From a virus (taxonomy: Duplodnaviria; Heunggongvirae; Uroviricota; Caudoviricetes): DNA of 54,562 nt. The translations under genes were made by a program, and so were the position numbers. Below the pieces are notes generated by a model. That model had not been told where the DNA came from. It saw nothing but the letters and a program-made list of their open reading frames with translations, and searched no databases. The stretch lies in the IMG/VR virus record IMGVR_UViG_2568526722_000002, positions 1 to 54,562 of that record. One strand, written 5' to 3'. Below, in pieces: positions 1-54,562 of this stretch. The number at the start of each line of letters is the position of its first letter. Positions within the stretch are counted from its first letter, which is position 1.

Positions 1-771
1 TCAATAAGTACCCTTCTTATTAGGATTCACACTAAATTTCCGTAAAGCATTCCCCGACTTAAGCACTTTTGAAGCCTGCTCATTAGCTGAGGCTGTGAAG
101 GTGCTCTCACCATTTTTAACGCTAACGCTCTTAGAGCACGTTACACGGGCTTTTAGCGCTTCATCTGATAACTCACTTGCCGAATAGCTAAAAAGCTCTT
201 TACAGGTCAGCATAGGGCTTCCAAGATTCGTTGTAGTGTTCCCTGTATTCTTTTTACTGGTAGCACCACCATCATTTGTGGTAGCCGTTTTGCCAGTGGC
301 TGCTGAAATATCAGTTTGCCCTACGATTGAACGAAACTCTACACCTTGGAAGGTCATCTGAATACGAAGACCATTAGCAATGGTATGCTCTTTACTCGCT
401 TTAAACTGAGTAATGATACTATCAGTGATAGATATTCCATCTTTACAAACAATAGTGATGATTTGCTTCTGGTCTCGCCATTGTTCAACCGTAGAAATAA
501 AGGTTTCTACAAGTTGCCCCTGTCTGGTTAATAGAACTGAACCCGTCGAATCAACCACTACAACACCGCTAATAGAGATGGTCTTAGGTGCTCTCTGAAC
601 ATTATCAGTGATAGTTTGCCCCGATTGCATAGCCTGAGTTGTCACCATCATCGGTGAGTCATAGTCCATCTGTTCAGTAGCTGTTAAGGCAAGAAAAGAT
701 TCTACATTATCTCGAAGATGAAAATAGATACCATCTTTACCTGAGTATCTAATTTGCTTTGTGTCAAACAT
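1..771 (-). CDS. phage tail-associated protein encoded just downstream of the tape-measure-like gene (function unresolved)
   Basis: Complete 256-aa ORF with its stop at bases 1-3. Same strand as, and immediately 3' of, the TMP-like gene. I can name no diagnostic motif. Confidence 0.5.
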
Positions 772-944
772 TGTTGTTATTCCTATTCTGTTAAGCGTGA
801 GCTACGTGAAATCTAATTTTTGATGTTGGTATCTGTTCAGAAGAAATCACGTAGCATTCGACTATTCATAGTTGAATCGTCATACTAGATAAAGATTAAT
901 AGATTGCCATGTGTGGCAATAAATATTAGTAGTTCTAACATTGT

Positions 945-3011
945 TTATTCCTCTGGGTAAGCTGAGCTAATCAAGGTATCTTCCTGCATACGATTAATAT
1001 GTGATGTTGTCCTTTCATCAATAACTTTCCCATCAAGTACCGTCTGAGTTGTGATATTGATTGTCTGAGGCTGAATATTTACTGACGGCTTGATAAGCTT
1101 TAAATCTTGTGTGAATGTTTCCACTCGACCTTTCAGATTATTTAATGCTTCAGGTGAAAACTGTGGAACATCTTTTGATTTGCCCTGAACCATAGCCCAT
1201 AAAACAGTGGCTAAAGAGTTCATGTCACCAGTTAATGCTTGGTCTGTGGGTTCCACCTTTGACCTTACAACTTTATCAATTGGATTATCTGACTTACTCA
1301 TCTGACGTTCATAGAACGGTTTGACAATGGCATTAATCACATCAGTTGCCATACCGATAATCACTACTTTGGTAATTGCATCAGCTACAGATAATTTTCC
1401 TTTACCACCTTCAACACTACCGGAACGTGAATTAATTCTTCCTGCTGCTGTATTTGCTACATTTCCAAGCGTGGAAATAGCCCTAATTAAGTTCCAGATA
1501 CCACCTACAGCACCAATACCAGACCTTACAGCGACAATACCAGCAAGTCCCTTTAATGCACTTAACAGGCCATTTGCGATACCATCAGCTACAGCTTTTT
1601 GAGTGTCATTTAATTCTCTGTAAGCAAGGGTCACTCTGTCAAAGAATCCCTGCACTCGGTAGCTAATCGTGGTTAAATCATCAATACCGTTTGACATGCT
1701 TTTCATCAAGTCGCCAAAATGTTCACCAAGATTTTTAGCTTGACCACCCAGTGAATTAAGTAAATTAGTCAGTGACCTTGTAAAGTCTGTTAAACCTTCC
1801 TGTGAACCATCGAACATTAAGGCCAGATTATTATTCCATGAATTACTTAAGCGGCCTAACTGCGTCTGAGTAGAGTTAATAATCTTTTCCCATCCACCAG
1901 CTTTATCAATCATCCTTCCCATTTCAGCGGATACTTTAGGGAGAACATCTTTAGAAAGAACCTTACCGTCTTTCATGGCCTTGTCTAATTCTTCTGTAGT
2001 CATCCCAAGGCTTCTGGCAAATAACTGGAAAGCACCTGCCATTCTGTCACCTAATTGACCACGTAGCTCTTCAGCCTGAATCTTCCCTTTAGAAGCCATC
2101 TGCTCGAAAGCTTTCAGAATCCCGTTAATTTCATCAGTACTTAAACCCATTAATCTGGATGTGCCAATCACATTAGAAAATAGGGATTCTTTCTGGTCTG
2201 TATTCATATCACCAGCACCAGCGGAAAACTTAGCAAAACTGCTTAATGTTTCAATCTGGTCTACACCTGTATTATTAGCAAGATTCTTAACGAAGTCTGT
2301 AGCTCGTTTAGCGCCTTCATCGCCTAATACAAATTGTGCCGCTCGTTGTGATGCTTCTTTTTTCAGACCAACCTCCATAATCTTCCTATAAGCTTCTAAG
2401 GCTGTCTGAAAACTATAAATGGCTGTACCTGCTTTGATTGCACTTGTAGCTAATACATCTAAACCATTTGAAGCATTTTCACTGTGATTGTTTTTGCTGG
2501 TGGTCTTATTAAACTTAGAAAGTGTTTCACGTAGATTTTGATTTAACTTTGCTAACTCACGATTAAAAGCTTCGTTCCCAAGTGTCTTGGATTTACCGCT
2601 TAAGCTGTAATACTGGCTTCTAAAATACTTCTCAAGTAGAGGATTAAAGTCACGAAGCTTGCTCATATTCACGCTATGCGCTGCTGTGATTGCTCTGTTT
2701 CCGCTAATTCGTGGCTGTCTTGGCTGTCTAAGTGGCTTTAAAGTATCCTCAATTTCAGTTTTAATCTTAAACGCTTTAGTGTTTTTAAGACGCTGCTCAA
2801 TCTTGGAAACAGTCTTATCGACATTTCTTTCCATGACCTTGAGAGAATCATTTAAAGGCGTAGGGTTAACTCTGAATGCCTTATTTAGTCGTTTCTCAAT
2901 TCTTGATGCGATTTGCATCGTTTGTTTCTCGGCTTTTTCCAAGCCTTTTAAAACTTTCTGAGAGTTAAAACTTAACTCAATCAGAAAATCATCAACTTTA
3001 AACTGTGCCAT
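945..3011 (-). CDS. tail tape-measure-like protein
   Basis: 688-aa, largely helical ORF. Its core segment ...ELRGQLGDRMAGAFQLFARSLGMTTEELDKAMKDGKV... is typical of tape-measure proteins. The C-terminal third is Gly/Ala-rich and hydrophobic. Confidence 0.75.
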   Translation of the reverse strand: MAQFKVDDFLIELSFNSQKVLKGLEKAEKQTMQIASRIEKRLNKAFRVNPTPLNDSLKVMERNVDKTVSKIEQRLKNTKAFKIKTEIEDTLKPLRQPRQPRISGNRAITAAHSVNMSKLRDFNPLLEKYFRSQYYSLSGKSKTLGNEAFNRELAKLNQNLRETLSKFNKTTSKNNHSENASNGLDVLATSAIKAGTAIYSFQTALEAYRKIMEVGLKKEASQRAAQFVLGDEGAKRATDFVKNLANNTGVDQIETLSSFAKFSAGAGDMNTDQKESLFSNVIGTSRLMGLSTDEINGILKAFEQMASKGKIQAEELRGQLGDRMAGAFQLFARSLGMTTEELDKAMKDGKVLSKDVLPKVSAEMGRMIDKAGGWEKIINSTQTQLGRLSNSWNNNLALMFDGSQEGLTDFTRSLTNLLNSLGGQAKNLGEHFGDLMKSMSNGIDDLTTISYRVQGFFDRVTLAYRELNDTQKAVADGIANGLLSALKGLAGIVAVRSGIGAVGGIWNLIRAISTLGNVANTAAGRINSRSGSVEGGKGKLSVADAITKVVIIGMATDVINAIVKPFYERQMSKSDNPIDKVVRSKVEPTDQALTGDMNSLATVLWAMVQGKSKDVPQFSPEALNNLKGRVETFTQDLKLIKPSVNIQPQTINITTQTVLDGKVIDERTTSHINRMQEDTLISSAYPEE

Positions 3012-3136
3012 TGTTCATATTTCACCTCATAGACTTCGGATAGAAGACTATCTCATATACAAAAAAGGGAGAAACTACCGATATCACTCGATAATCTCTC
3101 CCGTTGATTTTTACCCAACCAATTCTATTAGAAGCT

Positions 3137-3346
3137 TTAATGGTAAACGTAAGAATACATCCCATCATCACCTAAAATCTGTGCGTCACATGGTAATTTA
3201 TCCAAGCACCATGAAGGAATCTTACGTACCTTTGGTTTGTGTGAGGTGATAACTCGACGTTGATTTCCAGTTCGTAGCTTTGGTTTGGTTTGTAACTTTA
3301 AGTTTTCACAAACAGACCGAATAGTCTCTAAACGTTCTTCAAACAT
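3137..3346 (-). CDS. hypothetical small basic protein
   Basis: 69-aa ORF with GAGGTG Shine-Dalgarno upstream of the ATG. Confidence 0.5.
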   Translation of the reverse strand: MFEERLETIRSVCENLKLQTKPKLRTGNQRRVITSHKPKVRKIPSWCLDKLPCDAQILGDDGMYSYVYH

Positions 3347-3368
3347 TAATCACCTCACATATGCATAA

Positions 3369-4073
3369 TTAAATAACCTTACTAAATTCTCGTGGAACAC
3401 TCAAAAAGTCATTGAAGCTACTAATCTGTGCAAGCTCTTGTTTGTATTCCTTAGCGATTTTTTGATGGTCACGAATCAAATTAGCCAGAGTTGATTTCAC
3501 CAAATTAATCTCGGTTTCTCTTACCTTCATCAGTCGCTTTCTAGCCATTTCTTCAAGCTCAGCTTGTGATTTATCAGAAATAATTAAAGTCAGTTTATGT
3601 GGCGCTCTGACAGCTCTTTCTGTACGAACAACTCTTTGGCCTTCTGGTAAATCTGCAATCACTTTACCAATTTCTGAATGGTCATATCCCCAACCGTCAC
3701 GGTCTAGTCTTGTATAATAATCGTAGGTGTTTGTCTGAAGCTCCATCAAAATAGCCATTTCGTCAACTTCATTTTCAAGTTTGGACTGAAGTTTTTCGTA
3801 AACACGATTCATAGCTTTTTGAGAGTCTCGAAGGTCTTTGAAATATTTGCGTTGCAGCTTCAGTTTCAAATCAAGCTCACATTCCTCATTCATCGAAAAA
3901 TCAATTTCAACTCTTGGAATCTCAAATGGTTCTGGTGGAATATATGGACCTTTATTTACTTCGTGTGATTCCCGCCAAGCTCTATCAAAAGATTCACGCA
4001 AAGTTAATTCGTGAATATCAAGTGCACTTGGTCGGCTTTCAATAATCATTTCATTTTCATCACGGATAGCCAT
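3369..4073 (-). CDS. hypothetical coiled-coil protein
   Basis: 234-aa ORF with GAGGAAAGG SD and charged heptad-like sequence. Confidence 0.6.
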   Translation of the reverse strand: MAIRDENEMIIESRPSALDIHELTLRESFDRAWRESHEVNKGPYIPPEPFEIPRVEIDFSMNEECELDLKLKLQRKYFKDLRDSQKAMNRVYEKLQSKLENEVDEMAILMELQTNTYDYYTRLDRDGWGYDHSEIGKVIADLPEGQRVVRTERAVRAPHKLTLIISDKSQAELEEMARKRLMKVRETEINLVKSTLANLIRDHQKIAKEYKQELAQISSFNDFLSVPREFSKVI

Positions 4074-4521
4074 TAATACCTTTCCTCTTCTAAGATAATT
4101 TATGTTTCAGTTTTTAAAAAGCACACCTGACAGCCTGCGAACTTAGAAGAGACTTAAAAGGCGTTTGCCAAGTATGCTTTTTAAAAGCTGAAAAAAGCCC
4201 TAAACATAGGTGATTCGGATATTCATGGAATCATCCTCATCTGTGAAGGGCTTTGGAGGTTTGCTTATAACGTTAACGAAGTTTCAGGAAAAACTTTCTT
4301 TAAAAGCTCTGTTTAAAACTCTTAAAGAAAACGCCCTAACTCATGATTAGGGCAAAGCTGTAAGGGTTCAATAATGAATGATTAAGCACTTTTTGAGATG
4401 ACCTCTCAGACTAAACTGAAAGGCCATGACGAAAAGCATTGCACCTTTCCAACTCAGAATATCCATCCATCGGATTATTGAAAATATGATTTTAGGAAAA
4501 ATTGCTCTTCCTATATATACA

Positions 4522-4550
4522 ATTATGTCATGCTTAAGATTATTTGTCAA
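4522..4550 (-). promoter_or_regulatory. sigma70-type promoter (TTGACA-17-CATAAT)
   Basis: Minus-strand read: TTGACA aataatcttaagcatga CATAAT. It lies ~450 nt upstream of the next start codon at 4073. Confidence 0.55.
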
Positions 4551-4574
4551 CAGCTTTTTAACAGATTGGTAACA

Positions 4575-4652
4575 TCAATTTTTATTTACCGCGTTGCCCA
4601 CCCAGCAACCAACAAATAAACCTAAAGCTGTCCAAGCAATTATTAAGCCCAT
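4575..4652 (-). CDS. 25-aa hydrophobic micro-protein, translationally coupled (TAATG) to the upstream gene
   Basis: MGLIIAWTALGLFVGCWVGNAVNKN. Its ATG overlaps the TAA of ORF 4652-4975. It is below the ORF-track length cut-off. Confidence 0.35.
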   Translation of the reverse strand: MGLIIAWTALGLFVGCWVGNAVNKN

Positions 4653-4975
4653 TAATGCACCACCTTCGAATCCGTAACCAAAACATTGTCAGCGTACAAA
4701 ATTACTATAGCCGCCTTGAGATATTTTTCAGGGCTAACGCTGTATCGGTTAGTTTCCTCAATAATAAGGCGCTTCATGTTTGAGTCGGTAACGGGAAACA
4801 TAAAACGTGGGTCACCAGTTTCAATTTCCTGAATAAAATCTTCAATTGTTTCTGAGTTATCAGCCATTAGCTTTAACAGCCTGTCAAAGTCAATGCTAAT
4901 ACCTGCATCAGTGAAGCTTTGCACCATCATAGCAGTGTCGGTATCAATAAAAATTTGTAATGGGTAACTGTTCAT
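4652..4975 (-). CDS. hypothetical protein
   Basis: 107-aa ORF with AAGGAG SD (ggtgaaaaaggagattttaagaaATG). Confidence 0.6.
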   Translation of the reverse strand: MNSYPLQIFIDTDTAMMVQSFTDAGISIDFDRLLKLMADNSETIEDFIQEIETGDPRFMFPVTDSNMKRLIIEETNRYSVSPEKYLKAAIVILYADNVLVTDSKVVH

Positions 4976-4997
4976 TTCTTAAAATCTCCTTTTTCAC

Positions 4998-5119
4998 CAG
5001 ACCTCCTCAATCGCTCTGTAACGAGCTAAACAGTCTTTTTCAGGGGTAGCCTGTACAGTGGTATTACCCACCCTAAAATAGGGTAGTTTTTTGCGTTAGA
5101 ATGCGATTGAGAGCGTCTG
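4998..5119. repeat. structured repeat element, copy A
   Basis: 5' arm CAGACCTCCTCAATCGC (4998-5014) pairs with 3' arm GCGATTGAGAGCGTCTG (5103-5119). Conserved inner flanks surround a variable hairpin-rich core. A second copy lies at 6653-6751. Confidence 0.7.
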
Positions 5120-5132
5120 AGAAGCTGTTTTT

Positions 5133-5420
5133 CTAATTTCTCTTAAAGTCTCGGACTTGCATAAGATTTTTTGGTCTGGTATCGGCTCTGTTACCATTTC
5201 GATGGATAATTTGCTTATTGGATTGATAGCCATGATAAAGGAACCAGACAACATATTTCACGTAGAAAGTGTATCGGCCTATATTAAATGTTTTGTTGCC
5301 GTAGTCGTCGGTATTTATCGTGACCGACTCTCCATCAGACCAGCACAGGGAATCACTGGATTCATCATAGATAAGGTGTTCTGTAAAATATCGTCTAACA
5401 TCTTCATGCCAAGGTTTCAT
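5133..5420 (-). CDS. HNH_3-like (homing-endonuclease-like) small protein, degenerate motif
   Basis: ...YVVWFLYHGYQSNKQIIHRNGNRADTRPKNL... parallels [29 protein letters not shown] of the HNH gene at 47704-48207. Confidence 0.5.
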   Translation of the reverse strand: MKPWHEDVRRYFTEHLIYDESSDSLCWSDGESVTINTDDYGNKTFNIGRYTFYVKYVVWFLYHGYQSNKQIIHRNGNRADTRPKNLMQVRDFKRN

Positions 5421-5632
5421 AAAACCTCCTCACCCCAATAACCTAATTCAATCTTGTGACGCTCAAACCATTCCGGTTTAACTGCTGTTTTCAGTGCTTC
5501 ATTTGGGCCAATGGCTTTAATGAAAATATCTTTTGAGTTATGGATGTCACCGAATCCGTTTCCTTCAATCAGGAGGTCGGAGATGTAGCGAATCATTTTA
5601 TCTGTGTGGTATTCAAAGGTAACGCATAGCAT
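5417..5632 (-). CDS. hypothetical protein
   Basis: 71-aa ORF whose start and stop overlap its neighbours (ATGA-type coupling). Confidence 0.5.
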   Translation of the reverse strand: MLCVTFEYHTDKMIRYISDLLIEGNGFGDIHNSKDIFIKAIGPNEALKTAVKPEWFERHKIELGYWGEEVL

Positions 5633-5913
5633 TAAACCTCCATCGCTAATTTGTGAATTTTGATACTCATTAGACGGGAAATATCAATTTTAAAGTTGTT
5701 AAGTCCCTTCAAAGTATCTAAAGCGTCCTGAGTAATTCGGATGTGTTTACGACCTTTAGAGACTGGATATTTCAGTAAATCCGACTCAGTGACCTCTTTA
5801 GCAATCGCAAGTTGCATAATAGTTTGATGAGGCAGGCTAGTTGTCTGTTTAATTCGGGTAAGCTCGTTAAAAGCTTCCTCTGAAATACGGGTTAATGTGT
5901 GTCTGCTTTTCAT
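5632..5913 (-). CDS. putative DNA-binding protein (two RHH-like half repeats)
   Basis: Start chosen at MKSRH, preceded by a GGAGG SD. Two similar segments are present: TRISEEAFNEL and IRITQDALDTL. Confidence 0.45.
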   Translation of the reverse strand: MKSRHTLTRISEEAFNELTRIKQTTSLPHQTIMQLAIAKEVTESDLLKYPVSKGRKHIRITQDALDTLKGLNNFKIDISRLMSIKIHKLAMEV

Positions 5914-5914
5914 T

Positions 5915-6466
5915 TTAAAATTCCTCCAAAATATACGGGTCAAACTCAAAGTCTGGTTCACTGGTCGTAAGGCTAATATTGCCCACTTCCACATGATGAT
6001 TGATTGTCTCGATAACTTTATTGCAAATGGTGGCTAAGTTAGCGCAATATTTATCGCTTGGTAGCTCATGGCTTAATCGGGTCGCTTGACGCTGAAGACA
6101 ATTTGTTATTGTGCTTGAGCTAATTTTGTCAATATTTCGTAATAGATAGAAAACTTTCCGGTGATAATTATCCCTTCCAAGACTGCGACAAGTACCGATA
6201 ATTATATCTTCAATTTTTGATGGTAATTGCTCGTAAGAATCAAAGCTCATCAGGAAAGTCTTTAAAGTGTTCTCTTTTTCTTTGCGTGTTGGCATGTGTC
6301 TTACCCGTGGCGTAATGCTACGAATGACCGCTTCAATGTTTCTACGTTCGGATTTGGTAAAGGCTGGGACTTCGTAGCTGGTGGGGGTGTCTGTGTAGCT
6401 GTAACCGTTGTGTCTGTTGCGTCTCTTGGATTCTTCAAGAAACTTTTGAAATTCTCTGTCGTTCAT
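5915..6466 (-). CDS. hypothetical early protein
   Basis: 183-aa ORF, the first gene downstream of the strong minus-strand promoter at 6518-6546. Confidence 0.6.
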   Translation of the reverse strand: MNDREFQKFLEESKRRNRHNGYSYTDTPTSYEVPAFTKSERRNIEAVIRSITPRVRHMPTRKEKENTLKTFLMSFDSYEQLPSKIEDIIIGTCRSLGRDNYHRKVFYLLRNIDKISSSTITNCLQRQATRLSHELPSDKYCANLATICNKVIETINHHVEVGNISLTTSEPDFEFDPYILEEF

Positions 6467-6517
6467 TCATATTCTGACCCTCATAAGATGTTATTATTCT
6501 GTTAACTCATATATACA

Positions 6518-6546
6518 ATACTAGCAGTTTCAAAGACTAATGTCAA
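6518..6546 (-). promoter_or_regulatory. sigma70 promoter TTGACA-17-TAGTAT driving the 6466->4652 operon
   Basis: Minus-strand read: TTGACA ttagtctttgaaactgc TAGTAT. Confidence 0.65.
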
Positions 6547-6553
6547 GTATTTT

Positions 6554-6583
6554 TTAACATTTTATTAACATTTGTGGTATAAT
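6554..6583 (+). promoter_or_regulatory. divergent sigma70 promoter TTAACA-18-TATAAT with TGn extended -10
   Basis: ttaaca ttttattaacatttgtgg tataat. It sits back-to-back with the minus-strand promoter. Confidence 0.6.
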
Positions 6584-6652
6584 GGTCCTATGGGGAGAGT
6601 AAAATATAAAGGCGTGGCCATGTATTTGGTCACATGGTTATTGCATTGCACA

Positions 6653-6751
6653 CAGACCTCTTCAATCGCCCTGTAACGAGTTAAACGACCTCTTCAGGTC
6701 AACTCATAAGGTCAGGTACTTTTTGTGTCAGAATGCGATTGAGAGCGTCTT
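6653..6751. repeat. structured repeat element, copy B
   Basis: CAGACCTCTTCAATCGC ... GCGATTGAGAGCGTCTT, with the same conserved flanks as copy A and a different core hairpin (gacctcttcaggtc). Confidence 0.7.
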
Positions 6752-6764
6752 ACAAGGAAATTTA

Positions 6765-6953
6765 ATGGTAAATCTCCCTCCTGAGCTGGGGTCACCTGAT
6801 GTATGGGCTGGTGGAGGTATTGGACTTATTGCAGGTCTGCTGCTTCGCTATTTCATCGTCAGAGTGTTTATCGTGTTCAGATTGTTTGGTCGTGAATGGT
6901 CGTTTGACCTCAAGGACAGAGGCCGTGAAGACAATCACACAGAACCCCGCTAA
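6765..6953 (+). CDS. possible 62-aa single-pass membrane protein
   Basis: MVNLPPELGSPDVWAGGGIGLIAGLLLRYFIVRVFIVF..., with an AAGGA SD 8 nt upstream. It competes with overlapping ORFs on both strands. Confidence 0.3.
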   Translation: MVNLPPELGSPDVWAGGGIGLIAGLLLRYFIVRVFIVFRLFGREWSFDLKDRGREDNHTEPR

Positions 6954-7066
6954 ACTCCCTCCAAAACCCCCTGTACGAGATGGTATAGGGGTATCTTTAG
7001 CATTTTGTGCTATCCATGAAAAAATAACTTGACAGAACCGGAAAGCTGTATCTATCAAGTATTCAC

Positions 7067-7251
7067 CCTTCTAACAGTAATTTCTAAAAGTTCTTATTTT
7101 TCAATAAGTTGTAATTAGCCATATATAGAGAACTGACAAGTCTCTTCACAGACAACTCTGCAACCTTAACAGTAACTTCTAAAAATGCTTATTTTTCAAC
7201 GAGTTGTAATCACCCAATATATAAGGCTGTCCAGCACCTTCACAGAGAAAC
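7067..7251. repeat. two ~90-bp tandem direct repeats (period ~96 bp)
   Basis: Each unit reads ccttNtaacagtaaYttctaaaa..ttatttttcaaYRagttgtaat..atatataRRg..cttcacaga. A condensed third copy lies at ~9313-9345. Confidence 0.7.
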
Positions 7252-7957
7252 TTCAGAGGTCTTCTTAATCAATCCACTAAGCGGGAGAGAGCGATAACCC
7301 CAGAGAGGGAAGCTCCCTTCTTAATCGGCCTCCTAACCAGTCTTTACAAACCTTGTTCAAGGTAATCACAATAGATTTTTCTTCCCTCGTTCTTCGTGTT
7401 CCTCGGTTTGCCTATTGAGACTTGAAAGACCTCTGTAACTTCCCTCTTAGACAGGGAAGAATAATATTGGTGACACAAGCGAAGCGCCCCTCTAAAAAGA
7501 TTTTTTAGCTATTTTGTTTAAAAACACATCAAACGATACATTTTATTGATTTAGGTCAAAGACAAAAGCATTGACAAAATGGTAAGATTGTTCACATGAC
7601 CTTACTTAACAGACTTTTAAGAGGCTTTGAAACGACCTACTTAACAAGGTCACTACATCTGGTCTTATCGTTCCCTGTCTTCTTGGTAGTTCTGTTAAGT
7701 ATCTTTTCAGGTATCTCTTACAGTCACTGTTAAGATGATACTCTCCCTTCGGGTTATATCGTATCTCTTCCCCCGTTAAACACTCCTTCCTAACAACTTC
7801 ATAGTTATCTGTCAAGTACCTTTGAAGATTCTATCAAGACCTCTAAATCTGACCTGATATAGATGCTGTGAAGGCATGTTCTCTAGGTCTGTGTAGCTTA
7901 CTTAGCGGGAAAAGAGGATATGGTGACCATAGGGGAACCCCTCCTGTTAAAAGTTTC

Positions 7958-7985
7958 TTGATGTTATCATCACAATATGTATAAT
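7958..7985 (+). promoter_or_regulatory. sigma70 promoter TTGATG-16-TATAAT
   Basis: ttgatg ttatcatcacaatatg tataat. Confidence 0.6.
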
Positions 7986-7991
7986 CACCAA

Positions 7992-8152
7992 CTGTACAGA
8001 CACCTTAACGGTTTCTCTACACCTCACTATGGCTAGGTAGGGTATGGTTTAGCTTGGTACGGCTAGGTTAGGTCTGGTTTGGTTAGGTATGGGTGGATTG
8101 TCGTAGCCACGTTAAAAATCGACTTATAGGGACTCTTTCGGGAGTCCTTTTT
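7992..8152 (+). ncRNA. candidate ~160-nt small RNA with GG-dinucleotide repeat body
   Basis: Bounded by the promoter at 7958-7985 and an intrinsic terminator at 8130-8152. No ORF longer than 5 codons. 8031-8096 carries 13 GG/GGG tracts in two ~30-nt units (ggctaggt...). Confidence 0.45.
8130..8152 (+). terminator. intrinsic terminator
   Basis: GGACTC tttcgg GAGTCC followed by TTTTT. Confidence 0.7.
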
Positions 8153-8260
8153 AGTTTGTATAAAATCTGTACAGTAACTTTTCAGAGTCTGAAAATTTTT
8201 ATAAAAAATGACTAGCCCTCTTTGAATCTCATCTTCCCCGAATCTTCGAAAATATCTGTC

Positions 8261-8273
8261 TAGTTGATTCGGT
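8261..8273. repeat. left 13-bp inverted repeat flanking the recombinase cassette
   Basis: TAGTTGATTCGGT is the exact reverse complement of 9119-9131 (ACCGAATCAACTA). Confidence 0.8.
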
Positions 8274-8381
8274 AGAATCTACCTCATGATGTATACCTGC
8301 TAAGTACCCGTCACACCAGCTATGTGACCCCCTTTGCAAAAAAGCCAAATATCAGCTACATCCATGTAACTATTCGGTAAC

Positions 8382-8930
8382 TTATTTAGCAAGTCTGTAA
8401 TAAGTTGCTTTAGAGATTCCTAATTCTTCCTGAATCTGCAACCTCGTTTTACCTTGTGAAATAAGCGTCTGTACAGCCTCTGAAGAAGCTTTTACAGGCC
8501 TCCCCATATGTACCCCTTCAGCTTTAGCACGTTCAATACCAGCCTTTCTACGTTCACTGATAAGGTCTTTTTCAAGGTCAGCTAAACCAGCCATCATAGT
8601 AAGCATTGCTCTACCGATTGGTGTTAATAAGTCGAAACCTTCACGCAAAGAAACAACTCTCACACCTTTAGTCTGTAGTGCCTCCACGTTAGAGAGCACA
8701 TCAACGGTATTACGCCCTAAACGGTCAATAGCTACCACAACTAACGTATCGTCACACCTTACATAGTTCATCATGTCTCTAAAACCATCTCTGCTGGTGG
8801 CCTTTGTAGCTCCTGAGACAGCCTCATCAATAAACCATTTATCGACCTTGTGAACCTTCTCTATCTGTAGTTTCTGGTTGTCTACAGTCTGGTCTTGTGT
8901 TGATACCCTGCAATAACCAATCACCGCCAT
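8382..8930 (-). CDS. small serine recombinase (resolvase/invertase family)
   Basis: MAVIGYCRVSTQDQ... (catalytic Ser motif), ...VVVAIDRLGRN..., and a C-terminal HTH (LGISKATYYRLAK). 182 aa, with AAGGGGGA SD. Confidence 0.9.
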   Translation of the reverse strand: MAVIGYCRVSTQDQTVDNQKLQIEKVHKVDKWFIDEAVSGATKATSRDGFRDMMNYVRCDDTLVVVAIDRLGRNTVDVLSNVEALQTKGVRVVSLREGFDLLTPIGRAMLTMMAGLADLEKDLISERRKAGIERAKAEGVHMGRPVKASSEAVQTLISQGKTRLQIQEELGISKATYYRLAK

Positions 8931-8944
8931 ACATCCCCCTTAGA

Positions 8945-9069
8945 AGTCTCAAAAGTTGGTCTCATAAGTTTAGCTGTCTCACAATCCAAAAACAACCTTT
9001 TGAGACACTTGGAAGGTGCATTCTACCGTTACGTTGAAAGTGTCTCAAAAGGAAGTCCTTTTAAGACTG
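8945..9069. promoter_or_regulatory. res-like cluster of six GTCTCAAAAG-type motifs upstream of the recombinase gene
   Basis: Motifs start at 8945(+), 8957(+), 8974(+), 8997(-), 9041(+) and 9058(-). They form inverted pairs such as TGTCTCA..N..TGAGACA and GTCTCAAAAGGaagtCCTTTTAAGAC. Confidence 0.55.
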
Positions 9070-9118
9070 GTTATGAAGGAGCTATGAGGTTGATTAGGGG
9101 TTGGTACAAGCCCAACTA

Positions 9119-9131
9119 ACCGAATCAACTA
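9119..9131. repeat. right 13-bp inverted repeat flanking the recombinase cassette
   Basis: ACCGAATCAACTA. Related ACCGAATAG copies lie at 8368-8378 (-) and 9479-9491 (+). Confidence 0.8.
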
Positions 9132-9494
9132 TGAAGATTTTAGGAGGGTAACTATAACCATCACTTCCTAACTTTCACATAGCTGATTGTTATCTCTTGC
9201 AACTGTAACGTATGGTGACCAAACATCTATATAGCGTTATATGCTCCTGTATATAGCACTTTTCTAGGAGTCGAGAGAGGGACGACTAACACGATACAGT
9301 TTACCCTGAAAAGAGACTTCACAGATTCTTTATATATTTCAATAAGTTATGATAAAAAGGGACTATACCGATACTGCATAGAATCTGTGTAGAATTGCAT
9401 AGATAGCGCATAAATACACCGTTAAATTGCATAGTCATTCACCTGTTTATGTCCTGTTATTAACAGGTTTCTTAGAAAACCGAATAGACTTCAT

Positions 9495-9505
9495 TCAAGG
9501 GTCAT
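9495..9505 (-). pseudogene. tonB: tonB, first 11 nt only (ATGACCCTTGA), truncated by the AT-rich block
   Basis: Minus-strand ...ctactgaaatgattatgacttcaATGACCCTTGA matches the E. coli tonB leader and start as I remember it. The sequence then diverges (aatgaag versus tttacct). Confidence 0.6.
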
Positions 9506-9585
9506 TGAAGTCATAATCATTTCAGTAGAAAAACCAGGTCTCGATTTTAAATGCAAATAGCAATCATATTCAATAAGGCAAGACG
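9506..9585 (-). promoter_or_regulatory. tonB promoter / Fur-box region (divergent from yciI)
   Basis: The reverse complement reads gaatatgattgctatttgcatttaaaatcgagacctggtttttctactgaaatgattatgacttca, recalled as the tonB upstream region. Confidence 0.45.
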
Positions 9586-9728
9586 ATCAGGATCAGTGAA
9601 AATGTCATTTTTGGCGTAATTACCCTTACTTTATGCATGGCCTTAACAAAGACATCATCTTTCCGTTGCAGATCTTCGCCCTTTCAAATAACGTACTTTA
9701 CAACTTTCCCGAACAAGGAGTTGTGCCC

Positions 9729-10025
9729 GTGTTGTATGTTATTTACGCTCAAGACAAAGCTGATAGCCTCGAAAAACGCCTTTCCGTTCGTCCGGCACAT
9801 TTAGCACGTTTACAGTTACTGCATGATGAAGGTCGTTTGTTGACAGCTGGTCCAATGCCAGCGGTAGACAGTAACGATCCAGGGGCTGCGGGATTTACTG
9901 GCTCAACCGTTATTGCTGAATTTGAATCGCTGGAAGCAGCTCAGGCCTGGGCCGATGCTGACCCGTACGTAGCGGCAGGAGTCTATGAACACGTTTCAGT
10001 GAAACCATTTAAGAAAGTGTTCTAA
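9729..10025 (+). CDS. yciI: YciI-family protein
   Basis: From a GTG start: [98 protein letters not shown]. This matches E. coli YciI (98 aa) from memory. Confidence 0.9.
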
Positions 10026-10089
10026 TTTATTAGAAATTTGCACTTAAATCAAAAAGTTACGGACAATTCAACCACCAATCAATAAATTA

Positions 10090-10135
10090 AAGGGCACATT
10101 AAAGTACACAATATTTGTGCCCTTCTCTGTTTCTT
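10090..10135 (+). terminator. putative yciI terminator hairpin
   Basis: AAGGGCACA ...17 nt... TGTGCCCTT followed by the T-rich ctctgtttctttc. Confidence 0.5.
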
Positions 10136-10143
10136 TCCCGTTA

Positions 10144-10692
10144 TCAGCTAGCTGGAAACTTTTTATACAGAGTTGAGAGCCCTACTCCATACGTTTTTGA
10201 TACGCTTTGTCGTGATTCACCGGTTGCCATCCGCTCCCCCATTTCCCGCCATTGCTCATCCGTGAACTTAGGCCTGCGACCACCAACTCGCCATTTTGCC
10301 CTGGCTACGGCCAGCCCTGCTAAGGTACGTTCGCTATTAAGATCAGATTCATATTGTGCTGCGGAAAGGATGTTACGAAAGTTATAGCGGCCGCTGGCTG
10401 TTTTGAGATCCACGCCATCGGTAATACTGCGGAAGTTGATACCCTTTTCCTGTAACTGCTGGAACATCAACAGCGCATGCAGAACGTTGCGGCCTATCCT
10501 GTCCAGCTTCCAGACCACCAGTTCATCCCCCGGCTGCATAGTGGCGATCAGCCGTTTTAGAACCGGCCGATTCGATTTCCTCCCGCTGGCATGCTCTTCA
10601 AAAATTTTCTCACAACCCGCTGACTTGAGCGCCGTTAGTTGCAATTCAGTGTCCTGGTGGTTTGTTGATACTCGGGCATAACCGTAAATCAT
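10144..10692 (-). CDS. DNA invertase (Pin/Gin/Hin/Cin family serine recombinase)
   Basis: MIYGYARVSTNHQDTELQ..., VVWKLDRIGRN, INFRSITDG, and a C-terminal ...GLSTLYKKFPAS that resembles Pin ...LSTLYKKHPA. Confidence 0.9.
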   Translation of the reverse strand: MIYGYARVSTNHQDTELQLTALKSAGCEKIFEEHASGRKSNRPVLKRLIATMQPGDELVVWKLDRIGRNVLHALLMFQQLQEKGINFRSITDGVDLKTASGRYNFRNILSAAQYESDLNSERTLAGLAVARAKWRVGGRRPKFTDEQWREMGERMATGESRQSVSKTYGVGLSTLYKKFPAS

Positions 10693-10751
10693 GAGTGCTT
10701 CTCCTGTTGTAAAAACAGGAGAAGAGGCGAAATATCACCTGATTCAGAAAA

Positions 10752-10777
10752 ATATTTGAAAGGTTGGTTTGGGAGAA
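10752..10777. other. orphan invertase crossover site (gix/pix/cix-like)
   Basis: The reverse complement TTCTCCCAAACCAACCTTTCAAATAT follows the TTC..AAACC..GGTTT.. pattern of Gin/Pin/Cin sites. It sits at the start of the tail-fibre tip fragment. No partner site is present in the window. Confidence 0.55.
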
Positions 10778-10896
10778 GCGGCAAAACGGGATGTGGGAAC
10801 AGGGGAAAATCAGATACCGGATATGGCTTTTTTTGCCAGTGGTGATGGATGGATGAAATTACCCAACGGTAAAATCCTGCAATATGGTCGAGGTGC
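10769..10896 (+). pseudogene. tail-fibre variable-tip fragment (both ends missing)
   Basis: ...[30 protein letters not shown] is typical of invertible tail-fibre C-terminal segments. The frame runs straight into yecD sequence at ~10897. Confidence 0.6.
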
Positions 10897-11120
10897 GGTT
10901 ACGCCGCCGAGGTATCGATACAATTGTGTTATGTGGGATCTCGACCAATATCGGTGTTGAATCCACCGCCCGCAATGCCTGGGAACTTGGCTTTAATCTG
11001 GTGATTGCCGAAGACGCCTGTAGTGCCGCCAGCGCCGAGCAACACAATAACAGCATTAATCATATCTACCCGCGCATCGCCCGTGTGCGTAGCGTGGAAG
11101 AGATCCTTCACGCGTTATGA
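10897..11120 (+). pseudogene. yecD: yecD (isochorismatase-family) 3' fragment
   Basis: [72 protein letters not shown] matches the C-terminus of E. coli YecD from memory. The N-terminal ~115 codons are absent. Confidence 0.75.
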
Positions 11121-11212
11121 TTTACATCGGTCTGCCGCAATGGTCGCATCCTAAATGGGTGCGGTTGGGGATCACCAGCCTTGAAGAGTATGCCCGCCAC
11201 TTTAACTGCGTG
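11117..11212 (+). pseudogene. yecE: yecE 5' fragment, interrupted by the prophage
   Basis: [32 protein letters not shown], then divergence (TR-stop). The ATGA overlap with the yecD stop matches the chromosomal arrangement. Confidence 0.75.
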
Positions 11213-11383
11213 ACGCGGTAAATTTAAAAATCGACAAATATCGTCCAGGAGCGCCATTTTTAATGGCTGGAGATAGCATCCAATATACGTTGTTTGCAAT
11301 GTTTGGCGAAATTCAATGATTTCTCATGCCCCACCCATGCCCCAAGACGCCTGACACGCGAAATCTTCCACAAATTACTGCAA

Positions 11384-11701
11384 CTAAACAACCGCGTTAT
11401 CTTGGCGAACATCGCAGATAGTAAACGTCACGACCCCGATGACAGTGACATCGTCCAGGGCCTCACCTTCAATCGCTTCGCCGTCTTCAGTAATCAGCGA
11501 ACGCCCTCTCAACGTGGCAAGTTCGGTCCCGCCGCCGTGCTGGATAAGAACCTGGCTTCCCTGCTTTGGCTTCAGGGAGATATCCAGCACAACATAACCG
11601 CCATCCCTTTCGAAAACGCGGGTGTTCGGCCCGACATTGCATATCGAGTTAACGGACAGTCGCTGCTCGACGTAGTCGGACGCCGGTGAAGGAAATCCCA
11701 T
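11384..11701 (-). CDS. UmuD'-like / S24 C-terminal-domain-like protein lacking the Ser-Lys dyad
   Basis: Starts MGFPSPASDYVEQRLSVN (compare UmuD' GFPSPAADYVEQRIDLN). The positions equivalent to SGDSM and the catalytic K read ERDGG and ELATL. Its ATG overlaps the upstream TAA (TAATG). Confidence 0.6.
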   Translation of the reverse strand: MGFPSPASDYVEQRLSVNSICNVGPNTRVFERDGGYVVLDISLKPKQGSQVLIQHGGGTELATLRGRSLITEDGEAIEGEALDDVTVIGVVTFTICDVRQDNAVV

Positions 11702-11940
11702 TACAGAACCCTCCCCATGTTGGCCATCATCCACAAACGGTTTTCGCTATGGTCGGTGGTTTTGTCGACAAAGTACGTCTGCTCTCTAGATATCCACGCA
11801 TTAGCCTCTGAGTCGGTAAAGTGCAGCCCACGCCGGCGCAGCGCTGACACAAAATCCTTTGTGTGCAGGTACTGGTAGCCTTTGGAGTTGCGCAATACCG
11901 ACTCGCGGAATGCCTGATTGATGTCTGACTGACGGTGCAT
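11701..11940 (-). CDS. 79-aa SOS-controlled protein (candidate antirepressor)
   Basis: MHRQSDINQAF..., with GGAGGCA SD. A LexA box lies 18 nt upstream of the start. Confidence 0.55.
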   Translation of the reverse strand: MHRQSDINQAFRESVLRNSKGYQYLHTKDFVSALRRRGLHFTDSEANAWISREQTYFVDKTTDHSENRLWMMANMGRVL

Positions 11941-11957
11941 GATCTGCCTCCGATTGA

Positions 11958-11977
11958 TACTGTTTTTATATACAGCA
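11958..11977. promoter_or_regulatory. LexA (SOS) box
   Basis: TACTGTTTTTATATACAGCA fits CTGT-N8-ACAG. Confidence 0.8.
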
Positions 11978-12075
11978 GTTTCATCAAAGAGTCGGATCAA
12001 TACTTGATGATGACTTTGTTTTATCTTCCGGTAGCCTCTTAAATTGCTTTTCACACAAATAATTGATATCAATAC

Positions 12076-12315
12076 ATGTTTTATCCAAGACACTCCGCCA
12101 CCAAAATGAGTACAAAAAGTGACACTCTTGTTCGCAGAATACTACGTAAATCCGATGGCCTGGGCCTCAAGCTCAGCAAGCCTGGGATCGACTACGAGGT
12201 CCTACAGTCACATGGATGGACTGAAATTTCAGATGGCACTAACACGATAATGGTGGAGCTTACTGATGGTGGTAAGTTGCAATTCTTCTTATGCGTCAAA
12301 CATCTGAGAGCATAG
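12076..12315 (+). CDS. hypothetical protein (weak call)
   Basis: 79-aa ORF divergent from the SOS-box operon. No clear SD. Confidence 0.3.
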   Translation: MFYPRHSATKMSTKSDTLVRRILRKSDGLGLKLSKPGIDYEVLQSHGWTEISDGTNTIMVELTDGGKLQFFLCVKHLRA

Positions 12316-12319
12316 ACCT

Positions 12320-13075
12320 TTATTGCATCGCCAGTAAAAATTGAGAGACAGATATTTTTTCAGCAGAAGTTAAAGAGCCGTTCATTAGCAATGTTGACTT
12401 AATATACTTGCTGGATGTTTCTACGTTGTTATCCACCTTTCTACCCATCAGTACGTTATTTGTGCCAGCAACCCTTGTCCCTGGCAGGGTTGATGTCGCT
12501 GACACCAGTGTGGAGGTCGCGGCGTTGAAAATATCGATTGCCACCACTCCCTGATTAACAGTGGCCACAAAAGCAAATAGACTTCCTGCAGCTATCGATG
12601 AAGGAAAATCAGCATAAGCATACACAGCAGACTGCCCGGTATTTTGAGCTACACAGAACAATCGCCCGGTGGTGTCAAAGCCTATAGAAAAGCCACTGGC
12701 CGTAGAGCCGCTTCCTGCATAATCCGCAATCATATGAGAGTTCAGTCCAGCTGCGGCATTCCTTTTTACCACTCCGCAAATGGTAACACTAAGTGTTGCT
12801 TTCTTCCTTGTATCCAGATAGTTACTAGGATTAACGGTAATAAACCCGCCAGTGTTATTCACTGTCCCGTTAATCACCGCCGGGTTATTTTGATCGTATG
12901 AGTCGTAAGTAATATCTGTTACCGGGTCCCCGAAATAGAACCCGGCATACGGTGTTGCCCCTGTGGTTGGCAGACCAATAAACCAGTTCGAAACATCAAA
13001 ATCAGAAAGAGTTTTCATCCCTGTTATCACAGGAAGAACTGCATCAATATAAATGGCGGAAATAGGCATTATCAA
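12320..13075 (-). CDS. LamG/concanavalin-like beta-sandwich protein, probable receptor-binding accessory
   Basis: 251 aa. The pattern ...FAFVATVNQGVVAIDIFN...LMGRKVDNN...LLMNGSLTSAEKISV resembles Laminin_G_3 domains. It has an ATGA overlap with the tailspike gene. Confidence 0.5.
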   Translation of the reverse strand: MIMPISAIYIDAVLPVITGMKTLSDFDVSNWFIGLPTTGATPYAGFYFGDPVTDITYDSYDQNNPAVINGTVNNTGGFITVNPSNYLDTRKKATLSVTICGVVKRNAAAGLNSHMIADYAGSGSTASGFSIGFDTTGRLFCVAQNTGQSAVYAYADFPSSIAAGSLFAFVATVNQGVVAIDIFNAATSTLVSATSTLPGTRVAGTNNVLMGRKVDNNVETSSKYIKSTLLMNGSLTSAEKISVSQFLLAMQ

Positions 13076-14916
13076 CCCCCGATAAAAAATTCTTTTTTAA
13101 TTGCTCTCGTCAGTACATACGCGCCAAGAGGACTTAGATGGAGGCCGTCAGCCCATGCCCCCCCAACACTGTTATAAACCTTTGGAAATAGTTGATACCC
13201 ACTAATAAAATTAACATTTTGCTCTACAGCTATTTCCCTCATTGTTTTATCGTACTCTGACAATGCTGGCGTACCTGTAGCGTTGCATTGCGCGGGTGAC
13301 ATTAGGCAGATGCAAATATCTGGCGTTGCACTACGGTATTTCGAGATAATCTCAACTATTCCTGACTTGTACTCAGCGACACCCTGGCTCAGTCTGAAGT
13401 CATTTGTCCCGAGAATAATAAACAGCAGATCAATGTCCAGATATTGCGCTACTGGCTGTATCCATAATGAAAAGTTGAAATAATCGCTCGCTATAGATGC
13501 TCCGTTGCCCATCCTTGATACGGTAAGCCCAGATGCAATAGAGTTATTTTTACCGTACATTCCAAGGATAGAAACAACACCGGTACCGGTACTTTGGATC
13601 GTCACCGTATGTGCGGTCGCGCTAAGTCCGCTGAAATCATATTTCTTGGCAGTTCCTGTATTCCCTCCCGTGATTGTTACGGGTGTATTACTGTCGATGG
13701 TGATAGTGAACGTTCCAGACCCGTCATAATAAAATACTGATAGATTTGTTACGGTCACGCCGGTCCAGACGAGAGAACCAACAGTGTTGTTGTTATAGTA
13801 CCCGTTTCCATCAGGCCCGCAGCCATATGGCGGAATGTTCGTGTTATTGCTCCCACCATCATATTTTGTAAAGTTGGTGGCTGTAACGGGTGATATCCCG
13901 GACATGACACCATCAGTTCTGTCTGAGCAACTGATCCACCCAGGGTCTTTGTATGTTCCACCAAGGATATTAATTAAAGACTGAGGAATGGTGTTTTTCT
14001 CTGTCCACGAATCGCCGGTAAAAGCAATGTTTAGGCTGGTAGACTGGCCAGCAAAAATACGGCTATTTTTGAAAAGGAACTTGTACTGATCTCCTTCGAT
14101 GAAGGAACGTACCGCATTAACTTCCCCACCAGACACCAGGTTTTTGACATATTCCTGCAATACCGGGCCAAGACCTGGAGCATCGAATAGCCCACCATTA
14201 AACCAAGCATATACGTTCCCTTGTTGGTCATATAAAAAAGGAAAGTAATAAGGTGAAAAGTCTCCTTGCGGTATAAACTTCTGGGCCCATTCGTTTGGAA
14301 TTTCAGAAACAACCTGTGTAACATTTGGCCCCAGTCCGGCCACATCAAATTTGCCGCCATCAAACCATGCTGGCACCATACTATTCCTGTCAAAGAAGGC
14401 CGGGAAATAACCAGGCCTGTATTCACCTGGGACGAGGCGCTCATTAATTTTATCATCAACGGTCTTGGTTGATGGCATTTGGCGCCCAGTAGGCTCCAGA
14501 GTCCCTCCGTTATTAATGACTTCAATTGCCAGCGAGCTATCATCAGGACTGCGATAATACGTGGCGCTTCCTGTCGGAATATTAGCAATATCTGCCTGTG
14601 CATCAGCAAGCGTCATGTATTGCTTGCTCAGAGGGATCAGGTTTTGGCGGGCTTCATCAATAACAGCGTCGGTAGCAGCTGCCATTTTTTTAGTAGCCCC
14701 AATTATCGTATCCCGGGCGTTACCAAAACGATCTATAAAAGTATCGCTTTCGCTGTTCAGGAAATCATCGTACGCCAGGGCGTTATCATTCAGATCCTTC
14801 ATGCTATTTGAAGGTCTTGGATTGCCGGTATTATATCTTTTGTCCATACCTGTTCCTGTCTTCATCTTTTCAATGAAGCAATTAAGATTGACGACCCGCC
14901 CCTTCAGGGCTAACAT
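13072..14916 (-). CDS. tailspike / tail fibre with C-terminal SGNH (GDSL) esterase domain
   Basis: SGNH blocks are present: FTGDSWTE, FIILGTNDF and ADGLHLSPLG. The N-terminus ...YNTGNPRPSNSMKDLNDNALAYDDFLNS is typical of fibre/spike adaptors. The true start may be the internal Met at 14865 or 14847. Confidence 0.75.
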   Translation of the reverse strand: MLALKGRVVNLNCFIEKMKTGTGMDKRYNTGNPRPSNSMKDLNDNALAYDDFLNSESDTFIDRFGNARDTIIGATKKMAAATDAVIDEARQNLIPLSKQYMTLADAQADIANIPTGSATYYRSPDDSSLAIEVINNGGTLEPTGRQMPSTKTVDDKINERLVPGEYRPGYFPAFFDRNSMVPAWFDGGKFDVAGLGPNVTQVVSEIPNEWAQKFIPQGDFSPYYFPFLYDQQGNVYAWFNGGLFDAPGLGPVLQEYVKNLVSGGEVNAVRSFIEGDQYKFLFKNSRIFAGQSTSLNIAFTGDSWTEKNTIPQSLINILGGTYKDPGWISCSDRTDGVMSGISPVTATNFTKYDGGSNNTNIPPYGCGPDGNGYYNNNTVGSLVWTGVTVTNLSVFYYDGSGTFTITIDSNTPVTITGGNTGTAKKYDFSGLSATAHTVTIQSTGTGVVSILGMYGKNNSIASGLTVSRMGNGASIASDYFNFSLWIQPVAQYLDIDLLFIILGTNDFRLSQGVAEYKSGIVEIISKYRSATPDICICLMSPAQCNATGTPALSEYDKTMREIAVEQNVNFISGYQLFPKVYNSVGGAWADGLHLSPLGAYVLTRAIKKEFFIGG

Positions 14917-14924
14917 CGCCTTAC

Positions 14925-15212
14925 GTGTTTAAACGGTTAAGTAAGAGAATGATTTTAATAAATAAATACACTCCTCCAACGCAGGAAGATTTAGCCAGAC
15001 TGAAATCCGCAATAAACTACTCCGGAAACCAAATGGCAGGGCTCGCAGGTGTAGCCAGCGATAGCCAATGGCGGAAATACACTGGCGGAGAGAGCCCCAG
15101 GGTAATGTCAAGACACATACTGTTTTATATTGCAGCTCAGCTTGTTCTGTCTGATGAGCAACTTAACAATGTAATAAATAAAATGCGCGATATTGGCGCG
15201 GAGATAAAATAA
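14925..15212 (+). CDS. XRE-type HTH protein
   Basis: ...LARLKSAINYSGNQMAGLAGVASDSQWRKYTGGESP.... Its stop overlaps the acyltransferase start (TAATG). The start is uncertain (GTG 14925 or ATG 14949). Confidence 0.55.
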   Translation: MFKRLSKRMILINKYTPPTQEDLARLKSAINYSGNQMAGLAGVASDSQWRKYTGGESPRVMSRHILFYIAAQLVLSDEQLNNVINKMRDIGAEIK

Positions 15213-16303
15213 TGCTTGGCCTAATAAGGTTTTTTTTGGCATCGTGCGTCATTGCTTTTCACTTAACGGCTCGCATACCTGCACTTGGCAACTTTGCAGT
15301 GAATTGCTTCTATGTTATCAGTGGTTTTTTAATAACATACATTTTGCATGAAACATACAAGTTCAACTTCTCTATGTTTTGGAAAAATAGAATACTGAGG
15401 TTATTCCCGGCATATATATTTTTTCTCGTCATGGGCTTTCTTATTATAAAATTAATTCCATCCGCAAAGGAATTCCACTCAAACTGGACAGGCAATTTCT
15501 TACCTGGAGATTTATTAGGAAACCTCTTAATCTTCCCCTGGGCTTTCCTTTCTGATAATGCTGTAGCAAATCCATTCGGTGCCTTTTCATCCATTTATCA
15601 CTTTGCTATTGATGGTAATAGATTCAGAATAGTCACATCATCATGGTCAGTGGGTGTTGAGATAACATGTTATTTTTTATTGTGGCTTTTCATAGCCCGA
15701 AATAAATTTACAGCCATTACGTCGATTCTGCTTTCACTGCTTTATCATGCTTACGTATATGTAGTACACCATTCTTTTGATATGGCGTATTTCCCATTCC
15801 TTGCTGCAACACTTCCTTTTAGCATGGGTTCTCTGGGTTATTTTGCCCATAGAAAGTTCAAAGCTATGTATCTTTCTCCACACAAAGCTTTTTTAATAAC
15901 ATTTATTTGCATCGGGATTTTTATTACCAATTGGTATTTATATACAATTAATGCATTAGGTCAGTACAACATAATACTTTACTACACCAATAATGTAATA
16001 GCATTGTTTACAACCCTGGTATTATTAAAAATAAAGACAAACATACATCTTGAGAAAATACTCAAGTGGTTTGGTGACCTGGCCTATCCAATTTTTCTTT
16101 GTCAATATTTTGGTGGATTTCTAGCATGGCTTGCTATTGGTGGTGAAAATCGTGGCTTATCCATCTTTTTATTAGGCTACCCAATATCAATTGCACTTGG
16201 GATCGTTTGTGTAATATTAATAGACAAGCCACTAATTAAAATTAGAGCAAAAATAAGGGCGGACGCTCAAAGCAAAAATAATCAGGAAAACTCTTCAAGG
16301 TAA
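15212..16303 (+). CDS. acyltransferase family 3 integral membrane protein (O-antigen O-acetyltransferase-like, Oac/OafA type)
   Basis: 363 aa and multi-pass hydrophobic. N-terminal ...FFLASCVIAFHL... carries the conserved His. The gene is very AT-rich relative to its flanks. Confidence 0.8.
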   Translation: MLGLIRFFLASCVIAFHLTARIPALGNFAVNCFYVISGFLITYILHETYKFNFSMFWKNRILRLFPAYIFFLVMGFLIIKLIPSAKEFHSNWTGNFLPGDLLGNLLIFPWAFLSDNAVANPFGAFSSIYHFAIDGNRFRIVTSSWSVGVEITCYFLLWLFIARNKFTAITSILLSLLYHAYVYVVHHSFDMAYFPFLAATLPFSMGSLGYFAHRKFKAMYLSPHKAFLITFICIGIFITNWYLYTINALGQYNIILYYTNNVIALFTTLVLLKIKTNIHLEKILKWFGDLAYPIFLCQYFGGFLAWLAIGGENRGLSIFLLGYPISIALGIVCVILIDKPLIKIRAKIRADAQSKNNQENSSR

Positions 16304-17067
16304 ACTAAACCATTCGCTCCTTTTCCTGATGAATAGTTACCATTCCCCCCGGCACCACCTGAGCCGGGGAAACCGCCATCATCGCCAGAACTACCGAAGT
16401 GGCCATTGCCACCCGTTGATGAAAATGCAGATCCTCCAGCCCCGCCAATAAAAGCATCAGAACCATAATACAGACCACCTTGAGATATTCCGCCAGTAAT
16501 ATTTAAAATGTTCCCGCCACTTCCGATACCTCCAGCAGGAACTGTAGCCCCGCCACCACTCCCTCCAGTAGCTGAGATTAAACTCCCGAACCTTGTATCA
16601 CCACCATTCCCACCTTTAGACGAGACACCAGCAGCAACAGCACTGCCACCAGTACCTATCGTCACAGATATAGTTTCGTTATCAGAAATATTAAATAACC
16701 CTTCCGAAAATCCACCAGCACAACCTCCAGATGCGCCCACACTAACTGGAGCATTCTGGCCACCTCCCCCCGCTCCCCAAACTTTCACCCGCACTCTTTT
16801 CGTCCCTTTAGTTGGAGTGTAAGTCCCTGACTTAGTAAAGGTGACAATATTAAGCAGGCGACCGCCACCAATCGCTTTAAGAACCTGTGAATCATCATCA
16901 GGATCAAGCTCAAGCCCCGCGCCCTCAACAACGTTTACCAGCTCACGCTGAAAGGTATTCATCATCTCAGCATTAATTATTGTCGGTGAAATACCATTAG
17001 CGACATTACCATTAGTGTATTCACCATTAGCATCAGCGGTGTCAGTTGTACTGCCAACTTTTCTCAT
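16282..17067 (-). CDS. tail fibre protein with glycine-rich C-terminal domain
   Basis: N-terminus ...TNGNVANGISPTIINAEMMNTFQRELVNVVEGAGLELDPDDDSQVLKAI, followed by GGxGG-rich repeats. Its 3' end overlaps the acyltransferase 3' end by 22 bp (convergent). Confidence 0.75.
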   Translation of the reverse strand: MRKVGSTTDTADANGEYTNGNVANGISPTIINAEMMNTFQRELVNVVEGAGLELDPDDDSQVLKAIGGGRLLNIVTFTKSGTYTPTKGTKRVRVKVWGAGGGGQNAPVSVGASGGCAGGFSEGLFNISDNETISVTIGTGGSAVAAGVSSKGGNGGDTRFGSLISATGGSGGGATVPAGGIGSGGNILNITGGISQGGLYYGSDAFIGGAGGSAFSSTGGNGHFGSSGDDGGFPGSGGAGGNGNYSSGKGANGLVYLEEFS

Positions 17068-17093
17068 ATAAACCTTCTTTTTAAATGTCTGAA

Positions 17094-17768
17094 TTAAACG
17101 TAACCAGAAGCGATATCAAATATTTTGGCAAACTCAGGCGTGACTTCGTAAACCCCCTCATCGTTAAAACCGAAATAGATATAGCCGAATTTGACCAGGG
17201 TGTATGAGGGGGCGAGGGCATTAATCCGGCATTCAAGCTGACGATTACCCCAGGAACGTAATGGATCGCCACAATAACTCAGACCTGCACGGGCATAAGT
17301 TATCGTTGTGTCTTCCGCCTCTACCAGCCAGACAAATGGCCAGTCATCCCCATTTAGCCCGTCACCACATACCGATAAGCCAGCACGCGCCTGCCGGTAT
17401 TCCTTAATCGAAATCGTATAACCCATTGCTGCGGCAATACTGATGAAATAGCTCTTTGACTGCCCGCCGGTACTGATGAGTTTCGATACAATGGCAGACT
17501 GACGCTTCGCAATCGTATCCACTTCGCCAATCGAGCAATCATCAGGTAAGCCGAGTGTTTTTTCCCACTCGGTGAGCATAATCGTCGCAGTTTTTGGAAA
17601 GGCACCGCGCAGCAATGCAAGTGCGTCGTTATCACTACGCTGGAAACTGGCCGCAATGGCCCGCAGCACAGCAGCCTGAACAGCTTTTGGATCCCGTGTC
17701 CACGCTCGGCCGGTGGGGATAAGCGCCTGCAGTGCCTTCTGATAATCGTCTGTTGAGAAAAGGCTCAT
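17094..17768 (-). CDS. Mu gp48-like tail protein (DUF2313 family)
   Basis: ...YQKALQALIPTGRAWTRDP... motif, and position after baseplate J. Confidence 0.75.
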   Translation of the reverse strand: MSLFSTDDYQKALQALIPTGRAWTRDPKAVQAAVLRAIAASFQRSDNDALALLRGAFPKTATIMLTEWEKTLGLPDDCSIGEVDTIAKRQSAIVSKLISTGGQSKSYFISIAAAMGYTISIKEYRQARAGLSVCGDGLNGDDWPFVWLVEAEDTTITYARAGLSYCGDPLRSWGNRQLECRINALAPSYTLVKFGYIYFGFNDEGVYEVTPEFAKIFDIASGYV

Positions 17769-18913
17769 GTGTAGTTCACCTCGCCACGAACAGCCAGCTC
17801 CCCAACTCCCGGCTCAATATTCGCAGAAGGCGACACAAGGATATAACCTGAAGTACCGGCAACATCCCCTATCGCGCGGTTGAGATCTGAAAGGTAAATT
17901 TTCCCTGTGCCGAGCGGGTTAGCAGATTCAAACAATACCCCGTCAATCGCATCAGCAATGGCCGCAGTCGTTGCGCTGTCGGCATCAGATATCCCGCTTA
18001 TTTCAAAATCGATAACGCGTTCGATGGGAGAGCAGACATAGTTAAGGGAGGTAACCGGCGCAAGCGGATACATATAATCGGCAACTCTCCCCTGATCCCC
18101 GGTGGCTTTTACAGCCCCCCACTCTTCCAGTTGAGAGACACCGTCAGTTCCTGCAGGGAATCCATGATTGGTTTTATCATCGCCGTCGCACATGATGTAA
18201 ATCACCACGGTACCCGGCCCCATCCCCCGGCGCCGTATCCATGCCCTGGTGATCCCCGACACGGATAAAGCCCAGCTTTTATAATCAGTGTCACTCCCGC
18301 CCTGCGGGGGATTCTGATACGCCAGCAGACCACGTAATCGGAAATCCTCTTCACTTTCAATGTTGGCGCCGCCGGTGGCGGGCTCAATCAGCGTAACCGA
18401 GCTGTCTATGCCGGGGGCATTAGCATCCAGTGTAAGAATGGTGCCAGCATCGGCATTTCCGGAAGCGCCTCCTCCTGTCACATCGTCTGTGATATCCGGC
18501 AAAACCGCTGTTACAGCAACCGACGCACTGCCAGCAGTGTTTATCGTTATGGCATCATCGGTTGTGTACTGGTAACCATCATCACGGTTTAACACCGCCC
18601 CTTTTGACAGTGTTTTCCCCGGCGTTCCGGTAACGGTCGCCGCCGGAGAGCGTGCTGCCGTTGCGGCTTTTCGGTAAATCTGCTTTAGCGCCATCCATCC
18701 GGCAAGCCACTCATCGGTAGAGGTGAAAGGCGTGCTCTGACGGGCAATATAATCCAGGTAGGCGTAGTGCAGATGGGCCATGCCCGCATCCATATCAGCG
18801 AGCACCTTAAGGTTGCCAAACCGTAACAACGCGCCAACACTTTCAAGCTCTGCCTGCATAAACTGGCGATTCTCCTGCCGGAGCTCGCTCAGTGTTTTCC
18901 GCTTAAATGGCAT
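17765..18913 (-). CDS. baseplate J-like protein (Mu gp47)
   Basis: 382 aa, with synteny gp45-gp46-gp47-gp48. Confidence 0.8.
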   Translation of the reverse strand: MPFKRKTLSELRQENRQFMQAELESVGALLRFGNLKVLADMDAGMAHLHYAYLDYIARQSTPFTSTDEWLAGWMALKQIYRKAATAARSPAATVTGTPGKTLSKGAVLNRDDGYQYTTDDAITINTAGSASVAVTAVLPDITDDVTGGGASGNADAGTILTLDANAPGIDSSVTLIEPATGGANIESEEDFRLRGLLAYQNPPQGGSDTDYKSWALSVSGITRAWIRRRGMGPGTVVIYIMCDGDDKTNHGFPAGTDGVSQLEEWGAVKATGDQGRVADYMYPLAPVTSLNYVCSPIERVIDFEISGISDADSATTAAIADAIDGVLFESANPLGTGKIYLSDLNRAIGDVAGTSGYILVSPSANIEPGVGELAVRGEVNYT

Positions 18914-19352
18914 TATTCAGTTGCTCCCATAGCCAGAAGAATTTGAACTCCTGCCAGTCCCCCGTCGGCGGCAAATACCGGATGATGAGGTTCAGCCTGT
19001 TCGGGAAAACAATCTCTGACTGAGCCTCTATCGCTGCTGCAATACCATCCGACTTCATCCAGGCCAGAGCCTCTTCGGCGTAATCTTCAGCTCTCATCGC
19101 CACTTCGCGCGTCAGTTTTTCACGCCGCAGTAGCCACAGCCTTGAGCCAATATTCCGGTCGTTGTCCAGATCCCCCCACCAGCCGCGGCGGTCAGTTCCT
19201 TCATAATCATCATCAGCGCGCGCCAGTCCGTCAGTAAACAAACTGATAATAATGGCCGTGTGCATATCATTCTCAGATGCCAGTACGCCGTTACCGGTTT
19301 GCCAGTCAGCATGAATGGCATCCACATCCCAGAATGAGGAAATATCACTCAT
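18903..19352 (-). CDS. Mu gp46-like baseplate protein
   Basis: 149 aa, called from synteny. Confidence 0.7.
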   Translation of the reverse strand: MSDISSFWDVDAIHADWQTGNGVLASENDMHTAIIISLFTDGLARADDDYEGTDRRGWWGDLDNDRNIGSRLWLLRREKLTREVAMRAEDYAEEALAWMKSDGIAAAIEAQSEIVFPNRLNLIIRYLPPTGDWQEFKFFWLWEQLNNAI

Positions 19353-19930
19353 ACCTGACTCTCTGTTTTTTCGCTTGTGATCGTGCTATCGCCGGACTGA
19401 ACTTCTTTAACGTCATGGTCATGATCGTTGTGAGCATCCCGCAGCGCTTTGAGCGTTGAATTGTTCGTCTCGCAGTTATCGATGATGTCACCCGTCACCA
19501 GGAGTTTGGGGGTAACCAGCTTTACCTGTTCCGTTGCCGTCGCGGTGATGTTTCGGGCATTGTTGATCTCTACATCTTTGCCTTTCGCATCAATGAAAAT
19601 TCCCGCCTCAGTCAGATGAATATTCATCCCCTGCTGGTTATAGACCACGGTTTCGCCTGGCTTAAGCCCGGTATGCCGGTAGCTTTGATGGTTAGAGGCA
19701 ATGACGACGGGACTGGAGCGGTCCCCGCCGAGAAAGGCAATAACCACATCCGATCCCGCCGGCAACCCCGATGAAAAACCAAAATCAGAGAGCCGTGGGG
19801 CGCTGGCCACTTCCAGCGGAGTCTGGTACTGGATTTCCTGCACAACCCCGCTATCTTTCTGCGTGGTAATACGGCCAATGCCCAGCATGCCGGCGATGCG
19901 CGTGGTCGATTTCTTTAAATTTTGATTCAT
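19349..19930 (-). CDS. baseplate assembly protein V / central spike (Mu gp45-like)
   Basis: 193 aa. Has N-terminal ...IGRITTQKDSGVVQEIQYQT... and a C-terminal His-rich tip (HNDHDHD). Confidence 0.75.
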   Translation of the reverse strand: MNQNLKKSTTRIAGMLGIGRITTQKDSGVVQEIQYQTPLEVASAPRLSDFGFSSGLPAGSDVVIAFLGGDRSSPVVIASNHQSYRHTGLKPGETVVYNQQGMNIHLTEAGIFIDAKGKDVEINNARNITATATEQVKLVTPKLLVTGDIIDNCETNNSTLKALRDAHNDHDHDVKEVQSGDSTITSEKTESQV

Positions 19931-21012
19931 TGGTTTAGTCCGGGTATTTGCTGGTAGAAAGCATAAGGCTGGACAGCGAAAGCCTCCGGGGGCATCAGAT
20001 AAAGGCGCGCATGGGTGCCGTCACTGTCTCTGATATAAGTCACCTCTGCGATAAGCAATTCGGTGTCAGGCAGCTGCAGACTCGGGATGTTGACCGGGAT
20101 AAGCGTATTCGGCTCCCATAATTTCCCGGATTTATCGCGCCAGGAATCAATCGTCACCGTTAACTGACGGGAACGGCCGTATCGGCGGTTCATCTCCCAG
20201 TCAATCGCTCGCTGAGCCTGTTGTGAAGCCATCAGTGTACTTTCAACAATAATGATCCGTTTTCGGTAACGCATACTGGCCGCCTCAGGATCGCGGGCCG
20301 TCGCCAGCGTCACCGAATCATAAGCCGTATCTGGCGAGAATCCTGCAATCGGCGAAATGCTCATCGATACGCCGACGTAATCAGAAAAGCGGTCAGCCAT
20401 CGAACGGCGGTAATAAGCCTGTTCGATATTTACCCCTTCTGCGATACCGCTGGCCGCGCGCTTTGTCCCCACCCGGGTCAGAAATAAGTTACCGTCAGGC
20501 TGATCGTAATAAAGCAATGCCGACCAGCGGGAGACACGATCAAGTATTTCCTGTGGCGATTCCCCCCAGTTCAGGGAAAATTGCGGAACTTTCACCAGAT
20601 CATCAACGTCTGTACTTACGCCAATGTTGTAATGGGATGCGAGGCGGGAGGCAATATCAAGCGCATTACTGTTATTGATGACGTTATTTGGCCATTCAGC
20701 AGAGCAATCAACGAGATCTGCGCACTTACTGCGGCCTGAGGCTCTGACTTCATGGCGCGAACGGGAAATAGCAGGCGACCAGTCATCAACATACCCCGTC
20801 ACTACCAGGTCGTTACCAAGCTTTACCTGACAAGGCATCCCTTCCTTTACCAGCTGCTTCTGGTCACTTCCCGGAAAATAATCCATCAGTCCCAGGTCAA
20901 AATCGGAGGGAAAACGCTCAATGCCACGGGTCACCCGCACAGAGTCCCATCCTTCAATGATTTTTCCGCCCACTGTCAGGGAGACAATATCCTGATCATT
21001 ATCCGTACTCAT
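19927..21012 (-). CDS. baseplate hub protein (Mu gp44 / P2 gpD-like)
   Basis: 361 aa, positioned after the DNA circulation protein. Confidence 0.75.
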   Translation of the reverse strand: MSTDNDQDIVSLTVGGKIIEGWDSVRVTRGIERFPSDFDLGLMDYFPGSDQKQLVKEGMPCQVKLGNDLVVTGYVDDWSPAISRSRHEVRASGRSKCADLVDCSAEWPNNVINNSNALDIASRLASHYNIGVSTDVDDLVKVPQFSLNWGESPQEILDRVSRWSALLYYDQPDGNLFLTRVGTKRAASGIAEGVNIEQAYYRRSMADRFSDYVGVSMSISPIAGFSPDTAYDSVTLATARDPEAASMRYRKRIIIVESTLMASQQAQRAIDWEMNRRYGRSRQLTVTIDSWRDKSGKLWEPNTLIPVNIPSLQLPDTELLIAEVTYIRDSDGTHARLYLMPPEAFAVQPYAFYQQIPGLNQ

Positions 21013-22409
21013 TGTCTCAACACCTTCATCGTCGTCGGCATAAATGCCGGATGCGGTACGCTGGCCTCCTGTATCAGTTCATTTGCCCGCGAGGCATCCT
21101 GATACAGGCGGTTGGCCAGTACCAGGGCAGGAACCGGCACCGCAGTATTGATTTGCATCAACTCACTCAGTCCGGATGAAGTCTGAGCCATGGTATTCAG
21201 AAAAGCGGTTCTCACGTCCATCAATGCCGTATAAAGATCATCATCGCCACGGTCGCCCGCCAGTAGTAACGCGGTATCCAGTTGCCCGGCCACGCGTTGA
21301 GTGATTTCTTCGGCCTCATTACGACTGGTTGGGTTGTAATCTGCAGCAGCATCCGTCATGGCTCCGGTACATAGCACTACGATCAGCGTGTTCATGGTGC
21401 CAGCCAGTTGCTGGCTGCTTTCGGAACGCTGGTATCCGGTACTGGTTGAAGCCGCCAGTTTTTCAAATGCGGCAATTTTGTCACTCACGCTACCGGCGCT
21501 GGACAGAATGCGATTAATCACATCGGCAACGCCCTGAACAAATTCCTCGACCGATACAGATTCATTCAGTGCAGCCGTTGTATCGAGCACAGCCTGGCGA
21601 TCCATCACCGCCCGGGCGGTAACCTGTTCAGACAATGCCTGATGGTCTTCTGAGTCATCGGCATCACGATTGCCGTTAATACCCGAAGAGCTCCCGCCTA
21701 CGGTCCCCTTGCTGTACCGCCCGTAACGATTATTCCCGAAAGTAGAATCCAGCACGTTACTGACGTTTGTTACCTCACTGATGGTGTTATCCACCATATT
21801 GGTCCAGAACGTCACGGTTCCCCTGATGGTCTGAATCCCCTGCGACACACCGCGGATCTCGCTTTTAATTCTCGCGAGGGTACTGGCAACCGTCGTACTA
21901 ACCAGCTTCAGATAGTTGGTGCCAACGGTATCCCCCGCGGCGGCACTGTCGGTAACGGCAAAGACCTTTAACCCCGACTCAATGACCATCAGGGTAAATT
22001 CAAACGAACGGCCGTTGTCGGCGGAACCGGAAAGCCTTAAACCATTCTCAGGTATGGAAACGGTCATCTCCCCCAGCGTGGGGTGAATGAGCGTACCACT
22101 CCCCTTAGCTTCACACGCATTGATCAATGACTGGCGCTGAGAAATAACGTCGCCACCGCCGTATACCAGACTGTTCTGGACGATAAAGCCACGGATAATA
22201 AATCGCCGTGTCCCGCGCCCCATATCCTCAATCCAGGCGGTATCACGGTATGGATATTCATGAACCGCCTGCCGCCGGCCATGACTGCCTTCCTCATTCA
22301 CCACAGCAAAAGGCACGCCCCGGAACGAGCCGGGACGTAGCTGGCTCAACCAGTCCTCACTACCACCGCCCCTCATCAGAGAAGTTATTGCATCCTGGAT
22401 AATTGCCAT
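21009..22409 (-). CDS. DNA circulation protein (Mu gpN/gp43-like)
   Basis: N-terminus ...LRPGSFRGVPFAVVNEEGSHGRRQAVHEYPYRD... is characteristic of the family. Confidence 0.8.
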   Translation of the reverse strand: MAIIQDAITSLMRGGGSEDWLSQLRPGSFRGVPFAVVNEEGSHGRRQAVHEYPYRDTAWIEDMGRGTRRFIIRGFIVQNSLVYGGGDVISQRQSLINACEAKGSGTLIHPTLGEMTVSIPENGLRLSGSADNGRSFEFTLMVIESGLKVFAVTDSAAAGDTVGTNYLKLVSTTVASTLARIKSEIRGVSQGIQTIRGTVTFWTNMVDNTISEVTNVSNVLDSTFGNNRYGRYSKGTVGGSSSGINGNRDADDSEDHQALSEQVTARAVMDRQAVLDTTAALNESVSVEEFVQGVADVINRILSSAGSVSDKIAAFEKLAASTSTGYQRSESSQQLAGTMNTLIVVLCTGAMTDAAADYNPTSRNEAEEITQRVAGQLDTALLLAGDRGDDDLYTALMDVRTAFLNTMAQTSSGLSELMQINTAVPVPALVLANRLYQDASRANELIQEASVPHPAFMPTTMKVLRQ

Positions 22410-22423
22410 CAGGCCTCCTGAAT

Positions 22424-22447
22424 TAAAAAACCGCCAGGGTGGCGGTT
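22424..22447 (-). terminator. intrinsic terminator-like hairpin between the tape-measure and circulation genes
   Basis: Minus-strand read: AACCGCC accct GGCGGTT followed by TTTTTTAA. Confidence 0.5.
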
Positions 22448-22455
22448 TAATAGGG

Positions 22456-24309
22456 TTAGTAATTCATGGCGGTTGTTATTCTGCCGTTATCCTCGACGTT
22501 ATAGGTTTTCTTCTCCCCCTTATCATTGACCAGGGTGATTTCCAGCTTCATTTTCTGATCGGCCATCGCCTCTTTGAGGGACCGGGTCAGGTTTTCACTG
22601 ACAGTGTCTCTCCCATTACCGGAAGCTGTCAGGATTGAGGAACTGTCAAACTTGTCCGGTTGCGGTACGAGGATGTTCTCTCTCTGCTGGCTGAGCACTC
22701 GGCTGTCACGAAGACCAGACCAGCGCGGATCACTGATAGCCGTCTGAATTGCCGCCCGTATCTCATCTTCAGAATATGGCTGCGCCCCATTCTCATGCTG
22801 AATCATGGCCGCCATGACTGACTTCAGCACCTCCGGGTTATGCAGATCCACCCGCTGCTGGGGTTGAATACCTGTCGCGGCCGATACTGAATTGATATAG
22901 GACTGCGTATCATTTTCCGAGCGTGGCGCATAAGTGTGGATCATGCTGTTCAGCGTGTTATTCCCACGATCGCCATATAACATCAGTTGCCGGGCCATTG
23001 CCGCCAGCCCGTCGCTGCTGTTGTCATAAGTGACGAAACCACGATTCACCCCGGTCGCATTAGGCGCTATCCGGAGATTGCCGGGGTTATTATTTCTCAG
23101 GCCCAGTGCCTGGTTAGATGGCTGGCTGTAATTCACTTCTCTGCGTGGAACTGCTGCACCTGCTGGCAGGATGACAGACAAATCATTTCGGAGTTGTTCA
23201 GCTCTGTCCCCGGCGCCATATTGCGCGTCGTAGCGTTTACGGACGGCATCAGTCATAAAGCCGGCATCCACCGCTCCGCGCTCGCGCCGGGAAAGGGTGT
23301 TATACAGCGCCTTATCACCCTGAATGCGGCGTAGCTTCCCGGCATCCTTGCTACTGATAAACCCCAGCGCATGCGACAGCCCGGTGAAATCGCCATTCGT
23401 GAACAAGTCGGTCACTCCTTCAAGGCCGTCTTTCACCGAACCATCGGAAAGCAATCCCTTAAACAGAGAGTTTTTCGAACGGTTTTTCAGCCCATCCCAT
23501 GCAGCGCCCAGCTCATTCATGGAGCCGTTAACCTCGGACAATTGCCGGTTAAGTTCCGGATCAACCGTCAGGCCAAGTTCATCAGATTTAGCCAGCAATG
23601 CTTTCATCCGTACGCCTTCACGCATCAGCGCCAGCATTTCCGGCGTCAACCCGAGGGCATCGGAAACTGATTTCTGCTGGTCCGGTCGCAGACTCGGGAA
23701 AACGCGTGCTATCGACTCCAGCGTTCTCAGCGTATCAACGGATCCATCGTTGTTTTTCTGGATCTGAACGCCAATCTGTGACAATGCGCCGAGCACCTGG
23801 CTGTTGGCACCACTGGCGGCCTCCTTCAGGCTTTTAGCCATCCCCTCGATGGAGGAATTTGCACTGTCGCCATCAGCACCCAGTATCCGCATGGCACCGG
23901 ACAGGCGGGAAAAATCGTCCACTCGCATACCCGCATTTTTCGCGGCGACATCGAGGTTATAGGCTTCCCTTGAAGCCTCATGGAAACCGTAGGCAATCTG
24001 TTTTAGCCCATATCCCGCCGCTCCAACAACCCCCAGTGATGCCAGCTTACCGGAGAGCTCACCGACCATCTTCAGCGGTGGTACCATGTCCCCGATGTAC
24101 TGAACATTATCACGGGCATTTTTGGACAGATTTTCGAAGCGGGAAATAAAGCCGTTCAGTCCATCGAGGGTCTCCTGCCCTCCTAACTGGAGTCCCTCTT
24201 TGGTTTTATCCAGCTTTGGTTCCAGATCACGGATAGCCTCATTGATACGCTCAATGGCTTCCGTCGCCTGGTCGCTGGCCACCAGCTCAAAGTCGAAAGA
24301 ATTACTCAT
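22456..24309 (-). CDS. tail tape measure protein (Mu gp42-like)
   Basis: 617 aa, located after the chaperone pair. A C-terminal conserved LGLRNNNPGNLR segment is present. Confidence 0.8.
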   Translation of the reverse strand: MSNSFDFELVASDQATEAIERINEAIRDLEPKLDKTKEGLQLGGQETLDGLNGFISRFENLSKNARDNVQYIGDMVPPLKMVGELSGKLASLGVVGAAGYGLKQIAYGFHEASREAYNLDVAAKNAGMRVDDFSRLSGAMRILGADGDSANSSIEGMAKSLKEAASGANSQVLGALSQIGVQIQKNNDGSVDTLRTLESIARVFPSLRPDQQKSVSDALGLTPEMLALMREGVRMKALLAKSDELGLTVDPELNRQLSEVNGSMNELGAAWDGLKNRSKNSLFKGLLSDGSVKDGLEGVTDLFTNGDFTGLSHALGFISSKDAGKLRRIQGDKALYNTLSRRERGAVDAGFMTDAVRKRYDAQYGAGDRAEQLRNDLSVILPAGAAVPRREVNYSQPSNQALGLRNNNPGNLRIAPNATGVNRGFVTYDNSSDGLAAMARQLMLYGDRGNNTLNSMIHTYAPRSENDTQSYINSVSAATGIQPQQRVDLHNPEVLKSVMAAMIQHENGAQPYSEDEIRAAIQTAISDPRWSGLRDSRVLSQQRENILVPQPDKFDSSSILTASGNGRDTVSENLTRSLKEAMADQKMKLEITLVNDKGEKKTYNVEDNGRITTAMNY

Positions 24310-24729
24310 CGGGTTCGGGATTCCTGAGTTTATTGATACGGGAGGCCTGCGATACCCACCACTTCAGACGGGCATAGGTCATGCCCCATGCCCTGTCTTC
24401 TGTCCAGCGGAAATAAAATGTGACGTCAGCGGCCGTTTCCTGCCAGGCGGTCAGGGCTTCCAGGTCAAAAAACCGAGCAAAAACTCCTCGCATTTTCGGA
24501 AGTCGATAAAATCCATCGGCTGAAGCACACTTTCCCGCGTATCCGTGACCAGCGAGATCAGCAGGCGCATCGCCGCCAGTGAAGTGGACGATGCCTGCTT
24601 TTCGTAGAACTGCTCTGCCTGGCTGAGCGTCGGCGCCTTCAGCTCCAGTTGCTCATAGCGTGTTTTTTGCGCCTCATCGACCAGAGGCTTGATGAGGGGA
24701 ATGACTTTGGTGCGTTCAAGTTCTGCCAT
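24302..24729 (-). CDS. tail assembly chaperone, -1 frameshift extension product (GT-like)
   Basis: Slippery T_TTT_TTG in the zero frame (plus-strand 24466-24472). The -1 frame continues FFDLEALTAWQ... to a stop at 24302. Confidence 0.75.
24451..24729 (-). CDS. tail assembly chaperone (G-like, Mu gp41 family)
   Basis: 92 aa, between the tube and tape-measure genes. Confidence 0.8.
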   Translation of the reverse strand: MAELERTKVIPLIKPLVDEAQKTRYEQLELKAPTLSQAEQFYEKQASSTSLAAMRLLISLVTDTRESVLQPMDFIDFRKCEEFLLGFLTWKP

Positions 24730-24730
24730 C

Positions 24731-25102
24731 TTAGTTCTCCGTTACGTCCCGGCCTTCCCAGCGAACATCAAACACTGCATCTTCGCTTTCCACTTCCTGA
24801 ACGTTCACCGTCCATAGCGCGCGACCGATAATAGTCTTTCCGTTCGCCAGTTCGGCGATCACGTTGACGTTCGTCTGTTTGTTAAAACCCAGTACGTTGG
24901 TACCGCCGCTGTCGCGAAGACGGGCAGAAATATACGGGGCAACCGGCTTTTCTTTGTAGCCATGCACACCGTCCATGCCTGTCAGTGTGGTACGGTTAAC
25001 AGTGGAGGTCTGATACTTGAATGAGCCCTCCACCATAACGGTCACCCCGTTTACGGTGACATAAGCGGTACCTGCCAGGCGATTAGTGGTATCTCCAGCC
25101 AT
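24731..25102 (-). CDS. tail tube protein (Mu gpM-like)
   Basis: 123 aa, immediately after the sheath gene. Confidence 0.8.
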   Translation of the reverse strand: MAGDTTNRLAGTAYVTVNGVTVMVEGSFKYQTSTVNRTTLTGMDGVHGYKEKPVAPYISARLRDSGGTNVLGFNKQTNVNVIAELANGKTIIGRALWTVNVQEVESEDAVFDVRWEGRDVTEN

Positions 25103-25105
25103 GTT

Positions 25106-26617
25106 TTATGCTCCTGTTGATTCAGCCTGCAGGCGAAACTGGTTAAGCAGCGCGAAGATGCGCAACTGGTTCATAAGCGTTCCCGGCCACAACACATCGA
25201 CGCGGTTCGGATTTGTTTTGTTCTGCTCCACGATAATGTTTCTGGCGAAGGCCTCAGCGTCCTGCGCGTAGCCGTTAAAGACCAGCGTCTGGTATTCCGC
25301 GATCTGATCGGCTCTGATGATGTTTGGCGTCACAATCGCCGCCCCCGGCGCAAAACGCGTGCCATCCGCGGCCAGCTTCATGCGACCAAATTTACTGGTC
25401 ACTGCAGTGCGGAGATATCGTGTGACAAACATCAGGCTGAAGAGCGTTTCCACCTGCAGGTAACTGTCGTCTTCGTCGCCATAGCTGTTTTTCTGGTAGG
25501 TGGTAATCAGGTTTTCAATCATCACCGTCCCGTCATCACCCACGGTGTAAGTGGAGATGCCGCTGTACAGCAGGTTATTGCGCTCTGTCAGTTCAAAGCG
25601 ATCCGCCAGGTCCGGTGCCAGCACGCCATAAACAGGCAGACTTTGTAGCGGGCGTCCGGGGTCATTACGCAGGCTGGGTGCAGCGGCCCCTGTCAGTGCC
25701 GCCGCCCAGATATAACGCGGTGATGGTGAGCGGTACACGCCAAGCAGTGACTCATGCTGGTTATTACGGGTTTCCCCTTTGGTGCCAAGCTCGGCGTAAG
25801 TGCCGTTGGTGGTGGTGAATGCGTGGCCATAAAGCTGTTTATCCCATGCCCAGCGGCCGGTTGCATCGTTCAGAAATTCTCTGATGGCATCCAGTGATGC
25901 GGTGTCATCATAAGGGTTGATGACAAAATCAAAGGTCTTATCCTGCAGGTTGCCAAGGGCATCAACAAAATCCGGCGCGCCGGCGCCGCCGGTCATGCCC
26001 GTGATGGTGAGTGTCAGGCCCGCGGGCGTCACCTCACCACCCTGAACACCGAGATAATTCAGCCTGATATCAATACCATTGCCCAGCAACCCGGCATTTT
26101 TGGCCGTCAGTGTCACGGTATCCGTTGCATCGGCTTTTACAGCAGCTGTCACCGGCAGTTCCGTTTTGCGGGTAATCGCCGCGACCAGCGCAGTGGCAAT
26201 CTGAGCCGGAGTGTCAGTCGCCAGTACGGTCAGTTGTACGCGAACGCCAGCAATATAAAGAGAGATAACGCCGGTTTCTGCCGCCTGTGTGGCAACCTTG
26301 ATACTGCCAGTTGCCACTGCCATCGAATCCGCATCATCAGCCAGCGGAAGGATCCAGACCTCCGCAGCAGTATCGTTTTTTTGATACGCCGTCATCATGC
26401 CATGCAGCATTGATCCTTTTCCGGTGAGCTCACCCACCGCATTGGGAGAGGAGACTTTTACCGGGATTTTTTCCTGTGCAGAGCCTGATGCCAGCATCTG
26501 ACCAATCAACAGCGTTCGTTGTGTAGCCGTCGCCGTGTTGGCCATGGAGTTATCAAACTCCACATAAAAAAGCGGCACACGTAAATTGCCGGGAACTCGC
26601 GAAAATGGAACGGTCAT
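25106..26617 (-). CDS. contractile tail sheath protein (Mu gpL-like)
   Basis: 503 aa, with N-terminus MTVPFSRVPGNLRVPLFYVEFDNS. Confidence 0.85.
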   Translation of the reverse strand: MTVPFSRVPGNLRVPLFYVEFDNSMANTATATQRTLLIGQMLASGSAQEKIPVKVSSPNAVGELTGKGSMLHGMMTAYQKNDTAAEVWILPLADDADSMAVATGSIKVATQAAETGVISLYIAGVRVQLTVLATDTPAQIATALVAAITRKTELPVTAAVKADATDTVTLTAKNAGLLGNGIDIRLNYLGVQGGEVTPAGLTLTITGMTGGAGAPDFVDALGNLQDKTFDFVINPYDDTASLDAIREFLNDATGRWAWDKQLYGHAFTTTNGTYAELGTKGETRNNQHESLLGVYRSPSPRYIWAAALTGAAAPSLRNDPGRPLQSLPVYGVLAPDLADRFELTERNNLLYSGISTYTVGDDGTVMIENLITTYQKNSYGDEDDSYLQVETLFSLMFVTRYLRTAVTSKFGRMKLAADGTRFAPGAAIVTPNIIRADQIAEYQTLVFNGYAQDAEAFARNIIVEQNKTNPNRVDVLWPGTLMNQLRIFALLNQFRLQAESTGA

Positions 26618-26799
26618 TTAATTACGCCCTCTTTTTTTACGGCGTTTTTAACGCCCTTTTCCGGTACCAGACTGACGTCACCATCCTTCAGGCGGCGACG
26701 CCAGAACGTATTATCAGGTACCTCCGCGCCATCTTTGGGCAAAGGCTCCCCCCTGACAGGGCAGCGAACGCTGAGCCCGTCCTTCGGTTTTACAAACAT
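26614..26799 (-). CDS. small protein, Mu gp38 / DUF2635-like
   Basis: 61 aa, immediately upstream of the sheath gene. Confidence 0.6.
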   Translation of the reverse strand: MFVKPKDGLSVRCPVRGEPLPKDGAEVPDNTFWRRRLKDGDVSLVPEKGVKNAVKKEGVIK

Positions 26800-26801
26800 G
26801 A

Positions 26802-27347
26802 TTACTCCTGAAGGTCTATTTTTACGCCCGGCTGCGGCGTACCGTCCGGCATGTCGATGGTGATGTCGATCCCCGCCAGCGGCACCGTATCGACCGGATA
26901 AAAGTCTTCCGGTCCCTGATAGTGCTCAATATCAATTTCGATAAGCAGCTGGCCCATATGCGCTTCACCATCCGCATCAACATCAATCGTCGAGCGGACC
27001 TCCGCATATTTCTGGATGTTCCGGGTTAACTCGTAGCTGTTAATCACCGCCCTTTCTACCTGTTCCCGGAGCTCTTCCAGCGCAACCTCCGCGCGCATGG
27101 CGCCATCATCAGTGGTTTCACTGTCGTACTCCTGAACCCGGCCAGTAATGCGAACGGTGGTCAAAGAGGTAAAGGCCGGGACATTTCTCCCCTGCGCCTT
27201 TTTGTGATCAAATGGCGTCTGAACAAGCAACGCTGGGTACAGGTCCGGCGAAGTTGCCCAGTCACGCGGGGAATACACACGATCGGCGGCAGCCGTTTTA
27301 TCTTTCAGCGCGGCCACGACCATGTGTCGTATTGCGGAAGCATTCAT
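26802..27347 (-). CDS. neck / tail-completion protein
   Basis: 181 aa, called from synteny. Confidence 0.55.
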   Translation of the reverse strand: MNASAIRHMVVAALKDKTAAADRVYSPRDWATSPDLYPALLVQTPFDHKKAQGRNVPAFTSLTTVRITGRVQEYDSETTDDGAMRAEVALEELREQVERAVINSYELTRNIQKYAEVRSTIDVDADGEAHMGQLLIEIDIEHYQGPEDFYPVDTVPLAGIDITIDMPDGTPQPGVKIDLQE

Positions 27348-27703
27348 CGGGTTTTCGCCACATTGAGAACAAGACGTGAGCCGCCATGGCTGTCCGGTTC
27401 GACGTTGGACACAACAAATAACTGATTGATGATCTGACCTCCGACCGTTTTGATAAACACACGGTCAGATACGGCAGGTTGCGGTTTACCCAACTGACGA
27501 AATTCAGCATCGCGCACCCCAAGCATTGGGCTGGAGGTGTTAATTTCTGAATCACCATCAAGATTTTCTGCAACCTGCGCATAGCCACGGTCAAAAATAC
27601 CGTTAATCGTAAAAGGAGTACCGTTGCGGGGACGGTACTCATGCTCATCGCCAAACACGCCATGGAGCGGACTCAGAAGATGTAAATCCCAGTCCACGCC
27701 CAT
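27344..27703 (-). CDS. head-tail joining protein
   Basis: 119 aa. The ...FGDEHEYRP..GTPFTINGIFD......VVSNVEPDSHGGSRLVL pattern matches the head-tail joining family. Confidence 0.6.
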   Translation of the reverse strand: MGVDWDLHLLSPLHGVFGDEHEYRPRNGTPFTINGIFDRGYAQVAENLDGDSEINTSSPMLGVRDAEFRQLGKPQPAVSDRVFIKTVGGQIINQLFVVSNVEPDSHGGSRLVLNVAKTR

Positions 27704-27707
27704 ATGC

Positions 27708-28085
27708 TCACTCCGTTGTTATTTTCACACCACGCGCAGCAGATAACGCGCGCTGTCGCAGAGCATGGACATCGGCAATTACACCTGCGGCCAGCAGACG
27801 CTCGGCATCCTTACCGGAGACCGGAATTAGGGAGTTTTCCCGGTAAACCTCACCGTCATGGCGAATGCAGTTCCCTTTCAGGACCACAAACTCAGGTTCC
27901 GCTACTTCCTGAAAATCTTCTTCATCGTCATCCTGATCATCAGATGAATCGCCGTCTTTTTCGTCATACTGATGCGTCATCTGAACGCTGCCGCCGGCAT
28001 TCAGGTCGTCGATATTCAGGGCGTCTTCGGTGGCGCCTTCAGCATTCAGATCATCGACCTGCTCGGTTTTAGAGATTTTTGCCAT
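27708..28085 (-). CDS. hypothetical acidic head-associated protein
   Basis: 125 aa with a D/E-rich centre, downstream of the major capsid gene. Confidence 0.5.
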   Translation of the reverse strand: MAKISKTEQVDDLNAEGATEDALNIDDLNAGGSVQMTHQYDEKDGDSSDDQDDDEEDFQEVAEPEFVVLKGNCIRHDGEVYRENSLIPVSGKDAERLLAAGVIADVHALRQRALSAARGVKITTE

Positions 28086-28086
28086 A

Positions 28087-29136
28087 TCAGACCACCGTCG
28101 CGCAGAGGGATGCGTTTACCCGGCTCGGAATAACCAGCGGGGAGGATTGCATCAGGATAAGACGCTGGGCCGGATCTTCTTTCACCCAGGATTTTGGCGC
28201 ATAGGCCAGGGGACCGTAGTTAAATGCCGGGTCCAGGATAACGCCAAAAGCGCGGGTACCCATCAGATCAGCGCCAGACATAATAACGGCGCCGTCGGGG
28301 ATCATCGGCTTCTCGACATTATCAAGTGGGTCAATAAACCAGTCGTTATATAACCAGAGGTCAAAGTTACCCCAGCGACCTTTATAAATAGCGCCCTTCA
28401 TCGCCTGTGGACCAGCATTAATCTGGTTACCAAACGGGCTCAGCGCCGGGAACGTGATGGCGTTATCTTTGATGGTGGTGTCCAGTCGGAAAGCACGCCA
28501 TGACTTGCTTGTGAACACCAGATCTGTCGCGACGGAACCGGATTCTTTCAGGAAAAGCGTCTGCCAGATTTCAATATCATCAGAGGGCTGGGTATTAGTG
28601 GCACCCGCGGCAACCGTCAACGGCCACTTATCTGAACCACTCAGAGTGATAGTCAAATCCGGAGAGCGCCCGAAATCCACCACTTTGGTTTCATAGCCTT
28701 CCCCGGCAACCGTGACGGTACCGGACACCAGCGCGCTGGCCGCCATCCATTCCAGCCGACGGTTGATCATGTCAATCTGATCAGTCATCTCAAACTGCAG
28801 GTTCAACATTTCGCGTTCTGCGGCGGTATATTCACCGCCAATACGCTCACCAATCTGGCGGCGGATAGGTTTACGCAGGTCCGGCGCCCGCTTGTCTTTG
28901 ATGTACGCCGGTTTGAACGTATTGGTCTGGTATTTACGGGACTCGACCAGCTTACCTTCCACCAGCGGGGAGACGAATGGCGCCATACGACGTAGGCCGA
29001 CATCCACGTCAATCGCTACTTCTTCGGTCTCATAAGTCACGACGTTCGGGAAGAAGCGATCAAGCAGCCAGTTCTGACTGGTTTTCAGGTTAGGAACGAC
29101 CTGCGCCAGCACACTGGTATCATAAATATTTTCCAT
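28087..29136 (-). CDS. major capsid protein, lambda gpE-like
   Basis: 349 aa with N-terminus MENIYDTSVLAQVVPNLKTSQNWLLDRFFPN... Preceded by a D-like decoration gene. Confidence 0.85.
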   Translation of the reverse strand: MENIYDTSVLAQVVPNLKTSQNWLLDRFFPNVVTYETEEVAIDVDVGLRRMAPFVSPLVEGKLVESRKYQTNTFKPAYIKDKRAPDLRKPIRRQIGERIGGEYTAAEREMLNLQFEMTDQIDMINRRLEWMAASALVSGTVTVAGEGYETKVVDFGRSPDLTITLSGSDKWPLTVAAGATNTQPSDDIEIWQTLFLKESGSVATDLVFTSKSWRAFRLDTTIKDNAITFPALSPFGNQINAGPQAMKGAIYKGRWGNFDLWLYNDWFIDPLDNVEKPMIPDGAVIMSGADLMGTRAFGVILDPAFNYGPLAYAPKSWVKEDPAQRLILMQSSPLVIPSRVNASLCATVV

Positions 29137-29234
29137 ATTCAGTCTCTTGATAATGCCAGCTAGACGCTGGCATAAATTTTAAATAGGTCAGCGCCTGCCG
29201 GTTAAAGCATTCGCCAGGATAAATGAGGGATAAA

Positions 29235-29642
29235 TCAGGAGGTGGTTAAAGGTGCCTGGGCGCTGTCTTTCAGGAAGATGGCCAGCGGACGTAGTGCTGT
29301 TTTCAGTTCCGGCGCAGTCCAGGAATCGTCAAAAATAATATGATTCTGGTTGAACTCGCCCATCAGGTACAGGCCGCCGGACTGATCGCCATGGGTGGAA
29401 GCGTCAACATCATCAACCAGAATGGCCGCTGGCGTCTCGCTACCATCCGTTGCGGTTTTCACACTGGCTGTATATTTGCCACTGGCGGTGATCATGCCAA
29501 GCACAGTGCCACGCTTATACACACCGCCGGTGATCGTGCCGGTGTCAGTGACCAGTTGCAGCGTACCGGCAATTAACTGATCCGGCACAAACACTGAACT
29601 CTTCATGCCAGGTGCAAAGGCATTCTGACCAAATTGATCCAT
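29235..29642 (-). CDS. head decoration protein, lambda gpD-like
   Basis: 135 aa, positioned between scaffold and capsid genes. Confidence 0.7.
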   Translation of the reverse strand: MDQFGQNAFAPGMKSSVFVPDQLIAGTLQLVTDTGTITGGVYKRGTVLGMITASGKYTASVKTATDGSETPAAILVDDVDASTHGDQSGGLYLMGEFNQNHIIFDDSWTAPELKTALRPLAIFLKDSAQAPLTTS

Positions 29643-30232
29643 TATTTCTCTCCTTTAATGGAGTTGTAGAGGCCGGTCATCTGGTTTACCAGTGCCGATT
29701 TACCGTTCTCTTTCTTGCCGCCATCCGGATTCAGACGGACATCATGGCTTTCCTGCATGCGCTGATCGAGAGAGCGCCCGCGCGTTGCCTTTGGTTGCAA
29801 GGCTGGCGCCGTGGATGCCAGAACATCGATAGCGGCGGCAGAGCTCATCCCGGTATTGAATGCGAGTGAAGCGGCCAGTGACGGATTCGCCGCAGCGTGC
29901 TTACTGCCGAAGATACGGGCGCAACGTTTACGCTCGGCGGCGCGGGCATTTTTCACCGCTTTGCTTTCTTTGCGGTCATCGTCGCCGTCATCTTCGGAAT
30001 CGTCATCGTCTTCAGCCGCATCCGGGTCGTCACCGTCATCTTCAGCGTCATCATCACGATCGTCGTTTTCCGCGTCATCTTCGCGTTCATCGTCCCCGGC
30101 ATCATCTTCGCGCTCATCCTCTTCCGCGCGACGGCCTTTCGCTTTTTTGGCCTTTTTGTCCTCTTCCTCTTCGGAAGCAGTCGCGCCACGGCCAATAAGA
30201 TGAGCAAAACTAAAAGTCTTTTTCTTCGCCAT
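29642..30232 (-). CDS. hyper-acidic scaffolding-like protein
   Basis: Start at MAKKKTF, with an AGGAG SD 2 nt after the protease stop. Carries a ~70-residue D/E tract. Confidence 0.6.
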   Translation of the reverse strand: MAKKKTFSFAHLIGRGATASEEEEDKKAKKAKGRRAEEDEREDDAGDDEREDDAENDDRDDDAEDDGDDPDAAEDDDDSEDDGDDDRKESKAVKNARAAERKRCARIFGSKHAAANPSLAASLAFNTGMSSAAAIDVLASTAPALQPKATRGRSLDQRMQESHDVRLNPDGGKKENGKSALVNQMTGLYNSIKGEK

Positions 30233-30233
30233 T

Positions 30234-31100
30234 TCAGGCTCCTGTTTTTTCAAGTAAGTTTCTGAACGCAGCATCAGGAGGACACACCTCATCAGCCAGT
30301 CCAAGTTCCACACCATCAGCAGCCATAAAACAGGCAGCCTGAGTACTTTTGATAACCTTTGCGCTAATCCCCCGATTTCTGGCGACGGTATTCACAAACA
30401 ATTCGCCCATGGTGTTGATGTCCTGCTGAATAGCCGCCAGCGCTTCATCTGACAGCTCTCTCAGCGGTGCCCCCTCAGCCTTACGGGAACCGTAGGTGAT
30501 GATGGTGACTTTGAGGCCGTCATCTTTTATCCGCTGGGTCCAGTCAAGGTGCATAGTGATCACACCAACTGAACCCACACCACCGGTTCGGGGAACAGAA
30601 ATCCGGTCCGCCGCACTGGCAATCGCATAGGCGGCGGAATAGGCGCTTTCCGTCAGAATGGCATGGATGGGCTTTTTCCCGCGGGCGCCATAAATGACAT
30701 CGACCAGATCGAAACATCCGGCGACCTCGCCTCCTGGCGAATCAATATCCAGGCAGATCCCTGTAATATCGGGGTCTTCCATCGCAGTCAGGAAGGCCTG
30801 GCGAATGCCGTCATAGCCTGTCATGCCACTGTATGGGCGCAGGCTACCCAGCTTCTGCACCAGGGTCCCACATATCGGAATGACAGCGACGCCCAACACA
30901 TTGTCATAACCCGGGTCGCTACGGGATTCCCGCCCCCGGTTATCATCGTATCCATACCAGTCATCATCCATGGCAAGAGAGGATTCGATTTTACTGATGC
31001 CAAACCGGTCCATAACGGATGCCATGATGACTTCAGCTTTACTTGGGTGCAGCGCCAGCGGTGTATTAAAAAGGCGCTGGGCCAGATGAGGTAGATTCAC
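30234..31100 (-). CDS. head maturation protease, S49 (SppA/ClpP-like, lambda gpC family)
   Basis: 288 aa. ...IDSPGGEVAG... and ...ESAYSAAYAIASAADRI... are typical of S49 peptidases. Confidence 0.85.
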   Translation of the reverse strand: MNLPHLAQRLFNTPLALHPSKAEVIMASVMDRFGISKIESSLAMDDDWYGYDDNRGRESRSDPGYDNVLGVAVIPICGTLVQKLGSLRPYSGMTGYDGIRQAFLTAMEDPDITGICLDIDSPGGEVAGCFDLVDVIYGARGKKPIHAILTESAYSAAYAIASAADRISVPRTGGVGSVGVITMHLDWTQRIKDDGLKVTIITYGSRKAEGAPLRELSDEALAAIQQDINTMGELFVNTVARNRGISAKVIKSTQAACFMAADGVELGLADEVCPPDAAFRNLLEKTGA

Positions 31101-32731
31101 TTTTCCTCCGGATCGGTAATTGTCTGGCTGGCGAACTGGTCCGCCTGCGCCCAGCTAGGTAATGGAAGTCCGCGCTTCAGGCAGGACTCAATTTCCCGCT
31201 GGCGCTGATCAAGTATCTCTTCCCAGTCCTCACCCACGTTTTCACCCACTTCAATTTCGAGAGTGGAAAGGCCCGCATCGAGGCCGAGGATGGCGCCTTT
31301 TTTCTCTGCCACCGGATCAACCCATCCTCGTCCCGGCCCCATCCAGCGCGCACGTGAATACGCTGCCCGGGCCTCAACAAAATCGGGGGCATTCGACGGA
31401 AGAGGCAAATCCTCATTATCGTGGACCTCTTCAACAAAGGCTGTCAGCACAGGCTGCGCGGTACCCATGGAAAAATCATCGCGCCGGCGGGTGAGTGTTT
31501 TCCATGCCTCGAGCAAGGAGGAGCGTGCAGAGCTGTAATTCACATCAGACCAGTCCTGTGTAACCTGCTGCGGAGATAACCCCGTGCCGGAAGAGAAATT
31601 ACGCAGAACTGCAGACTCGAAAACCTCAAAGTTGCTGTACGGACGGGCTGCATTGACCGTTGTTATTTTCTCGCCGGGGTACAGAATTGGCATGCGGGCG
31701 CCATTCTGCAGCGTTAAACGACGATCATTATGAAATTCAGCCCGGCCGTCCTGATATGCCCCTAACCCTTCCTCGAAGTTTTCCCCCAGCGCGGACTGGA
31801 TCATTTCGGGATCGTATGGAGACTCAATATACGCGGCGAAGATAGCATTCAGAATTGCTGCTTCCAGCTCGCTCTGGTCGTACTTCACCAGCATCTTCAG
31901 ACGTTGCACCACTGGAGTCAGAATGCCATTCCCCCGATGCTGAGCTCCACGCTCATGGTCAAAGTCGTGCACAACGTGCGGGCGCCCCCAGTCGGTTTCC
32001 CGCGGTATCCTCCGCCATGTCATCGTTTTGGCGCCACTCCACCAGTCACCGATATGTGCTTCACGTATGTGATAAGCCACAGGTGCGCCGTCAGCATCAA
32101 TTTCAACGCCGCCGCGAATATTGGGCATATCAAAATTCTGCTGTGGGTTGCTGAGTCTGTCGGGATCAACAACCTGCACCGTCGTGGCATAACGCCCCTT
32201 ACCTGGTCCAAGGCGATCGGTGCGATACTGGAGCACCATCAGGGCGTCGCCATCTATCAGCTTGTGGCGAAAAGCCAGGCGCAACATTTGTGGAACGGTT
32301 AGCTTGCGCTCAACGTCACAATAACGGCCTGTGTCGTATGCCCAGGTTCTCCAGTGGGAGGCGAGTGCTTTTCCGTACTCTTCCGCCCATACTGCGTCAA
32401 AACTTTTATTGCCTGTCATCATCCGTAATACACGATAGTCAGGCTTCATGATCGGACGGAAATTGGCGCCGACCGCATTATCAAGCAGGCGAGTTATGGC
32501 ACCATTGGCCCATCCATCATTTCGGACCAGATCCCGCGCACGGGAAACTATACGGTCACGGTAGATATTAATTTCGTTATCCGGTGACCATAGTGCGGGC
32601 TGCCAGTTCGCCAGTTGATCGCTGAAGGAATCCGCGGCGTCATATGGCACCCGGCTACCGCCCGTCAACATGCTGGGTTTTGGTGCCTGATAAGGTCTCC
32701 CGTCAGGACCAAGGATTTGCACTTTATTCAT
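31097..32731 (-). CDS. portal protein, lambda gpB family
   Basis: 544 aa, after the gpW-like gene and terminase. Confidence 0.85.
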   Translation of the reverse strand: MNKVQILGPDGRPYQAPKPSMLTGGSRVPYDAADSFSDQLANWQPALWSPDNEINIYRDRIVSRARDLVRNDGWANGAITRLLDNAVGANFRPIMKPDYRVLRMMTGNKSFDAVWAEEYGKALASHWRTWAYDTGRYCDVERKLTVPQMLRLAFRHKLIDGDALMVLQYRTDRLGPGKGRYATTVQVVDPDRLSNPQQNFDMPNIRGGVEIDADGAPVAYHIREAHIGDWWSGAKTMTWRRIPRETDWGRPHVVHDFDHERGAQHRGNGILTPVVQRLKMLVKYDQSELEAAILNAIFAAYIESPYDPEMIQSALGENFEEGLGAYQDGRAEFHNDRRLTLQNGARMPILYPGEKITTVNAARPYSNFEVFESAVLRNFSSGTGLSPQQVTQDWSDVNYSSARSSLLEAWKTLTRRRDDFSMGTAQPVLTAFVEEVHDNEDLPLPSNAPDFVEARAAYSRARWMGPGRGWVDPVAEKKGAILGLDAGLSTLEIEVGENVGEDWEEILDQRQREIESCLKRGLPLPSWAQADQFASQTITDPEEK

Positions 32732-32994
32732 CAGAATCTGAACCTCACTGGCTTCCGTGGCCGGGCGACAATTCCCAGTTGCGCCTGCAGCAACTGAATC
32801 AGCGCCAGCAGGTCGGCGAGAGAGCTTTGCTGATAGGAGACAGAGCGCGTCCCATCACCCTGCGTATAGGAGAATGAGACGCCACGGCTGCCGGTAGTCA
32901 GGTCGATATAAGCCTGCTGCGCTTTCTGCAGAGCGTCTCTGAGCTGCTCATCAGTCATCCCACCAGCAAGTAAGCTCGTGTTTCGGTTAAACAT
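32731..32994 (-). CDS. head-to-tail joining protein gpW-like
   Basis: 87 aa, between terminase and portal. Confidence 0.7.
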   Translation of the reverse strand: MFNRNTSLLAGGMTDEQLRDALQKAQQAYIDLTTGSRGVSFSYTQGDGTRSVSYQQSSLADLLALIQLLQAQLGIVARPRKPVRFRF

Positions 32995-33002
32995 GGTTTT
33001 CC

Positions 33003-35135
33003 TTATTGCGGCAGGAGTTTAGAAATGTTCTTACGCTTAACAGGAGCCATAGCCTCATCCACGATGGCACCCGGTAATTCGTAATTGATTTTTTCTTCTG
33101 GCTCGGCTGGCGCCGGCAGGAACTTATCGGGATCGGCCTGAAGGTTAGCGGCCCGAACATTGAGTTTTAATCCCATATGTTTCAGCCCACACAACGCGGC
33201 ATAGCTGTAAACGAGGCAGTCGAGTGCTTCGTTCGCCCGTCCGGGGATAGGCTCCCAGACACTGAATCGCTGTCCGGCCACCACTTTGTAAACCAGTCGC
33301 TCAGCCAGTAGCTGGTTGAAATATCCGAGGTCACGATCATCCGGGAAGTGCATATAGCCCGCACCGGCAGTACCTAAAGCTGGCGGTTCAAGATGCAGAC
33401 GACCACGGATAACATCTTTCGCAGAGTTCACGCCAAGTATAATTGGCCTGAAGCTGGCTTTACTTTTCGATGTCGGTCGCTTGGTTGGCCAGACGGGGTT
33501 GCGTTTCCCACCCTGCGCAGATTCGCCCTTGATAGCCCAGACGCGGCGCCCAAGGCGATCTTTGCAGAACTCATAAACCTTTTGCGTGTGGTGACCGCCG
33601 GAGTCCATACATGCAGCCAGAATATTCAGCCCTCGCCCGTCGCCGCGCCGCCATATCTGTTTCAGGTACGCATCGAGGCGCTTCCACGGTTCCTCAGTCT
33701 CCAGATCGCCATAAATGACGTCATGCGCAACTGACCACGATTCCTCGTCCCGTCCCCAGCCAGTGATCGTGATTTCGAATCGGTCATCCTGGGTATCGAC
33801 GCCCGCAGTTAACAATGCCACGCCATCAGGAACGACGGCCGGGAAGACTTCACGGCGCGCCAGCAGGACATCAACCGGGAGCTGTTTCCCGTGGTTAGGT
33901 CGGTGCGGCAACCCCATCTGGGTGTTCCACCAGGCCTGTTCCTTATCCGGATCCCCTTTCGCATCGAGGTATTTCTTTGCAATGTCCGACGGCTTGTCTT
34001 TCTGCCAGGGACTAAACAGCTTTGACGCCTGGTACCCGGCGTGGTGATTATCCAGCGCCTCGGCCCCACAGTCCGGGCAAATCGCCCGGTATACGGCATG
34101 CCGTTCCGACTCCGACCAGCGCCAGACAGTATCAACACTCCCCTCATCGCCTTCATGCCATTTCTGGTCGTATTCCATTAATGGAGAATGGCGGGAACCG
34201 CAGCATTCAAACGGTTTGGTCTGATGCCAGCGGATTGTCTGTAATGCCCGCAGGCGCTCACCTTCCGACCAGCCAGCGCCACAACATTCACAATGGATCA
34301 TGGCCGCTTTGGTCAGGTGCTTATCGCCTTCTTTCGGCCATTGAACATGTTTGAAGAAATCAAGGAACTGTCGATGCCCGCAGTGGGGGCAAACTACAGA
34401 GGCCCGCCGCTGATCAGAATCTTCGTAACTGTCAGCAATCCGGCTTTCGTCCTCAACAGTCGGTGAACAAGCCCGCACTGAAAGCCAGTTAAGGCCAAAT
34501 GTGGCGGTTCGTTCTTCCGCCAGAGCAATGGGATCACCTTCACGTGTAATCGGATATTTATCCACCTCATCCGCCAGCAGAACACGGATAGGACGGCGCG
34601 CAAGGTTATCTGGACTACCGGCACCGGCCAGCGCCAGAAATCCGCCCGTGAAAGCTTTATACAGAATGGTTTCTTTCGAACTCTTCTGCTTTGAGTCACC
34701 GATAATGTTACGCAAGACAGGCGTTACGCGAACCAACGGGCTGATGCGTTCTTTGGAAAACTGCTCGGCAGCCTCTTCCTTCGGCTGCAGTAGCAGAATC
34801 GGGCATGGATCGAGGTGCGCGAAATAACCAAACAGGTTTTCCAGCAGCGCGGTTTTCATTAACTGGGTACAGCACATCACGGTAATAATGTGGACGCCCG
34901 ATTCCGTCGCGGCGAGCATCGGCCCGCGGGCAATCTCAACCGTTGATGTTTCCCAGTTCCCGGAGGTGCTGCCAGCTTCTTTCGCCAGCTTCCGGTAGTC
35001 ATCGGCCCATTGCGGGACGCTGATGCGTGGCGGCGGTGTCCATCCCTTACGGACACTCAGTTGAAGACGCTCAATCTTCCGCTGGGTTAAACTCTGGTTC
35101 TCCGAGGACTGAGATATGTTTGTGGACATGTTCAA
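33003..35135 (-). CDS. terminase large subunit, lambda gpA family
   Basis: 710 aa. Contains a Walker-type ATPase region and a C-x-x-C zinc segment (VCPHCGHRQ). Confidence 0.9.
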   Translation of the reverse strand: MNMSTNISQSSENQSLTQRKIERLQLSVRKGWTPPPRISVPQWADDYRKLAKEAGSTSGNWETSTVEIARGPMLAATESGVHIITVMCCTQLMKTALLENLFGYFAHLDPCPILLLQPKEEAAEQFSKERISPLVRVTPVLRNIIGDSKQKSSKETILYKAFTGGFLALAGAGSPDNLARRPIRVLLADEVDKYPITREGDPIALAEERTATFGLNWLSVRACSPTVEDESRIADSYEDSDQRRASVVCPHCGHRQFLDFFKHVQWPKEGDKHLTKAAMIHCECCGAGWSEGERLRALQTIRWHQTKPFECCGSRHSPLMEYDQKWHEGDEGSVDTVWRWSESERHAVYRAICPDCGAEALDNHHAGYQASKLFSPWQKDKPSDIAKKYLDAKGDPDKEQAWWNTQMGLPHRPNHGKQLPVDVLLARREVFPAVVPDGVALLTAGVDTQDDRFEITITGWGRDEESWSVAHDVIYGDLETEEPWKRLDAYLKQIWRRGDGRGLNILAACMDSGGHHTQKVYEFCKDRLGRRVWAIKGESAQGGKRNPVWPTKRPTSKSKASFRPIILGVNSAKDVIRGRLHLEPPALGTAGAGYMHFPDDRDLGYFNQLLAERLVYKVVAGQRFSVWEPIPGRANEALDCLVYSYAALCGLKHMGLKLNVRAANLQADPDKFLPAPAEPEEKINYELPGAIVDEAMAPVKRKNISKLLPQ

Positions 35136-35634
35136 TCAGCACCTCTGTCATCCTGTCCGCCGGCACATTCAGATCGGCAGCCATCAATGGTGCCACGCGT
35201 GAAGGCCAGTTAAGCCATGCATCACGCTGCTGGCGAAAGGCGTTAAACAGAACCTCCTCGGCGATGGCCAATTCAATTGTCTGGCCGCTGTCTTTTTCAT
35301 ACTGGAGCTTTGCCTGCAGGGCCATATAATTTTCACGGATCCGCGCGGCCTCTTCCCTGGAAAGGTCAGCACCTTCTGTAAGCATTATCTGGCGAACGGT
35401 TTCATCAATTTCATCGTCGCCATCATTCCGGGGGTCTGAGGCTTTTTTCTTCTTCGCGTTTGATGCCCGCGGATCTTTTCCATCGCGGTTTTTCTTCAAC
35501 GCCGCATCGCTGGCTTCAACATCTATCAGGTCACCGTCCATAACGATAAACCGACCGGCTTTAATCCAGCGGCCAATGGTCTTGCGGTCAACGCCTGAAT
35601 GTTGTGCGTACTGACTCTGGTTCATCGTGGTCAT
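35071..35634 (-). CDS. terminase small subunit, Nu1-like (N-terminal HTH)
   Basis: MTTMNQSQYAQHSGVDRKTIGRWIKAG.... Overlaps the large-subunit start. Confidence 0.8.
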   Translation of the reverse strand: MTTMNQSQYAQHSGVDRKTIGRWIKAGRFIVMDGDLIDVEASDAALKKNRDGKDPRASNAKKKKASDPRNDGDDEIDETVRQIMLTEGADLSREEAARIRENYMALQAKLQYEKDSGQTIELAIAEEVLFNAFRQQRDAWLNWPSRVAPLMAADLNVPADRMTEVLIEHVHKHISVLGEPEFNPAED

Positions 35635-35782
35635 GGGACATTACCTGGGACATTTTTAGGGATGGGACATTTACCTGGGACATTTTTGCAATGTCCCACA
35701 TGAATGTCCCACTGGAATAAATGGAATAATCCGTGCTGGCTCTGGCGTGGCTGGCGATCCCTTGGGGTGGGACATGGGACAC
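35633..35782. repeat. array of eight GGGACAT motifs (six direct, two inverted) at or upstream of the small-terminase start: putative terminase-binding (cosB/pac-like) region
   Basis: Direct copies at 35635, 35647, 35664, 35677, 35769 and 35776. Inverted copies at 35691 and 35704. Includes a two-fold tandem GGGACATT(T)ACCTGGGACATTTTT. Confidence 0.6.
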
Positions 35783-35872
35783 AAAATAAAAGTTTGTAGC
35801 TAGGAAAACACTGCGGTGCGCAATGCCCGTGCCTTACAAAAGGCTCAGGAAGGACCCAAAACCCCTGGGGGG

Positions 35873-36526
35873 CTATCTGGCCGAGCTGATCGCCTCAGCA
35901 ATCGCCTGGTGCAGCGCTGAGGGTAACAATGCGTTGGCCATGGTGTTTGCCCTGTCCATATAGCCGAGCGTTGGTTTGACTGGAAGCGAGTCTCCAAACC
36001 GAATGAGCAATTTTGGTGCAGGTTGCTTAATCTTGTCTCTGCGCGTGCCGTTCGGAGAACGTTTTGCCCGTTTCTTCCCTTTTTTGGTTTTCGGCTTTTT
36101 TCTCTGCCACACGGCATTCACGCCACCAACGTCACCAATAAATACGTTTGGCTTTGCTTTGAGCTGAGAGAGCTTATTACGCGGCAGGTTGCCGTATTTA
36201 TTAAGCTTTATGTCTTTCGGGTTAAGCAAAGCACTACCATTAAGCTTGTGCTCTCCGCCGAACTCGAAGGGTTCAAGGTAACCAGCAGCAGTATCACGAA
36301 CAAACACCTTCGCACGAAGGCTGTTTTTCCTGGCACCAACTGACCCAACCGATTTAACTGTAAAAGGTGTTGGATTATCCAGATTCCGCTCAAATGCTGT
36401 TTTTTGGGCCGCTTCTATCTGGCGAACCACTTTAGTCATAGCCTGGGCAGTCGCAAACGGTATTTGCTTCTGCAGCTGTCTTAACTGACTGGAAAGGTCC
36501 TTAAGCGTTGCCATATCATTGACCAC
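35873..36526 (-). CDS. hypothetical protein with a basic KKPKTKKGKKRAKR patch
   Basis: 217-aa ORF between the lysis cassette and the cos-like region. The start could be 36526 or 36514. Confidence 0.55.
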   Translation of the reverse strand: MVNDMATLKDLSSQLRQLQKQIPFATAQAMTKVVRQIEAAQKTAFERNLDNPTPFTVKSVGSVGARKNSLRAKVFVRDTAAGYLEPFEFGGEHKLNGSALLNPKDIKLNKYGNLPRNKLSQLKAKPNVFIGDVGGVNAVWQRKKPKTKKGKKRAKRSPNGTRRDKIKQPAPKLLIRFGDSLPVKPTLGYMDRANTMANALLPSALHQAIAEAISSAR

Positions 36527-36570
36527 CTAGTTACAGTAATTAAGATCAGTTTGCTCATAAAGTTGACAAT

Positions 36571-36592
36571 AAAAAACCGCCCGTAGGCGGTT
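36571..36592 (-). terminator. intrinsic terminator
   Basis: Minus-strand read: AACCGCC tacg GGCGGTT followed by TTTTTT. The stem overlaps the stop codon of the 36591-36995 gene. Confidence 0.75.
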
Positions 36593-36995
36593 AGTCGAAC
36601 ATTTTATCAAGTTGCTTAGCTAGAGCTCGGTTAAACAGCTCCTTCGAAACTGTCATCAGCGTGCCCATACTGGCATCTTTGAATCCGGTTTTTAATGTTG
36701 CCCAAACCTCTTTGTTACGGAGAGCATCCAAGAAGTCATGCCCCATCGCGGTCAATCGCAAGGGCATTACAGCCCAGTGAGTCATTCCGTCTAAAGACTG
36801 AATAGCACCAAAGCCGGGCTCCCCATCACTCCTGATAATCAGCCCTCTATCCTCAAGCAAACGCATATGAAACACAAATGTGTCAGTTTCACAATTGAAC
36901 CCTAAATCCTTTAATCGAATAATATCGGTATCAGGTGAATCCGATGCCTCGAAAGCCTCGAGCAAACCTTTAAGGTATTCTTGATCTATTTGCAT
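36591..36995 (-). CDS. DUF2513-like winged-helix protein
   Basis: 134 aa. MQIDQEYLKGLLEAFEAS... matches the general DUF2513 pattern as I recall it. Confidence 0.5.
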   Translation of the reverse strand: MQIDQEYLKGLLEAFEASDSPDTDIIRLKDLGFNCETDTFVFHMRLLEDRGLIIRSDGEPGFGAIQSLDGMTHWAVMPLRLTAMGHDFLDALRNKEVWATLKTGFKDASMGTLMTVSKELFNRALAKQLDKMFD

Positions 36996-37027
36996 AACCC
37001 CTCCGTATGTAAAAGGTTAATTTAACA

Positions 37028-37498
37028 TCAATTTAAGCACTGCTCTTTGATGTATTCCTGCAAATATCCAACCTGTTTCGTCACTGTGACGATTCGCTCT
37101 CTGAGGGTGAAATAATCCCGTTCAGCGGAGTCAGTAAGTCGGGGGCCGGTAACATCGCCCAGGCCGCCGGTGCTGGTCGTTCCGTTCGCGGGACAGTTTG
37201 CGTTGAGCTGCAGCCGCTTACGGCCAGCAATGACATCGCTATGCAGACGCTCAATGGTTTCTTTCGCATCAGCCAGTTCTCCGGTGTATTTGGCATCCAG
37301 TGCAGCGACATCACGCTGGCGGGTCTGCATGTCTTTAATGGTGGCGGTCGCCAGGAGGAGTTTCTCAGTGGCCTTATCGCGCTGGTCTCTGTAAGTGATG
37401 GCGTTGTCGCGGTAGTGGTTCACGAAGAAAGCCAGTGCGCCGATTAACGCCAGCACCAGCAACTGCAGCCAGTAACGCTTAACCAGTGCGCTAATCAT
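37028..37498 (-). CDS. rz: i-spanin (Rz-like)
   Basis: 156 aa with an N-terminal TM segment and coiled coil. An embedded lipoprotein ORF is present. Confidence 0.8.
37081..37269 (-). CDS. rz1: o-spanin (Rz1-like lipoprotein) embedded in the +1 frame
   Basis: [22 protein letters not shown]... contains a lipobox (AVSGC) and a Pro-rich mature part. Confidence 0.75.
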
Positions 37499-37935
37499 GA
37501 CAGGAACAGAGCTCGCTCTGCCTCCCGCCGACGTGTCAGCCCATTCAGCACCTTCCCACCAGCTTTATTCCAGCGCAGGAACTCATCGGCTGCACCAGCG
37601 TAATCTCCGGCGTTGAGTTTTCGCAGGAGAGTCGATGTCGACAATGACCGCGCACCGAGGTTATACGTGAACGACACCAGGGCATCGAATTGCCCCTGAG
37701 TCAGGCCAACTTTAACCAGTCGTGACACGTCACTTTCGTAACTGACCATTCCTGTCTTCAGCAGGCGTTCTGCCGTTTCCTGCTTAATTGTCATCCCGGC
37801 ACGGATTGGTTTCCCGTCGACGGGCTGAGTCCAGCCATAACCGATCGTCCAAACGCCGACGCTGTCCTGATAGGCAGTGAGCTTGCAACCTTCGAACTCT
37901 TTGATCAGGGCAATGCCTTTATCACTGGTTTGCAT
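37495..37935 (-). CDS. endolysin, GH24 lysozyme
   Basis: ...[30 protein letters not shown]... (catalytic E-D-T pattern). Confidence 0.9.
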
Positions 37936-38239
37936 TCTTCATCCCCGTCAAGCGTTCCCAGAAATAGGTCAGAGCCACTGAACCCATCGCCCCGCTAATG
38001 CCGGACGTGACAAGGATCATGTGAAAACTCAACCCACTCTCCACGCTTATCAACCCGCCAATCAAACCGGTAAAGCCGGAGACAGCGATCTGTGCCAGCG
38101 CGTTTATCCAGCTCCATGTCGCTTTATTCTGCTTTACGTCGATCAGGTAGCGAACTAAACCGCCCCAGCATGCAATGCCGAGCAGGACTAACCAGGACAG
38201 GCCTACAATTTTGTGGTCGTCATTCATACGCTTTGCCAT
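37922..38239 (-). CDS. holin
   Basis: Start at MAKRMNDDHK with GGAGGTG SD. 105 aa with multiple TM segments. The longer ORF-track version runs through the two terminators. Confidence 0.75.
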   Translation of the reverse strand: MAKRMNDDHKIVGLSWLVLLGIACWGGLVRYLIDVKQNKATWSWINALAQIAVSGFTGLIGGLISVESGLSFHMILVTSGISGAMGSVALTYFWERLTGMKNANQ

Positions 38240-38314
38240 ATCACCTCCGAAGGAACGGGGTGCTGTTTGTGTAGAGTGGAAGGATGCCAGGAAACAACGA
38301 CCGGACATCGCAAA

Positions 38315-38338
38315 TAAAAAAGCCAGCGACAGGCTGGC
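38315..38338 (-). terminator. intrinsic terminator (late leader, distal)
   Basis: Minus-strand read: GCCAGC ctgtc GCTGGC followed by TTTTTTATTTGC. Confidence 0.7.
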
Positions 38339-38414
38339 AATGTGAGGGTAAGGCAATGTCGGCTCTCTGGCCGAAGGGTCCCAGGTAGTGGGTTCTGTGT
38401 GCTGCGTACCGCAA

Positions 38415-38442
38415 ATAAAAAAGCCCCGCACGATGGCGAGGC
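38415..38442 (-). terminator. intrinsic terminator (tR'-like, proximal to Q)
   Basis: Minus-strand read: GCCTCGC catcgt GCGGGGC followed by TTTTTTATTTGC (one G-U pair). Confidence 0.7.
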
Positions 38443-38508
38443 TCTTAATTCTTTGTCGACCTACGAAGCTATGGCGACGATATCAGATTTACATGAAATA
38501 TATGCGTT

Positions 38509-39198
38509 TCAATCCAGTTTTGCAAGACTTGAGTCTAAATTTGTCGCCTTTTGTTGTGAACGTGATCGCGTAACCTGCAATAAAGCCCCGCTATCCAGTC
38601 GCAGGAAGATGCTGCGCATCTCAACCCAGCGGTCAGTAAAGGTCTCTGACCAGTTTTTTGGCGTTACGCCAACCAGCGACGCCAGCGCCTGATATTCGTA
38701 CGTCTCACGCCCTGCCAGCTCTGCTTTCACGTCCTGAGCCGCGAGCCAGACAAGCTTCTTCAGGCGCTCCATCGTTTTGCCGGCCACCTTCTTCGCGCCG
38801 AGCTGCTCCCGGAACTCTGCCCACGCCCATTGAGTGATTTCCACCTGATAGCACCAGCGCACGTTCTCGCTATAGTTCCATAGCAGCCACGCTTTCTGGT
38901 GTTCTTCGAGTGACATCAGTGCGCGGCGCCACGATGCGCTGGAGTATTCAACCGGCTGCACCAGGGGAATATGCGAACCCTTGGTATGCGACTGCTTGCC
39001 CGGTATTGGCGGGTTATCCAGCGTAATCATTTCCCCGGTCACTTCATCCAGCACTCGAGGCTTTTTACGTTTAAACGTTCCCGTATCGAACTGCGCGTTT
39101 TCAAGCCACGCCATCAACTGCCCTTTCGTCGCACCACTTAAATCGGCGGTGGCCACCATCAACTGCTGGCGCACGTATTCGAGAAATTGAGTATTCAT
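38509..39198 (-). CDS. late antiterminator Q-like protein
   Basis: 229 aa from MNTQFLEYV. Position is upstream of tandem terminators and the lysis genes. The family assignment is from memory of Q proteins of 21/82-type phages. Confidence 0.65.
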   Translation of the reverse strand: MNTQFLEYVRQQLMVATADLSGATKGQLMAWLENAQFDTGTFKRKKPRVLDEVTGEMITLDNPPIPGKQSHTKGSHIPLVQPVEYSSASWRRALMSLEEHQKAWLLWNYSENVRWCYQVEITQWAWAEFREQLGAKKVAGKTMERLKKLVWLAAQDVKAELAGRETYEYQALASLVGVTPKNWSETFTDRWVEMRSIFLRLDSGALLQVTRSRSQQKATNLDSSLAKLD

Positions 39199-39328
39199 AC
39201 TGCACCGCCTATGGTTTTGATGTAGTTCTTCAGTATTCGGTAATCCGTCAGCACAGAGCCCGGAAAGTGGTATAAGCGCAATCGTTGCCAACGAACGCGG
39301 AGGTGATCGGCAAAATAGGATTCGAATG

Positions 39329-39940
39329 TCATGCTGCCTCCTGCTTTTTCAGCGCGCGCAGGTCAGCCAGCGCGGTCAGTCTGATTTCCTTCAGTTCTTC
39401 AATAGTCCAACGATGCGGAGCGTTATTGTTCTCGAGCGCTAGTACCAGCTCTTCGCCATAACGTTCCACCAGCGCGGCTCGGTATGCTTCGATATTCCCG
39501 GATTTGTAGACGTTGCAGACATCACACTGAAGATGGATGTTGAAGCGAGTGAAGCGCAGATGCCCAGCGGCTGCCGTAGTCCGATAATGGCCAGCATGCC
39601 AGGCGAACGCCGTTTTAGTTCCGCAGGAAATACAGCCCCGCCCCTCCGCCAACTCCGTCTCGCGGCAAATGTCATTTACGGCACGCTGCGTCAGGTCAAT
39701 CCAGTGCTTCAGCGGCTTAACTGCAGCTTTACGCTGGCGCCAGGCTGCACGTTCTTTCTTCTCAGTGGCGCGCTGCTTGGCAGACTCTTTGCGTTGTGCA
39801 GCCTCCCGGGCTTTTCTGGTCTGCTCTTTCCCGACGGCGCTGGCGCACTCATAACCGCAGACGGTCTGCGTGTCGCGTACTGGATTGAACCACTGGCGGC
39901 ATTCCTTGTTGGCGCACTTCCGGCGCGGTAACTTAGCCAT
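39329..39940 (-). CDS. ninG: NinG/Rap-like recombination endonuclease
   Basis: MAKLPRRKCANKECRQWF...CISCG...HAGHY...CNVYKSGN. The Cys/His pattern and size are typical of NinG. Confidence 0.8.
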   Translation of the reverse strand: MAKLPRRKCANKECRQWFNPVRDTQTVCGYECASAVGKEQTRKAREAAQRKESAKQRATEKKERAAWRQRKAAVKPLKHWIDLTQRAVNDICRETELAEGRGCISCGTKTAFAWHAGHYRTTAAAGHLRFTRFNIHLQCDVCNVYKSGNIEAYRAALVERYGEELVLALENNNAPHRWTIEELKEIRLTALADLRALKKQEAA

Positions 39941-39942
39941 AA

Positions 39943-40152
39943 TCACCCCCAGACCTTTTGTCGAAAGGTTCTTGGTGTACGCGCCGGATGCTCGCATTCA
40001 GGCAATTTTGCGCTGATAGTCCAGGTGATGTTGTCGCGATTCAGGCTACGTTCTACCGTGGCGCCACGACGACGGTAACTGGCCACCAGCTCGTCGGCCT
40101 GATCGGTTGTGCATTCGTGATGGTGGAACCAGGAATATTTCATCGCCATCAC
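39943..40152 (-). CDS. hypothetical Nin-region protein
   Basis: 69-aa ORF tightly packed between its neighbours. Confidence 0.45.
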   Translation of the reverse strand: MMAMKYSWFHHHECTTDQADELVASYRRRGATVERSLNRDNITWTISAKLPECEHPARTPRTFRQKVWG

Positions 40153-40748
40153 CCCGCAAAGCTCATGAGCTGCGATGCGGCGTTTTCCGCTTCACGCTGG
40201 TCCTTGAATGCCCGGGACAATACCCAGCGCCACAGAACATCGAGCGCGGCTTTGTACAGCTGCTGGAACTCGGTTTCGTCCATGTTGGCAAAGGCAATGC
40301 TGCGGGGGTGTTTGCGAAGGGTGCCGTCGGGAAGCTGTATGGCGTCGTAGTGGCCAGACTCGATGATCACCCATGCACGATATGCGTCATAGGATTTGCA
40401 GATGCTGATACTACCGGCGCGCTTATCGGCGATGCGGTCCAGATATTGCTCAGCAGCATCCAGGAGTGCTGCTTCACTTCCCGCGAATGAGGCAAGGAAC
40501 TTGGCATAGCCGGTTACCAGCTTGCGTTCGTTGGAGGAGATTGCCCCGCCGGTGGGTTCCCAGTATTCGAAACCGAGATTGAGTAACGCGAAGAAACGAC
40601 GGTGAAAGGCCGGGTTGCGTACCTGCCGGAACTCAGCCACCAGTACGGAGCCGAGTTTGATTTTTGATTGCAGTAAATCACTGGTCTCCGGCGTAGCGGG
40701 GATCAGGATTCCTGAGGAATGCTTGATGAGTTGTAGTTCGTGCGCCAT
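40149..40748 (-). CDS. DUF1367-like Nin-region protein
   Basis: 199 aa. ...FRQVRNPAFHRRFFALLNLGFEYWEP... pattern. Confidence 0.6.
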   Translation of the reverse strand: MAHELQLIKHSSGILIPATPETSDLLQSKIKLGSVLVAEFRQVRNPAFHRRFFALLNLGFEYWEPTGGAISSNERKLVTGYAKFLASFAGSEAALLDAAEQYLDRIADKRAGSISICKSYDAYRAWVIIESGHYDAIQLPDGTLRKHPRSIAFANMDETEFQQLYKAALDVLWRWVLSRAFKDQREAENAASQLMSFAG

Positions 40749-40782
40749 GGTTTCTCTCCGTGGCGCAGTAGGTTACGGTTGT

Positions 40783-41031
40783 TCAGACCGTTGATTTCAT
40801 ATTATCAGAAGGTGGGGTTACCCGGTAGCCGAGACGGTGAATAAACTGCATAAAACCATTAGGAGTAAAGACCTCTTCATCATCCAGCAAAGGCCGCATA
40901 GAAACCATGCCATTGACGCGATAAATTAGATGCCTGCCCGATGAAGGAAAGCTAAACACCACGCAGCCGTCAGACCTTCTTACAATGTCATACCAGTTGT
41001 CTTCTGACGTTTGCAAAGCTGAATCACTCAC
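40783..41031 (-). CDS. 82-aa protein downstream of the dinI-like gene (candidate antirepressor)
   Basis: GTG start with GGGAGA SD. Same transcription unit as the SOS-box dinI-like gene. Confidence 0.5.
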   Translation of the reverse strand: MSDSALQTSEDNWYDIVRRSDGCVVFSFPSSGRHLIYRVNGMVSMRPLLDDEEVFTPNGFMQFIHRLGYRVTPPSDNMKSTV

Positions 41032-41148
41032 ATTTATGTTCTCCCTTCGAGCGACTAACAGACGCGATTAAAGATTGTCGGCAGCAGCATCAGAGGGTTA
41101 CGCAAATTGCGGTATTCTGAAAAATGCGCGCCAGCCTTAAGCGCAATT

Positions 41149-41382
41149 CTAATAAAACCAGTCGTCAGCGCTTTCCCAGGTATCCTGGAGGATTGATTCA
41201 ATTTTCTTTTTATCGTCCTTGTCACCACCAAAAACACTTAACCCATCGGCCCCGGCACGGCGGATTGTGAGCCTGCAATTGTCATAGTGATCATTCAGGC
41301 GCTTAAGCAGTTCTTTCTCCAATGCTGGTACTGCGCCTTTAGGAAGTTCTTTCATGCGATCAATGGTTAATTCAACTTTCAT
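41149..41382 (-). CDS. DinI-like protein
   Basis: MKVELTIDRMKELPKGAVPALEKELLKRL...KKKIESILQDTWESADDWFY parallels E. coli DinI (...RISEILQETWESADDWF). Confidence 0.85.
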   Translation of the reverse strand: MKVELTIDRMKELPKGAVPALEKELLKRLNDHYDNCRLTIRRAGADGLSVFGGDKDDKKKIESILQDTWESADDWFY

Positions 41383-41400
41383 AATGGCCCCCATTGCATG

Positions 41401-41420
41401 TACTGTGTTTTTATACAGTA
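41401..41420. promoter_or_regulatory. LexA (SOS) box
   Basis: TACTGTGTTTTTATACAGTA has perfect CTGT-N8-ACAG ends. It lies 19 nt upstream of the dinI-like start. Confidence 0.85.
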
Positions 41421-41525
41421 TACCTATGCGCGGAAATGATCAACGTTTTAAGAGCACAAATTGTTAATTTTCTGTCAGTAGTAAAAAAAGAAAACCCGCC
41501 GTAGCGGGTTGAATTAGCGATGTTT

Positions 41526-41600
41526 TATTACGCCGCTATTTGTTTCTGCTGACAAAGCTCCTGTAGGTTAGCCCTAACCAGCGCCTCAGCGAGCTGATGA
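41526..41600 (-). pseudogene. DNA methyltransferase 3'-end remnant, copy 1
   Basis: Minus frame reads ...MLSNHQLAEALVRANLQELCQQKQIAA-stop. About 85% identical over 62 bp to 42119-42183. Confidence 0.5.
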
Positions 41601-41779
41601 TTGGACAGCATTAACGCAATGGGTAATAGAAACCACAGAATGCACGAAATGGCGGTGGTATTCGCCATCTGTGACAGGTTGAATATTGCTCGAATTGTAT
41701 TGTTTGCACTTTAACGTTTCTGTTGTAGTGCCGGATGCATGCCACCGTATGTTCAGGACGATGGCATGCATATTATGGA

Positions 41780-42016
41780 TTACGATTTATCCATTCCCAG
41801 GGGATTAGGGTGAATTCCACTTACATGCCAGAACGCATGCTCTCTATTCAACTGATTTCCCTTTGGTATCAGGAAGCCATACGTCCCAGATTTAAAAGTG
41901 GCATGAGCGCAGATTAGACTTTCTCCTTCAAAGCTATACTCAGTCCCTTCAGGGATTAGAGAGTCAGTCTTGATCAGGTGAACAGTTCCGTTGATAGGGA
42001 TCATGTAATGGTGCAT
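41780..42016 (-). CDS. hypothetical 78-aa moron protein
   Basis: Strong GAGGAG SD. Lies between the two methylase-remnant repeats and is followed by a 10-bp-stem hairpin (ATGCATGCCA/TGGCATGCAT, 41735-41771). Confidence 0.55.
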   Translation of the reverse strand: MHHYMIPINGTVHLIKTDSLIPEGTEYSFEGESLICAHATFKSGTYGFLIPKGNQLNREHAFWHVSGIHPNPLGMDKS

Positions 42017-42120
42017 TTTAGGCTCCTCGTGTTGTGAAGAGCCTAATTATATCAGGTTTGAATCTACGTCATTGAAGTAGCAGGATTTGTTACACCATGT
42101 TCTGAAACTCGGACATTAAG

Positions 42121-42290
42121 CTGCGATCTCTTTCTGCTGACAAAGCTCCGGTAAATTAGCCCTCACCAGTGCCTCGGCGAATGGCGGCGGAACTGCGTTG
42201 CCACAACGCGCAACCTGCTTGTCCTTCGCGTACTTCTGCCCCCGATAGTCCTGATCGATGATGTACCACTCCGGGAAGCCCTGCCAGTTT
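42121..42290 (-). pseudogene. DNA methyltransferase C-terminal fragment, copy 2
   Basis: Minus frame reads ...NWQGFPEWYIIDQDYRGQKYAKDKQVARCGNAVPPPFAEALVRANLPELCQQKEIAA-stop, with a stop just upstream and no N-terminal catalytic part. The ORF-track 42156-42539 is a different frame through the same DNA. Confidence 0.6.
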
Positions 42291-42357
42291 GGCGTTGTTC
42301 AACCCTGGGTTGTTGCGCAGGGCTGCCAGCACCTGCTCACGGATTGTTATGTTCATG

Positions 42358-43047
42358 TCACACCATCCCGTTCGACTTGTTGCGGTTGTACTTGGCCAGC
42401 AGCAGCTGGATCGGCGTCGGCCCTTGCTCGGCAGCTGGTGCGGCAATAGCCCGGCGTACCGGCGGCACTGGCTTACCCTCGGTGACGCGCCTTTCCCACA
42501 TGTCCAGCAGATCGCCTGCCTCGCGTGCCAGTTCACCATGCGTTAACTGGCGCTCGGTGCTGCGGTGGCGCAATTCTACGCAAATGTGGTACATGACCGG
42601 CTGCGACCATGGAAATTGCTCGCTGGAGATGAATTCGAACGAGCGGTTACGCCAGTCCCAGTATTCGGCGATCACCTGGTCAACGTTGACGCCCAGCGCG
42701 CCGCCGCTCTGCTTGCACCAGGCGACGAACTGGCCCGGCGACGGCAGGAATGGGCGCTCCTGGCGGCGGGCAATGCGCATGCCGGCATCGACCTGAGCCA
42801 TGGTGTGGATCCCGTTCTCCTGAAACGCCAGCAGCCACTGACGGCGGAATTCGTTCAGGTCTTCCTGGGTGCGGAAGTTCGCCATGCTGGCCGGGAACGC
42901 GGCGCGCAGCTCGTTGAACAGCTTGTTGAATACCTGCGCCACCTGCTCGACCGGCGCGCACTCCTGGTACTGCTCTGGCAGGTTATGGGCCATGCGGCTC
43001 ATCTGCTCGCGGTCGTGGTTACGCATCTGCTCTGCAAGAGATTTCAT
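42358..43047 (-). CDS. replication protein P-like (helicase loader)
   Basis: 229 aa with an ATGA overlap with the O-like gene. The sequence is lambda-P-like as I recall it. Confidence 0.75.
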   Translation of the reverse strand: MKSLAEQMRNHDREQMSRMAHNLPEQYQECAPVEQVAQVFNKLFNELRAAFPASMANFRTQEDLNEFRRQWLLAFQENGIHTMAQVDAGMRIARRQERPFLPSPGQFVAWCKQSGGALGVNVDQVIAEYWDWRNRSFEFISSEQFPWSQPVMYHICVELRHRSTERQLTHGELAREAGDLLDMWERRVTEGKPVPPVRRAIAAPAAEQGPTPIQLLLAKYNRNKSNGMV

Positions 43048-43952
43048 CGGATCACCCCATAGGCCCAGTCAGTGTTGTTGAAGTCCAGATCTGGCTTGAC
43101 AGCGCGCTGCTCACCTCCGGCGTTACGCTGCATTGTCAGCTTGTCCCACTGCTTACGCAGGCTTTCGGGACTCAGGATGTTGGTCTGCCAGAAGTGGTGT
43201 TTGCTAGCCCAGTCATACAGCGCGCAGATGTCCTGGTGCGACCGGTTGTCTATCTGGCGCATCAGGCGAACAGTGTTAGACCAGGAGGTCATGTCCGGGG
43301 CTTTGCAGGTTGGGTTAATCAGCTTCACCCTGGAGGAAATCCACTTAGCTGTCTCGAGGTCTTCAGCAGAGCCCCACTTCGCACCGGATGGTGTGTAGAC
43401 CGCAGCTTCAGGATGAGTTGATAAAAATTTCTTCAGACGTGCGTCAGAGGATTCGTCAGAATTCTCGGACGAAGATCTTTTAATACTGTTCTTGTTCTTG
43501 TATTGGGTGTCTACCGTTTTCGGGAAGGTTATTCCTGATTTCGGGAAGGATTTTCCCGTTTTCGGGAATTTTCTTCCCGTTTCCGGTTTGTCTAAAATCC
43601 ATGCTGAAAGGTCAGTGTTTACACCGACGATTTTCATCATGCCCTGCTTCTGTGAAAAGATGATTTTGCGTTCTGCGAGAGACTTAAGCGCGTCCGATAC
43701 ATGCGTATCGCTCAGGCCCGTAAGCTCGGCAATAACCGTATTTGTCACGCGGTCCTGTTTCTTGTTCCAGCCGTAGGTAAGCCAGATCACCGCCTCAAAA
43801 CATTGCCATTCCCGGCCTGACAGTCTCAGGCGAGGCTTAAGCTGTTGGATCTCGTTAGCGACCTTGGTATACCCGTTCGACAGGTCGGCCATACGACCTC
43901 CCGGTTGTTCGGTTTTATTTGGGAAATTGATTATTTCAGCGGTGTTTGACAT
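43044..43952 (-). CDS. replication initiator O-like protein
   Basis: Start chosen at MSNTAEII with GGAGA SD. The N-terminal ...LSGREWQCFEAVIWLTYGWNKK... matches the replication-O N-terminal domain pattern. Iterons lie within the gene. Confidence 0.8.
   Translation of the reverse strand: MSNTAEIINFPNKTEQPGGRMADLSNGYTKVANEIQQLKPRLRLSGREWQCFEAVIWLTYGWNKKQDRVTNTVIAELTGLSDTHVSDALKSLAERKIIFSQKQGMMKIVGVNTDLSAWILDKPETGRKFPKTGKSFPKSGITFPKTVDTQYKNKNSIKRSSSENSDESSDARLKKFLSTHPEAAVYTPSGAKWGSAEDLETAKWISSRVKLINPTCKAPDMTSWSNTVRLMRQIDNRSHQDICALYDWASKHHFWQTNILSPESLRKQWDKLTMQRNAGGEQRAVKPDLDFNNTDWAYGVIR
43515..43595. promoter_or_regulatory. origin of replication iterons inside the O-like gene
   Basis: Four units spaced ~21 bp apart. 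Three have dyad symmetry: CGGGAA-N5-TTCC(C/T)G at 43521, 43542 and 43563. Confidence 0.7.
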
Positions 43953-44036
43953 ACTGTTCTCCGCAATTACGCACTGTTTTTGCACCTGAAAGCCGTTGGT
44001 GTTCGAGCACCGCGGCTTTCGCCATTTTTGAACCGG

Positions 44037-44576
44037 TCATATAGCCCCCAGCATAATCTGCACCATTTCCATCAACGGACCGGTTAACCCAGGGTCAACG
44101 CGATACATCTCCACGATCCCCTCGCTCAACTCTTTCAGCTTCTGATGACGTGGCGCATCCATTGCGACAGCAATCTTCGCTTCGCTGGTTTCCTTCTCCA
44201 GCCTTGCCAGACGAGCCATTACGTTGTCTTCTGGTAGCAGACGATTGCGGTATTCAATCGGCAGGACAGCGAGGATTGCCGGCGTCAGCTGGCGGACGTT
44301 CTCGCGGTACCGTTCGCTGTTGAAATGGTTATCCAGGAAGCGGAACAGCTTCTGCCGGGCACGGCTGTGATCTGCCGGAAAGTCGATACCTTCGCCACCT
44401 ATCCGGTGCCACTCTTCAACGATCAGGGCCGTTACAACGTCCTGCCCGGCTACTGCTGACCAGGCGCGAACAGCATCACGGAGGGCACCACAACTGACGC
44501 CCGGTTTTGGTTGAGCGCGATTTATCAGCGCTGCTGAAATGAACCCGTTACTCTGTTGATACGTAAGTGATTGCAT
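44037..44576 (-). CDS. CII-position regulatory protein (YdaT-like)
   Basis: 179 aa, immediately downstream of the cro-like gene. The family call is tentative. Confidence 0.5.
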   Translation of the reverse strand: MQSLTYQQSNGFISAALINRAQPKPGVSCGALRDAVRAWSAVAGQDVVTALIVEEWHRIGGEGIDFPADHSRARQKLFRFLDNHFNSERYRENVRQLTPAILAVLPIEYRNRLLPEDNVMARLARLEKETSEAKIAVAMDAPRHQKLKELSEGIVEMYRVDPGLTGPLMEMVQIMLGAI

Positions 44577-44587
44577 AGTTACATTCC

Positions 44588-44806
44588 TTACTTTGGTAAA
44601 CCGTCACTTGGGTTTGGATAGAGATCAGGGCGCAGCTCGTGTGGAGTTACGCCGGTAGCCGCGTAGATTTGAAGGACCCGATCAGCAGGCACCACGCCCT
44701 GGTACCGGTTTTTCCAGCGGCTGACCGACATCGGCTTGATGCCCAGCATGGTTGCGAGATTTGTTGCAGTGCCAGCGGACTTAATGGCTTTCGTTAACCC
44801 GTTCAT
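44588..44806 (-). CDS. Cro-like HTH protein (YdaS/Cro family)
   Basis: Start at MNGLTKAIKSAGTATNLATMLGIKPMSVSRWK with GGAGA SD. Divergent from the repressor across the operators. Confidence 0.75.
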   Translation of the reverse strand: MNGLTKAIKSAGTATNLATMLGIKPMSVSRWKNRYQGVVPADRVLQIYAATGVTPHELRPDLYPNPSDGLPK

Positions 44807-44834
44807 CGTTGTCTCCGATTTGAATACAATCAAA

Positions 44835-44900
44835 TTAAGCCTGAGGCTTAATTTATTGTCAAGCCTGAGGCGAATTTTCAAGTTTAAGCAAAAGGCTTAT
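44835..44900. promoter_or_regulatory. right operator region: three 17-bp operators plus the PR/PRM region
   Basis: TTAAGCCTGAGGCTTAA (44835-44851, perfect palindrome), TCAAGCCTGAGGCGAAT (44859-44875) and TTAAGCAAAAGGCTTAT (44884-44900). Minus-strand TTGACA at 44862-44857. Confidence 0.75.
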
Positions 44901-44910
44901 TCTTCTAACC

Positions 44911-45297
44911 ATGAAAGAGAAAACCGTACTTAATCCGATACTTGTCGAACGCCTTTCAGAGCTGAACGGGCGCGGTATGACCAAATCCGATATGGCCAGG
45001 GTTGCTGGGGTAACCCCGCAGTCTGTGAACGGCTGGTTTAAAAAAGGCGTGATCAGCAAGAAATCAGCTCTCGCTGTCGCTGACGCAGCTGGCGTGTCTG
45101 TGCCTTGGTTACTCGGTGAGGATGTCGGCGAGAAGGACGGACTTAAGCCGGACGAACAGCGCCTGCTTGAGCTCTACCGCCAGCTGCCAGAAGAAGAGCA
45201 ACAGAACATGCTCCGCATCTTTTCGATACGTCTTAAGGAACTGGATGAGCTGTATGAGAAGTACATGAAGGGGCGGATTCGCTCGCAGGGGGACTGA
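44911..45297 (+). CDS. CI-like repressor, HTH_XRE, without an S24 autocleavage domain
   Basis: 128 aa. ...MTKSDMARVAGVTPQSVNGWFKKGVISKKSALAVADAAGVSVPWLL.... It has a short helical C-terminus and no Ala-Gly / Ser...Lys signature. Confidence 0.8.
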   Translation: MKEKTVLNPILVERLSELNGRGMTKSDMARVAGVTPQSVNGWFKKGVISKKSALAVADAAGVSVPWLLGEDVGEKDGLKPDEQRLLELYRQLPEEEQQNMLRIFSIRLKELDELYEKYMKGRIRSQGD

Positions 45298-45437
45298 ATC
45301 GCTTTAGGTTTGTCCTGAATTTTTAGTTCCCATGAGACAATGATGTCTTTACTGGGGGGTGATTCCGCCATTTATGTTAGATTGAAAAAACTATCAATTT
45401 AATTAATATTTATCACTACTACACGGGATGTTTTGCA

Positions 45438-46742
45438 ATGACAGCTGAGATTGTTGTAATAAATAATACTGGAATCGCCCTTGCTGCTGACTCTGCAGTC
45501 ACCACAGAGCATAATAGATTAGTAAAAATAAATAATAGTGCGGAAAAACTATTCGAACTATCTAAACACCATCCCGTGGGGATCATGATTTATAATAATG
45601 CGACACTGGGTGGCGCACCGTGGGAACTTATAATTAAATCCTATAGAAAACAATTGGGGAAAACTAGTTTCCCTACCATTAAAGAATATGTTAATGACTT
45701 TGTAAAATTCATCAATGGTAACTCAGACCTTATAACAAATGAAATGAGAGAGGCTTGCGTTATAAACCTTGTTGTTGATAACCTCAAAGGTTTGATGAGA
45801 TACATTAATGATAATAATGTAGTAAACTATTTAACAATGAACCCCGCCGTTGAACTCGACAATGTTATTTTTCAAAACATAGTTAAGCAAGCCTTTGATT
45901 TAGAGATAGGAATCTTAAGGAATAATCTCTTTTTCGAAGGGTTTGATACAGAAGAGTTTAATGATGCTTTAGCATATATACAAGATTTAATATCGCCATA
46001 CATTTCATCAATTATTGTTCTTGATAACTGTGAAAATATACAGCAAGAGCTTATGGAAAAAGTCATATTATATTCCACTTGTTTAATTTTCAAAGTCCAT
46101 GCTAGTCGTACATATTCAGGGATTGTTATAACAGGTTATGGAGAGGAAGAATATTACCCTTCCATTTGCACTCTTCATATCTACGGCATTTTTAAAAACA
46201 AATTGATGATCCATAATATTGATGATAAATCCCATAATGAGGTAACCAATATGGGGTTTGTTATACCATTTGCTCAAGAAGATGAAGTAGTAACTTTCAT
46301 TGATGGGTGCAACCCTAACATCATTAATTTTAACAGAACTCTTACAGAGGAAGTTTTTGATCGGCTTAATCATTATGTTTCTAGCAATATTTTCCCTGCA
46401 ATGAACAATGGAGTACTAGCCAATCACTTCTCCAGTGAAATTGAGGAACTCAAAAACGTACTTTTACAAGATCACGATACTAAACTTGAAAGCTATATTG
46501 TTAATAACCATACAAATAAAATGATATCGATGTTGCAATCACTTGGGAAGGCAGATCTTGCGTATATGGCCGAATCATTAGTGAACATCACTGCATTCAA
46601 AAGAAAAGTATCACATGATTATGAAACTGTCGGTGGGCCTGTTGATGTCGCTGTGATATCAAAAGTTGATGGATTTGTTTGGGTAAATCGTAAACACTAC
46701 TTCCCTAAAGAGCTAAACTCTAACTACTTTAATCGTCAATAA
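45438..46742 (+). CDS. proteasome-beta/HslV-like Ntn-hydrolase homologue with large insertions (434 aa)
   Basis: N-terminus M-TAEIVVINNTGIALAADSAVT...SAEKLFEL and C-terminus ETVGGPVDVAVISKVDGFVWV mirror 20S beta TTTVGI..AVIMATERRVT...GKKLFQI and [21 protein letters not shown]. The gene is AT-rich. Confidence 0.6.
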   Translation: MTAEIVVINNTGIALAADSAVTTEHNRLVKINNSAEKLFELSKHHPVGIMIYNNATLGGAPWELIIKSYRKQLGKTSFPTIKEYVNDFVKFINGNSDLITNEMREACVINLVVDNLKGLMRYINDNNVVNYLTMNPAVELDNVIFQNIVKQAFDLEIGILRNNLFFEGFDTEEFNDALAYIQDLISPYISSIIVLDNCENIQQELMEKVILYSTCLIFKVHASRTYSGIVITGYGEEEYYPSICTLHIYGIFKNKLMIHNIDDKSHNEVTNMGFVIPFAQEDEVVTFIDGCNPNIINFNRTLTEEVFDRLNHYVSSNIFPAMNNGVLANHFSSEIEELKNVLLQDHDTKLESYIVNNHTNKMISMLQSLGKADLAYMAESLVNITAFKRKVSHDYETVGGPVDVAVISKVDGFVWVNRKHYFPKELNSNYFNRQ

Positions 46743-46759
46743 CACATAAGGAGATATTA

Positions 46760-46864
46760 ATGTCTATAAAGCAAGCTCTCAATAACGCTTATAAAATCAT
46801 TGTAAATCAAAAATTTGGTAATAAAGAACAGCAGCACTCGCCGAAAGGATTTAACCAGCAGTAA
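46760..46864 (+). CDS. 34-aa micro-protein co-transcribed with the Ntn-hydrolase-like gene
   Basis: MSIKQALNNAYKIIVNQKFGNKEQQHSPKGFNQQ. An AAGGAG SD lies 7 nt upstream. It ends 3 nt before the terminator and is below the ORF-track cut-off. Confidence 0.45.
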   Translation: MSIKQALNNAYKIIVNQKFGNKEQQHSPKGFNQQ

Positions 46865-46866
46865 TG

Positions 46867-46896
46867 AAAAAACCCGGCCACAGCGCCGGGTTTTTT
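46867..46896 (+). terminator. intrinsic (bidirectional-looking) terminator
   Basis: AAAAAA CCCGGC cacagc GCCGGG TTTTTT. Confidence 0.8.
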
Positions 46897-46942
46897 ACAC
46901 CCTCACCCACCATCTCAGCCGCCAACACCCAGCCACGAAGTC

Positions 46943-46975
46943 CCCGATCTCGACCTTAGCGTCGGGATTTTTTTT
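46943..46975 (+). terminator. second terminator-like hairpin with T8
   Basis: CCCGA ..14 nt.. TCGGG a TTTTTTTT. Confidence 0.4.
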
Positions 46976-47000
46976 GCCTGCAATTCGGTGAACATCACGA

Positions 47001-47067
47001 TTAAGCCTGAAACTTACAATCACATTTCGCCTGGAGCTTGACATGATTTAAGTCTCAGGCTTAATAT
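47001..47067 (+). promoter_or_regulatory. left operators plus PL promoter
   Basis: TTAAGCCTGAAACTTAC (47001-47017) and TTAAGTCTCAGGCTTAA (47048-47064). Promoter is TTGACA (47038-47043)-18-TAATAT (47062-47067), with the operator in the spacer. Confidence 0.7.
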
Positions 47068-47318
47068 GCAATCACCAAGACGCACCACGAACCACCCAGG
47101 CATGGAGCCCACGAAGAAGCCGTCCGGGGCATACGAAGACCGGAATGAGGTGGTGAGATTAACGCGCAGTAGGTTTGAAACGTTCCGCCAGCCTGGCGAC
47201 AAGGGCAAAGCACAGAGTGAGCTTCGCGGTGGTGAATTGCAGAGTTAAAACGCTCAACCGTGAAGATCAGCGCCGCGGCACCACCAGCGAAGTTCACTCA
47301 GAAAAACTGGAGAACATC

Positions 47319-47525
47319 ATGGTTCATCAGCACTACGGTACACAGACAGTAAACCGCGGCGCAGTTCAGCCGGGGATGCTCGTCAAACACAAAGACTCAA
47401 CCTGGACGGCATCAGCTAACGCTCGCGGACGTTTGTATCTGCATCGCGGCGTAGAAATGACTTACACCAAGGATTTGCTGGTTGAAGTTTATCTGAACGG
47501 TCTGGGGCATGGACTCAGCCACTAG
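47319..47525 (+). CDS. hypothetical early-left protein (possibly longer, from TTG 47175)
   Basis: MVHQHYGTQTVNRG... with GGAGAA SD. The upstream in-frame extension is Arg/Lys-rich. Confidence 0.4.
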   Translation: MVHQHYGTQTVNRGAVQPGMLVKHKDSTWTASANARGRLYLHRGVEMTYTKDLLVEVYLNGLGHGLSH

Positions 47526-47536
47526 CGGAGGATGTC

Positions 47537-47698
47537 ATGTTAGACAAGAAATGCGGATATTGCGGCAAGCCGGTTAAAACGGAGGAAGTAATCAAGAGCA
47601 CCCTTCTCTATCGCAACGGCTCACAGCTGGCGCGCAAAGAAAAAGAGTATTGCTCCAAACGTTGCGCTTCGCACGACCAGATGGCTCACGAAGGCTAA
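47537..47698 (+). CDS. 53-aa zinc-ribbon protein
   Basis: [13 protein letters not shown]...[10 protein letters not shown] (CxxC...CxxxC), with GGAGGA SD. It is below the ORF-track cut-off. Confidence 0.5.
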
Positions 47699-47703
47699 CG
47701 GTG

Positions 47704-48207
47704 ATGAATATGCGAGAAAAATTATCACTGGCACGACTGAAGGAATTGCTCAGCTACTCGCCTGAAACAGGAGCATTCACATGGCTCAAAAATCGCGGAC
47801 GGATAACCGCAGGTGATTTTGCTGGAAATTTAGATACGCGCGGCTATGTACGAATCATCATCGATGGAAAGAAATACAGAGCACACCGCTTGGCCTGGCT
47901 TTATACACACGGAAAATGGCCTTAAGACCAGATTGACCATGTGAATGGAAATTGCTCTGACAACAGGCTGGAGAATCTCCGCGAGGCTACTTGCTCACAG
48001 AATAACTTCAATAAACCGCTTCAGAAAAATAATACGAGCGGAGTGAAAGGAGTTTATTGGCACAAAGGGAAACAACGCTGGACAGCCATGTGCCGAGTTA
48101 ATGGCAAAAGATTCACGGTAGGAACTTTTATTGAATTAGAAAAGGCTGCGGAAGCAATACGCGACTTCCGCAAAGCGAATCATGGTTCATTTGCCAGGAA
48201 TTCATAA
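47704..48207 (+). pseudogene. HNH_3 + AP2-type homing endonuclease interrupted by one in-frame TAA (47923-47925)
   Basis: ...[42 protein letters not shown]...GVKGVYWHKGKQRWTAMCRVNGKRFTVGTF. ORFs 47650-47925 and 47941-48207 are in the same frame. Confidence 0.75.
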
Positions 48208-48338
48208 CCCAGCGCAATGCTGAAAGGCTCCGGTGGTACCGACCAAAGTTACACCGGAAACAACATTAAAACCAAAGTTAACCCAATGGGCGCTATCAAT
48301 GGTCCGGGGATTCTAACACCCAAAAATGAGGATCTCAC

Positions 48339-51300
48339 ATGGAATTCTTTAATGTGGTTAAAGCCACTCAGAAATCCGGAAAGCAAGATGCAGTGGTCTG
48401 GTTCACTGCTAAAACCGAGGCTCGCGCCAATCTGATGCTGGATGTTGCGCTGGAAGATGCAGGTATCGAAACAGGTCGGGGTAAGGACTACGCCAAACCG
48501 ATTCGCACTGATTTCCCAGTTGTCGACGGCCTGCCGAAAGAAGGTGAAGTTGATTTTACCTGGTGTGATCGCTACGAGCTTCAGGACGATGGGCGCACCT
48601 GGCTGCCAAAAGCCGCTGGTGTGTCTACTGGTTCCGTTGACGCCCCCTACACACCTACTCCGACCGTAATCGTTGAAGATGCGACTGCGTCCGAAATTGT
48701 CCCGGTTGAAAACCGTACTCCAGCGGTCCGCTTTGCCGTCCATCTGATGAACGATAAATACCAAACCCACGTCACTAAAGAGCAGCAGTTGGCTGCCAGC
48801 GAAATGTCACTGGATGAAGGCAATACATATCTCCATAGCCTGCTTGTGGCAAGGAACGATGTGCCCGCGACCGCCAAACTCAGCCTGAATGCTGAGTGGA
48901 AAATGATTCGGGCGGTTAAGGACATTTTCACACCAGACGAAGAGCACGAACCAAGATTGATCGCTGCATTCATGTCTGACTGGGTGAACACCGATGCCGG
49001 TGACCGCAATCAACTGGTAGAAGACTGGCGCAGTGGTAAGTTGCAGTTGCTCAAAACTGAAACCAGCAACGCTGCTGACGTTACAACGGGTCAAGATCTC
49101 ACTGTTGAGGACGGTATCCAGACCGACGAGAACGGCCGGGCAGAAGGTGGCGTCGTTGATGGTGAAGTCGATACCGAAGAGCAATCCCAGCAGACACAGC
49201 AACCGAACCTGATCGTTGTTGCCACCCTGCCATTCCGCCAGCGCGTACTGGCTCAGTTCATCGGTGATGGTGAATATCTCTATCACATCGACGCAGGGCA
49301 GAAAAATGAGATTGTCCGCCTTGAGATGGACACCGATGACGCGTACGTCCAGAACCTGCTGCTGGCAGCTGAGAATGTGGAAGCATTCAAAAAAGCCATT
49401 GAGCACGATATTCATAAAGTCGTGAATGCCGTTAAGAAAGTCTTCCCTGTCGATGGAAAAATCCCTGAACTCGCAACCTTAATCCAGTTTTTGAAATTGT
49501 GGTTCGCTACAGATCACATCGACCGCGGTATCTTCGTTCGCGAATGGGCCGCCGGTAATCGCATCAGTAGTGTGCAGCGTACTGATTCCGGCACTAATGC
49601 CGACGGCGGTTACGTCACTGACCGTGGACCTGACGCACACCACACACTGGACACTCTCGATTTAGAGATTGCGTGTGCCCTTCTGCCTATGGACTTCAAC
49701 CACTTCGAGATCCCGGGCAGCATTCTTCGTCGCGCTAAAGAAATCGTGACCAAAAAAGAAGAACCATGGAAATCATGGAGCAACATCCTGCGCAATCAGC
49801 CAGGCGTTCTGGGTGTTAACCGCACGGCTATTTTTAACCTGGTACGTATCGCACCGGAAAATATTCATTTAACTCCTGTCGCTCACCTGGAATTTGTTAA
49901 CCAGACCATGACAGCCGCGTTCAATTCCGCGGTCGAGTTATTGCCGTTGCATGAGGCTGAACCCGCAGCACAGGAAATTCCCCAACCTGAAGGTAAGGAG
50001 TCTCCGCGCAAATCCTTCTGCACTCACGAAGAGAACCTGCAACGCGTGCGTGAAGAAGGAGCACGCCGCCGCGCAGAGGAAGCGGCAGCACAACCGCAGA
50101 AAGTCGAACAAGAACTGGTTAAAAATGTCGGCAACGGAATATTCGACGTTACGGCTTTGCTGCAGAACTCAGCAACTCATGGCACGAAAAAGGCTACGGA
50201 GACCACCAGCAATGTGCAGGTTCAAGAAACTGTCAGTGATGAAAAACAAGCTGGTGATGAAGTACAGCCAGGCGAAAGCAGTCTGGAGTCTGGTGAAGAG
50301 TCAGATACCAGCCAGAAGGACGATGTAAACCAGAATACGGATTCTGTCGCCAAAAATAGCGATTCTGTAAGCCAAACCGAACCAGTTGCAGCACAAACCG
50401 AGCCAGAAGCGCAATCTGACGAACCGGCTGTTGTTTATCCCGCTTATTTCGAGCCAGGCCGCTATGAAGGGCTGCCAAACGAGGTTTACCACGCCGCCAA
50501 CGGCATCAGCTCAACCCAGGTGAAAGATGCGCGCGTTTCGCTGATGTACTTCAATGCGCGCCACGTAGAGAAAACCATCGTCAAAGAGCGCTCAGCGGTG
50601 CTGGACATGGGCAACTTGGTGCATGCGCTGGCGTTGCAGCCTGAACTACTGGACGCAGAATTCAGCGTTGAACCGGTGATCCCTGAAGGCGCATTCACAA
50701 CGGCCGCGACCCTGCGCGCCTTTATCGATGAGCACAATGCCAGCCTGCCGGCGCTGCTGTCTGCCGACGACATCAAGGTGTTACTGGAAGAGTACAACGC
50801 CACCCTGCCGCCGCAGGTTCCGCTTGGCGCTAACCTGGAAGAAACGGCACAGAACTATATGGCGCTGCCAGCTGACTTCCAGCGTATTGATGGTGACCAG
50901 AAGCAGACGGCGACGGCAATGAAGGCATGCATTAAAGAGTACAACGCCACCCTGCCGCCGCCGGTTAAAACCAGCGGCAGCCGTGACGCGCTGCTGGAGC
51001 AGTTGGCAATCATCAACCCTGACCTTGTGGCTCAGGAAGCACAGAAACCGGCACCACTGAAAGTGTCCGGTACCAAAGCAGACATGATCCAGGCCGTGAA
51101 GGCAGTCAAACCAGATGCCGTATTTGCCGACGAACTGCTGGATGCCTGGCGCGATAACCCGGAAGGAAAAGTGCTGGTCACCCGCCAGCAGCTGAGCACC
51201 GCGCTGAATATTCAAAAAGCGCTTCTGGCACACCCGACCGCCGGCATGCTGCTGACCCACCCTAGCCGAGCCGTTGAGGTGAGCTACTTTGGTTTTGACG

Positions 51301-51728
51301 AGGAGACGGGCTTGGAAGTTCGTGTGCGCCCTGACCTTGAGATCGACCTGGATGGCGTGCGTATAGGTGCAGACCTGAAAACCATCAGCATGTGGAATGT
51401 TAAGCAGGAAAGCCTGCGCGCCAGGCTACACCGGGAAATTATTGAACGTGATTATCACCTGAGCGCGGCTATGTACTGCGAAACCGCAGCGCTGGATCAG
51501 TTCTTCTGGATTTTCGTCAACAAAGACGAGAACTACCACTGGATCGCCATCATCGAGGCATCCGCTGAACTACTGGAGCTGGGTATGCTCGAGTACCGCA
51601 AAGCGATGCGCAATATCGCAACCGGATTCGACACAGGTGAATGGCCAGCGCCAATCACTGCTGACTACACCGACGAACTGAACGACTTCGACCTGCGCCG
51701 CCTTGAAGCGCTGCGTACTCAGGCATAA
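48339..51728 (+). CDS. recE: exodeoxyribonuclease VIII (RecE-like), 1129 aa
   Basis: [24 protein letters not shown] and [36 protein letters not shown] parallel Rac RecE segments recalled from memory. The C-terminus is PD-(D/E)XK-like (...VRPDLEID...GADLKT...). Confidence 0.8.
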   Translation: [1129 protein letters not shown]

Positions 51729-51733
51729 GGGGA

Positions 51734-52852
51734 ATGATGATGGAAAACACGAATATCGTAACCGCTGAACAGCAGACTCCAAACACGATCTCAGCCAGCA
51801 ATGCCATTTTCAACGTGCAGGCTTTAACCCAGCTTCAGTCTGTCGCCGGGTTGATGGCACAGGCAGCCGTAACGGTGCCTGAGCACCTCCGCGGCAATCC
51901 GGCAGACTGCATGGCCATCATCATGCAGGCGATGCAGTGGGGTATGAACCCTTACGCCGTGGCGCAAAAGACGCACCTGGTTAACGGTGTCCTGGGATAC
52001 GAAGCGCAACTGGTTAATGCGGTGATCTCCAGCTCAAACGCCATCGTTGGCCGCTTTCACTATGAGTACGAGGGCGACTGGTCGAAATGTGCCAGCAGCC
52101 GCGAGATAACCGTTAAAAAGCCTGCGAAAGGTGGCGGGACGTACGACAAGAAAGAAATGGTACGCGGTTGGGAAAGTGCTGATGAACAAGGACTGTCGGT
52201 ACGGGTAGGTGCCGTTATTCGCGGTGAAAGTGATATCACCTGGGGAGAGCCTGTTTTCCTCTCCAGCGTAATCACACGTAATTCTCCACTTTGGGTATCA
52301 AACCCGAAACAGCAGATCGCTTATCTGGCACTCAAATACTGGGCGCGCCTGTATTGCCCTGCAGTTGTTCTTGGTGTGTACACCCCTGATGAGATTGAAC
52401 AGCGCACAGAAAAAGAGATCAACCCAACGCCGCAACGCGTTAGCCTGGCTGATATCTCAGGTGACACCGTCACAACCACGCAAAGCGCACAGGAATCGTC
52501 GGTAAATGTCGACTCTCTTGCCGATGATTTCCGCGAACGCATCGAATCTGCTCAGGACGTGGATAGCGCCAAATCGCTGCGTGCCGACATTGAAACGGCG
52601 AAAGCTACGCTGGGATCCGCACTATTCACCGAGCTGAAAAACAAAGCCGTAAAGCGTTATTACCTAGTGGATGCACGCAACAAGGTTGAGGAGGCTATTA
52701 AATCCCTGCCCCAGCCCGACGAGCCGCATGCAGCCGAACGGTTCGCTGAAGCCGAGCGCATGCTTGCATCTTCAAAGCGTCACTTAGGCGATGAACTGCA
52801 CGATCAATTCAGCATCACCCTGGCGGATATGAAACCGGAATACGTGGCCTGA
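51734..52852 (+). CDS. single-strand annealing protein (RecT/Red-beta superfamily)
   Basis: 372 aa directly after recE. ...DCMAIIMQAMQWGMNPYAVAQKTHLVNGVLGYEAQLV... fits the family pattern. Confidence 0.65.
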   Translation: MMMENTNIVTAEQQTPNTISASNAIFNVQALTQLQSVAGLMAQAAVTVPEHLRGNPADCMAIIMQAMQWGMNPYAVAQKTHLVNGVLGYEAQLVNAVISSSNAIVGRFHYEYEGDWSKCASSREITVKKPAKGGGTYDKKEMVRGWESADEQGLSVRVGAVIRGESDITWGEPVFLSSVITRNSPLWVSNPKQQIAYLALKYWARLYCPAVVLGVYTPDEIEQRTEKEINPTPQRVSLADISGDTVTTTQSAQESSVNVDSLADDFRERIESAQDVDSAKSLRADIETAKATLGSALFTELKNKAVKRYYLVDARNKVEEAIKSLPQPDEPHAAERFAEAERMLASSKRHLGDELHDQFSITLADMKPEYVA

Positions 52853-52890
52853 CGAGACCGGGAGGGGTAACCCTCCCTCAAGGAGATTAT

Positions 52891-53133
52891 ATGCGACTGA
52901 TCAATCGAGGAAGTAAGCAATCACCTTTAGCTCGCCAAGCATGCGACATCGCGCTGGCAGCTCACTTGCAAACATATGGCGACTATGGGCGAAGCAAGAT
53001 GAAAGAGACTTATACGGTGAAGGTTGAAGGCGTGAAAGTCTGGGTGGAGGTGGTGAACCGAAAGGCGAGCTACGTGGCCACAGCGATGACCGGCATGCGC
53101 CGTCTCCGCTCCCTGCCCGGGCAGGTTGGTTGA
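52891..53133 (+). CDS. hypothetical protein
   Basis: 80 aa with AAGGAG SD. Confidence 0.5.
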   Translation: MRLINRGSKQSPLARQACDIALAAHLQTYGDYGRSKMKETYTVKVEGVKVWVEVVNRKASYVATAMTGMRRLRSLPGQVG

Positions 53134-53174
53134 AAAAGATTTTGAATGGCCCGAACGGGCAACTGGAGAGAGCT

Positions 53175-53372
53175 ATGGATGATATTTTGGTAACGTCAGA
53201 CCTGACCAGTCGCTACAAAATTTCACGCAAAACCCTTTGGTCATGGCAAAGTGCAGACACAATGCCTCGGGGCTTCGTATGCCCGTTCCCACCCCCTGAC
53301 TGGCCCGGCAACCCTAACCGCTGGCGCTCTGAGTCAATCAAAGAGTGGGAGGATAAAAAGAAGATAAATTAA
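53175..53372 (+). CDS. xis: excisionase / AlpA-type HTH protein
   Basis: Start at [25 protein letters not shown] with GGAGAG SD. Adjacent to the integrase, with overlapping stops. Confidence 0.6.
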
Positions 53373-54562
53373 CTGAAGGGCTCTCCGATGATCTCTTCAA
53401 GATGGCTCTGCCAAACGCGGAGCCAGTGTTTCTGATCATCGATATAGTCATGAAGGTTGTAATGCGCCATAACCCCCACCATCTGATGCCCGAGCAGCTT
53501 TTCAATTACGTGCGGCGGGCAACCTAACTCAGAGAGATTTGTGGCTATCGTCCGCCTCATATCATGAAGCGACCACTCTGCCATACCTGTTCCATTCCAA
53601 ATAGAACGGGCGTAATTGGATGCCACAGGTGAATGAACGGGCGAATCTTTGATCCCGCCATCAATTTTACGTTGTGAAGTCACCAGGTGATTGGTGTTTA
53701 TTTTCTTGAGGTGATTTCTGACCAGGTTAACGGCGGCGTCTGAGAGTCCCCTTCTAATATGTACCCGAGTTTTATAACTGCCCGCAGGCACGACCCACTC
53801 ATTATCATCCAATCGAAACCATGATCTCTCACTAAGTCGAATCTCAGCCGTACGGCATCCGGTAAGCATAATAAATTTCACCAGGAAAACGGACTCTATC
53901 GACATATGGCTTTTCAACCACTGATAGATTTTGCGCAGATCGTCATCGTCCATCCTGCGAGTTCTCTTTTTAGGCTTTTGCCCGACATCAGATGGCAGTA
54001 ATCCCTCGAGTGGGTTTGAGGCGATCACACTTCTGTTAACGCAGAACCTAAACGCCCGTTTGCACAGCGAAAGCATGTAATGAGCCATCACCCTGCTTTC
54101 TATAGAATCGAAGACGTTGATCCAGTGCATTTTCGCTGTGTTATCGACTTTGACATTCTTCATCGGTTCGGCGATATGTTTCTCAAACACCTGGCGATAG
54201 TAATCGACTTTAACTAGCCCGTTAGCGATACAGTGCCTTTCAATCCAGTAATTGAACGCTTCGGCAACGGACATCGCTTCCTGTCGGGTCTGCTTATCCA
54301 GCTTCACCTGCTCTCGCGGATCCAGTCCCTCAGTTAACCAGTTTCTGAATTGTTGGCGACGCTCTCTTGCCTGGGTGATACTCATTGCAGGATAATCACC
54401 AACATTGAGTTTTACCGCTTTACCGGCCCAGCGATACCGATAGAAAAATGATATTTTTCCGGCCTGGCTGATTCTGGCGTTGAGCCCGTGCGAATCAGAA
54501 ATAATCTCGATATCATCTCTTTTCTTGCCGAGCGCCTTCCTGAGCTTTGTGTCGGTGATCAT
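53369..54562 (-). CDS. int: tyrosine integrase (P4-type with N-terminal arm-binding domain)
   Basis: 397 aa. N-terminal ...[33 protein letters not shown].... C-terminal ...TGCRTAEI...HDMRRT...LGH..VGVMAHY (R..H-x-x-R..Y). Its ATG is the last codon of the window. Confidence 0.9.

Follow-up and report, generated by a model that had tools for sequence, protein, structure and literature searches.

Two genes oriented against the late tail genes of an Escherichia coli prophage probably constitute a lysogenic-conversion moron of a temperate phage, i.e., a cassette in which a small helix-turn-helix (HTH) protein would control a membrane acyltransferase (AT3). The window (i.e., the whole 54,562-nt stretch that was analyzed) represents an E. 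coli prophage whose baseplate is Mu-like, and the features considered here are collected in Table 1. According to the mechanism that we favor, a sigma-70 promoter situated upstream of the HTH gene, within the 101-bp gap, would be active in the lysogen, and the 87-aa HTH protein would be made first, bind its own promoter region, and set the level of expression, by analogy with anti-CRISPR-associated (Aca) repressors and the controller (C) proteins of restriction-modification systems. The same transcript would yield the presumably multi-pass AT3 membrane enzyme via the TAATG overlap between the two genes. [quoted passage not shown] During lytic growth, late transcription would cross the cassette antisense to reach the tailspike gene.

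Table 1. Positions of the cassette and of the neighboring features in the window
Feature	Coordinates	Strand	Remarks
251-aa partner protein	12320..13075	-	phrog_34046; travels with the tailspike
591-aa tailspike	13072..14847	-	PGAP start 14847
Whole cassette (promoter, leader, HTH gene, AT3 gene)	14888..16303	+	
Sigma-70-type promoter-like site	14888..14916	+	TTGACG-N17-TAACAT; from scan; inside gap 14848-14948
Imperfect palindrome, candidate operator	14920..14941	.	CTTACGTGTTTAAACGGTTAAG; 13-nt arms, 77% complementary
87-aa XRE/Aca-like HTH protein	14949..15212	+	phrog_20491, E 1e-29
363-aa AT3-only membrane acyltransferase	15212..16303	+	PF01757; own GGAG 9 nt upstream
Convergent overlap of AT3 and glycine-rich fiber 3' ends	16282..16303		22 bp
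261-aa glycine-rich tail fiber protein	16282..17067	-	PF21722, phrog_863

The original prediction had described a small HTH gene that overlaps a 363-aa acyltransferase gene at TAATG, runs counter to the late tail genes, and converges over 22 bp with a glycine-rich fiber gene, and all of this was borne out by the gene coordinates. The A that ends the TAA stop of the HTH gene (15212) is the A of the AT3 ATG, and both genes lie on the plus strand, with the flanking tail genes on the minus strand. The pair had also been described as much more AT-rich than the surrounding tail genes; this is true of the AT3 gene (GC 0.352) and not of the HTH gene (0.428; tailspike gene, 0.453). The third-codon-position GC of AT3 (0.33) equals that of the adjacent glycine-rich fiber gene (0.32), and the distal fiber module as a whole is AT-richer than the baseplate genes (third-position GC of 0.50-0.60). 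Collectively, a conserved promoter, the antisense orientation, a GC content of 0.35, and a cargo that is exchanged or missing in relatives point to a moron. In a promoter and terminator scan, neither the stretch 3' of AT3 nor the late strand showed a convincing terminator. The cassette could have been inserted into a formerly continuous fiber operon, an idea prompted by the unbroken order of fiber, 65-aa gene, and tailspike in strain 361; that order belongs to a different phage type, and no cassette-free version was found within this phage lineage.

AT3 matched PF01757 over residues 4-336 (E 1.2e-15; score of 57.9 bits, cutoff 31), and its ORF matched phrog_3333, annotated as "O-acetyltransferase." Two motifs typify AT3 proteins (PMC9558356): the first helix contains R/K-x10-H, and the first cytoplasmic loop contains RxxR. 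The window protein carries the motifs R6-x10-H17, F33-Y-x-I-S-G38, R60-x-x-R63-x-x-P66, and W145-S146...E150, with R6...H17 and R60-I-L-R63 conserved in 31 relatives. About ten transmembrane helices are expected of an AT3 protein; a crude Kyte-Doolittle scan gave 11 partly overlapping hydrophobic windows, which become fewer segments once merged. In addition, AT3 is a real gene under purifying selection, with a pN/pS of 0.06 relative to the most divergent E. coli allele (24 synonymous and 5 nonsynonymous changes).

The proposed kinship with Oac/OafA-type acetylases holds in part: AT3 resembles Oac in being AT3-only (a single PF01757 domain in 363 aa with no SGNH match), and an OafA-type AT3-SGNH fusion is absent. 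Similarity to Sf6 Oac was confined to 16/44 identities (36%) around FxISG...RxxR (E 0.002) with no full-length similarity, and this 44-residue motif match led us to reject AT3 as an Oac (OacA) orthologue. It is only distantly related to any characterized AT3 protein, and its profile had no match among PDB sequences. When genome contigs were searched with the AT3 profile, the matches listed were mostly distant AT3 genes without an HTH or phage genes, and a relative in Lonsdalea is chromosomal and lies outside any phage. We consider that AT3 most likely acylates, and most likely acetylates, an envelope-glycan sugar in lysogens. It may lack activity in some hosts or use a conserved glycan, because the same AT3 occurs in strains with different classes of tailspikes and, probably, different glycans.

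The HTH gene is present as predicted, but its start is the ATG at 14949 (87 aa) rather than the GTG at 14925, since its homologues all begin with M-R/I-L-I-N (MRLIN in those 62-74% identical to it) and the gene annotated by PGAP in other genomes is 264 nt long. As a single sequence, the protein fell under the Pfam thresholds (HTH_31, E 0.24). The profile of its diverse family (148 representatives at 50% clustering) matched the HTH domain of AcrIF24 (8.6e-5), Aca3 (2.7e-4), the Pli0006/XRE protein 3op9 (5e-4), and Aca1 (4e-3) in PDB. An AF2 model built from a shallow alignment (pLDDT 59) was replaced after a wider homologue search by one with a pLDDT of 95.6, in which helices span residues 12-21, 26-33, 38-45, 55-66, and 69-82. 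The top Foldseek matches of this model (AcrIF24, Aca10, Aca1, HigA2, and C-proteins) are all HTH regulators, with a probability of 1.00 for AcrIF24 and Aca10, although the E-values are weak, the domain being very small. These profile matches to solved HTH proteins and the five-helix lambda-repressor-like fold place the protein in the XRE/Cro-C1 class. Given the 148-representative family and the high-confidence predicted fold, the small ORF appears to be a real gene, and by analogy its product is the probable controller of the cassette. A search of NCBIfam gave no match for the HTH, AT3, tailspike, fiber, or partner protein.

The divergent gap between the tailspike start (14847) and the HTH start (14949) comprises 101 bp (14848-14948), which overturns the earlier statement that the first start codon of the cassette lies within ~10 bp of the tailspike start. 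A promoter scan identified the promoter-like site in this gap, yet the overall number of sites was not above that in shuffled sequences. The site is homologous to the conserved TTGACA-N17-TATTAT/TACAAT promoter found 5' of related cassettes in Serratia phage BZS1, K. oxytoca (L108), and contigs L086 and L154/L158, and in BZS1 (L003) the shared sequence CTTACGTG follows the -10 element. We regard it as the candidate cassette promoter, conserved across genera, and the palindrome between its -10 element and the HTH start may serve as an operator. Dam/GATC phase-variation sites are known upstream of oafB/gtr; none were seen in the 101-bp gap when its sequence was read by eye. Neither this region of the window nor the leaders of relatives matched any Rfam family.

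yecD and yecE flank the integrated prophage, whose far end carries int. Since the tailspike end and the integrase end meet at attP in the circular phage, the cassette lies ~3.7 kb from att; in BZS1, attP is annotated directly after the tailspike partner gene. The placement had been thought odd on the grounds that seroconversion genes normally sit beside int/att, but this distance, and the comparable position of Sf6 oac, do not support that view. Among 5,426 complete E. coli genomes, 32 carry AT3, one of them being that of HS, the commensal reference strain. A megablast search of the cassette region against 50,697 phage records returned no match, and the genomic context was drawn from E. coli genomes and protein-level searches.

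As predicted, the cassette adjoins what appears to be an SGNH esterase tailspike. The C-terminal domain encoded by ORF 13072-14916 matched PF13472 (SGNH/GDSL) above the Pfam cutoff (E 5e-10; 40.5 bits against 32.9), and it contains the GDS, GxND, and DxxH blocks of SGNH/GDSL hydrolases as GDS at residue 278 (about 14016), GTND, and DGLH at residue 567 (about 13149). A conserved N-terminal anchor (about 14458-14847) is joined to a swappable C-terminal esterase domain; the same C-terminal type occurs without a cassette in strains 361 and 123636. The tailspike had no match among PDB sequences. Its partner protein occupies the same position as BZS1 p28, and the partner's relative in L099 has a ConA-like domain, based on a Laminin_G_3 match that is under Pfam's cutoff.

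The juxtaposition of an acetylase and an esterase suggested a matched write/erase pair, in which AT3 adds the exact acetyl group that the adjoining tailspike recognizes and removes, so that acetylation by the lysogen and deacetylation by the virion form one adsorption or exclusion system. The authors of the BZS1 study had already speculated on an acetylase/deacetylase interplay in that phage (PMC7556043). Such pairing would fit the intact catalytic motifs of the window tailspike, the SASA-type esterase tailspikes beside AT3 in BZS1, E. coli HS, 23CRST046, 20KM2222, and S. fonticola, and the fact that the cassette slot is almost always filled by an acetyltransferase. However, AT3 and the tailspike are neither co-inherited nor do they co-vary across relatives. 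The identical AT3 nucleotide allele adjoins an SGNH esterase tailspike in the window, a beta-helix tailspike in LR881940, and a TolB-type tailspike in L120; conversely, one esterase tailspike type (87-96% identical over 793 aa) adjoins three unrelated acetyltransferases. In addition, five tailspike types were found both with and without the cassette, and close relatives of AT3 lie where the prophage ends, with no tailspike beyond.

Esterase-like types account for 15/23 of the tailspike types beside a cassette, which could possibly hint at a loose functional link, but they also account for 11/19 of the cassette-free tailspike types of the same family that served as the comparison set (P = 0.75; P = 0.21 with firm calls only). 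Tailspike classes were scored with Pfam, a narrow SGNH HMM having missed other SGNH types. Physically, AT3 is linked to the glycine-rich fiber and not to the tailspike, whose C-terminus appears to be exchanged by recombination independently of the cassette. We thus consider a matched pair improbable, although some interplay of the two proteins in this particular phage is conceivable; the adjacency seen here appears to stem from the general abundance of esterase receptor-binding domains among temperate phages rather than from a dedicated pairing.

The glycine-rich fiber and the cassette are always co-inherited in E. coli (32/32 carrier genomes), and AT3 could accordingly be tied to this fiber, modifying the receptor of the fiber tip and excluding phages with the same fiber, with the tailspike acting as an independent, swappable first-contact enzyme. 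The 22-bp 3' overlap recurs in L086, where the fiber tip (75% identity), AT3 (65%), and the HTH protein (71%) are conserved despite another baseplate type, and in Klebsiella both the fiber tip and AT3 have diverged. Physical linkage by itself predicts the same pattern, however, and AT3 relatives adjoin other fiber types as well (Gp53-like_C and Caudo_TAP), so a functional tie to the fiber seems to us unlikely.

AT3 might instead acylate a target that is not a receptor, such as peptidoglycan, enterobacterial common antigen, or periplasmic glucans, to the benefit of the host through lysozyme or immune evasion. AT3 proteins have many substrates (PMC9558356), the relative in Lonsdalea is chromosomal and non-phage, and a conserved substrate would fit the presence of the same protein in strains whose different tailspike classes suggest different surface glycans. 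Against this, most close AT3 relatives are located at the tail-fiber ends of prophages, other cargo behind the HTH gene is directed at LPS (WaaZ_KDO_III), and the phage AT3-only enzymes characterized so far act on O-antigens (PMC9558356). We regard a non-receptor target as very unlikely, and a surface glycan of the lysogen remains the substrate that we favor.

The dedicated HTH regulator had been called unusual for such cassettes. This view was not supported: phrog_20491 is a conserved family, found in many phages at the head of cassettes whose cargo varies, and its link with acetyltransferases was already pointed out in 2020 (PMC7556043). We found the same architecture in Serratia phage BZS1, in Klebsiella and S. 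fonticola prophages, and in many IMG/VR contigs. The slot is conserved: it lies a few kb from attP, with the proximal glycine-rich fiber gene on one side and the distal tailspike module on the other, and it hosts at least seven AT3 subfamilies and one hexapeptide acetyltransferase. In other phages, the HTH gene also heads a WaaZ-like Kdo transferase (WaaZ_KDO_III) and a stand-alone SGNH protein. Acetyltransferases are encoded by 5-30% of prophages per K-locus (PMC13123978).

A broader reading would be that the HTH gene and the conserved promoter form a portable expression chassis for diverse envelope-glycan-modifying enzymes; in most relatives it would also comprise a gene for a 57-aa membrane peptide and a terminator-like hairpin. 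The chassis would occupy antisense sites in or beside the late tail or lysis clusters of temperate phages, from Enterobacterales to Burkholderia/Bordetella. In the BZS1-like lineage, acetyl-writing cargo would be kept near acetyl-esterase receptor-binding proteins, with acetylation by the lysogen tuning esterase-dependent adsorption. We offer this reading as a tentative possibility, and one that is rather doubtful as a whole.

Phage-borne O-acetylation alters serotype, vaccine epitopes, and phage susceptibility, which makes AT3 worth studying by LPS or capsule chemistry. An acetylase beside an esterase tailspike should not be taken for a dedicated pair, given the free assortment of the two modules and the general abundance of esterase tailspikes. 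The HTH protein at the head of the cassette could explain how conversion genes are expressed at a safe level, as Aca proteins do for anti-CRISPR genes.

The layout of the cassette region is not new: Bujak et al. (2020; PMC7556043) had already described it for genes p23-p28 of Serratia phage vB_SspM_BZS1. Both share the order of Mu-like gp43-48, fiber, antisense HTH and AT3 genes, esterase tailspike, partner, attP, and int, with identities of 66% for the HTH protein, 83% for gp48, and 65% for gp47. The authors of that study noted that the HTH gene always neighbors an acetyltransferase, and they found the tailspike and its partner protein in virions, p28 being detected by MS (PMC7556043). The two phages differ in that the AT3 of BZS1 belongs to another subfamily (about 20-30% identity to that of the window), its tailspike esterase is SASA-type rather than GDSL-type, and it carries two additional elements 5' of the HTH gene, a gene for a 57-aa membrane peptide and a hairpin, both of which are missing from the window.

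The modular tailspike with a C-terminal SGNH domain recalls esterase receptor-binding proteins such as G7C gp63.1, a likeness drawn from descriptions in the literature, and the SGNH tail fibers of Klebsiella prophages (PMC13123978). Indeed, the SGNH domain of the window is 54-78% identical to tail-fiber domains of Klebsiella phages VLCpiM5b, Sin4, K59PH2, and KYP. Aca1, Aca3, Aca10, the AcrIF24 HTH domain, and C-proteins are, like the window protein, small XRE-type HTH proteins co-operonic with an accessory gene, and they rank closest to it among solved proteins by profile (8.6e-5 to 4e-3) and by fold. C-protein genes likewise come first in the operon and overlap the effector gene; the window differs from these systems in its cargo, a glycan-modifying enzyme, and identity is only 17-28%.

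Salmonella OafA and OafB share with AT3 a domain with R/K-x10-H, but they are AT3-SGNH fusions, whereas the 363-aa window protein is of the stand-alone type, without a fused SGNH domain and, presumably, without an 11th helix. Sf6 Oac (OacA), the model serotype-converting O-antigen acetylase, is AT3-only and has R-x10-H, FxISG, and RxxR as in the window protein, and its gene, located between that of the tailspike and att/int, is likewise antisense to the late genes. Sf6 oac differs in having no HTH gene, and the Sf6 tailspike is an endorhamnosidase rather than an esterase type. AT3-only phage enzymes such as Oac and that of PhiV10 bring about serotype conversion and block superinfection (PMC9558356).

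The cassette is best explained as an HTH-controlled moron encoding a putative lysogenic-conversion acyltransferase. The ORF listing and family scans bore out the identities originally predicted for the HTH gene, the AT3 gene, and the tail genes around them. The HTH stop and the AT3 start share one base (TAATG), and the 3' end of AT3 overlaps that of the glycine-rich fibre gene by 22 bp. However, ATG 14949 and not 14925 is the start of the small gene (87 aa), in agreement with the M-R/I-L-I-N start seen in every homologue and with the 264-nt gene called by PGAP in other genomes. With the tailspike start placed at 14847, the divergent gap measures 101 bp and not the ~10 bp previously claimed. 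The pair had also been described as AT-rich, which holds for AT3 (GC 0.352), whereas the HTH gene (0.428) is close to the tailspike gene (0.453). At third codon positions, the GC content of AT3 (0.33) equals that of the adjacent fibre gene (0.32), and the distal fibre module as a whole is AT-richer than the baseplate genes.

Coordinates of the cassette, the surrounding prophage genes, and the comparison loci
Feature	Position	Strand	Evidence or remark
Second recombinase gene	8382-8930		
YciI-family gene	9633-10025		
Pin-like recombinase gene	10144-10692		
yecD, 5'-truncated	10884-11120		last 78 codons only
Module travelling with the tailspike	11384-13075	-	~250-aa partner and two small ORFs
251-aa partner protein	12320-13075	-	tailspike side of cassette
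Tailspike SGNH domain	13072-14100	-	
Tailspike with C-terminal SGNH/GDSL domain	13072-14847	-	opposite side of cassette from fibre; PF13472 above cutoff
Divergent gap	14848-14948		
Promoter-like site	14888-14916		
Small HTH ORF	14949-15212	+	ORF listing
AT3 acyltransferase, 363 aa	15212-16303	+	PF01757 E 1.2e-15; phrog_3333 'O-acetyltransferase'
Glycine-rich fibre protein, 261 aa	16282-17067	-	PF21722
Mu-type baseplate genes gp48, gp47, gp46, gp45, gp44		-	fibre side of cassette
Early region	44037-52852		
Integrase gene	53369-54562		
Fuller 5' part in relatives	L003:5680-6020; L086:5390-5740; L108:4650-5003		compare window 14848-14948
Tailspike with carboxypeptidase domain	L148:6998-9112		
Two AT3 genes with tailspike copies	L152:3694-6837		IMG/VR contig

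The AT3 protein carries the motifs R6-x10-H17, FYxISG, R60xxR63xxP, and WS...E, as defined in PMC9558356, and has no fused SGNH domain. Comparison with another allele (L127) revealed 24 synonymous and 5 non-synonymous differences (pN/pS 0.06), and therefore AT3 is, on these substitution counts, under purifying selection. The protein is only distantly similar to Oac of Sf6, and searches including NCBIfam and PDB found no characterised close relative.

The cassette region was found in 32 of 5,426 complete E. coli genomes at a nucleotide identity of at least 97.6%, and similarity among these loci breaks within the tailspike N-terminal region. The neighboring tailspike is annotated as a sialate O-acetylesterase in 16 genomes, as SGNH/GDSL in 8, as TolB-like in 3, as CotH-like in 1, and as hypothetical in 4. 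Two of the hypothetical proteins (W21 and LR881940) are one right-handed beta-helix tailspike, with Pfam evidence from W21; the remaining pair are cryptic esterases of SASA-like type, showing conserved GQS...GE/N...H motifs and BLAST links to proteins of strain HS and of Serratia phage BZS1. The window AT3 nucleotide sequence is 100% identical to the copies adjoining the beta-helix tailspike in LR881940 and a TolB-type tailspike in an IMG/VR contig (L120). Conversely, a single tailspike type (loci L154, L155, L158, and L161; 87-96% identity over 793 aa) adjoins three different acetyltransferases, i.e., a BZS1-type AT3, a second AT3 showing no similarity to it by BLAST, and a hexapeptide-repeat acetyltransferase ORF.

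A wider survey of 56 IMG/VR loci with the common tailspike N-terminal anchor, together with genome-derived loci, yielded 35 C-terminal types, and 5 of them (the window SGNH type, two SASA-like types, TolB, and one further type) were seen at loci with the cassette as well as at loci lacking it. In addition, the prophages that carry close AT3 relatives (51-65% identity) stop right behind their last fibre gene and lack a tailspike there. Counted by tailspike type without phylogenetic correction, and with classes resting partly on a self-built SASA-like HMM, esterase-like tailspikes were not enriched at the cassette (15/23 types with it versus 11/19 without; Fisher p=0.75), nor were firm esterase calls alone (14/23 versus 7/19, p=0.21). 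At the level of sequence, these arrangements show that cassette and tailspike modules assort freely, and the matched write/erase pair of the original prediction finds no support in this comparison. Acetyltransferases are encoded by 5-30% of prophages per K-locus (PMC13123978). Given the conserved cassette slot and the high baseline of esterase tailspikes, the adjacency in the window is to be expected, although an acetylase and an esterase may interact functionally within a given phage.

If AT3 is matched to any virion component, the fibre tip is a better candidate than the tailspike. The glycine-rich fibre and the cassette are never apart in the E. coli set (n=32), and at L086, a locus with a different baseplate type, the fibre tip is 75% identical over 200 aa, AT3 65%, and HTH 71%, with the 22-bp overlap retained. 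However, the same pattern could arise from physical linkage alone.

Tailspike, partner, and two small ORFs (79 and 105 aa by PGAP, the latter labelled S24/S26-like in strain 361) move together as one module, which is also present in E. coli prophages of unrelated types, at argW/intS and yecD. In L099, a relative of the partner shows a ConA-like (Laminin_G_3) match that stays under the Pfam cutoff. Among Klebsiella phages, VLCpiM5b encodes a protein with 78% identity to the SGNH domain, and the tail fibres of Sin4, K59PH2, and KYP match it at 54-62%. These matches point to exchange of the putative esterase domain between prophages of E. coli and phages of Klebsiella, some of which are annotated as targeting particular capsule types. 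One tailspike with the same N-terminal anchor (L148) has a zinc carboxypeptidase (Peptidase_M14, E 6e-27) and not a glycan-active domain. In L152, the slot seems to bear a scar of recombination: two different AT3 genes flank a truncated tailspike N-terminus, and another tailspike start, itself broken, comes next.

The tail region of the window is 99.9% identical to that of an E. coli JNQH497 prophage adjoining yecD. That prophage is flanked by yecD and yecE and has int and xis at its opposite end, and the window integrase gene also lies at the far end. Because the integrase and tailspike ends join at attP in the circular phage, the cassette lies ~3.7 kb from att. In BZS1, attP and int are annotated right after the tailspike partner gene, and in Sf6, the antisense oac separates the tailspike gene from int; both match the window layout. 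The placement, thought exceptional for a conversion gene, is therefore ordinary. The early region holds RecE/RecT-type recombination genes and a YdaT-like gene, versus lambda exo/bet/gam in JNQH497 (L175); the backbone is mosaic, with differing early regions and a 99.9% identical tail region. The truncated yecD abuts the Pin-like recombinase gene together with the YciI-family gene and the second recombinase gene, and the same junction is seen in strain 23CRST046. In strain 20KM2222, a related prophage adjoins yciI and tonB. The yecD/yciI junctions suggest rearrangement between two prophage-occupied loci.

The promoter-like site shares homology with the conserved promoter that precedes related cassettes from other genera, where TTGACA and a spacer with the inverted repeat ATAGC...GCTAT precede TATTAT. 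Most relatives then carry a leader, a membrane-peptide gene (57 or 58 aa), and a GC-rich hairpin, AGCCCCGAAAGGGGC followed by T5, directly 5' of the HTH gene, which looks like a terminator or attenuator within the operon. The peptide of BZS1, p26, has a predicted C-terminal membrane helix (PMC7556043). The window gap lacks both peptide gene and hairpin; between its -10 element and the HTH start codon there is an imperfect palindrome of 22 bp. Rfam gave no family match for the window region or related leaders.

BZS1 also shares the gene order, i.e., Mu-like gp43-48, fibre p23, antisense p26-p25(HTH)-p24(AT3), tailspike p27, p28, attP, and int, and the window HTH protein is 63-66% identical to p25. 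Bujak et al. 2020 (PMC7556043) called the arrangement surprising, assigned p27 a SASA esterase domain by HHpred, detected both p27 and p28 among the virion proteins with mass spectrometry, and noted that in Serratia prophages the HTH gene always adjoins an acetyltransferase. In their speculation, one O-antigen is the substrate of both the deacetylase of the tail and the acetylase of the lysogen; the central write/erase idea has therefore already been published speculatively for a locus homologous to this one. The features held to be unusual are thus the norm in this phage lineage, and the arrangement had already been described.

Single-sequence Pfam scans of the HTH protein gave only sub-threshold matches (HTH_31 in 25 and Xre-like-HTH in 20 of the 32 members). 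A wider search collected 148 family representatives, whose profile matches the solved AcrIF24 HTH domain (8.6e-5), Aca3 (2.7e-4), an XRE regulator (5e-4), and Aca1 (4e-3). An AF2 model (pLDDT 95.6) has five helices, with AcrIF24, Aca10, Aca1, HigA2, and R-M controller proteins as best structural matches. The same family heads a WaaZ-like Kdo transferase in Citrobacter (L103-L107), a stand-alone 250-aa SGNH/GDSL protein in Burkholderia phages (L005, phiE131), a DUF4214/DUF1796 protein in an E. coli phage whose backbone is otherwise identical (L124), and a hexapeptide acetyltransferase ORF in L155. In Klebsiella oxytoca lambdoid phages (L108), it stands without cargo and in antisense orientation, with Q on one side and the holin gene on the other. 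We consider this Aca-like controller, itself uncharacterised, and the variety of its glycan-modifying cargo most worth pursuing. Its Aca-type and R-M controller relatives are small autoregulators of accessory cassettes, and the HTH protein would likewise autoregulate its cassette; as with C-proteins, its gene leads the cassette and overlaps that of the effector.

Follow-up and report, generated by a model that had tools for sequence, protein, structure and literature searches.

The closest described relatives of the locus analysed here are found in the Gifsy prophages of Salmonella. Their operon opens with a LexA-regulated dinI gene, followed by an antirepressor gene with a non-canonical start and by irsA (Lemire, Figueroa-Bossi and Bossi 2011, PMC3121763). 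According to the same study, the Gifsy repressors remain uncleaved on induction, and a lexA3 allele blocks induction. The LexA box next to dinI is required: removal of the box from Gifsy-2 abolished the response to mitomycin C, and replacement by PBAD upstream of dinI made the induction of Gifsy-2 dependent on arabinose. The minimal inducing ORF, which does not begin with AUG, was mapped to the interval from dinI to irsA. GfoA was detected as an epitope-tagged protein and a frameshift in GftA abolished its activity. GftA, GfoA and GfhA bound or pulled down their repressors, and GftA released GtgR from operator DNA. The antirepressors can be either specific or promiscuous; GfoA inactivates GfoR as well as GfhR, two repressors with 66% similarity and different operator specificities, and GtgR is insensitive to GfoA. 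Lemire et al. (PMC3121763) also noted that every Gifsy LexA box is preceded by a terminator-like palindrome, that the dinI–irsA region is conserved in Escherichia prophages, and that GftA-type and GfoA-type antirepressors can be aligned as distant relatives. In strain D23580, a single SNP in the −10 hexamer of PdinI-gfoA renders Gifsy-1 non-inducible (Owen et al. 2017, PMC5322425), and mCherry in place of gfoA in Gifsy-1 responds to ciprofloxacin (PMC12626290).

Several other systems are related in logic or in sequence. Rem of the cryptic prophage Qin of E. coli K-12 is a proven antirepressor that relieves repression by DicA; its authors describe the inducing signal of rem as unknown (Ragunathan and Vanderpool, 10.1101/2023.04.14.536235). 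Tum of coliphage 186 and AntC of N15 are LexA-repressed antirepressors that inactivate a non-cleavable repressor. In Tum, a DinI-like half represents the same association of antirepressor and DinI as in the locus described here, but the parts are fused or stand in the opposite order (Lemire et al. 2011, PMC3121763).

We analysed a stretch of 54,562 nt (hereafter the window) that derives from a prophage of E. coli with an mEp237-like backbone and a contractile tail. Sequence features seen directly in the window, homology to GfoA and GfoR and a conserved architecture lead us to conclude, with a probability of about 0.86, that one segment is the induction module of an mEp237-related lambdoid E. 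coli prophage and represents the same system as the PdinI-gfoA-irsA units of Gifsy-1 and Gifsy-3. The mechanism and its occurrence in Escherichia prophages were described in 2011 and the system was re-examined in 2017 and 2025; no new principle is involved. Judged by its sequence, the feature is real and is a close orthologue of the already known Gifsy operon.

Architecture and distribution of the dinI unit

The box-linked promoter, dinI, the 82-codon ORF and the DUF1367 gene all lie on the minus strand. The features of the unit are as follows, in the direction of transcription.

41493–41510, minus strand: intrinsic terminator AACCCGC-TACG-GCGGGTT with a T-run (−12.8 kcal/mol, z −4.42)
41438–41443, minus strand: candidate −35 hexamer TTGATC, read from the sequence
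41417–41422, minus strand: candidate −10 hexamer TATACT, its last four bases within the LexA box
41401–41420, no strand assigned: LexA (SOS) box, plus-strand TACTGTGTTTTTATACAGTA, both 6-nt arms (TACTGT/ACAGTA) perfect
41149–41382, minus strand: dinI homologue, 77 aa (Pfam PF06183 DinI; PHROG 189; RefSeq 'DinI family protein')
41032–41148, minus strand: spacer between dinI and the candidate antirepressor gene, exactly 117 nt, with a weak hairpin and T5 (41145–41120) and GGGAGA (41045–41040)
40783–41031, minus strand: candidate GfoA-type antirepressor gene, 82 aa, GTG start (93% identity to GfoA; PHROG 340)
40149–40748, minus strand: irsA homologue (DUF1367), third gene of the unit (Pfam DUF1367, E 2.2e-91)

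Read on the minus strand (41420–41401), the palindrome of the LexA box is TACTGTATAAAAACACAGTA (20 nt). Allowing at most one mismatch, TACTGT-N8-ACAGTA is expected 0.05 times per window and was observed twice; for the core CTGT-N8-ACAG, the window contains three copies against 0.49 expected. The box overlaps the −10 hexamer and ends 18 nt before the dinI start codon. The candidate −35 and −10 hexamers are separated by an unusual 15 nt and were therefore missed by a consensus scan that allows spacings of 16–18 nt and reported no promoter at the unit. A TTGA(T/A)(C/T) hexamer is present at the equivalent −35 site in all related loci. The window carries the common TATACT allele of the −10 hexamer, and a few related contigs have variants such as CATACT. 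The terminator just upstream of this promoter (41510–41493) is far more stable than expected, as none of 200 shuffled sequences folded equally well, and an equivalent hairpin was found in most related loci. The arrangement of terminator, −35 hexamer, 15-nt spacing, TATACT and box is shared with related loci, and the position of the LexA box, over the promoter and just before dinI, agrees with Gifsy-2 and at least 40 related loci. By analogy with the Salmonella operons, we infer that the dinI unit of this prophage is under LexA control.

The dinI product matches PF06183 over all of the profile (positions 1–63 of 63; E 4.3e-26; 91.5 bits, where the cut-off is 24.2). Against the NCBIfam equivalog for chromosomal DinI it reaches 91 bits, short of the cut-off of 111, which identifies it as a phage paralogue. 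For the start of the gene, the ATG at 41382, which is preceded by GGGGG, appears likelier than an upstream ATG at 41394. RefSeq places the dinI start at 41382 in an E. coli genome with 100% identity to the window over positions 40100–42100, and this ATG aligns with the dinI start of Gifsy-2. The next gene begins with GTG at 41031, 8 nt after a GGGAGA motif, and ends at 40783. The irsA homologue starts 34 nt past this stop and no terminator was predicted between the two genes. It aligns with STM1020 of Gifsy-2; gp50 of phage mEp237 is likewise annotated as similar to STM1020.

These results bear out most of the initial annotation, which had described a perfect-ended SOS box upstream of a clear DinI homologue and, about 117 nt downstream on the same strand, an 82-aa ORF with a GGGAGA Shine-Dalgarno sequence and a GTG start. 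The box does lie close upstream of dinI, but at a distance of 18 nt rather than the 19 nt given. The dinI-antirepressor layout, compared there with Gifsy, is the operon order published by Lemire et al. (2011, PMC3121763).

The unit is embedded in a lambdoid early/nin-type region, with O- and P-like replication genes upstream and NinG, YlcG and Q downstream. The viable lambdoid coliphage mEp237 has 97% identity to the surrounding 2-kb segment; for the Salmonella phages SEN34 and SW-37 the figure is 82–84%, and Gifsy-2 gave a partial match (81.5%). The segment is carried by 112 of 5426 complete E. coli genomes (~2%). E. coli Z22-6 is not colinear with the left part of the window. The ORF has homologues at 36–69% identity in Klebsiella phage ST974-OXA48phi18.2, E. 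coli phage PHB10, Citrobacter phage Chris1, Salmonella phage SPN3UB and Aeromonas phage pAEv1818, and in all five a LexA-type box precedes dinI by ~18–19 nt and the ORF is the next gene after dinI.

Rebuilt GfoA and GfoR sequences and the repressor of the window

The GfoA and GfoR sequences were rebuilt from the cloning primers published by Lemire et al. (2011, PMC3121763). In the gfoA pair (pp866/pp867), the annealing site of the forward primer is GTAATTCAGCTTTGCAA, coding for (M)SNSALQ; the ORF of the window starts with MSDSALQ. A search of viral contigs with the forward primer and its three preceding bases (TGA) retrieved 57 Salmonella-type prophage contigs, in which the ORF has 82 codons and usually a TTG start. 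The 20-nt annealing part of pp867 was exactly present in 46 of these; the full primer-pair pattern including the 'ATA' tail of pp867 gave nothing in the viral contigs, the tail bases being non-annealing. Both gfoR primers were matched exactly in two contigs (L011 and L040), where they flank a 131-aa ORF located ~4.4 kb from the GfoA ORF. Among the retrieved GfoA-type contigs, 53 had enough upstream sequence to be examined for a LexA box, and a CTGT-N8-ACAG box precedes dinI in every one (53/53). The distance from box to ORF is 386–403 nt and equals 387 nt in about 45 of them, as it does in the window (41418 to 41031). The CTGT and ACAG arms are invariant across these loci and the centre of the box varies.

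Compared with rebuilt GfoA, the ORF of the window is identical at 76 of 82 positions (93%). This supports the proposal of the initial annotation that the ORF is a candidate antirepressor. The agreement with Gifsy-1 and Gifsy-3 extends over the terminator, the box-overlapped promoter, dinI, the ~117-nt spacer, the 82-aa non-AUG ORF and irsA/DUF1367. In these prophages, too, the replication genes end ~0.9 kb upstream of the unit, which is not part of the immunity region. The window differs in its E. coli host and its backbone, and in using GTG where GfoA has TTG. Its repressor, at 82 of 131 positions (63%) identical to rebuilt GfoR, has a different N-terminal helix-turn-helix (HTH) region and presumably a different immunity. 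The genes concerned are as follows.

44588–44881, minus strand: Cro-like (YdaS/P22_Cro) gene, divergent from the repressor gene (Pfam YdaS_toxin 3.2e-14, P22_Cro 2.6e-06)
44911–45297, plus strand: 128-aa lysogenic repressor of the GfoR/GfhR/DicA class (HTH_3), presumed target of the antirepressor

The immunity region (44.0–45.3 kb) consists of the short repressor gene, the YdaS/Cro-like gene and a YdaT-like gene. The Cro-like gene, whose true start is probably internal to the ORF listed above, places this region ~3.2 kb from the SOS unit. The SOS unit itself lies outside it: the P-like gene ends at 42358 and the LexA box follows 0.94 kb further on. The domain search detected HTH_3 as the repressor's only domain and no S24 peptidase domain. 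With 128 aa, the protein fits the class of short non-cleavable repressors, which is marked by a length of ~130–150 aa, a CI-N-terminal-like HTH and the lack of an S24 autoproteolysis domain; the view of the initial annotation that it looks non-cleavable agrees with both its domain content and its similarity to GfoR. It is 29% identical to DicA (E 4e-12) and has a C-terminal LLEL..LPE.EQ motif in common with it. Matches of the repressor to polyubiquitin in the PDB were rejected as spurious; they came from a 23-residue stretch set against ubiquitin repeats, and no single stretch passed the threshold.

The CI repressor of lambda is also coupled to the SOS response through RecA and LexA, but CI is cleaved via the S24 domain that is absent from the repressor of the window. 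Without this domain, the signal would have to pass via LexA and the antirepressor, a route that is reversible in principle. In an undamaged cell, LexA would occupy the box at 41401–41420, which overlaps the −10 hexamer, and keep the unit silent. The upstream terminator would block read-in from the replication genes and insulate the SOS unit. After DNA damage, RecA-stimulated cleavage of LexA would allow a single transcript to be made, from dinI through the gene of the 82-aa antirepressor to irsA/DUF1367. The antirepressor would then bind the short non-cleavable 128-aa repressor and free the operators, and the lytic programme would start. In this scheme, LexA dependence, co-transcription, protein-protein binding and the release of the repressor from DNA are ascribed to the window by homology with the Salmonella orthologues.

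The pairing of antirepressor and repressor needs separate consideration. Since the repressor is 63% identical to GfoR and the modules of these phages are shuffled, cognate pairing is not guaranteed. The E. coli genome that is identical to the window across 40100–42100 carries a different repressor, which is 60% identical to that of the window. More generally, the same dinI-ORF segment adjoins repressors of 60–83% identity, and in one contig (L041) the repressor that accompanies a GfoA-type ORF shares only 36% identity with that of the window. As antirepressors of this type can be specific as well as promiscuous, the ORF might encode a true LexA-controlled antirepressor of the GfoA family that does not act on the repressor of its own prophage and either works only in trans, on other prophages, or has no role here. 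We regard this as improbable. GfoA inactivates GfoR and GfhR despite their limited similarity. In repressors encoded next to GfoA-type genes, the N-terminal HTH half is 47–83% identical to that of the window repressor and the C-terminal segment 73–122 is 76–94% identical, whereas the same segment of GtgR, the repressor that does not respond to GfoA, is only 30% identical. Moreover, homologues of the ORF and of the repressor occur together, as 11 of 13 distinct phages with an ORF homologue were also among the tblastn matches of the window repressor, and neither an S24 domain nor any other route of induction was visible in the window.

The conservation of segment 73–122, the divergence of GtgR and the activity of GfoA on both GfoR and GfhR are most simply read as the sign of a conserved C-terminal docking surface. 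The antirepressor may thus dock on the C-terminal helical segment of the repressor (~73–122, DGLKPDEQRLLELYRQLPEEEQ...RLKELDELYEKYM) and not on the variable HTH. On this ground we infer that the antirepressor of the window likely acts on the window's own repressor, probably via this segment. If docking is indeed C-terminal, one antirepressor allele could induce many heteroimmune prophages of E. coli and Salmonella at once.

A gene that all databases list as a 'hypothetical protein' can thus be annotated as the switch that probably induces an E. coli prophage. Induction of the prophage is predicted to be dependent on LexA and the antirepressor, and to be reversible in principle if the damage is repaired. 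The prophage should also be susceptible to cross-talk with other prophages whose repressors resemble GfoR.

The 117-nt spacer downstream of dinI

Directly after the dinI stop codon, a terminator-like hairpin with a stem of 5–6 bp (41145–41127) is followed by five T's. Stem and T-run are nearly invariant in related loci, where variation is mostly confined to the loop. This could suggest that the hairpin is an efficient terminator, in which case the LexA promoter would yield DinI only, leaving the ORF either unexpressed or expressed from another site. We consider this very improbable. With −8.6 kcal/mol and z −0.34, the hairpin is a weak one, as 68 of 200 shuffled sequences fold equally well, and the promoter scan found no promoter-like site within the spacer. 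The same hairpin sequence is present in Gifsy-2 and in Gifsy-1-type loci. Expression passes through it there, as PBAD upstream of dinI drives induction of Gifsy-2 (PMC3121763) and the gfoA::mCherry replacement in Gifsy-1 responds to ciprofloxacin (PMC12626290). Because the hairpin is weak and is shared with these loci, it can be a partial terminator at most. A terminator active between dinI and the ORF had been named in the initial annotation as a possible objection to its proposal. A hairpin does exist at this place, but it is weak and also occurs in inducible Gifsy loci.

The mean identity of the spacer to related loci is 89%, compared with 70% for dinI, and it is conserved more strongly than its flanking genes. 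The comparison with Gifsy-2 gave a similar order, with 81% identity for the spacer, 65% for dinI and 40% for the 82-codon ORF. In more distant phages, dinI and the ORF are separated by unrelated spacers of 38–106 nt. The spacer showed no stable overall fold relative to shuffled sequences (z +0.54) and no match in Rfam. It may have arisen as a recombination joint between modules, or it may serve as a tuning element. An 11-codon mini-ORF in the spacer (ATG CTG CTG CCG ...) was rejected as a coding sequence; it has no Shine-Dalgarno sequence and its stop codon is unconserved in the spacer alignment.

As a doubtful but conceivable extension, the leaky hairpin and the non-AUG start might together make the spacer a threshold filter, with C-terminal docking at the same time enabling broad cross-induction; we advance this combination tentatively and would not expect it to hold as a whole. 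If such a filter existed, DinI would be made at mild SOS induction and the antirepressor only under sustained damage.

Gifsy-2 has the identical layout, including the arrangement of LexA box and promoter, and the 5′ end of irsA is ~90% identical. Its regulatory proteins have diverged: GftA has no similarity to the ORF of the window that is detectable by BLASTP, and GtgR shares only 21–30% identity with the window repressor.

The 82-codon ORF family and other LexA-box candidates

The ORF is short, starts with GTG, belongs to no Pfam or NCBIfam family and has homologues that are all named 'hypothetical protein', yet a chance open frame behind a merely SOS-regulated dinI is hardly credible in view of 37 homologous protein clusters at 53–96% identity with 16 invariant residues, a PHROG 340 match at E 4.3e-20, a position after dinI that is kept as far as Aeromonas, the detection of the 93%-identical GfoA as a tagged protein and the loss of activity caused by the GftA frameshift.

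Among 1.8 billion proteins, 39 representative clusters match at E ≤ 1e-3, which makes this a small family. PHROG 340 also contains GfoA and Rem (E 4.4e-21 for Rem), and DicA, the partner of Rem, is homologous to the repressor of the window. The two systems differ in their surroundings, as no dinI is annotated beside rem, which has hokD and relBE on its upstream side. The links to Rem and GftA are visible through family profiles only, and pairwise BLASTP similarity of the ORF to either protein was not significant. For GftA/FsoA (PHROG 4847), the matches were weak (BLASTP E 0.98 with GftA; E 0.054 with PHROG 4847). An hhalign comparison of the ORF family with GftA was also weak (probability 17.6%), with a co-linear alignment over 50 columns. 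From these matches, GftA of Gifsy-2 would be a very distant relative of the ORF at best.

An AlphaFold2 model of the ORF product consists of four beta-strands and one C-terminal helix and is of moderate confidence (pLDDT 67.6). A sequence search of the PDB with the ORF gave no match, and Foldseek of the model against the PDB gave no informative one (best E 1.5). The model thus offers no structural support for any mode of repressor binding, given its pLDDT and the absence of a match among solved structures. PADLOC reported no match for the ORF or its neighbouring genes. As a side observation on the published construct, the reverse gfoA primer reaches no further than the D76 codon, and the tagged GfoA therefore apparently lacked the last six residues. 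These six residues are variable in the family and are of low confidence in the model of the ORF.

The window contains two further candidates for LexA boxes. A third CTGT-N8-ACAG core at 46028 was rejected as a LexA site; it lies within an AT-rich ORF, has poor flanks (AA/CA) and probably arose by chance. A second good box, TACTGTTTTTATATACAGCA, is located at 11958–11977. The initial annotation had counted the region 11384–11977 as a separate SOS input to the prophage. From its sequence, this region is indeed a second LexA-controlled unit, but nothing suggests that it feeds into the lysis–lysogeny switch as a second input for induction. Its location is the far end of the prophage, past the tail-fibre genes. 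One of its products is a 79-aa protein without a known function (PHROG 3893); the other, which overlaps with it, is UmuD-like (PHROG 3469), begins with MGFPSPASDY and gave no Pfam Peptidase_S24 domain at E ≤ 0.01.

Exchange and variation in the dinI-antirepressor unit

Locus L004, from an E. coli genome (NZ_AP045816.1), was identical to the window over 40100-42100 and carried a different repressor allele, with 60% identity to the window repressor (44911-45297). The combination of an identical antirepressor segment with a divergent repressor indicates that the antirepressor and immunity modules have been exchanged independently.

The non-coding spacer between dinI and the antirepressor ORF (41032-41148) was more conserved than either of the genes that flank it. 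Compared with Gifsy-2, the spacer was 81% identical, dinI 65% and the ORF 40%, so that this difference held even across the gfoA/gftA replacement. Neither a stable fold nor an Rfam match was found for it. One possibility is that the spacer is a joint where modules recombine; another is that it tunes expression.

Among the GfoA-type loci, four from IMG/VR Salmonella prophage contigs (L041, L042, L057 and L058) had the −10 hexamer TATACT replaced by the variants CATACT, TGTACT or TATGCT. These loci may represent non-inducible alleles, resembling the non-inducible allele of Gifsy-1 in strain D23580, which carries a promoter SNP (Owen et al. 2017; PMC5322425).

Features beside the repressor and Q genes

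45438-46742, plus strand: 434-aa ORF, PHROG 5990 (family annotated as function unknown)
38420-38493, minus strand: isrJ match (Rfam, E=1.3e-10, 68.7 bits; gathering score 37)

The 434-aa ORF lies directly 3' of the repressor gene on the same strand, a position like that of exclusion or defence cargo expressed in the lysogen, such as rexAB. It is markedly AT-rich (GC 0.33 vs ~0.5 in the surroundings) and had no match in Pfam or PADLOC. The third CTGT-N8-ACAG motif of the window falls within this ORF (46028-46043) and is probably a chance occurrence.

In Rfam, isrJ is a Salmonella island-encoded sRNA that binds Hfq. The match in the window is located immediately 3' of the Q antiterminator gene, ahead of the holin, presumably where a lambdoid late-promoter leader transcript would be expected.

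The distal prophage end

11958-11977, minus strand: second good LexA box of the window, TACTGTTTTTATATACAGCA, in the unit 11384-11977
10884-11120, plus strand: 78-aa isochorismatase-domain fragment (Pfam, 2e-21)

Downstream of this LexA box, a 79-aa ORF (PHROG 3893, family annotated as function unknown) is overlapped by a UmuD-like ORF of ~105 aa (PHROG 3469; N-terminus MGFPSPASDY), in which Pfam detected no Peptidase_S24 domain (E≤0.01). The unit is placed at the distal prophage end, beyond the tail-fibre genes, and appears to be a pair of accessory genes under SOS control rather than an induction switch. The isochorismatase fragment covers the C-terminal part of the domain only (profile positions 107-175 of 175) and is probably a truncated gene near this end of the prophage.

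Follow-up and report, generated by a model that had tools for sequence, protein, structure and literature searches.

Gene organization around the control region

The window, i.e., the whole stretch of 54,562 nucleotides that was analysed, is a Rac/Gifsy-type lambdoid prophage of Escherichia coli, in which we identified the O and P replication genes as well as recE and recT. The repressor gene and its surroundings comprise the following features:

44037-44576, minus strand: YdaT/CII-like activator, 179 aa (phrog_163, E = 5e-54)
44588-44806, minus strand: Cro-like protein of the YdaS family, 72 aa, encoded at the head of the PR operon
44911-45297, plus strand: immunity repressor, 128 aa, with an N-terminal HTH_3 domain and a predicted C-terminal helical hairpin, no peptidase domain
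45438-46742, plus strand: accessory gene (moron) of 434 aa, between the repressor gene and OL, in the position of lambda rexAB
46867-46896, plus strand: intrinsic terminator at the end of the repressor-moron unit (-18 kcal/mol, z -4.9)
46946-46977, plus strand: second terminator-like hairpin with a U-run

The repressor and cro-like genes are divergent and lie 104 bp apart, leaving a control region of the usual size of about 100 bp. On the minus strand, PR reads into cro, ydaT, O and P, and on the plus strand PL reads into kil, ydaE, recE and recT; no N-like gene was seen after PL. The window also contains isrJ, a Gifsy-1-associated sRNA.

The 128-aa protein has the DNA-binding domain of XRE/HTH_3 regulators (PF01381, E = 1e-6, 29.1 bits for a cutoff of 23), which is its only Pfam match above the curated cutoff. 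Its AF2 model (pLDDT 85) predicts a five-helix domain followed by a helical hairpin, without any S24 peptidase fold. Superposition of the first 65 residues of the model on the N-terminal domain of P22 c2 gives an rmsd of 1.6-1.7 Å and a target-normalised TM score of 0.78-0.79, and Foldseek also returned matches to the N-terminal domains of the 434 repressor and SinR, as well as to Cro. Sequence identity to the P22 c2 and 434 N-terminal domains is 18-29%, and those repressors possess a cleavable C-terminal domain. The Cro-like protein matches the YdaS family (E = 1.3e-14), P22_Cro (E = 1.2e-6) and Cro in the PDB (E = 9e-7).

Predicted operator sites and early promoters

The intergenic region and the region beyond the repressor-moron unit each contain three related 17-bp sites (listed without strand), superimposed on promoter elements:

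44835-44851: OR1, TTAAGCCTGAGGCTTAA, perfect 17-bp palindrome (8/8 symmetric pairs), position kept in type-A relatives
44859-44875: OR2, TCAAGCCTGAGGCGAAT, degenerate, overlapping with the PR -35 and adjacent to that of PRM
44884-44900: OR3, TTAAGCAAAAGGCTTAT, overlapping with the spacer of PRM and with nt 1-3 of its -10
47001-47017: OL3, TTAAGCCTGAAACTTAC
47025-47041: OL2, added here, TTTCGCCTGGAGCTTGA, degenerate, overlaps the PL -35
47048-47064: OL1, TTAAGTCTCAGGCTTAA, fills the PL spacer and overlaps the PL -10
44857-44862, minus strand: PR -35, TTGACA, from sequence reading and part of the PR/PL alignment
44832-44839, minus strand: putative PR -10 region, corresponding to the end of OR1, from sequence reading
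47038-47067, plus strand: PL promoter, TTGACA (-35 at 47038-47043), 18 bp, TAATAT, 10/12 matches
44875-44880, plus strand: candidate PRM -35, TTTTCA, 17 bp upstream of TATTCT
44898-44903, plus strand: PRM -10, TATTCT, ending 7 nt before the repressor ATG

A preliminary description of this DNA had listed five of these sites, three at OR and two at OL. Direct reading of the sequence recovers all five at their positions, including the perfect palindrome of OR1, and the count at OR stands, whereas a sixth site (47025-47041) brings OL to three. This additional OL2 is the top non-training match of a position weight matrix built from the five sites, which themselves rank 1 to 5 in the 54.5-kb window. 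It lies exactly between the two other OL sites, has equivalents in relatives and shows almost the same sequence as OR2 in the PR orientation (ATTCGCCTCAGGCTTGA). The variant half-site ATTCGCC of OR2 occurs in OL2 and in relatives as well. Across six loci of this immunity type (72 half-sites), the half-site reads T-T-A-A-G-Y-C-T, and TTAAGYC-N3-GRCTTAA is a better description of the sites than the TTAAGC-N5-GCTTAA proposed previously. OR2 and OL2 match this consensus poorly (10/14), so that their occupancy would depend on an assumed cooperativity.

The OR centres (44843, 44867 and 44892) are 24 and 25 bp apart and the OL centres (47009, 47033 and 47056) 24 and 23 bp apart. The three pseudo-palindromes at OR, about 2.3 helical turns from one another, overlap both PR and PRM, while the second set lies on the early promoter PL, beyond the repressor operon, an arrangement that is kept in relatives at variable distance. 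At each early promoter, O2 overlaps the TTGACA -35, and the spacer is taken up by O1, which also provides the -10. An alignment of the PR region with the PL region matches at 65 of 94 positions, the block made up of the -35 and O1 being almost the same in both, in agreement with the common architecture noted earlier. Three hexamers are candidates for the PR -10, CTTAAT (17 bp spacing), TTAATT (18) and TAATTT (19); only TAATTT has both A at -11 and T at -7, and it requires a 19-bp spacer. The TATTCT hexamer had been placed inside the third operator at about 10-15 nt from the repressor ATG; the distance holds (its first base is 13 nt upstream), but its overlap with OR3 is limited to 3 nt.

We compared these features among 56 distinct relatives of the 128-aa repressor, which belongs to a family of short repressors with more than 900 protein clusters in Enterobacterales. 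The distance between the cro and repressor starts is 97-107 bp in the 56 distinct regions, and three OR sites are centred at about -67, -43 and -18 from the repressor ATG. A pair of OL sites 45-48 bp apart is found 0.45-2.9 kb downstream in about 41 of 58 loci. The operator sequence varies with the immunity type, together with the repressor HTH and Cro, and the 3+3 geometry is constant. A natural heteroimmune comparison is provided by two loci (L002 and L003) that keep the flanks and the repressor C-terminus and differ in HTH, Cro and operator; the latter is TAAACC-N-GATTTA, again with three OR and two or three OL sites, and the -10 lies six nt before the ATG. Between the TTAAGCC operator type of the window and the GTAAACC type, the HTH differences come down essentially to Ser27/Ser38 versus Ala, together with the N-terminal arm.

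The position of the six sites, their phasing and the comparison with relatives support their reading as predicted OR and OL operators for a CI-like repressor and a Cro-like protein. It is extremely improbable that the palindromes act instead as hairpins, in an intrinsic terminator or attenuator, or are repeats that arose by chance in AT-rich sequence between genes, even if a terminator scan flags OR1 on the minus strand (11-pair stem with 3 GC pairs, T-rich tail) and a bare count of matches with at most two mismatches to TTAAGCNNNNNGCTTAA carries no significance (5 versus 2.16 expected, a number reached in 6 of 100 shuffles), four of these five falling within the two control regions of about 70 bp. 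Against this, the excess is clear at one mismatch or fewer (3 versus 0.18 expected, not reached in any of 100 shuffles) and all three matches fall inside the two control regions; moreover, the two sets are phased at 23-25 bp, each atop a TTGACA promoter, good palindromic symmetry is confined to one of the six sites, and OR1 lies upstream of the PR start and would therefore not be fully transcribed. In relatives the outer half-site positions are conserved and the site centres vary, G5 being invariant in 72 of 72 half-sites from six loci of the window's immunity type, and the motif switches with the HTH type of the repressor, as expected for a protein-binding site and not for a hairpin. The sites could also serve mainly the Cro/YdaS-like protein, the 128-aa protein being something other than the maintenance repressor, e.g., a regulator of the accessory gene only. 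PaaR2 of prophage CP-933P was indeed first described as the regulator of a downstream toxin-antitoxin pair (PMC8630535), and the 128-aa gene likewise heads an operon with an accessory gene. We nevertheless consider this very unlikely: PaaR2 proved to be a CI equivalent (PMC8630535), the HTH of the 128-aa protein co-varies with the operator type, its gene stays beside OR while the downstream cargo differs among relatives, its homologue in phage mEp237 (74% identical) is annotated as a prophage repressor, and a second set of sites on PL makes sense only for a global repressor of early genes.

Repressor mRNA and putative induction module

The preliminary description had remarked that the repressor ATG lacks a Shine-Dalgarno (SD) sequence and that the mRNA could be leaderless. 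No SD-like core is present within 18 nt of this ATG, in agreement with the first remark, and the repressor ORF contains no ATG, GTG or TTG upstream of 44911. The window combines an AUG start codon, the absence of an SD and a TATTCT hexamer with 7 nt between its last base and the A of the ATG (44911), as expected for a leaderless mRNA. Among the relatives (56 distinct regions from phages and 50 genomes), a -10-like hexamer ends 5-8 nt before the ATG in 53, at exactly 6 nt in 38 of them, compared with 11% of 603 control ORF starts, and an SD-like core is found in 4 of 56, compared with 38% of the control ORFs. The start codon is ATG in all 58 loci examined, as chosen by a script that took the ATG nearest to the aligned M1. 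Automatic annotation often extends these repressor genes to an upstream GTG, giving proteins of 137-161 aa, and the conserved start is the ATG predicted to be leaderless.

Experimental precedents point in the same direction. The paaR2 mRNA of CP-933P, whose PRM has the geometry GATAAT, 6 nt, ATG, is leaderless according to 5'-RACE and N-terminal sequencing (PMC8630535), as are the dicA, racR and ymfK mRNAs (PMC4681348). For racR, three starts have been mapped, of which the one from the strongest promoter is leaderless and the other two are not (PMC9638921). The conserved -10 distance, the lack of SD and the CP-933P precedent all support the suggestion of a leaderless repressor mRNA, PRM being predicted to initiate at A44911 or C44910. 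Within the repressor family, the PRM -10 of this immunity type (TATTCT, 4/6) is the weakest; it lies 7 nt from the ATG, versus 6 nt in 38 of the 56 relatives, so that the mRNA could equally well begin with a true 5'-AUG or carry a 1-nt leader (start at C44910).

A putative LexA-controlled operon is located on the minus strand, downstream of the replication genes:

41510-41480, minus strand: terminator before the LexA box
41401-41420, minus strand: near-consensus LexA box, TACTGTATAAAAACACAGTA, just after the terminator and before the dinI homologue
41149-41382, minus strand: homologue of DinI, encoded at the head of the putative operon under LexA control
40783-41031, minus strand: 82-aa ORF with a GTG start, candidate antirepressor by its position (phrog_340, no assigned function)

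The 82-aa ORF is followed by a DUF1367 gene. The order of terminator, LexA box, dinI and small ORF with a non-canonical start is that of Gifsy phages, in which the antirepressor gene occupies the same place (PMC3121763). The window repressor also resembles those of Gifsy phages in being short (128 aa) and in having HTH_3 as its sole Pfam match above the cutoff, with no S24 domain in the model. Since no autocleavage domain is present, induction most likely proceeds, by analogy with Gifsy phages, via a LexA-controlled antirepressor encoded elsewhere in the prophage.

Two other scenarios bear on how the repressor gene is expressed and inactivated. The operators could be real and the repressor mRNA could yet come mainly from a promoter further upstream, either a PRE-type promoter within cro/ydaT or, as for racR, a second PRM, with non-canonical ribosome binding. 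The three racR starts, only one of which is leaderless (PMC9638921), and the weakness of TATTCT as a -10 speak for this scenario, as does the YdaT/CII-like activator, whose presence leads one to expect a long-leader establishment promoter during infection. We consider it unlikely, since a leadered transcript would also be without SD in the window and in 52 of 56 relatives, the enrichment of -10 hexamers at 5-8 nt would be difficult to account for if transcription did not start at the ATG, and in CP-933P, where the geometry is identical, the mapped start is the A of the ATG (PMC8630535). Transcripts with and without a leader can moreover coexist, as for lambda PRE/PRM and racR, which makes this mostly a question of proportions. 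Induction by RecA-stimulated self-cleavage of the repressor, as in lambda, is the textbook route for lambdoid phages, and the prophage does carry a homologue of DinI, a modulator of RecA; this route has next to no chance of applying here, given a 128-aa protein with an HTH_3 match only, a model without the S24 peptidase fold and an operon of LexA box, dinI and small ORF at the place of the Gifsy antirepressor (PMC3121763).

Proposed switch and comparison with known systems

The region is very probably the immunity switch of this Rac/Gifsy-type prophage of E. coli, with a lambda-like layout, as indicated by its sequence and by analogy. Dimers of the 128-aa repressor would recognise the 17-bp pseudo-palindromes through the half-site TTAAGYC, and joint occupancy of a strong O1 and a weak O2 would block both early promoters, O2, as a degenerate site, probably needing cooperativity. 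Because OR2 reaches as far as the weak PRM -35 (TTTTCA), repressor bound to OR2 could activate PRM. At high repressor level, binding to OR3, which overlaps both the spacer and the -10 of PRM, would turn PRM off. The same sites should be bound by the Cro-like protein with the opposite preference. Transcription from PRM would begin at the A of the repressor ATG or no more than 1 nt from it, which would make the mRNA leaderless, and induction would involve an antirepressor produced from the module formed by the LexA box, dinI and the 82-aa GTG ORF.

A wider reading, which we put forward tentatively as possible rather than probable, is that the short-repressor family may run one fixed design. The repressor would be obligatorily translated from a leaderless mRNA, with the -10 forming part of OR3 at a constant distance. 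The C-terminal hairpin, which hardly varies, would have a dual role, as an oligomerisation surface linking OR to OL by looping and as the common target of LexA-controlled antirepressors; with such a common target, heteroimmune prophages present in one cell would be induced together. The switch between the TTAAGCC operator type of the window and the GTAAACC type would depend on very few residues.

We did not find the half-site TTAAGYC in the searchable literature, and it would represent one more immunity specificity in the lambdoid repertoire. The operator type can be read from the sequence and could thus predict co-immune prophages. The proposed switch is of an already known type and leaves the current understanding of phage switches unchanged.

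In its layout, the region is a mirror image of the lambda map. Both have divergent repressor and cro genes and three 17-bp pseudo-palindromes each at OR and OL with spacers of 6-8 bp (7 and 6 for lambda OR). In both, O1 and O2 lie over PR and PL, and O3 over PRM, with O2 adjoining the PRM -35. The leaderless repressor mRNA, predicted here, and an accessory gene after the repressor, where lambda has rexAB, complete the likeness. Unlike in lambda, a helical C-terminal hairpin replaces the S24 peptidase/oligomerisation domain, so that cleavage mediated by RecA is not to be expected; the operators have an unrelated sequence, a YdaT-family protein stands in for CII and no N-like gene was seen after PL.

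The Rac prophage of E. coli K-12 resembles the window in having kil, ydaE, recE and recT downstream of PL, and its RacR protein is 158 aa long. In the Rac ydaS promoter a TAATAT -10 is combined with a perfect TTGACA -35, and nine monomer-type sites in three protected areas have been proposed for RacR, not three 17-bp palindromes (PMC9638921, PMC5700373). In Gifsy-1 and Gifsy-3, the GfoR/GfhR repressors are controlled by the LexA-regulated antirepressors GfoA/GfhA (Lemire et al. 2011, PMC3121763). Short repressors, non-cleavable in Gifsy and predicted to be so here, heteroimmune relatives with a conserved non-DNA-binding part and a module of LexA box, dinI and GTG-start small ORF downstream of the replication genes (likened by description) are common to Gifsy phages and the window; the sole sequence link to Gifsy repressors is a GenBank note stating that the mEp237 homologue resembles a S. 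Typhimurium 14028S regulator.

An experimentally studied functional analogue of the repressor is PaaR2 of CP-933P (Sp12) of E. coli O157:H7, a prophage for which binding of the repressor and Cro to their sites was demonstrated by experiment, PaaR2 and YdaS giving footprints over the intergenic region, with three OR and three OL sites (PMC8630535). Its PL elements are identical to those of PR, and PRM is activated at low PaaR2 (PMC8630535; Jurenas et al. 2021). Like the window, CP-933P has a short repressor (123 aa) whose gene is followed in the same operon by accessory genes, together with Cro and CII counterparts that resemble YdaS and YdaT; the intergenic regions measure 97 and 104 bp in CP-933P and the window, the PL -35/-10 design is the same as that of PR in both, and the -10 lies 6 and 7 nt from the ATG, respectively. 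In contrast, PaaR2 and the window repressor can hardly be aligned (21% identity over 43 C-terminal residues, E = 9e-4), the CP-933P operators are GTTTAGTAA-type repeats, and the cargo is a toxin-antitoxin pair instead of a 434-aa protein. A conserved PL leader element also has a weaker copy in CP-933P. By comparison with these systems, the lambda design, i.e., 3+3 phased operators, a common PR/PL architecture and a leaderless repressor mRNA, would recur almost unchanged in the window, although the repressor is without the C-terminal domain of lambda CI.

Switch region and operator sites

The switch occupies a 2.2-kb region of the prophage, in an early region that is a mirror of the lambda map.

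Genes of the early region
42358-43047, minus strand: replication protein P
43044-43985, minus strand: replication protein O
44037-44576, minus strand: YdaT/CII-like protein
44588-44806, minus strand: YdaS/Cro-like protein, 72 aa
44911-45297, plus strand: HTH_3 protein (repressor), 128 aa
45438-46742, plus strand: AT-rich accessory gene, 434 aa
3' of the accessory gene, plus strand: two terminators, then a strong promoter (PL) leading to kil, ydaE, recE and recT

Chromosomal prophages in 12 complete E. coli genomes are 99.5-99.9% identical to this DNA, and at least 80% of the 2.8-kb segment is carried by 13 of 5426 genomes. The repressor belongs to a family of 916 clusters (E <= 1e-5), all named only 'helix-turn-helix domain-containing protein'. 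In its AF2 model (pLDDT 85), a five-helix domain is joined by a linker to a hairpin (helix, turn, long helix) that spans residues 80-126. The N-terminal domain of the model superposes on that of P22 c2 with an rmsd of 1.6 A and also matches 434 and SinR. In a sequence search of the PDB with the repressor, the real signal is a marginal match to the 434 repressor; the top matches, to polyubiquitin, are spurious and due to a 23-residue stretch that is repeated. For the Cro-like protein there are matches to YdaS/P22_Cro profiles and to a prophage Cro of known structure, and the YdaT-like protein has no PDB relative detectable by sequence.

The five 17-bp sites of the preliminary description were all recovered from the sequence at their positions, including the perfect 8+1+8 palindrome at 44835-44851. 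The motif TTAAGC-N5-GCTTAA occurs three times in the window with at most one mismatch (0.18 expected; none of 100 shuffles reached three). Allowing two mismatches gives five occurrences against 2.2 expected, an unremarkable count, although four of these lie within the two control regions. A weight matrix trained on the five sites and scanned over the window ranks them 1 to 5, and its next-best match is a sixth site, TTTCGCCTGGAGCTTGA, at 47025-47041. This site lies exactly between the two OL sites, which makes OL tripartite, and it differs little from OR2 when OR2 is read in the PR direction (ATTCGCCTCAGGCTTGA). The proposal of three sites at OR thus holds, and that of two at OL has to be amended to three; in other respects the earlier description and its interpretation were essentially right.

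The centres of the operators are spaced by 24 and 25 bp at OR (44843, 44867 and 44892) and by 24 and 23 bp at OL (47009, 47033 and 47056). Across six loci of the immunity type of the window (type A; 36 sites), the half-site is TTAAGYCT, with G5 invariant in all 72 half-sites and a variable site centre. The O2 sites, OR2 and OL2, have in common a weak promoter-distal half, (A/T)TTCGCC in place of TTAAGYC, in the window and in four related loci (L004, L005, L012 and L013); such conservation suggests that a weak site, or else a second function, is under selection.

Two E. coli prophages, L002 and L003, share with the window the flanks and an almost identical repressor C-terminus; their helix-turn-helix, Cro and operator (TAAACC-N-GATTTA types) are different. 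Both have three OR sites and sites on PL, as in the window. More generally, the C-terminal half of the repressor is nearly invariant among heteroimmune relatives, and the operator type changes together with the sequences of the repressor helix-turn-helix and of Cro. Conserved half-sites, variable centres and co-variation with the proteins form together the pattern expected of protein operators, and not that of hairpins or chance repeats. From the geometry of the sites, this co-variation and analogy, binding and cooperativity would be predicted. We found no occurrence of the operator strings in the searchable literature.

Another perfect palindrome (6-6-6, ATTTGA-ATACAA-TCAAAT) is present at 44818-44835, in the interval that separates OR1 from the cro ribosome-binding site. 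It is common only to the window and to the nearly identical locus L012, other loci of the same immunity type lacking it. We considered these 18 bp (ATTTGA-N6-TCAAAT) as a YdaT/CII site and rejected them, since they are not conserved in other type A loci and are within chance expectation; the palindrome is probably fortuitous.

Promoters and the start of the repressor gene

Early promoters and candidate repressor promoter
47038-47067, plus strand: PL, TTGACA (47038-43), 18-bp spacer, TAATAT (47062-67)
44862-44857, minus strand: PR -35, TTGACA
44875-44903, plus strand: candidate PRM, from sequence, TTTTCA (44875-80), 17-bp spacer, TATTCT (44898-44903)

The common architecture proposed for PR and PL was confirmed: in both promoters O1 fills the spacer and supplies the -10 and O2 overlaps the -35, and 65 of 94 positions can be aligned between the two regions. 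The PR -10 is ambiguous because TTGACA is one base farther from O1 than in PL; the candidates read from the sequence are CTTAAT (17 bp), TTAATT (18) and TAATTT (19).

At the candidate PRM, OR3 overlaps the spacer and the initial TAT of the TATTCT -10, and OR2 ends at the -35. TATTCT ends 7 nt upstream of the repressor ATG, which has no Shine-Dalgarno-like core within 18 nt, in agreement with the preliminary description, and no alternative start codon exists upstream in the repressor open reading frame. In L002 and L003, TACAAT stands 6 nt before the ATG, again without Shine-Dalgarno sequence. We extended the comparison to seven phage records and 50 genomes from many enterobacterial genera, which provided 56 distinct upstream regions. 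A -10-like hexamer, defined by at least 4/6 matches with A in the second and T in the sixth position, ends 5-8 nt before the repressor ATG in 53 of the 56, and at exactly 6 nt in 38, compared to 11% of 603 control ORF starts in the same loci; SD-like cores precede four of the 56 repressor starts versus 38% of the controls. The cro-to-repressor distance in the relatives is 97-107 bp, with the OR1 centre near -66 and the OR3 centre near -18. An OL pair 45-48 bp apart is found in about 41 of 58 loci; it lies 0.45 to 2.9 kb downstream, depending on the cargo between the repressor and PL. From this geometry, the co-variation and the analogy with known switches, PRM activation and a transcript start at 44911 (or 44910) would be predicted.

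Many database entries for relatives of the repressor (P0012, P0019, P0022-24, P0055 and others; L002 1833-2246) are 137-161 aa long, because gene callers extend them to an upstream GTG and run through OR3; with the family's conserved ATG the length is 124-134 aa, which agrees with a leaderless start.

Elements surrounding the switch

The 434-aa accessory gene (45438-46742) stands where lambda has rexAB, between OL and the repressor gene, and is assigned to phrog_5990. Its product has no match in Pfam or among PADLOC defence models. The protein family numbers more than 6000 clusters, every one of them named 'hypothetical', and its invariant residues are Met1-Thr2, Asp18 and Lys30/37. A confident AF2 model (pLDDT 87) with two large helical insertions has its best PDB matches to Anbu and to beta subunits of the 20S proteasome (Foldseek E 4e-5, probability 1.0); the gene may be a prophage moron that encodes an N-terminal-threonine hydrolase. 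Directly 5' of the gene, in the region 45340-45437, is a promoter-like TTGAAA-N16-TAATAT (45382-45409), whose spacer contains an A6 run (45386-45391) that is A7 in close relatives, which would give a spacer of 17. The extra A brings an upstream ATG (45340) in frame, hence the PGAP call of 467 aa; the length of family members, 427-434 aa, suggests an artefactual extension.

The first ~110 nt of the PL transcript (47092-47198, plus strand), before kil, correspond to a structured RNA element that is conserved across immunity types, in 44 of 58 related loci, and that contains no conserved ORF. Its four helices contain 97.8% paired cells (24-46% in slid controls) and 64 compensatory cells (2-9 in slid controls), and none of 500 shuffles reached the observed value. 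The element matches no Rfam family and is unannotated in all 12 phage records carrying it. Possible roles are those of a put-like antiterminator or of a leader that controls kil. A covariance model had no match in the HK022 early and put regions, and we discarded HK022 put RNA as a relative. A 60-aa ORF after PL (47066-47248) was likewise rejected as an N-like gene: it starts at an ATG within the PL -10, matches no family and is interrupted by a stop codon in L002 and L003.

Between ydaE and recE, two adjacent plus-strand ORFs of 91 aa (47650-47925) and 88 aa (47941-48207) look, by sequence, like two halves of a HNH/AP2-type homing endonuclease. In the close relative NZ_CP062811, E. coli Res13-Sevr-PER07-33 with 99.8% identity, both this interval and recE are shorter.

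Likeness to known switches

The repressor has no cleavage domain, and its model contains no peptidase fold. About 0.95 kb beyond gene P, a putative induction module on the minus strand comprises, in order, a terminator, a near-consensus LexA box (TACTGTATAAAAACACAGTA, 41420-41401, minus strand), a homologue of dinI, a GTG-initiated ORF of 82 aa and a DUF1367 gene. The LexA-controlled antirepressor operon of Gifsy prophages has the same arrangement, including the non-canonical start codon (PMC3121763). The window proteins, likened by gene arrangement, are likely members of the GfoR/GfhR and GfoA family, and the 82-aa ORF is a candidate antirepressor by sequence geometry, co-variation and this analogy. 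An isrJ sRNA is found on the minus strand at 38420-38493 (Rfam RF01393, 68.7 bits); in Salmonella, this sRNA is known from Gifsy-type islands. The LexA-box core CTGT-N8-ACAG has three exact matches in the window against 0.49 expected, two of them elsewhere (11960-11975 and 46028-46043); that at 46028 is inside the accessory coding sequence and is probably due to chance.

A literature search for mEp237 and leaderless Gifsy transcripts gave nothing usable. The closest experimentally studied system is prophage CP-933P of E. coli O157:H7, in which PaaR2 and YdaS footprint a 97-bp intergenic region, three OR and three OL operators are described, PL has the same -35/-10 as PR, PRM is activated by low PaaR2 levels, and paaR2 is leaderless by 5'-RACE and N-terminal sequencing (PMC8630535). 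A first search for this locus with a composite primer had no match, and it was recovered via the paaR2 5' end rebuilt from primer sequences. The distance from the end of its -10, GATAAT, to the ATG is 6 nt, the modal value in the repressor family of the window, and a weaker copy of the leader element follows PL in this locus. PaaR2 was rejected as a direct homologue of the repressor: its similarity is weak and confined to the C-terminus, so that CP-933P is an analogue and not a family member, and the proteins are barely alignable, which indicates likeness of design and not close kinship. The racR, dicA and ymfK genes are also leaderless (PMC4681348, PMC9638921). The element described here represents a switch of a well-known kind with a new immunity specificity.

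Follow-up and report, generated by a model that had tools for sequence, protein, structure and literature searches.

The window analyzed here, the whole stretch of 54,562 nucleotides of viral DNA, contains an immunity region bounded on both sides by operator-like palindromes. At its left edge lies an OR operator, TTAAGCCTGAGGCTTAA (44835 to 44851, an exact palindrome match with no strand assigned), between divergent cro-like and cI-like genes, and at its right edge lie two OL operators (47001 to 47017 and 47048 to 47064, plus strand) that overlap a PL-like promoter, TTGACA-18-TAATAT (47038 to 47067, plus strand). The palindrome TTAAGCCTSAGGCTTAA occurs at three sites in the whole window, namely 44835 (OR), 47001, and 47048 (both OL), compared to 0.11 expected by chance. 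On the minus strand are a YdaT-like gene (44037 to 44576) and a YdaS/Cro-like gene (44588 to 44881), the latter divergent from the repressor gene (44911 to 45297, plus strand). The repressor is a CI-like helix-turn-helix protein of 128 amino acids without an S24 peptidase domain, and it matches Pfam HTH_3 (E = 1e-6), Phage_CI_repr (E = 0.005), and PHROG 8, "transcriptional regulator" (E = 6e-18). In the same orientation, after a gap of 140 nt, follows a gene for a proteasome-family (Ntn-hydrolase) threonine peptidase of 434 amino acids (45438 to 46742, plus strand). Seventeen nucleotides past its TAA stop codon begins a micro-ORF (46760 to 46864, plus strand) for a protein of 34 amino acids, MSIKQALNNAYKIIVNQKFGNKEQQHSPKGFNQQ, with the Shine-Dalgarno sequence AAGGAG (46748 to 46753, plus strand), read from the sequence, placed 6 nt ahead of its ATG. 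When checked against the sequence, the repressor, protease, and small-ORF features were all found at these positions, and the co-orientation of the protease gene with an upstream CI-like repressor gene, as first annotated, held.

The initial annotation had also closed this two-gene unit with two terminators, and these fared differently. The first, an intrinsic terminator at 46865 to 46899 (plus strand), consists of a CCCGGCC...GCCGGG stem followed by T6, with a dG of -18.9 kcal/mol; it is strong (z = -5.6), as none of 200 shuffled sequences was equally stable, and the same hairpin lies 3' of the micro-ORF in two related loci, L164 and L167. The second, a hairpin with T8 found by the terminator scan at 46946 to 46977 (plus strand), exists but is weak and not statistically notable (dG of -11.2, z = -1.5, with 20 of 200 shuffles equally stable), and it belongs to the phage backbone. 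As for initiation, the 140-nt gap contains a weak candidate sigma-70 promoter, TTGAAA-16-TAATAT (45382 to 45409, plus strand; 9 of 12 consensus positions). We dropped this site as evidence that the cassette has a promoter of its own, because L167, an orthologous locus with 80% identity in the protease, lacks the stretch; transcription that reads through from the repressor promoter is thus at least as likely.

Between the repressor gene and OL is a slot for variable cargo. In sister prophages the same slot holds either HicAB together with a hypothetical gene (locus L162) or two hypothetical genes, and the DNA from approximately position 46867 onward is common to sister prophages that carry different cargo. 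The content of the slot also stands out by composition, with a GC content of 0.31 to 0.36 over positions 45400 to 46800 compared to 0.50 to 0.56 in the flanks. The early descriptions of an AT-rich gene and of a cargo slot beside the repressor are thus both borne out, the latter by the alternative cargo of the sister prophages and by the OR and OL sites on either side. A search for near-identical DNA in isolated phages matched the repressor region alone, in one phage. The best explanation of these observations is that the protease gene and the small ORF together make up a self-contained cargo cassette of two genes, or "moron," which a Rac-like lambdoid Escherichia coli prophage carries in its immunity region. 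In lambda, the rexAB genes are expressed in the lysogen. The layout seen here resembles that of lambda rexA-rexB and of the HicAB genes of L162, in that a unit of two genes comes directly 3' of the repressor gene, within the immunity region and before OL/PL. The resemblance to rexAB does not extend to the proteins, however, as there is no relationship in sequence or fold; of the lambda proteins, RexA is a sensor and RexB sits in the membrane, whereas the two encoded here are soluble.

The protease begins MTAEIVV, has no propeptide, and has no in-frame start further 5', so that a Thr directly follows the initiator Met. All of the family members whose starts we inspected likewise begin with Met-Thr, apart from one that begins with Met-Ser. 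In E. coli HslV the initiator Met is removed, and removal is what the specificity of methionine aminopeptidase would predict. We infer that the same happens here and, given that there is no propeptide, Met removal would leave the Thr1 nucleophile exposed. In a comparison of 135 distinct members from bacteria, archaea, and viruses, residue 2 is Thr in 134, with Ser in the one other, and D18 and K37 are present in all 135; N9, S19, G233, G235, and a VGGPxDVA stretch are invariant along with T2, D18, and K37. The catalytic set proposed from the single sequence (Thr2, Asp18, and Lys37) therefore stands up to comparison, and by their positions in strands S2 and S4 of a structural model, D18 and K37 are predicted to be the equivalents of Asp17 and Lys33. 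With 6,080 clusters at 50% identity, the family supplies more than 6,000 relatives, and the invariance of the named residues among relatives places the observation beyond chance.

The structural model contains the full core of a proteasome beta subunit, an alpha-beta-beta-alpha sandwich with strands S1 to S11 and helices H1 to H4, assembled from residues ∼1 to 100, 219 to 292, and 369 to 434. Between these segments are the two long helical insertions that had been noted from the sequence: insertion I (∼101 to 218) comes after H2 (81 to 94), and insertion II (∼293 to 368) lies between H3 (281 to 289) and H4 (371 to 391). The proposal of an Ntn-hydrolase fold is thus upheld by the core of the model but not by family sequence models. 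Neither the protease nor the small protein matched any Pfam or NCBIfam model, including PF00227 Proteasome (E ≤ 1), and PHROGs yielded only entries of "unknown function." The protease found no match in a single-sequence search of solved structures, and a profile search of PDB sequences ranked Thermoplasma beta subunits first, at an E value of only 0.8. Pairwise profile alignment with hhalign matched the C-terminal 21 residues alone to the Thermoplasma beta subunit (E = 2e-4, probability of 45%) and found no match to HslV. This sole matching stretch, VGGPxDVAVISK, is the C-terminal parallel to 20S beta that had been remarked on at the outset. Among the viral structures of BFVD there was no family member, and the only matches, which were weaker, were to different proteasome-like proteins of viruses.

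The initial annotation had taken the gene pair as the best candidate for an undescribed system; the protein family, however, is not wholly undescribed. Fuchs, Alva, and Lupas (2021; PMC8665760) catalogued 22 proteasome homologues, among them groups labelled PMI, short for "Proteasome homolog with Multiple Insertions." PMI-3 and PMI-4 lack a propeptide and have insertions after H1/H2 and between H3/H4, the same two sites as in our model, and PMI-4 was recorded in phages, with no function and no gene context given (PMC8665760). Its range comprises Proteobacteria, Firmicutes, Actinobacteria, Bacteroidetes, PVC (Planctomycetes-Verrucomicrobia-Chlamydiae), Cyanobacteria, other bacteria, Euryarchaeota, and phages (PMC8665760, Table 1). 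The present family matches PMI-4 in its proteasome-like core, Thr1/Asp17/Lys33 triad, absence of a propeptide, and insertion sites, as well as in its broad range over bacterial phyla, Euryarchaeota, and phages; we therefore assign it to PMI-4 provisionally, from architecture and distribution rather than from comparison with the representative HDY66466.1. The small partner ORF and the cargo positions in prophages and satellites are absent from that catalogue (PMC8665760), and both the conserved partner and the pattern of carriage as mobile-element cargo appear to be new. The literature was searched for proteasome-like proteases with a part in phage defence, for DefensePredictor, for a metagenomic defence selection, and for PMI-4, as well as under the protein accession and PHROG number, and yielded nothing beyond that study.

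These features set the protein apart from the proteasome-type peptidases of MEROPS family T1 (20S beta, Anbu, HslV, and BPH). It carries ∼190 extra residues in two helical insertions and does not match PF00227; it has a dedicated small partner instead of an alpha subunit or of HslU or another AAA+ protein, and it is encoded by a mobile-element gene rather than a core gene. The HslVU arrangement, a HslV of ∼175 amino acids with the AAA+ unfoldase HslU, does not apply. Connectase, an archaeal proteasome homologue that acts as a protein ligase, has its insertion between S3 and S4 and lacks H1 and H2 (PMC8665760), whereas H1 to H4 are all present here and the insertions lie elsewhere. According to Fuchs et al. 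(PMC8665760), the contacts within a ring and between two rings would be incompatible with insertions at both sites. Given that the insertions of the model occupy the ring and double-ring contact positions of the 20S proteasome, the protease is more likely to be a specific, capped enzyme, in the manner of connectase, than a degradation barrel. Its chemistry is presumably proteolytic rather than that of a ligase.

The 34-codon ORF is a real gene. Of 135 distinct loci, 127 have a small ORF on the same strand 3' of the protease gene, compared to 13 ± 3.4 in shuffled sequences, and the same test found none at this position on the antisense strand. Such an ORF is present at every one of the 80 viral loci whose protease gene is complete and at 75 of 79 genome loci, so the partner is nearly universal; an exception is the Vibrio locus L095, where an intact protease gene stands without it. 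Across viral and genome loci the partner ORFs encode 34 to 80 amino acids and start between -32 and +29 nt from the protease stop codon, most of the orthologs being preceded by similar Shine-Dalgarno sequences. Relative to its ortholog in L167, the micro-ORF of the window shows 19.2 synonymous and 7.8 nonsynonymous differences (pS of ∼1.0, pN of 0.09), and the partner ORF is thus under purifying selection. The micro-ORF with its AAGGAG signal was therefore well founded, and its co-occurrence with the protease, which had been put forward as a check, holds across homologues. Annotation pipelines miss these partner genes, and a search for fused or annotated relatives returned only stand-alone "hypothetical" proteins of 57 to 84 amino acids that belong to no Pfam family.

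The small proteins are basic, with a median net charge of +4 and pI of 9.7 across the family (+4 and 10 for the 34-residue protein of the window), in contrast to the acidic proteases (median net charge of -15, pI of 5.2). None of the partners has a transmembrane segment or signal peptide, and the 34-residue product is probably cytoplasmic; a domain search of this protein detected no DNA-binding or other domain. Most clades share the motif Ser-x-x-Glu-aromatic-x-Lys/Arg-x-Tyr/Phe-Phe/Leu-Pro, in which the Pro is nearly invariant. The clade to which the micro-ORF of the window belongs (NAYK...KF, 16 members) was not joined to this main family by phmmer clustering or an iterated HMM, and its possible homology to the main family is suggested by position and by a loose resemblance to the motif.

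Beyond E. coli, the family covers many phyla at 31 to 38% identity. The cassette is present on 222 viral contigs, from both phages and prophages, and the family is found in at least 512 cellular species or genomes, among them those of archaea and of bacteria of the CPR (candidate phyla radiation); many of these genomes have no obvious phage genes. We surveyed the gene context at 41 diverse viral loci. At approximately 13 of these the cassette lies 3' of a CI-type repressor gene and in the same orientation; at another 10 it lies antisense between the antiterminator Q and the holin, and the remaining contexts include positions after endolysins or a DNA methylase. A Klebsiella homologue (70% identical) is likewise found behind a CI repressor, in this case of the S24 type. 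Locus L003 was rejected as an independent repressor context, as its repressor has the same C-terminus as that of the window. In Streptococcus phage satellites the gene occupies the cargo end and adjoins RelBE. Neighbours in cellular genomes include restriction-modification systems of types I, II, and IIG, SoFic, Zeta toxin, PDC-S01, PDC-S04, HEC-06, and dCTPase; the defence-related genes among them are only suggestive of an enrichment. Across viral and cellular loci, neither a conserved third gene nor a single context surrounds the pair. Searched against the models of known defence proteins in PADLOC-DB v2, neither protein matched (E ≤ 1).

Given this context, we tentatively propose that the cassette is a conflict module expressed in the lysogen, serving in defence or in a toxin-antitoxin-like manner, in which a specific threonine peptidase would be controlled by its small basic partner. 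In the lysogen, transcription of the pair would accompany that of the repressor gene or follow just behind it. The basic protein would bind to the acidic peptidase and act as its pseudo-substrate, inhibitor, or specificity factor, with the conserved motif mediating the contact in most clades, and infection would cause the partner to be lost or displaced, freeing the peptidase to cleave one or a few target proteins. The outcome could be abortive infection or exclusion, or a toxin-antitoxin-like effect. A precedent for a prophage protease as an abortive-infection effector that depends on a short peptide is Lit of prophage e14, which cleaves EF-Tu when triggered by the Gol peptide of phage T4. 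Lit is a zinc metalloprotease whose peptide comes from the invading phage, whereas here the enzyme is a threonine peptidase and the cassette itself encodes the peptide. More tentatively still, the cassette could be the founding example of a prokaryote-wide two-gene conflict or immune system on mobile elements, with a proteasome-family threonine peptidase as effector, gated or directed by a dedicated basic partner of 35 to 80 amino acids that had so far gone unannotated.

Among proteasome homologues, 20S and HslV are known as housekeeping machines for degradation and one, connectase, as a ligase. If this last proposal is true, a defence-type function would for the first time be seen to rest on a proteasome-like fold, and the PMI homologues would receive their first function. 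Should the cassette defend or kill, it would represent a new enzymatic principle in prokaryotic conflict systems, and with it a new kind of small-protein regulator for a proteasome-like active site. A large family with no Pfam model or assigned function is now tied to a small partner and to the positions that phages, satellites, and genomes use for immunity and addiction genes, which turns an orphan catalogue entry into a compact hypothesis of ∼1.7 kb that is directly testable.

Several other readings share parts of this evidence. The cassette could be purely an addiction module, with the peptidase as toxin and the small protein as its labile antitoxin, stabilizing the carrier element only and giving no phage defence. 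The closely spaced or overlapping genes fit the two-gene layout of a type II toxin-antitoxin system. The HicAB genes in the same slot of a sister prophage, the RelBE, Zeta toxin, and Fic genes nearby elsewhere, and a patchy, horizontally transferred distribution also speak for an addiction module. Yet a putative toxin of 434 amino acids is far larger than is typical, the toxin-first order is the less common one, and the partner has no recognizable DNA-binding domain for autoregulation. We consider this pure form unlikely, and since many toxin-antitoxin systems also defend against phage, it overlaps the conflict module that we favour. Benefit to the phage itself, through counter-defence, host takeover, or control of lysogeny, would have the peptidase cut either an immune or regulatory protein of the host or the repressor of a competitor, with the small protein as adaptor. 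Carriage on viral contigs and in phage satellites, proximity to lysis-lysogeny regulators, and a repressor in the window that lacks the S24 autocleavage domain would all suit such a role. However, the cassette also occurs behind S24-type repressors, antisense in the late region, and in the many cellular genomes, and settings so varied argue against a role tied to the regulation of one phage; the antisense orientation between Q and holin, moreover, suggests expression in the lysogen rather than during lytic growth. This reading, too, strikes us as improbable.

There are two further possibilities. The small protein might be the dedicated substrate or tag of a connectase-like processing or ligation reaction, cut at the conserved aromatic-Pro site of its motif to yield a fragment that serves as a signal on release or is transferred. 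Not every partner has the putative site, as the micro-ORF of the window has Gly rather than Pro after Lys-Phe (QKFG), and the conserved surroundings include neither an acceptor protein nor a modifying enzyme or transporter. We consider such a reaction unlikely, but it is a statement about chemistry and could coexist with a role in defence. Finally, an ordinary ring protease of the HslV, BPH, or Anbu type, devoted to general turnover, could draw on the full proteasome beta core, and the small ORF could then encode an assembly chaperone (Ump1-like) or a propeptide supplied in trans, to which the small partner could be likened. Insertions at both ring-contact sites and the absence of an unfoldase partner make this reading very improbable, and a housekeeping role does not suit a gene that is accessory and horizontally transferred: most of the region is present in only 13 of 5,426 complete E. 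coli genomes (0.24%), a patchy distribution.

The product of the ORF at 45438 to 46742 (+ strand; 434 aa, N terminus MTAEIVV), hereafter the peptidase, had no match in Pfam, NCBIfam, or PADLOC and matched PHROG 5990, which is labelled “unknown function.” Searches of PDB sequences, both single-sequence and profile, were at best suggestive; the best three profile matches were Thermoplasma proteasome beta subunits (E = 0.8), aligned through a C-terminal motif that the initial annotation had pointed out. We built an AlphaFold2 model from 40 homologues (mean pLDDT, 86.6; pTM, 0.81). Its first 49 structure matches were all proteasome beta or alpha subunits, Anbu (14.5), HslV (11.4), connectase (11.3), or BPH (11.3), with Ntn hydrolases of greater distance coming after these, and the Foldseek top 50 were 20S beta or Anbu throughout, at a probability of 1.0. 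In the model's secondary structure, a canonical core is split by two all-helical insertions, at residues ∼101 to 218 (after H2) and ∼293 to 368 (between H3 and H4). It is the predicted structure, not the sequence libraries, that settles the identity of this protein, which on the evidence of the model is very probably a proteasome-family Ntn hydrolase. The initial annotation had proposed a proteasome-like fold with two long helical insertions, and each structural detail of that proposal that could be checked proved correct.

The catalytic residues that it had named (Thr2, Asp18, and Lys37) also held up. We compared 135 distinct members of the family, drawn from archaea, phages, and numerous bacterial phyla. 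The residue at position 2 is Thr in all but one of them (134 members; Ser in the other), and no variation was seen at D18, K37, N9, S19, G233, or G235 or in VGGPxDVA. Since the initiator codon is followed by Thr or Ser in every member inspected, there is no propeptide, and Thr1 would be exposed through removal of Met by methionine aminopeptidase. In E. coli HslV, methionine aminopeptidase removes Met and exposes Thr1. The 466-aa representative of the window protein's 90%-identity cluster (P0001) is longer by 32 residues at its N terminus, which would leave the Thr1 nucleophile buried. The extra residues probably reflect a start codon miscalled in a different record, because the window sequence has no in-frame start upstream of 45438 and all inspected relatives begin Met-Thr or Met-Ser.

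A catalogue of 22 new families of proteasome homologues by Fuchs, Alva, and Lupas (Bioinformatics 2021; PMC8665760) includes the PMI proteins, which bear multiple insertions. Two of these, PMI-3 and PMI-4, are interrupted by long insertions after H1/H2 and between H3/H4. PMI-4 is the large one, with 501 sequences at 90% identity (PMC8665760), and it is recorded in phages and in the phyla that we found here. Judged by architecture and distribution, rather than by sequence comparison, the window protein likely belongs to PMI-4. The initial annotation's suggestion of an undescribed system is thus only partly upheld: the protein family was already catalogued, with no function attached, and the novelty appears to lie in the near-universal small partner gene and in how the pair is distributed over mobile-element cargo slots, which together make the family experimentally tractable. 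In the literature searched, we found no later functional work on the family and no defence paper naming it.

The partner is encoded directly 3' of the peptidase gene. In the window it is a 34-codon micro-ORF (46760 to 46864, +) that begins 17 nt past the peptidase stop codon, with AAGGAG at 46748 to 46753 (+), 6 nt 5' of its ATG. The initial annotation had singled out this ORF and its Shine-Dalgarno sequence and had proposed a survey of its co-occurrence with the peptidase. Each of the 80 viral loci whose protease gene is complete carries, on the same strand, an ORF of 34 to 67 aa starting −23 to +29 nt relative to the peptidase stop codon, with ATG in nearly all and a recognisable Shine-Dalgarno sequence in most. 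A partner ORF was likewise present at 75 of 79 genome loci, which span Nitrospirota, Bacteroidota, Planctomycetota, Firmicutes, Cyanobacteria, Acidobacteriota, Actinomycetota, CPR (candidate phyla radiation) bacteria, and archaea; of the four loci without one, three have a truncated peptidase gene, and only that of L095 is intact. Counted over distinct loci, partners occur in 127 of 135, against 13 ± 3.4 in shuffled controls and 0 on the antisense strand. Compared with an ortholog adjoining a peptidase 80% identical to that of the window, the micro-ORF has 19.2 synonymous differences against 7.8 nonsynonymous ones (pS, ∼1.0; pN, 0.09), a pattern like that of the peptidase gene in the same comparison (pS, 0.76; pN, 0.12). 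We are nearly certain that the partner is a real gene, and we regard this as our most telling result. L095 (Vibrio sp. J1-1) is the only locus at which an apparently intact peptidase gene lacks a partner ORF (downstream of 5257); a terminator hairpin stands immediately 3' of its stop codon, and the locus could serve as a natural test of partner dispensability.

Most partners have in common the motif Ser-x-x-Glu-aromatic-x-Lys/Arg-x-Tyr/Phe-Phe/Leu-Pro, its Pro nearly invariant, and many have a C-terminal amphipathic helix (G-x-x-L-A...). The window's own clade of 16 members (NAYK...QKFG) is short and degenerate-looking, and we found no statistical link between it and the remaining partners. 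Partners are basic (median net charge, +4; pI 9.7), have no transmembrane segment, signal peptide, or Pfam family, and sit beside acidic peptidases (median net charge, −15; pI 5.2). In a Bacteroidota and related clade whose peptidases start MTAVVGIL (L094, L103, L107, L108, L114, L131, L134, L148, L154, L159, and L161), the partners are longer (52 to 80 aa) and without the aromatic-Lys-Phe-Pro motif, and the helix ...QQGMS-x-EEISE-[IV]-VSDK-[LI]...VKEQFE is kept; the C-terminal helix may be the universal partner element. No Shine-Dalgarno sequence precedes the partners of this clade, as is usual in Bacteroidota. Public data show partners only as stand-alone “hypothetical” proteins of 57 to 84 aa, and annotation frequently omits the partner or calls a spurious antisense ORF in its place; the family is therefore largely invisible to annotation-based context analyses. 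In three Klebsiella loci (L164, L165, and L166; 4292 to 4678, −) a 128-aa antisense ORF is called across the partner, and the stretch is left unannotated in an E. coli RefSeq record (L001, 9444 to 10018) and in Streptococcus satellite Javan421 (L168, 4413 to 4580).

The prophage is Rac-like and lambdoid, with a Kil-like gene, YdaE, HNH, RecE/RecT, and an integrase adjoining kch, and with Q, NinG, and O/P in its other arm. Upstream of the peptidase gene lies the repressor gene (44911 to 45297, +), opposite a divergent YdaS/Cro-like gene (44588 to 44881, −) and a YdaT-like gene (44037 to 44576, −). Its 128-aa helix-turn-helix product has no S24 autocleavage domain, and induction would presumably proceed without RecA-stimulated self-cleavage. 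The palindrome TTAAGCCTSAGGCTTAA occurs at only three sites in the 54.5-kb window (44835, 47001, and 47048; 0.11 expected), the last overlapping a promoter-like TTGACA-18-TAATAT. These operator (OR and OL) positions bear out the slot that the initial annotation had identified, downstream of a CI-like repressor and before OL, and the immunity region therefore holds just the repressor gene and two ORFs. The AT richness it had remarked on is evident as well, with GC at 0.31 to 0.36 across 45400 to 46800 versus 0.50 to 0.56 in both flanks. As for its two terminators, the hairpin at 46865 to 46899 is strong (dG, −18.9 kcal/mol; z = −5.6; 0 of 200 shuffles as stable), but the second, with T8, at 46946 to 46977, is present and unremarkable (z = −1.5).

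Around the pair, neither viral nor cellular loci have a third conserved gene, so the unit is exactly the peptidase and partner genes. Across 41 diverse viral loci the cassette sits in classical accessory slots. At ∼13 of the 41 it comes directly after a CI-type repressor gene (some with S24, some not) that is opposite a Cro-like gene, and it points the same way as the repressor gene; at 10 it lies between antiterminator Q and holin, antisense to both; and at others it follows endolysins, a DNA methylase, or a Mu-F-like gene. The Q-holin loci (L019-L034, L045, and L058) come from ten diverse enterobacterial prophages; this region is where the toxin genes of Stx phages are carried. Its placement on the opposite strand here implies that the cassette has a promoter of its own and is expressed separately from the late genes. 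A 70%-identical Klebsiella homologue lies downstream of a CI repressor of the S24 type in another lambdoid phage, and sister Rac-like prophages have in common with the window the backbone to the terminator region, and OL, with other cargo in the slot: a second HTH gene, a YoaK-family small membrane protein, HicA/HicB, and a hypothetical gene in L162 (1265 to 3495), and a second HTH gene with two hypothetical genes in L163 (1691 to 3506). The slot 3' of the repressor gene is a hotspot of cargo exchange and would repay mining. In Streptococcus phage satellites the gene is in the cargo end, adjoining RelBE. The family comprises 6,080 clusters at 50% identity (E ≤ 1e-3). Relatives occur in 222 viral contigs, in at least 512 species, and rarely on plasmids (10 of 72,556 records), and most of the region was found in 13 of 5,426 complete E. 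coli genomes, a distribution typical for mobile accessory genes. Cellular neighbours vary and include type I, II, and IIG restriction-modification genes, SoFic, Zeta toxin, PDC-S01, PDC-S04, HEC-06, and dCTPase; as a raw list, these neighbours are suggestive.

Partner genes are essentially obligate, co-inherited with the peptidase gene and close to it, overlapping it at many loci. We consider it probable that the two proteins interact directly, the partner binding the peptidase as a pseudo-substrate, inhibitor, or specificity factor. Insertions at both sites have been argued to clash with ring and double-ring assembly (PMC8665760), and we found no unfoldase associated with the peptidase.

The cassette would be transcribed in the lysogen. 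It is co-oriented with the repressor gene, and no convincing terminator was seen between them; its own candidate promoter is not conserved. The cassette occupies a mobile cargo position within the immunity region, and the module might act in conflict by specific proteolysis, either in abortive infection or exclusion or in a toxin-antitoxin-like manner. We hold this conflict or defence role as a hypothesis with slightly less than even chances. The full explanation, from partner binding to conflict, is more tentative still. Its rivals are a pure addiction module, a factor of benefit to the phage, processing or tagging of the partner as by connectase, and a conventional ring protease with an assembly factor.

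In the PL operon, the HNH endonuclease gene (47710 to 48207, +) has an in-frame stop at 47923 to 47925 (...THGKWP*DQIDHVNGN...). The otherwise identical gene of the NCTC 13148 prophage (L001, 10410 to 10907) is intact (165 aa) with Glu at this position; the stop in the window copy therefore marks either a nonsense pseudogene or an error of sequencing.
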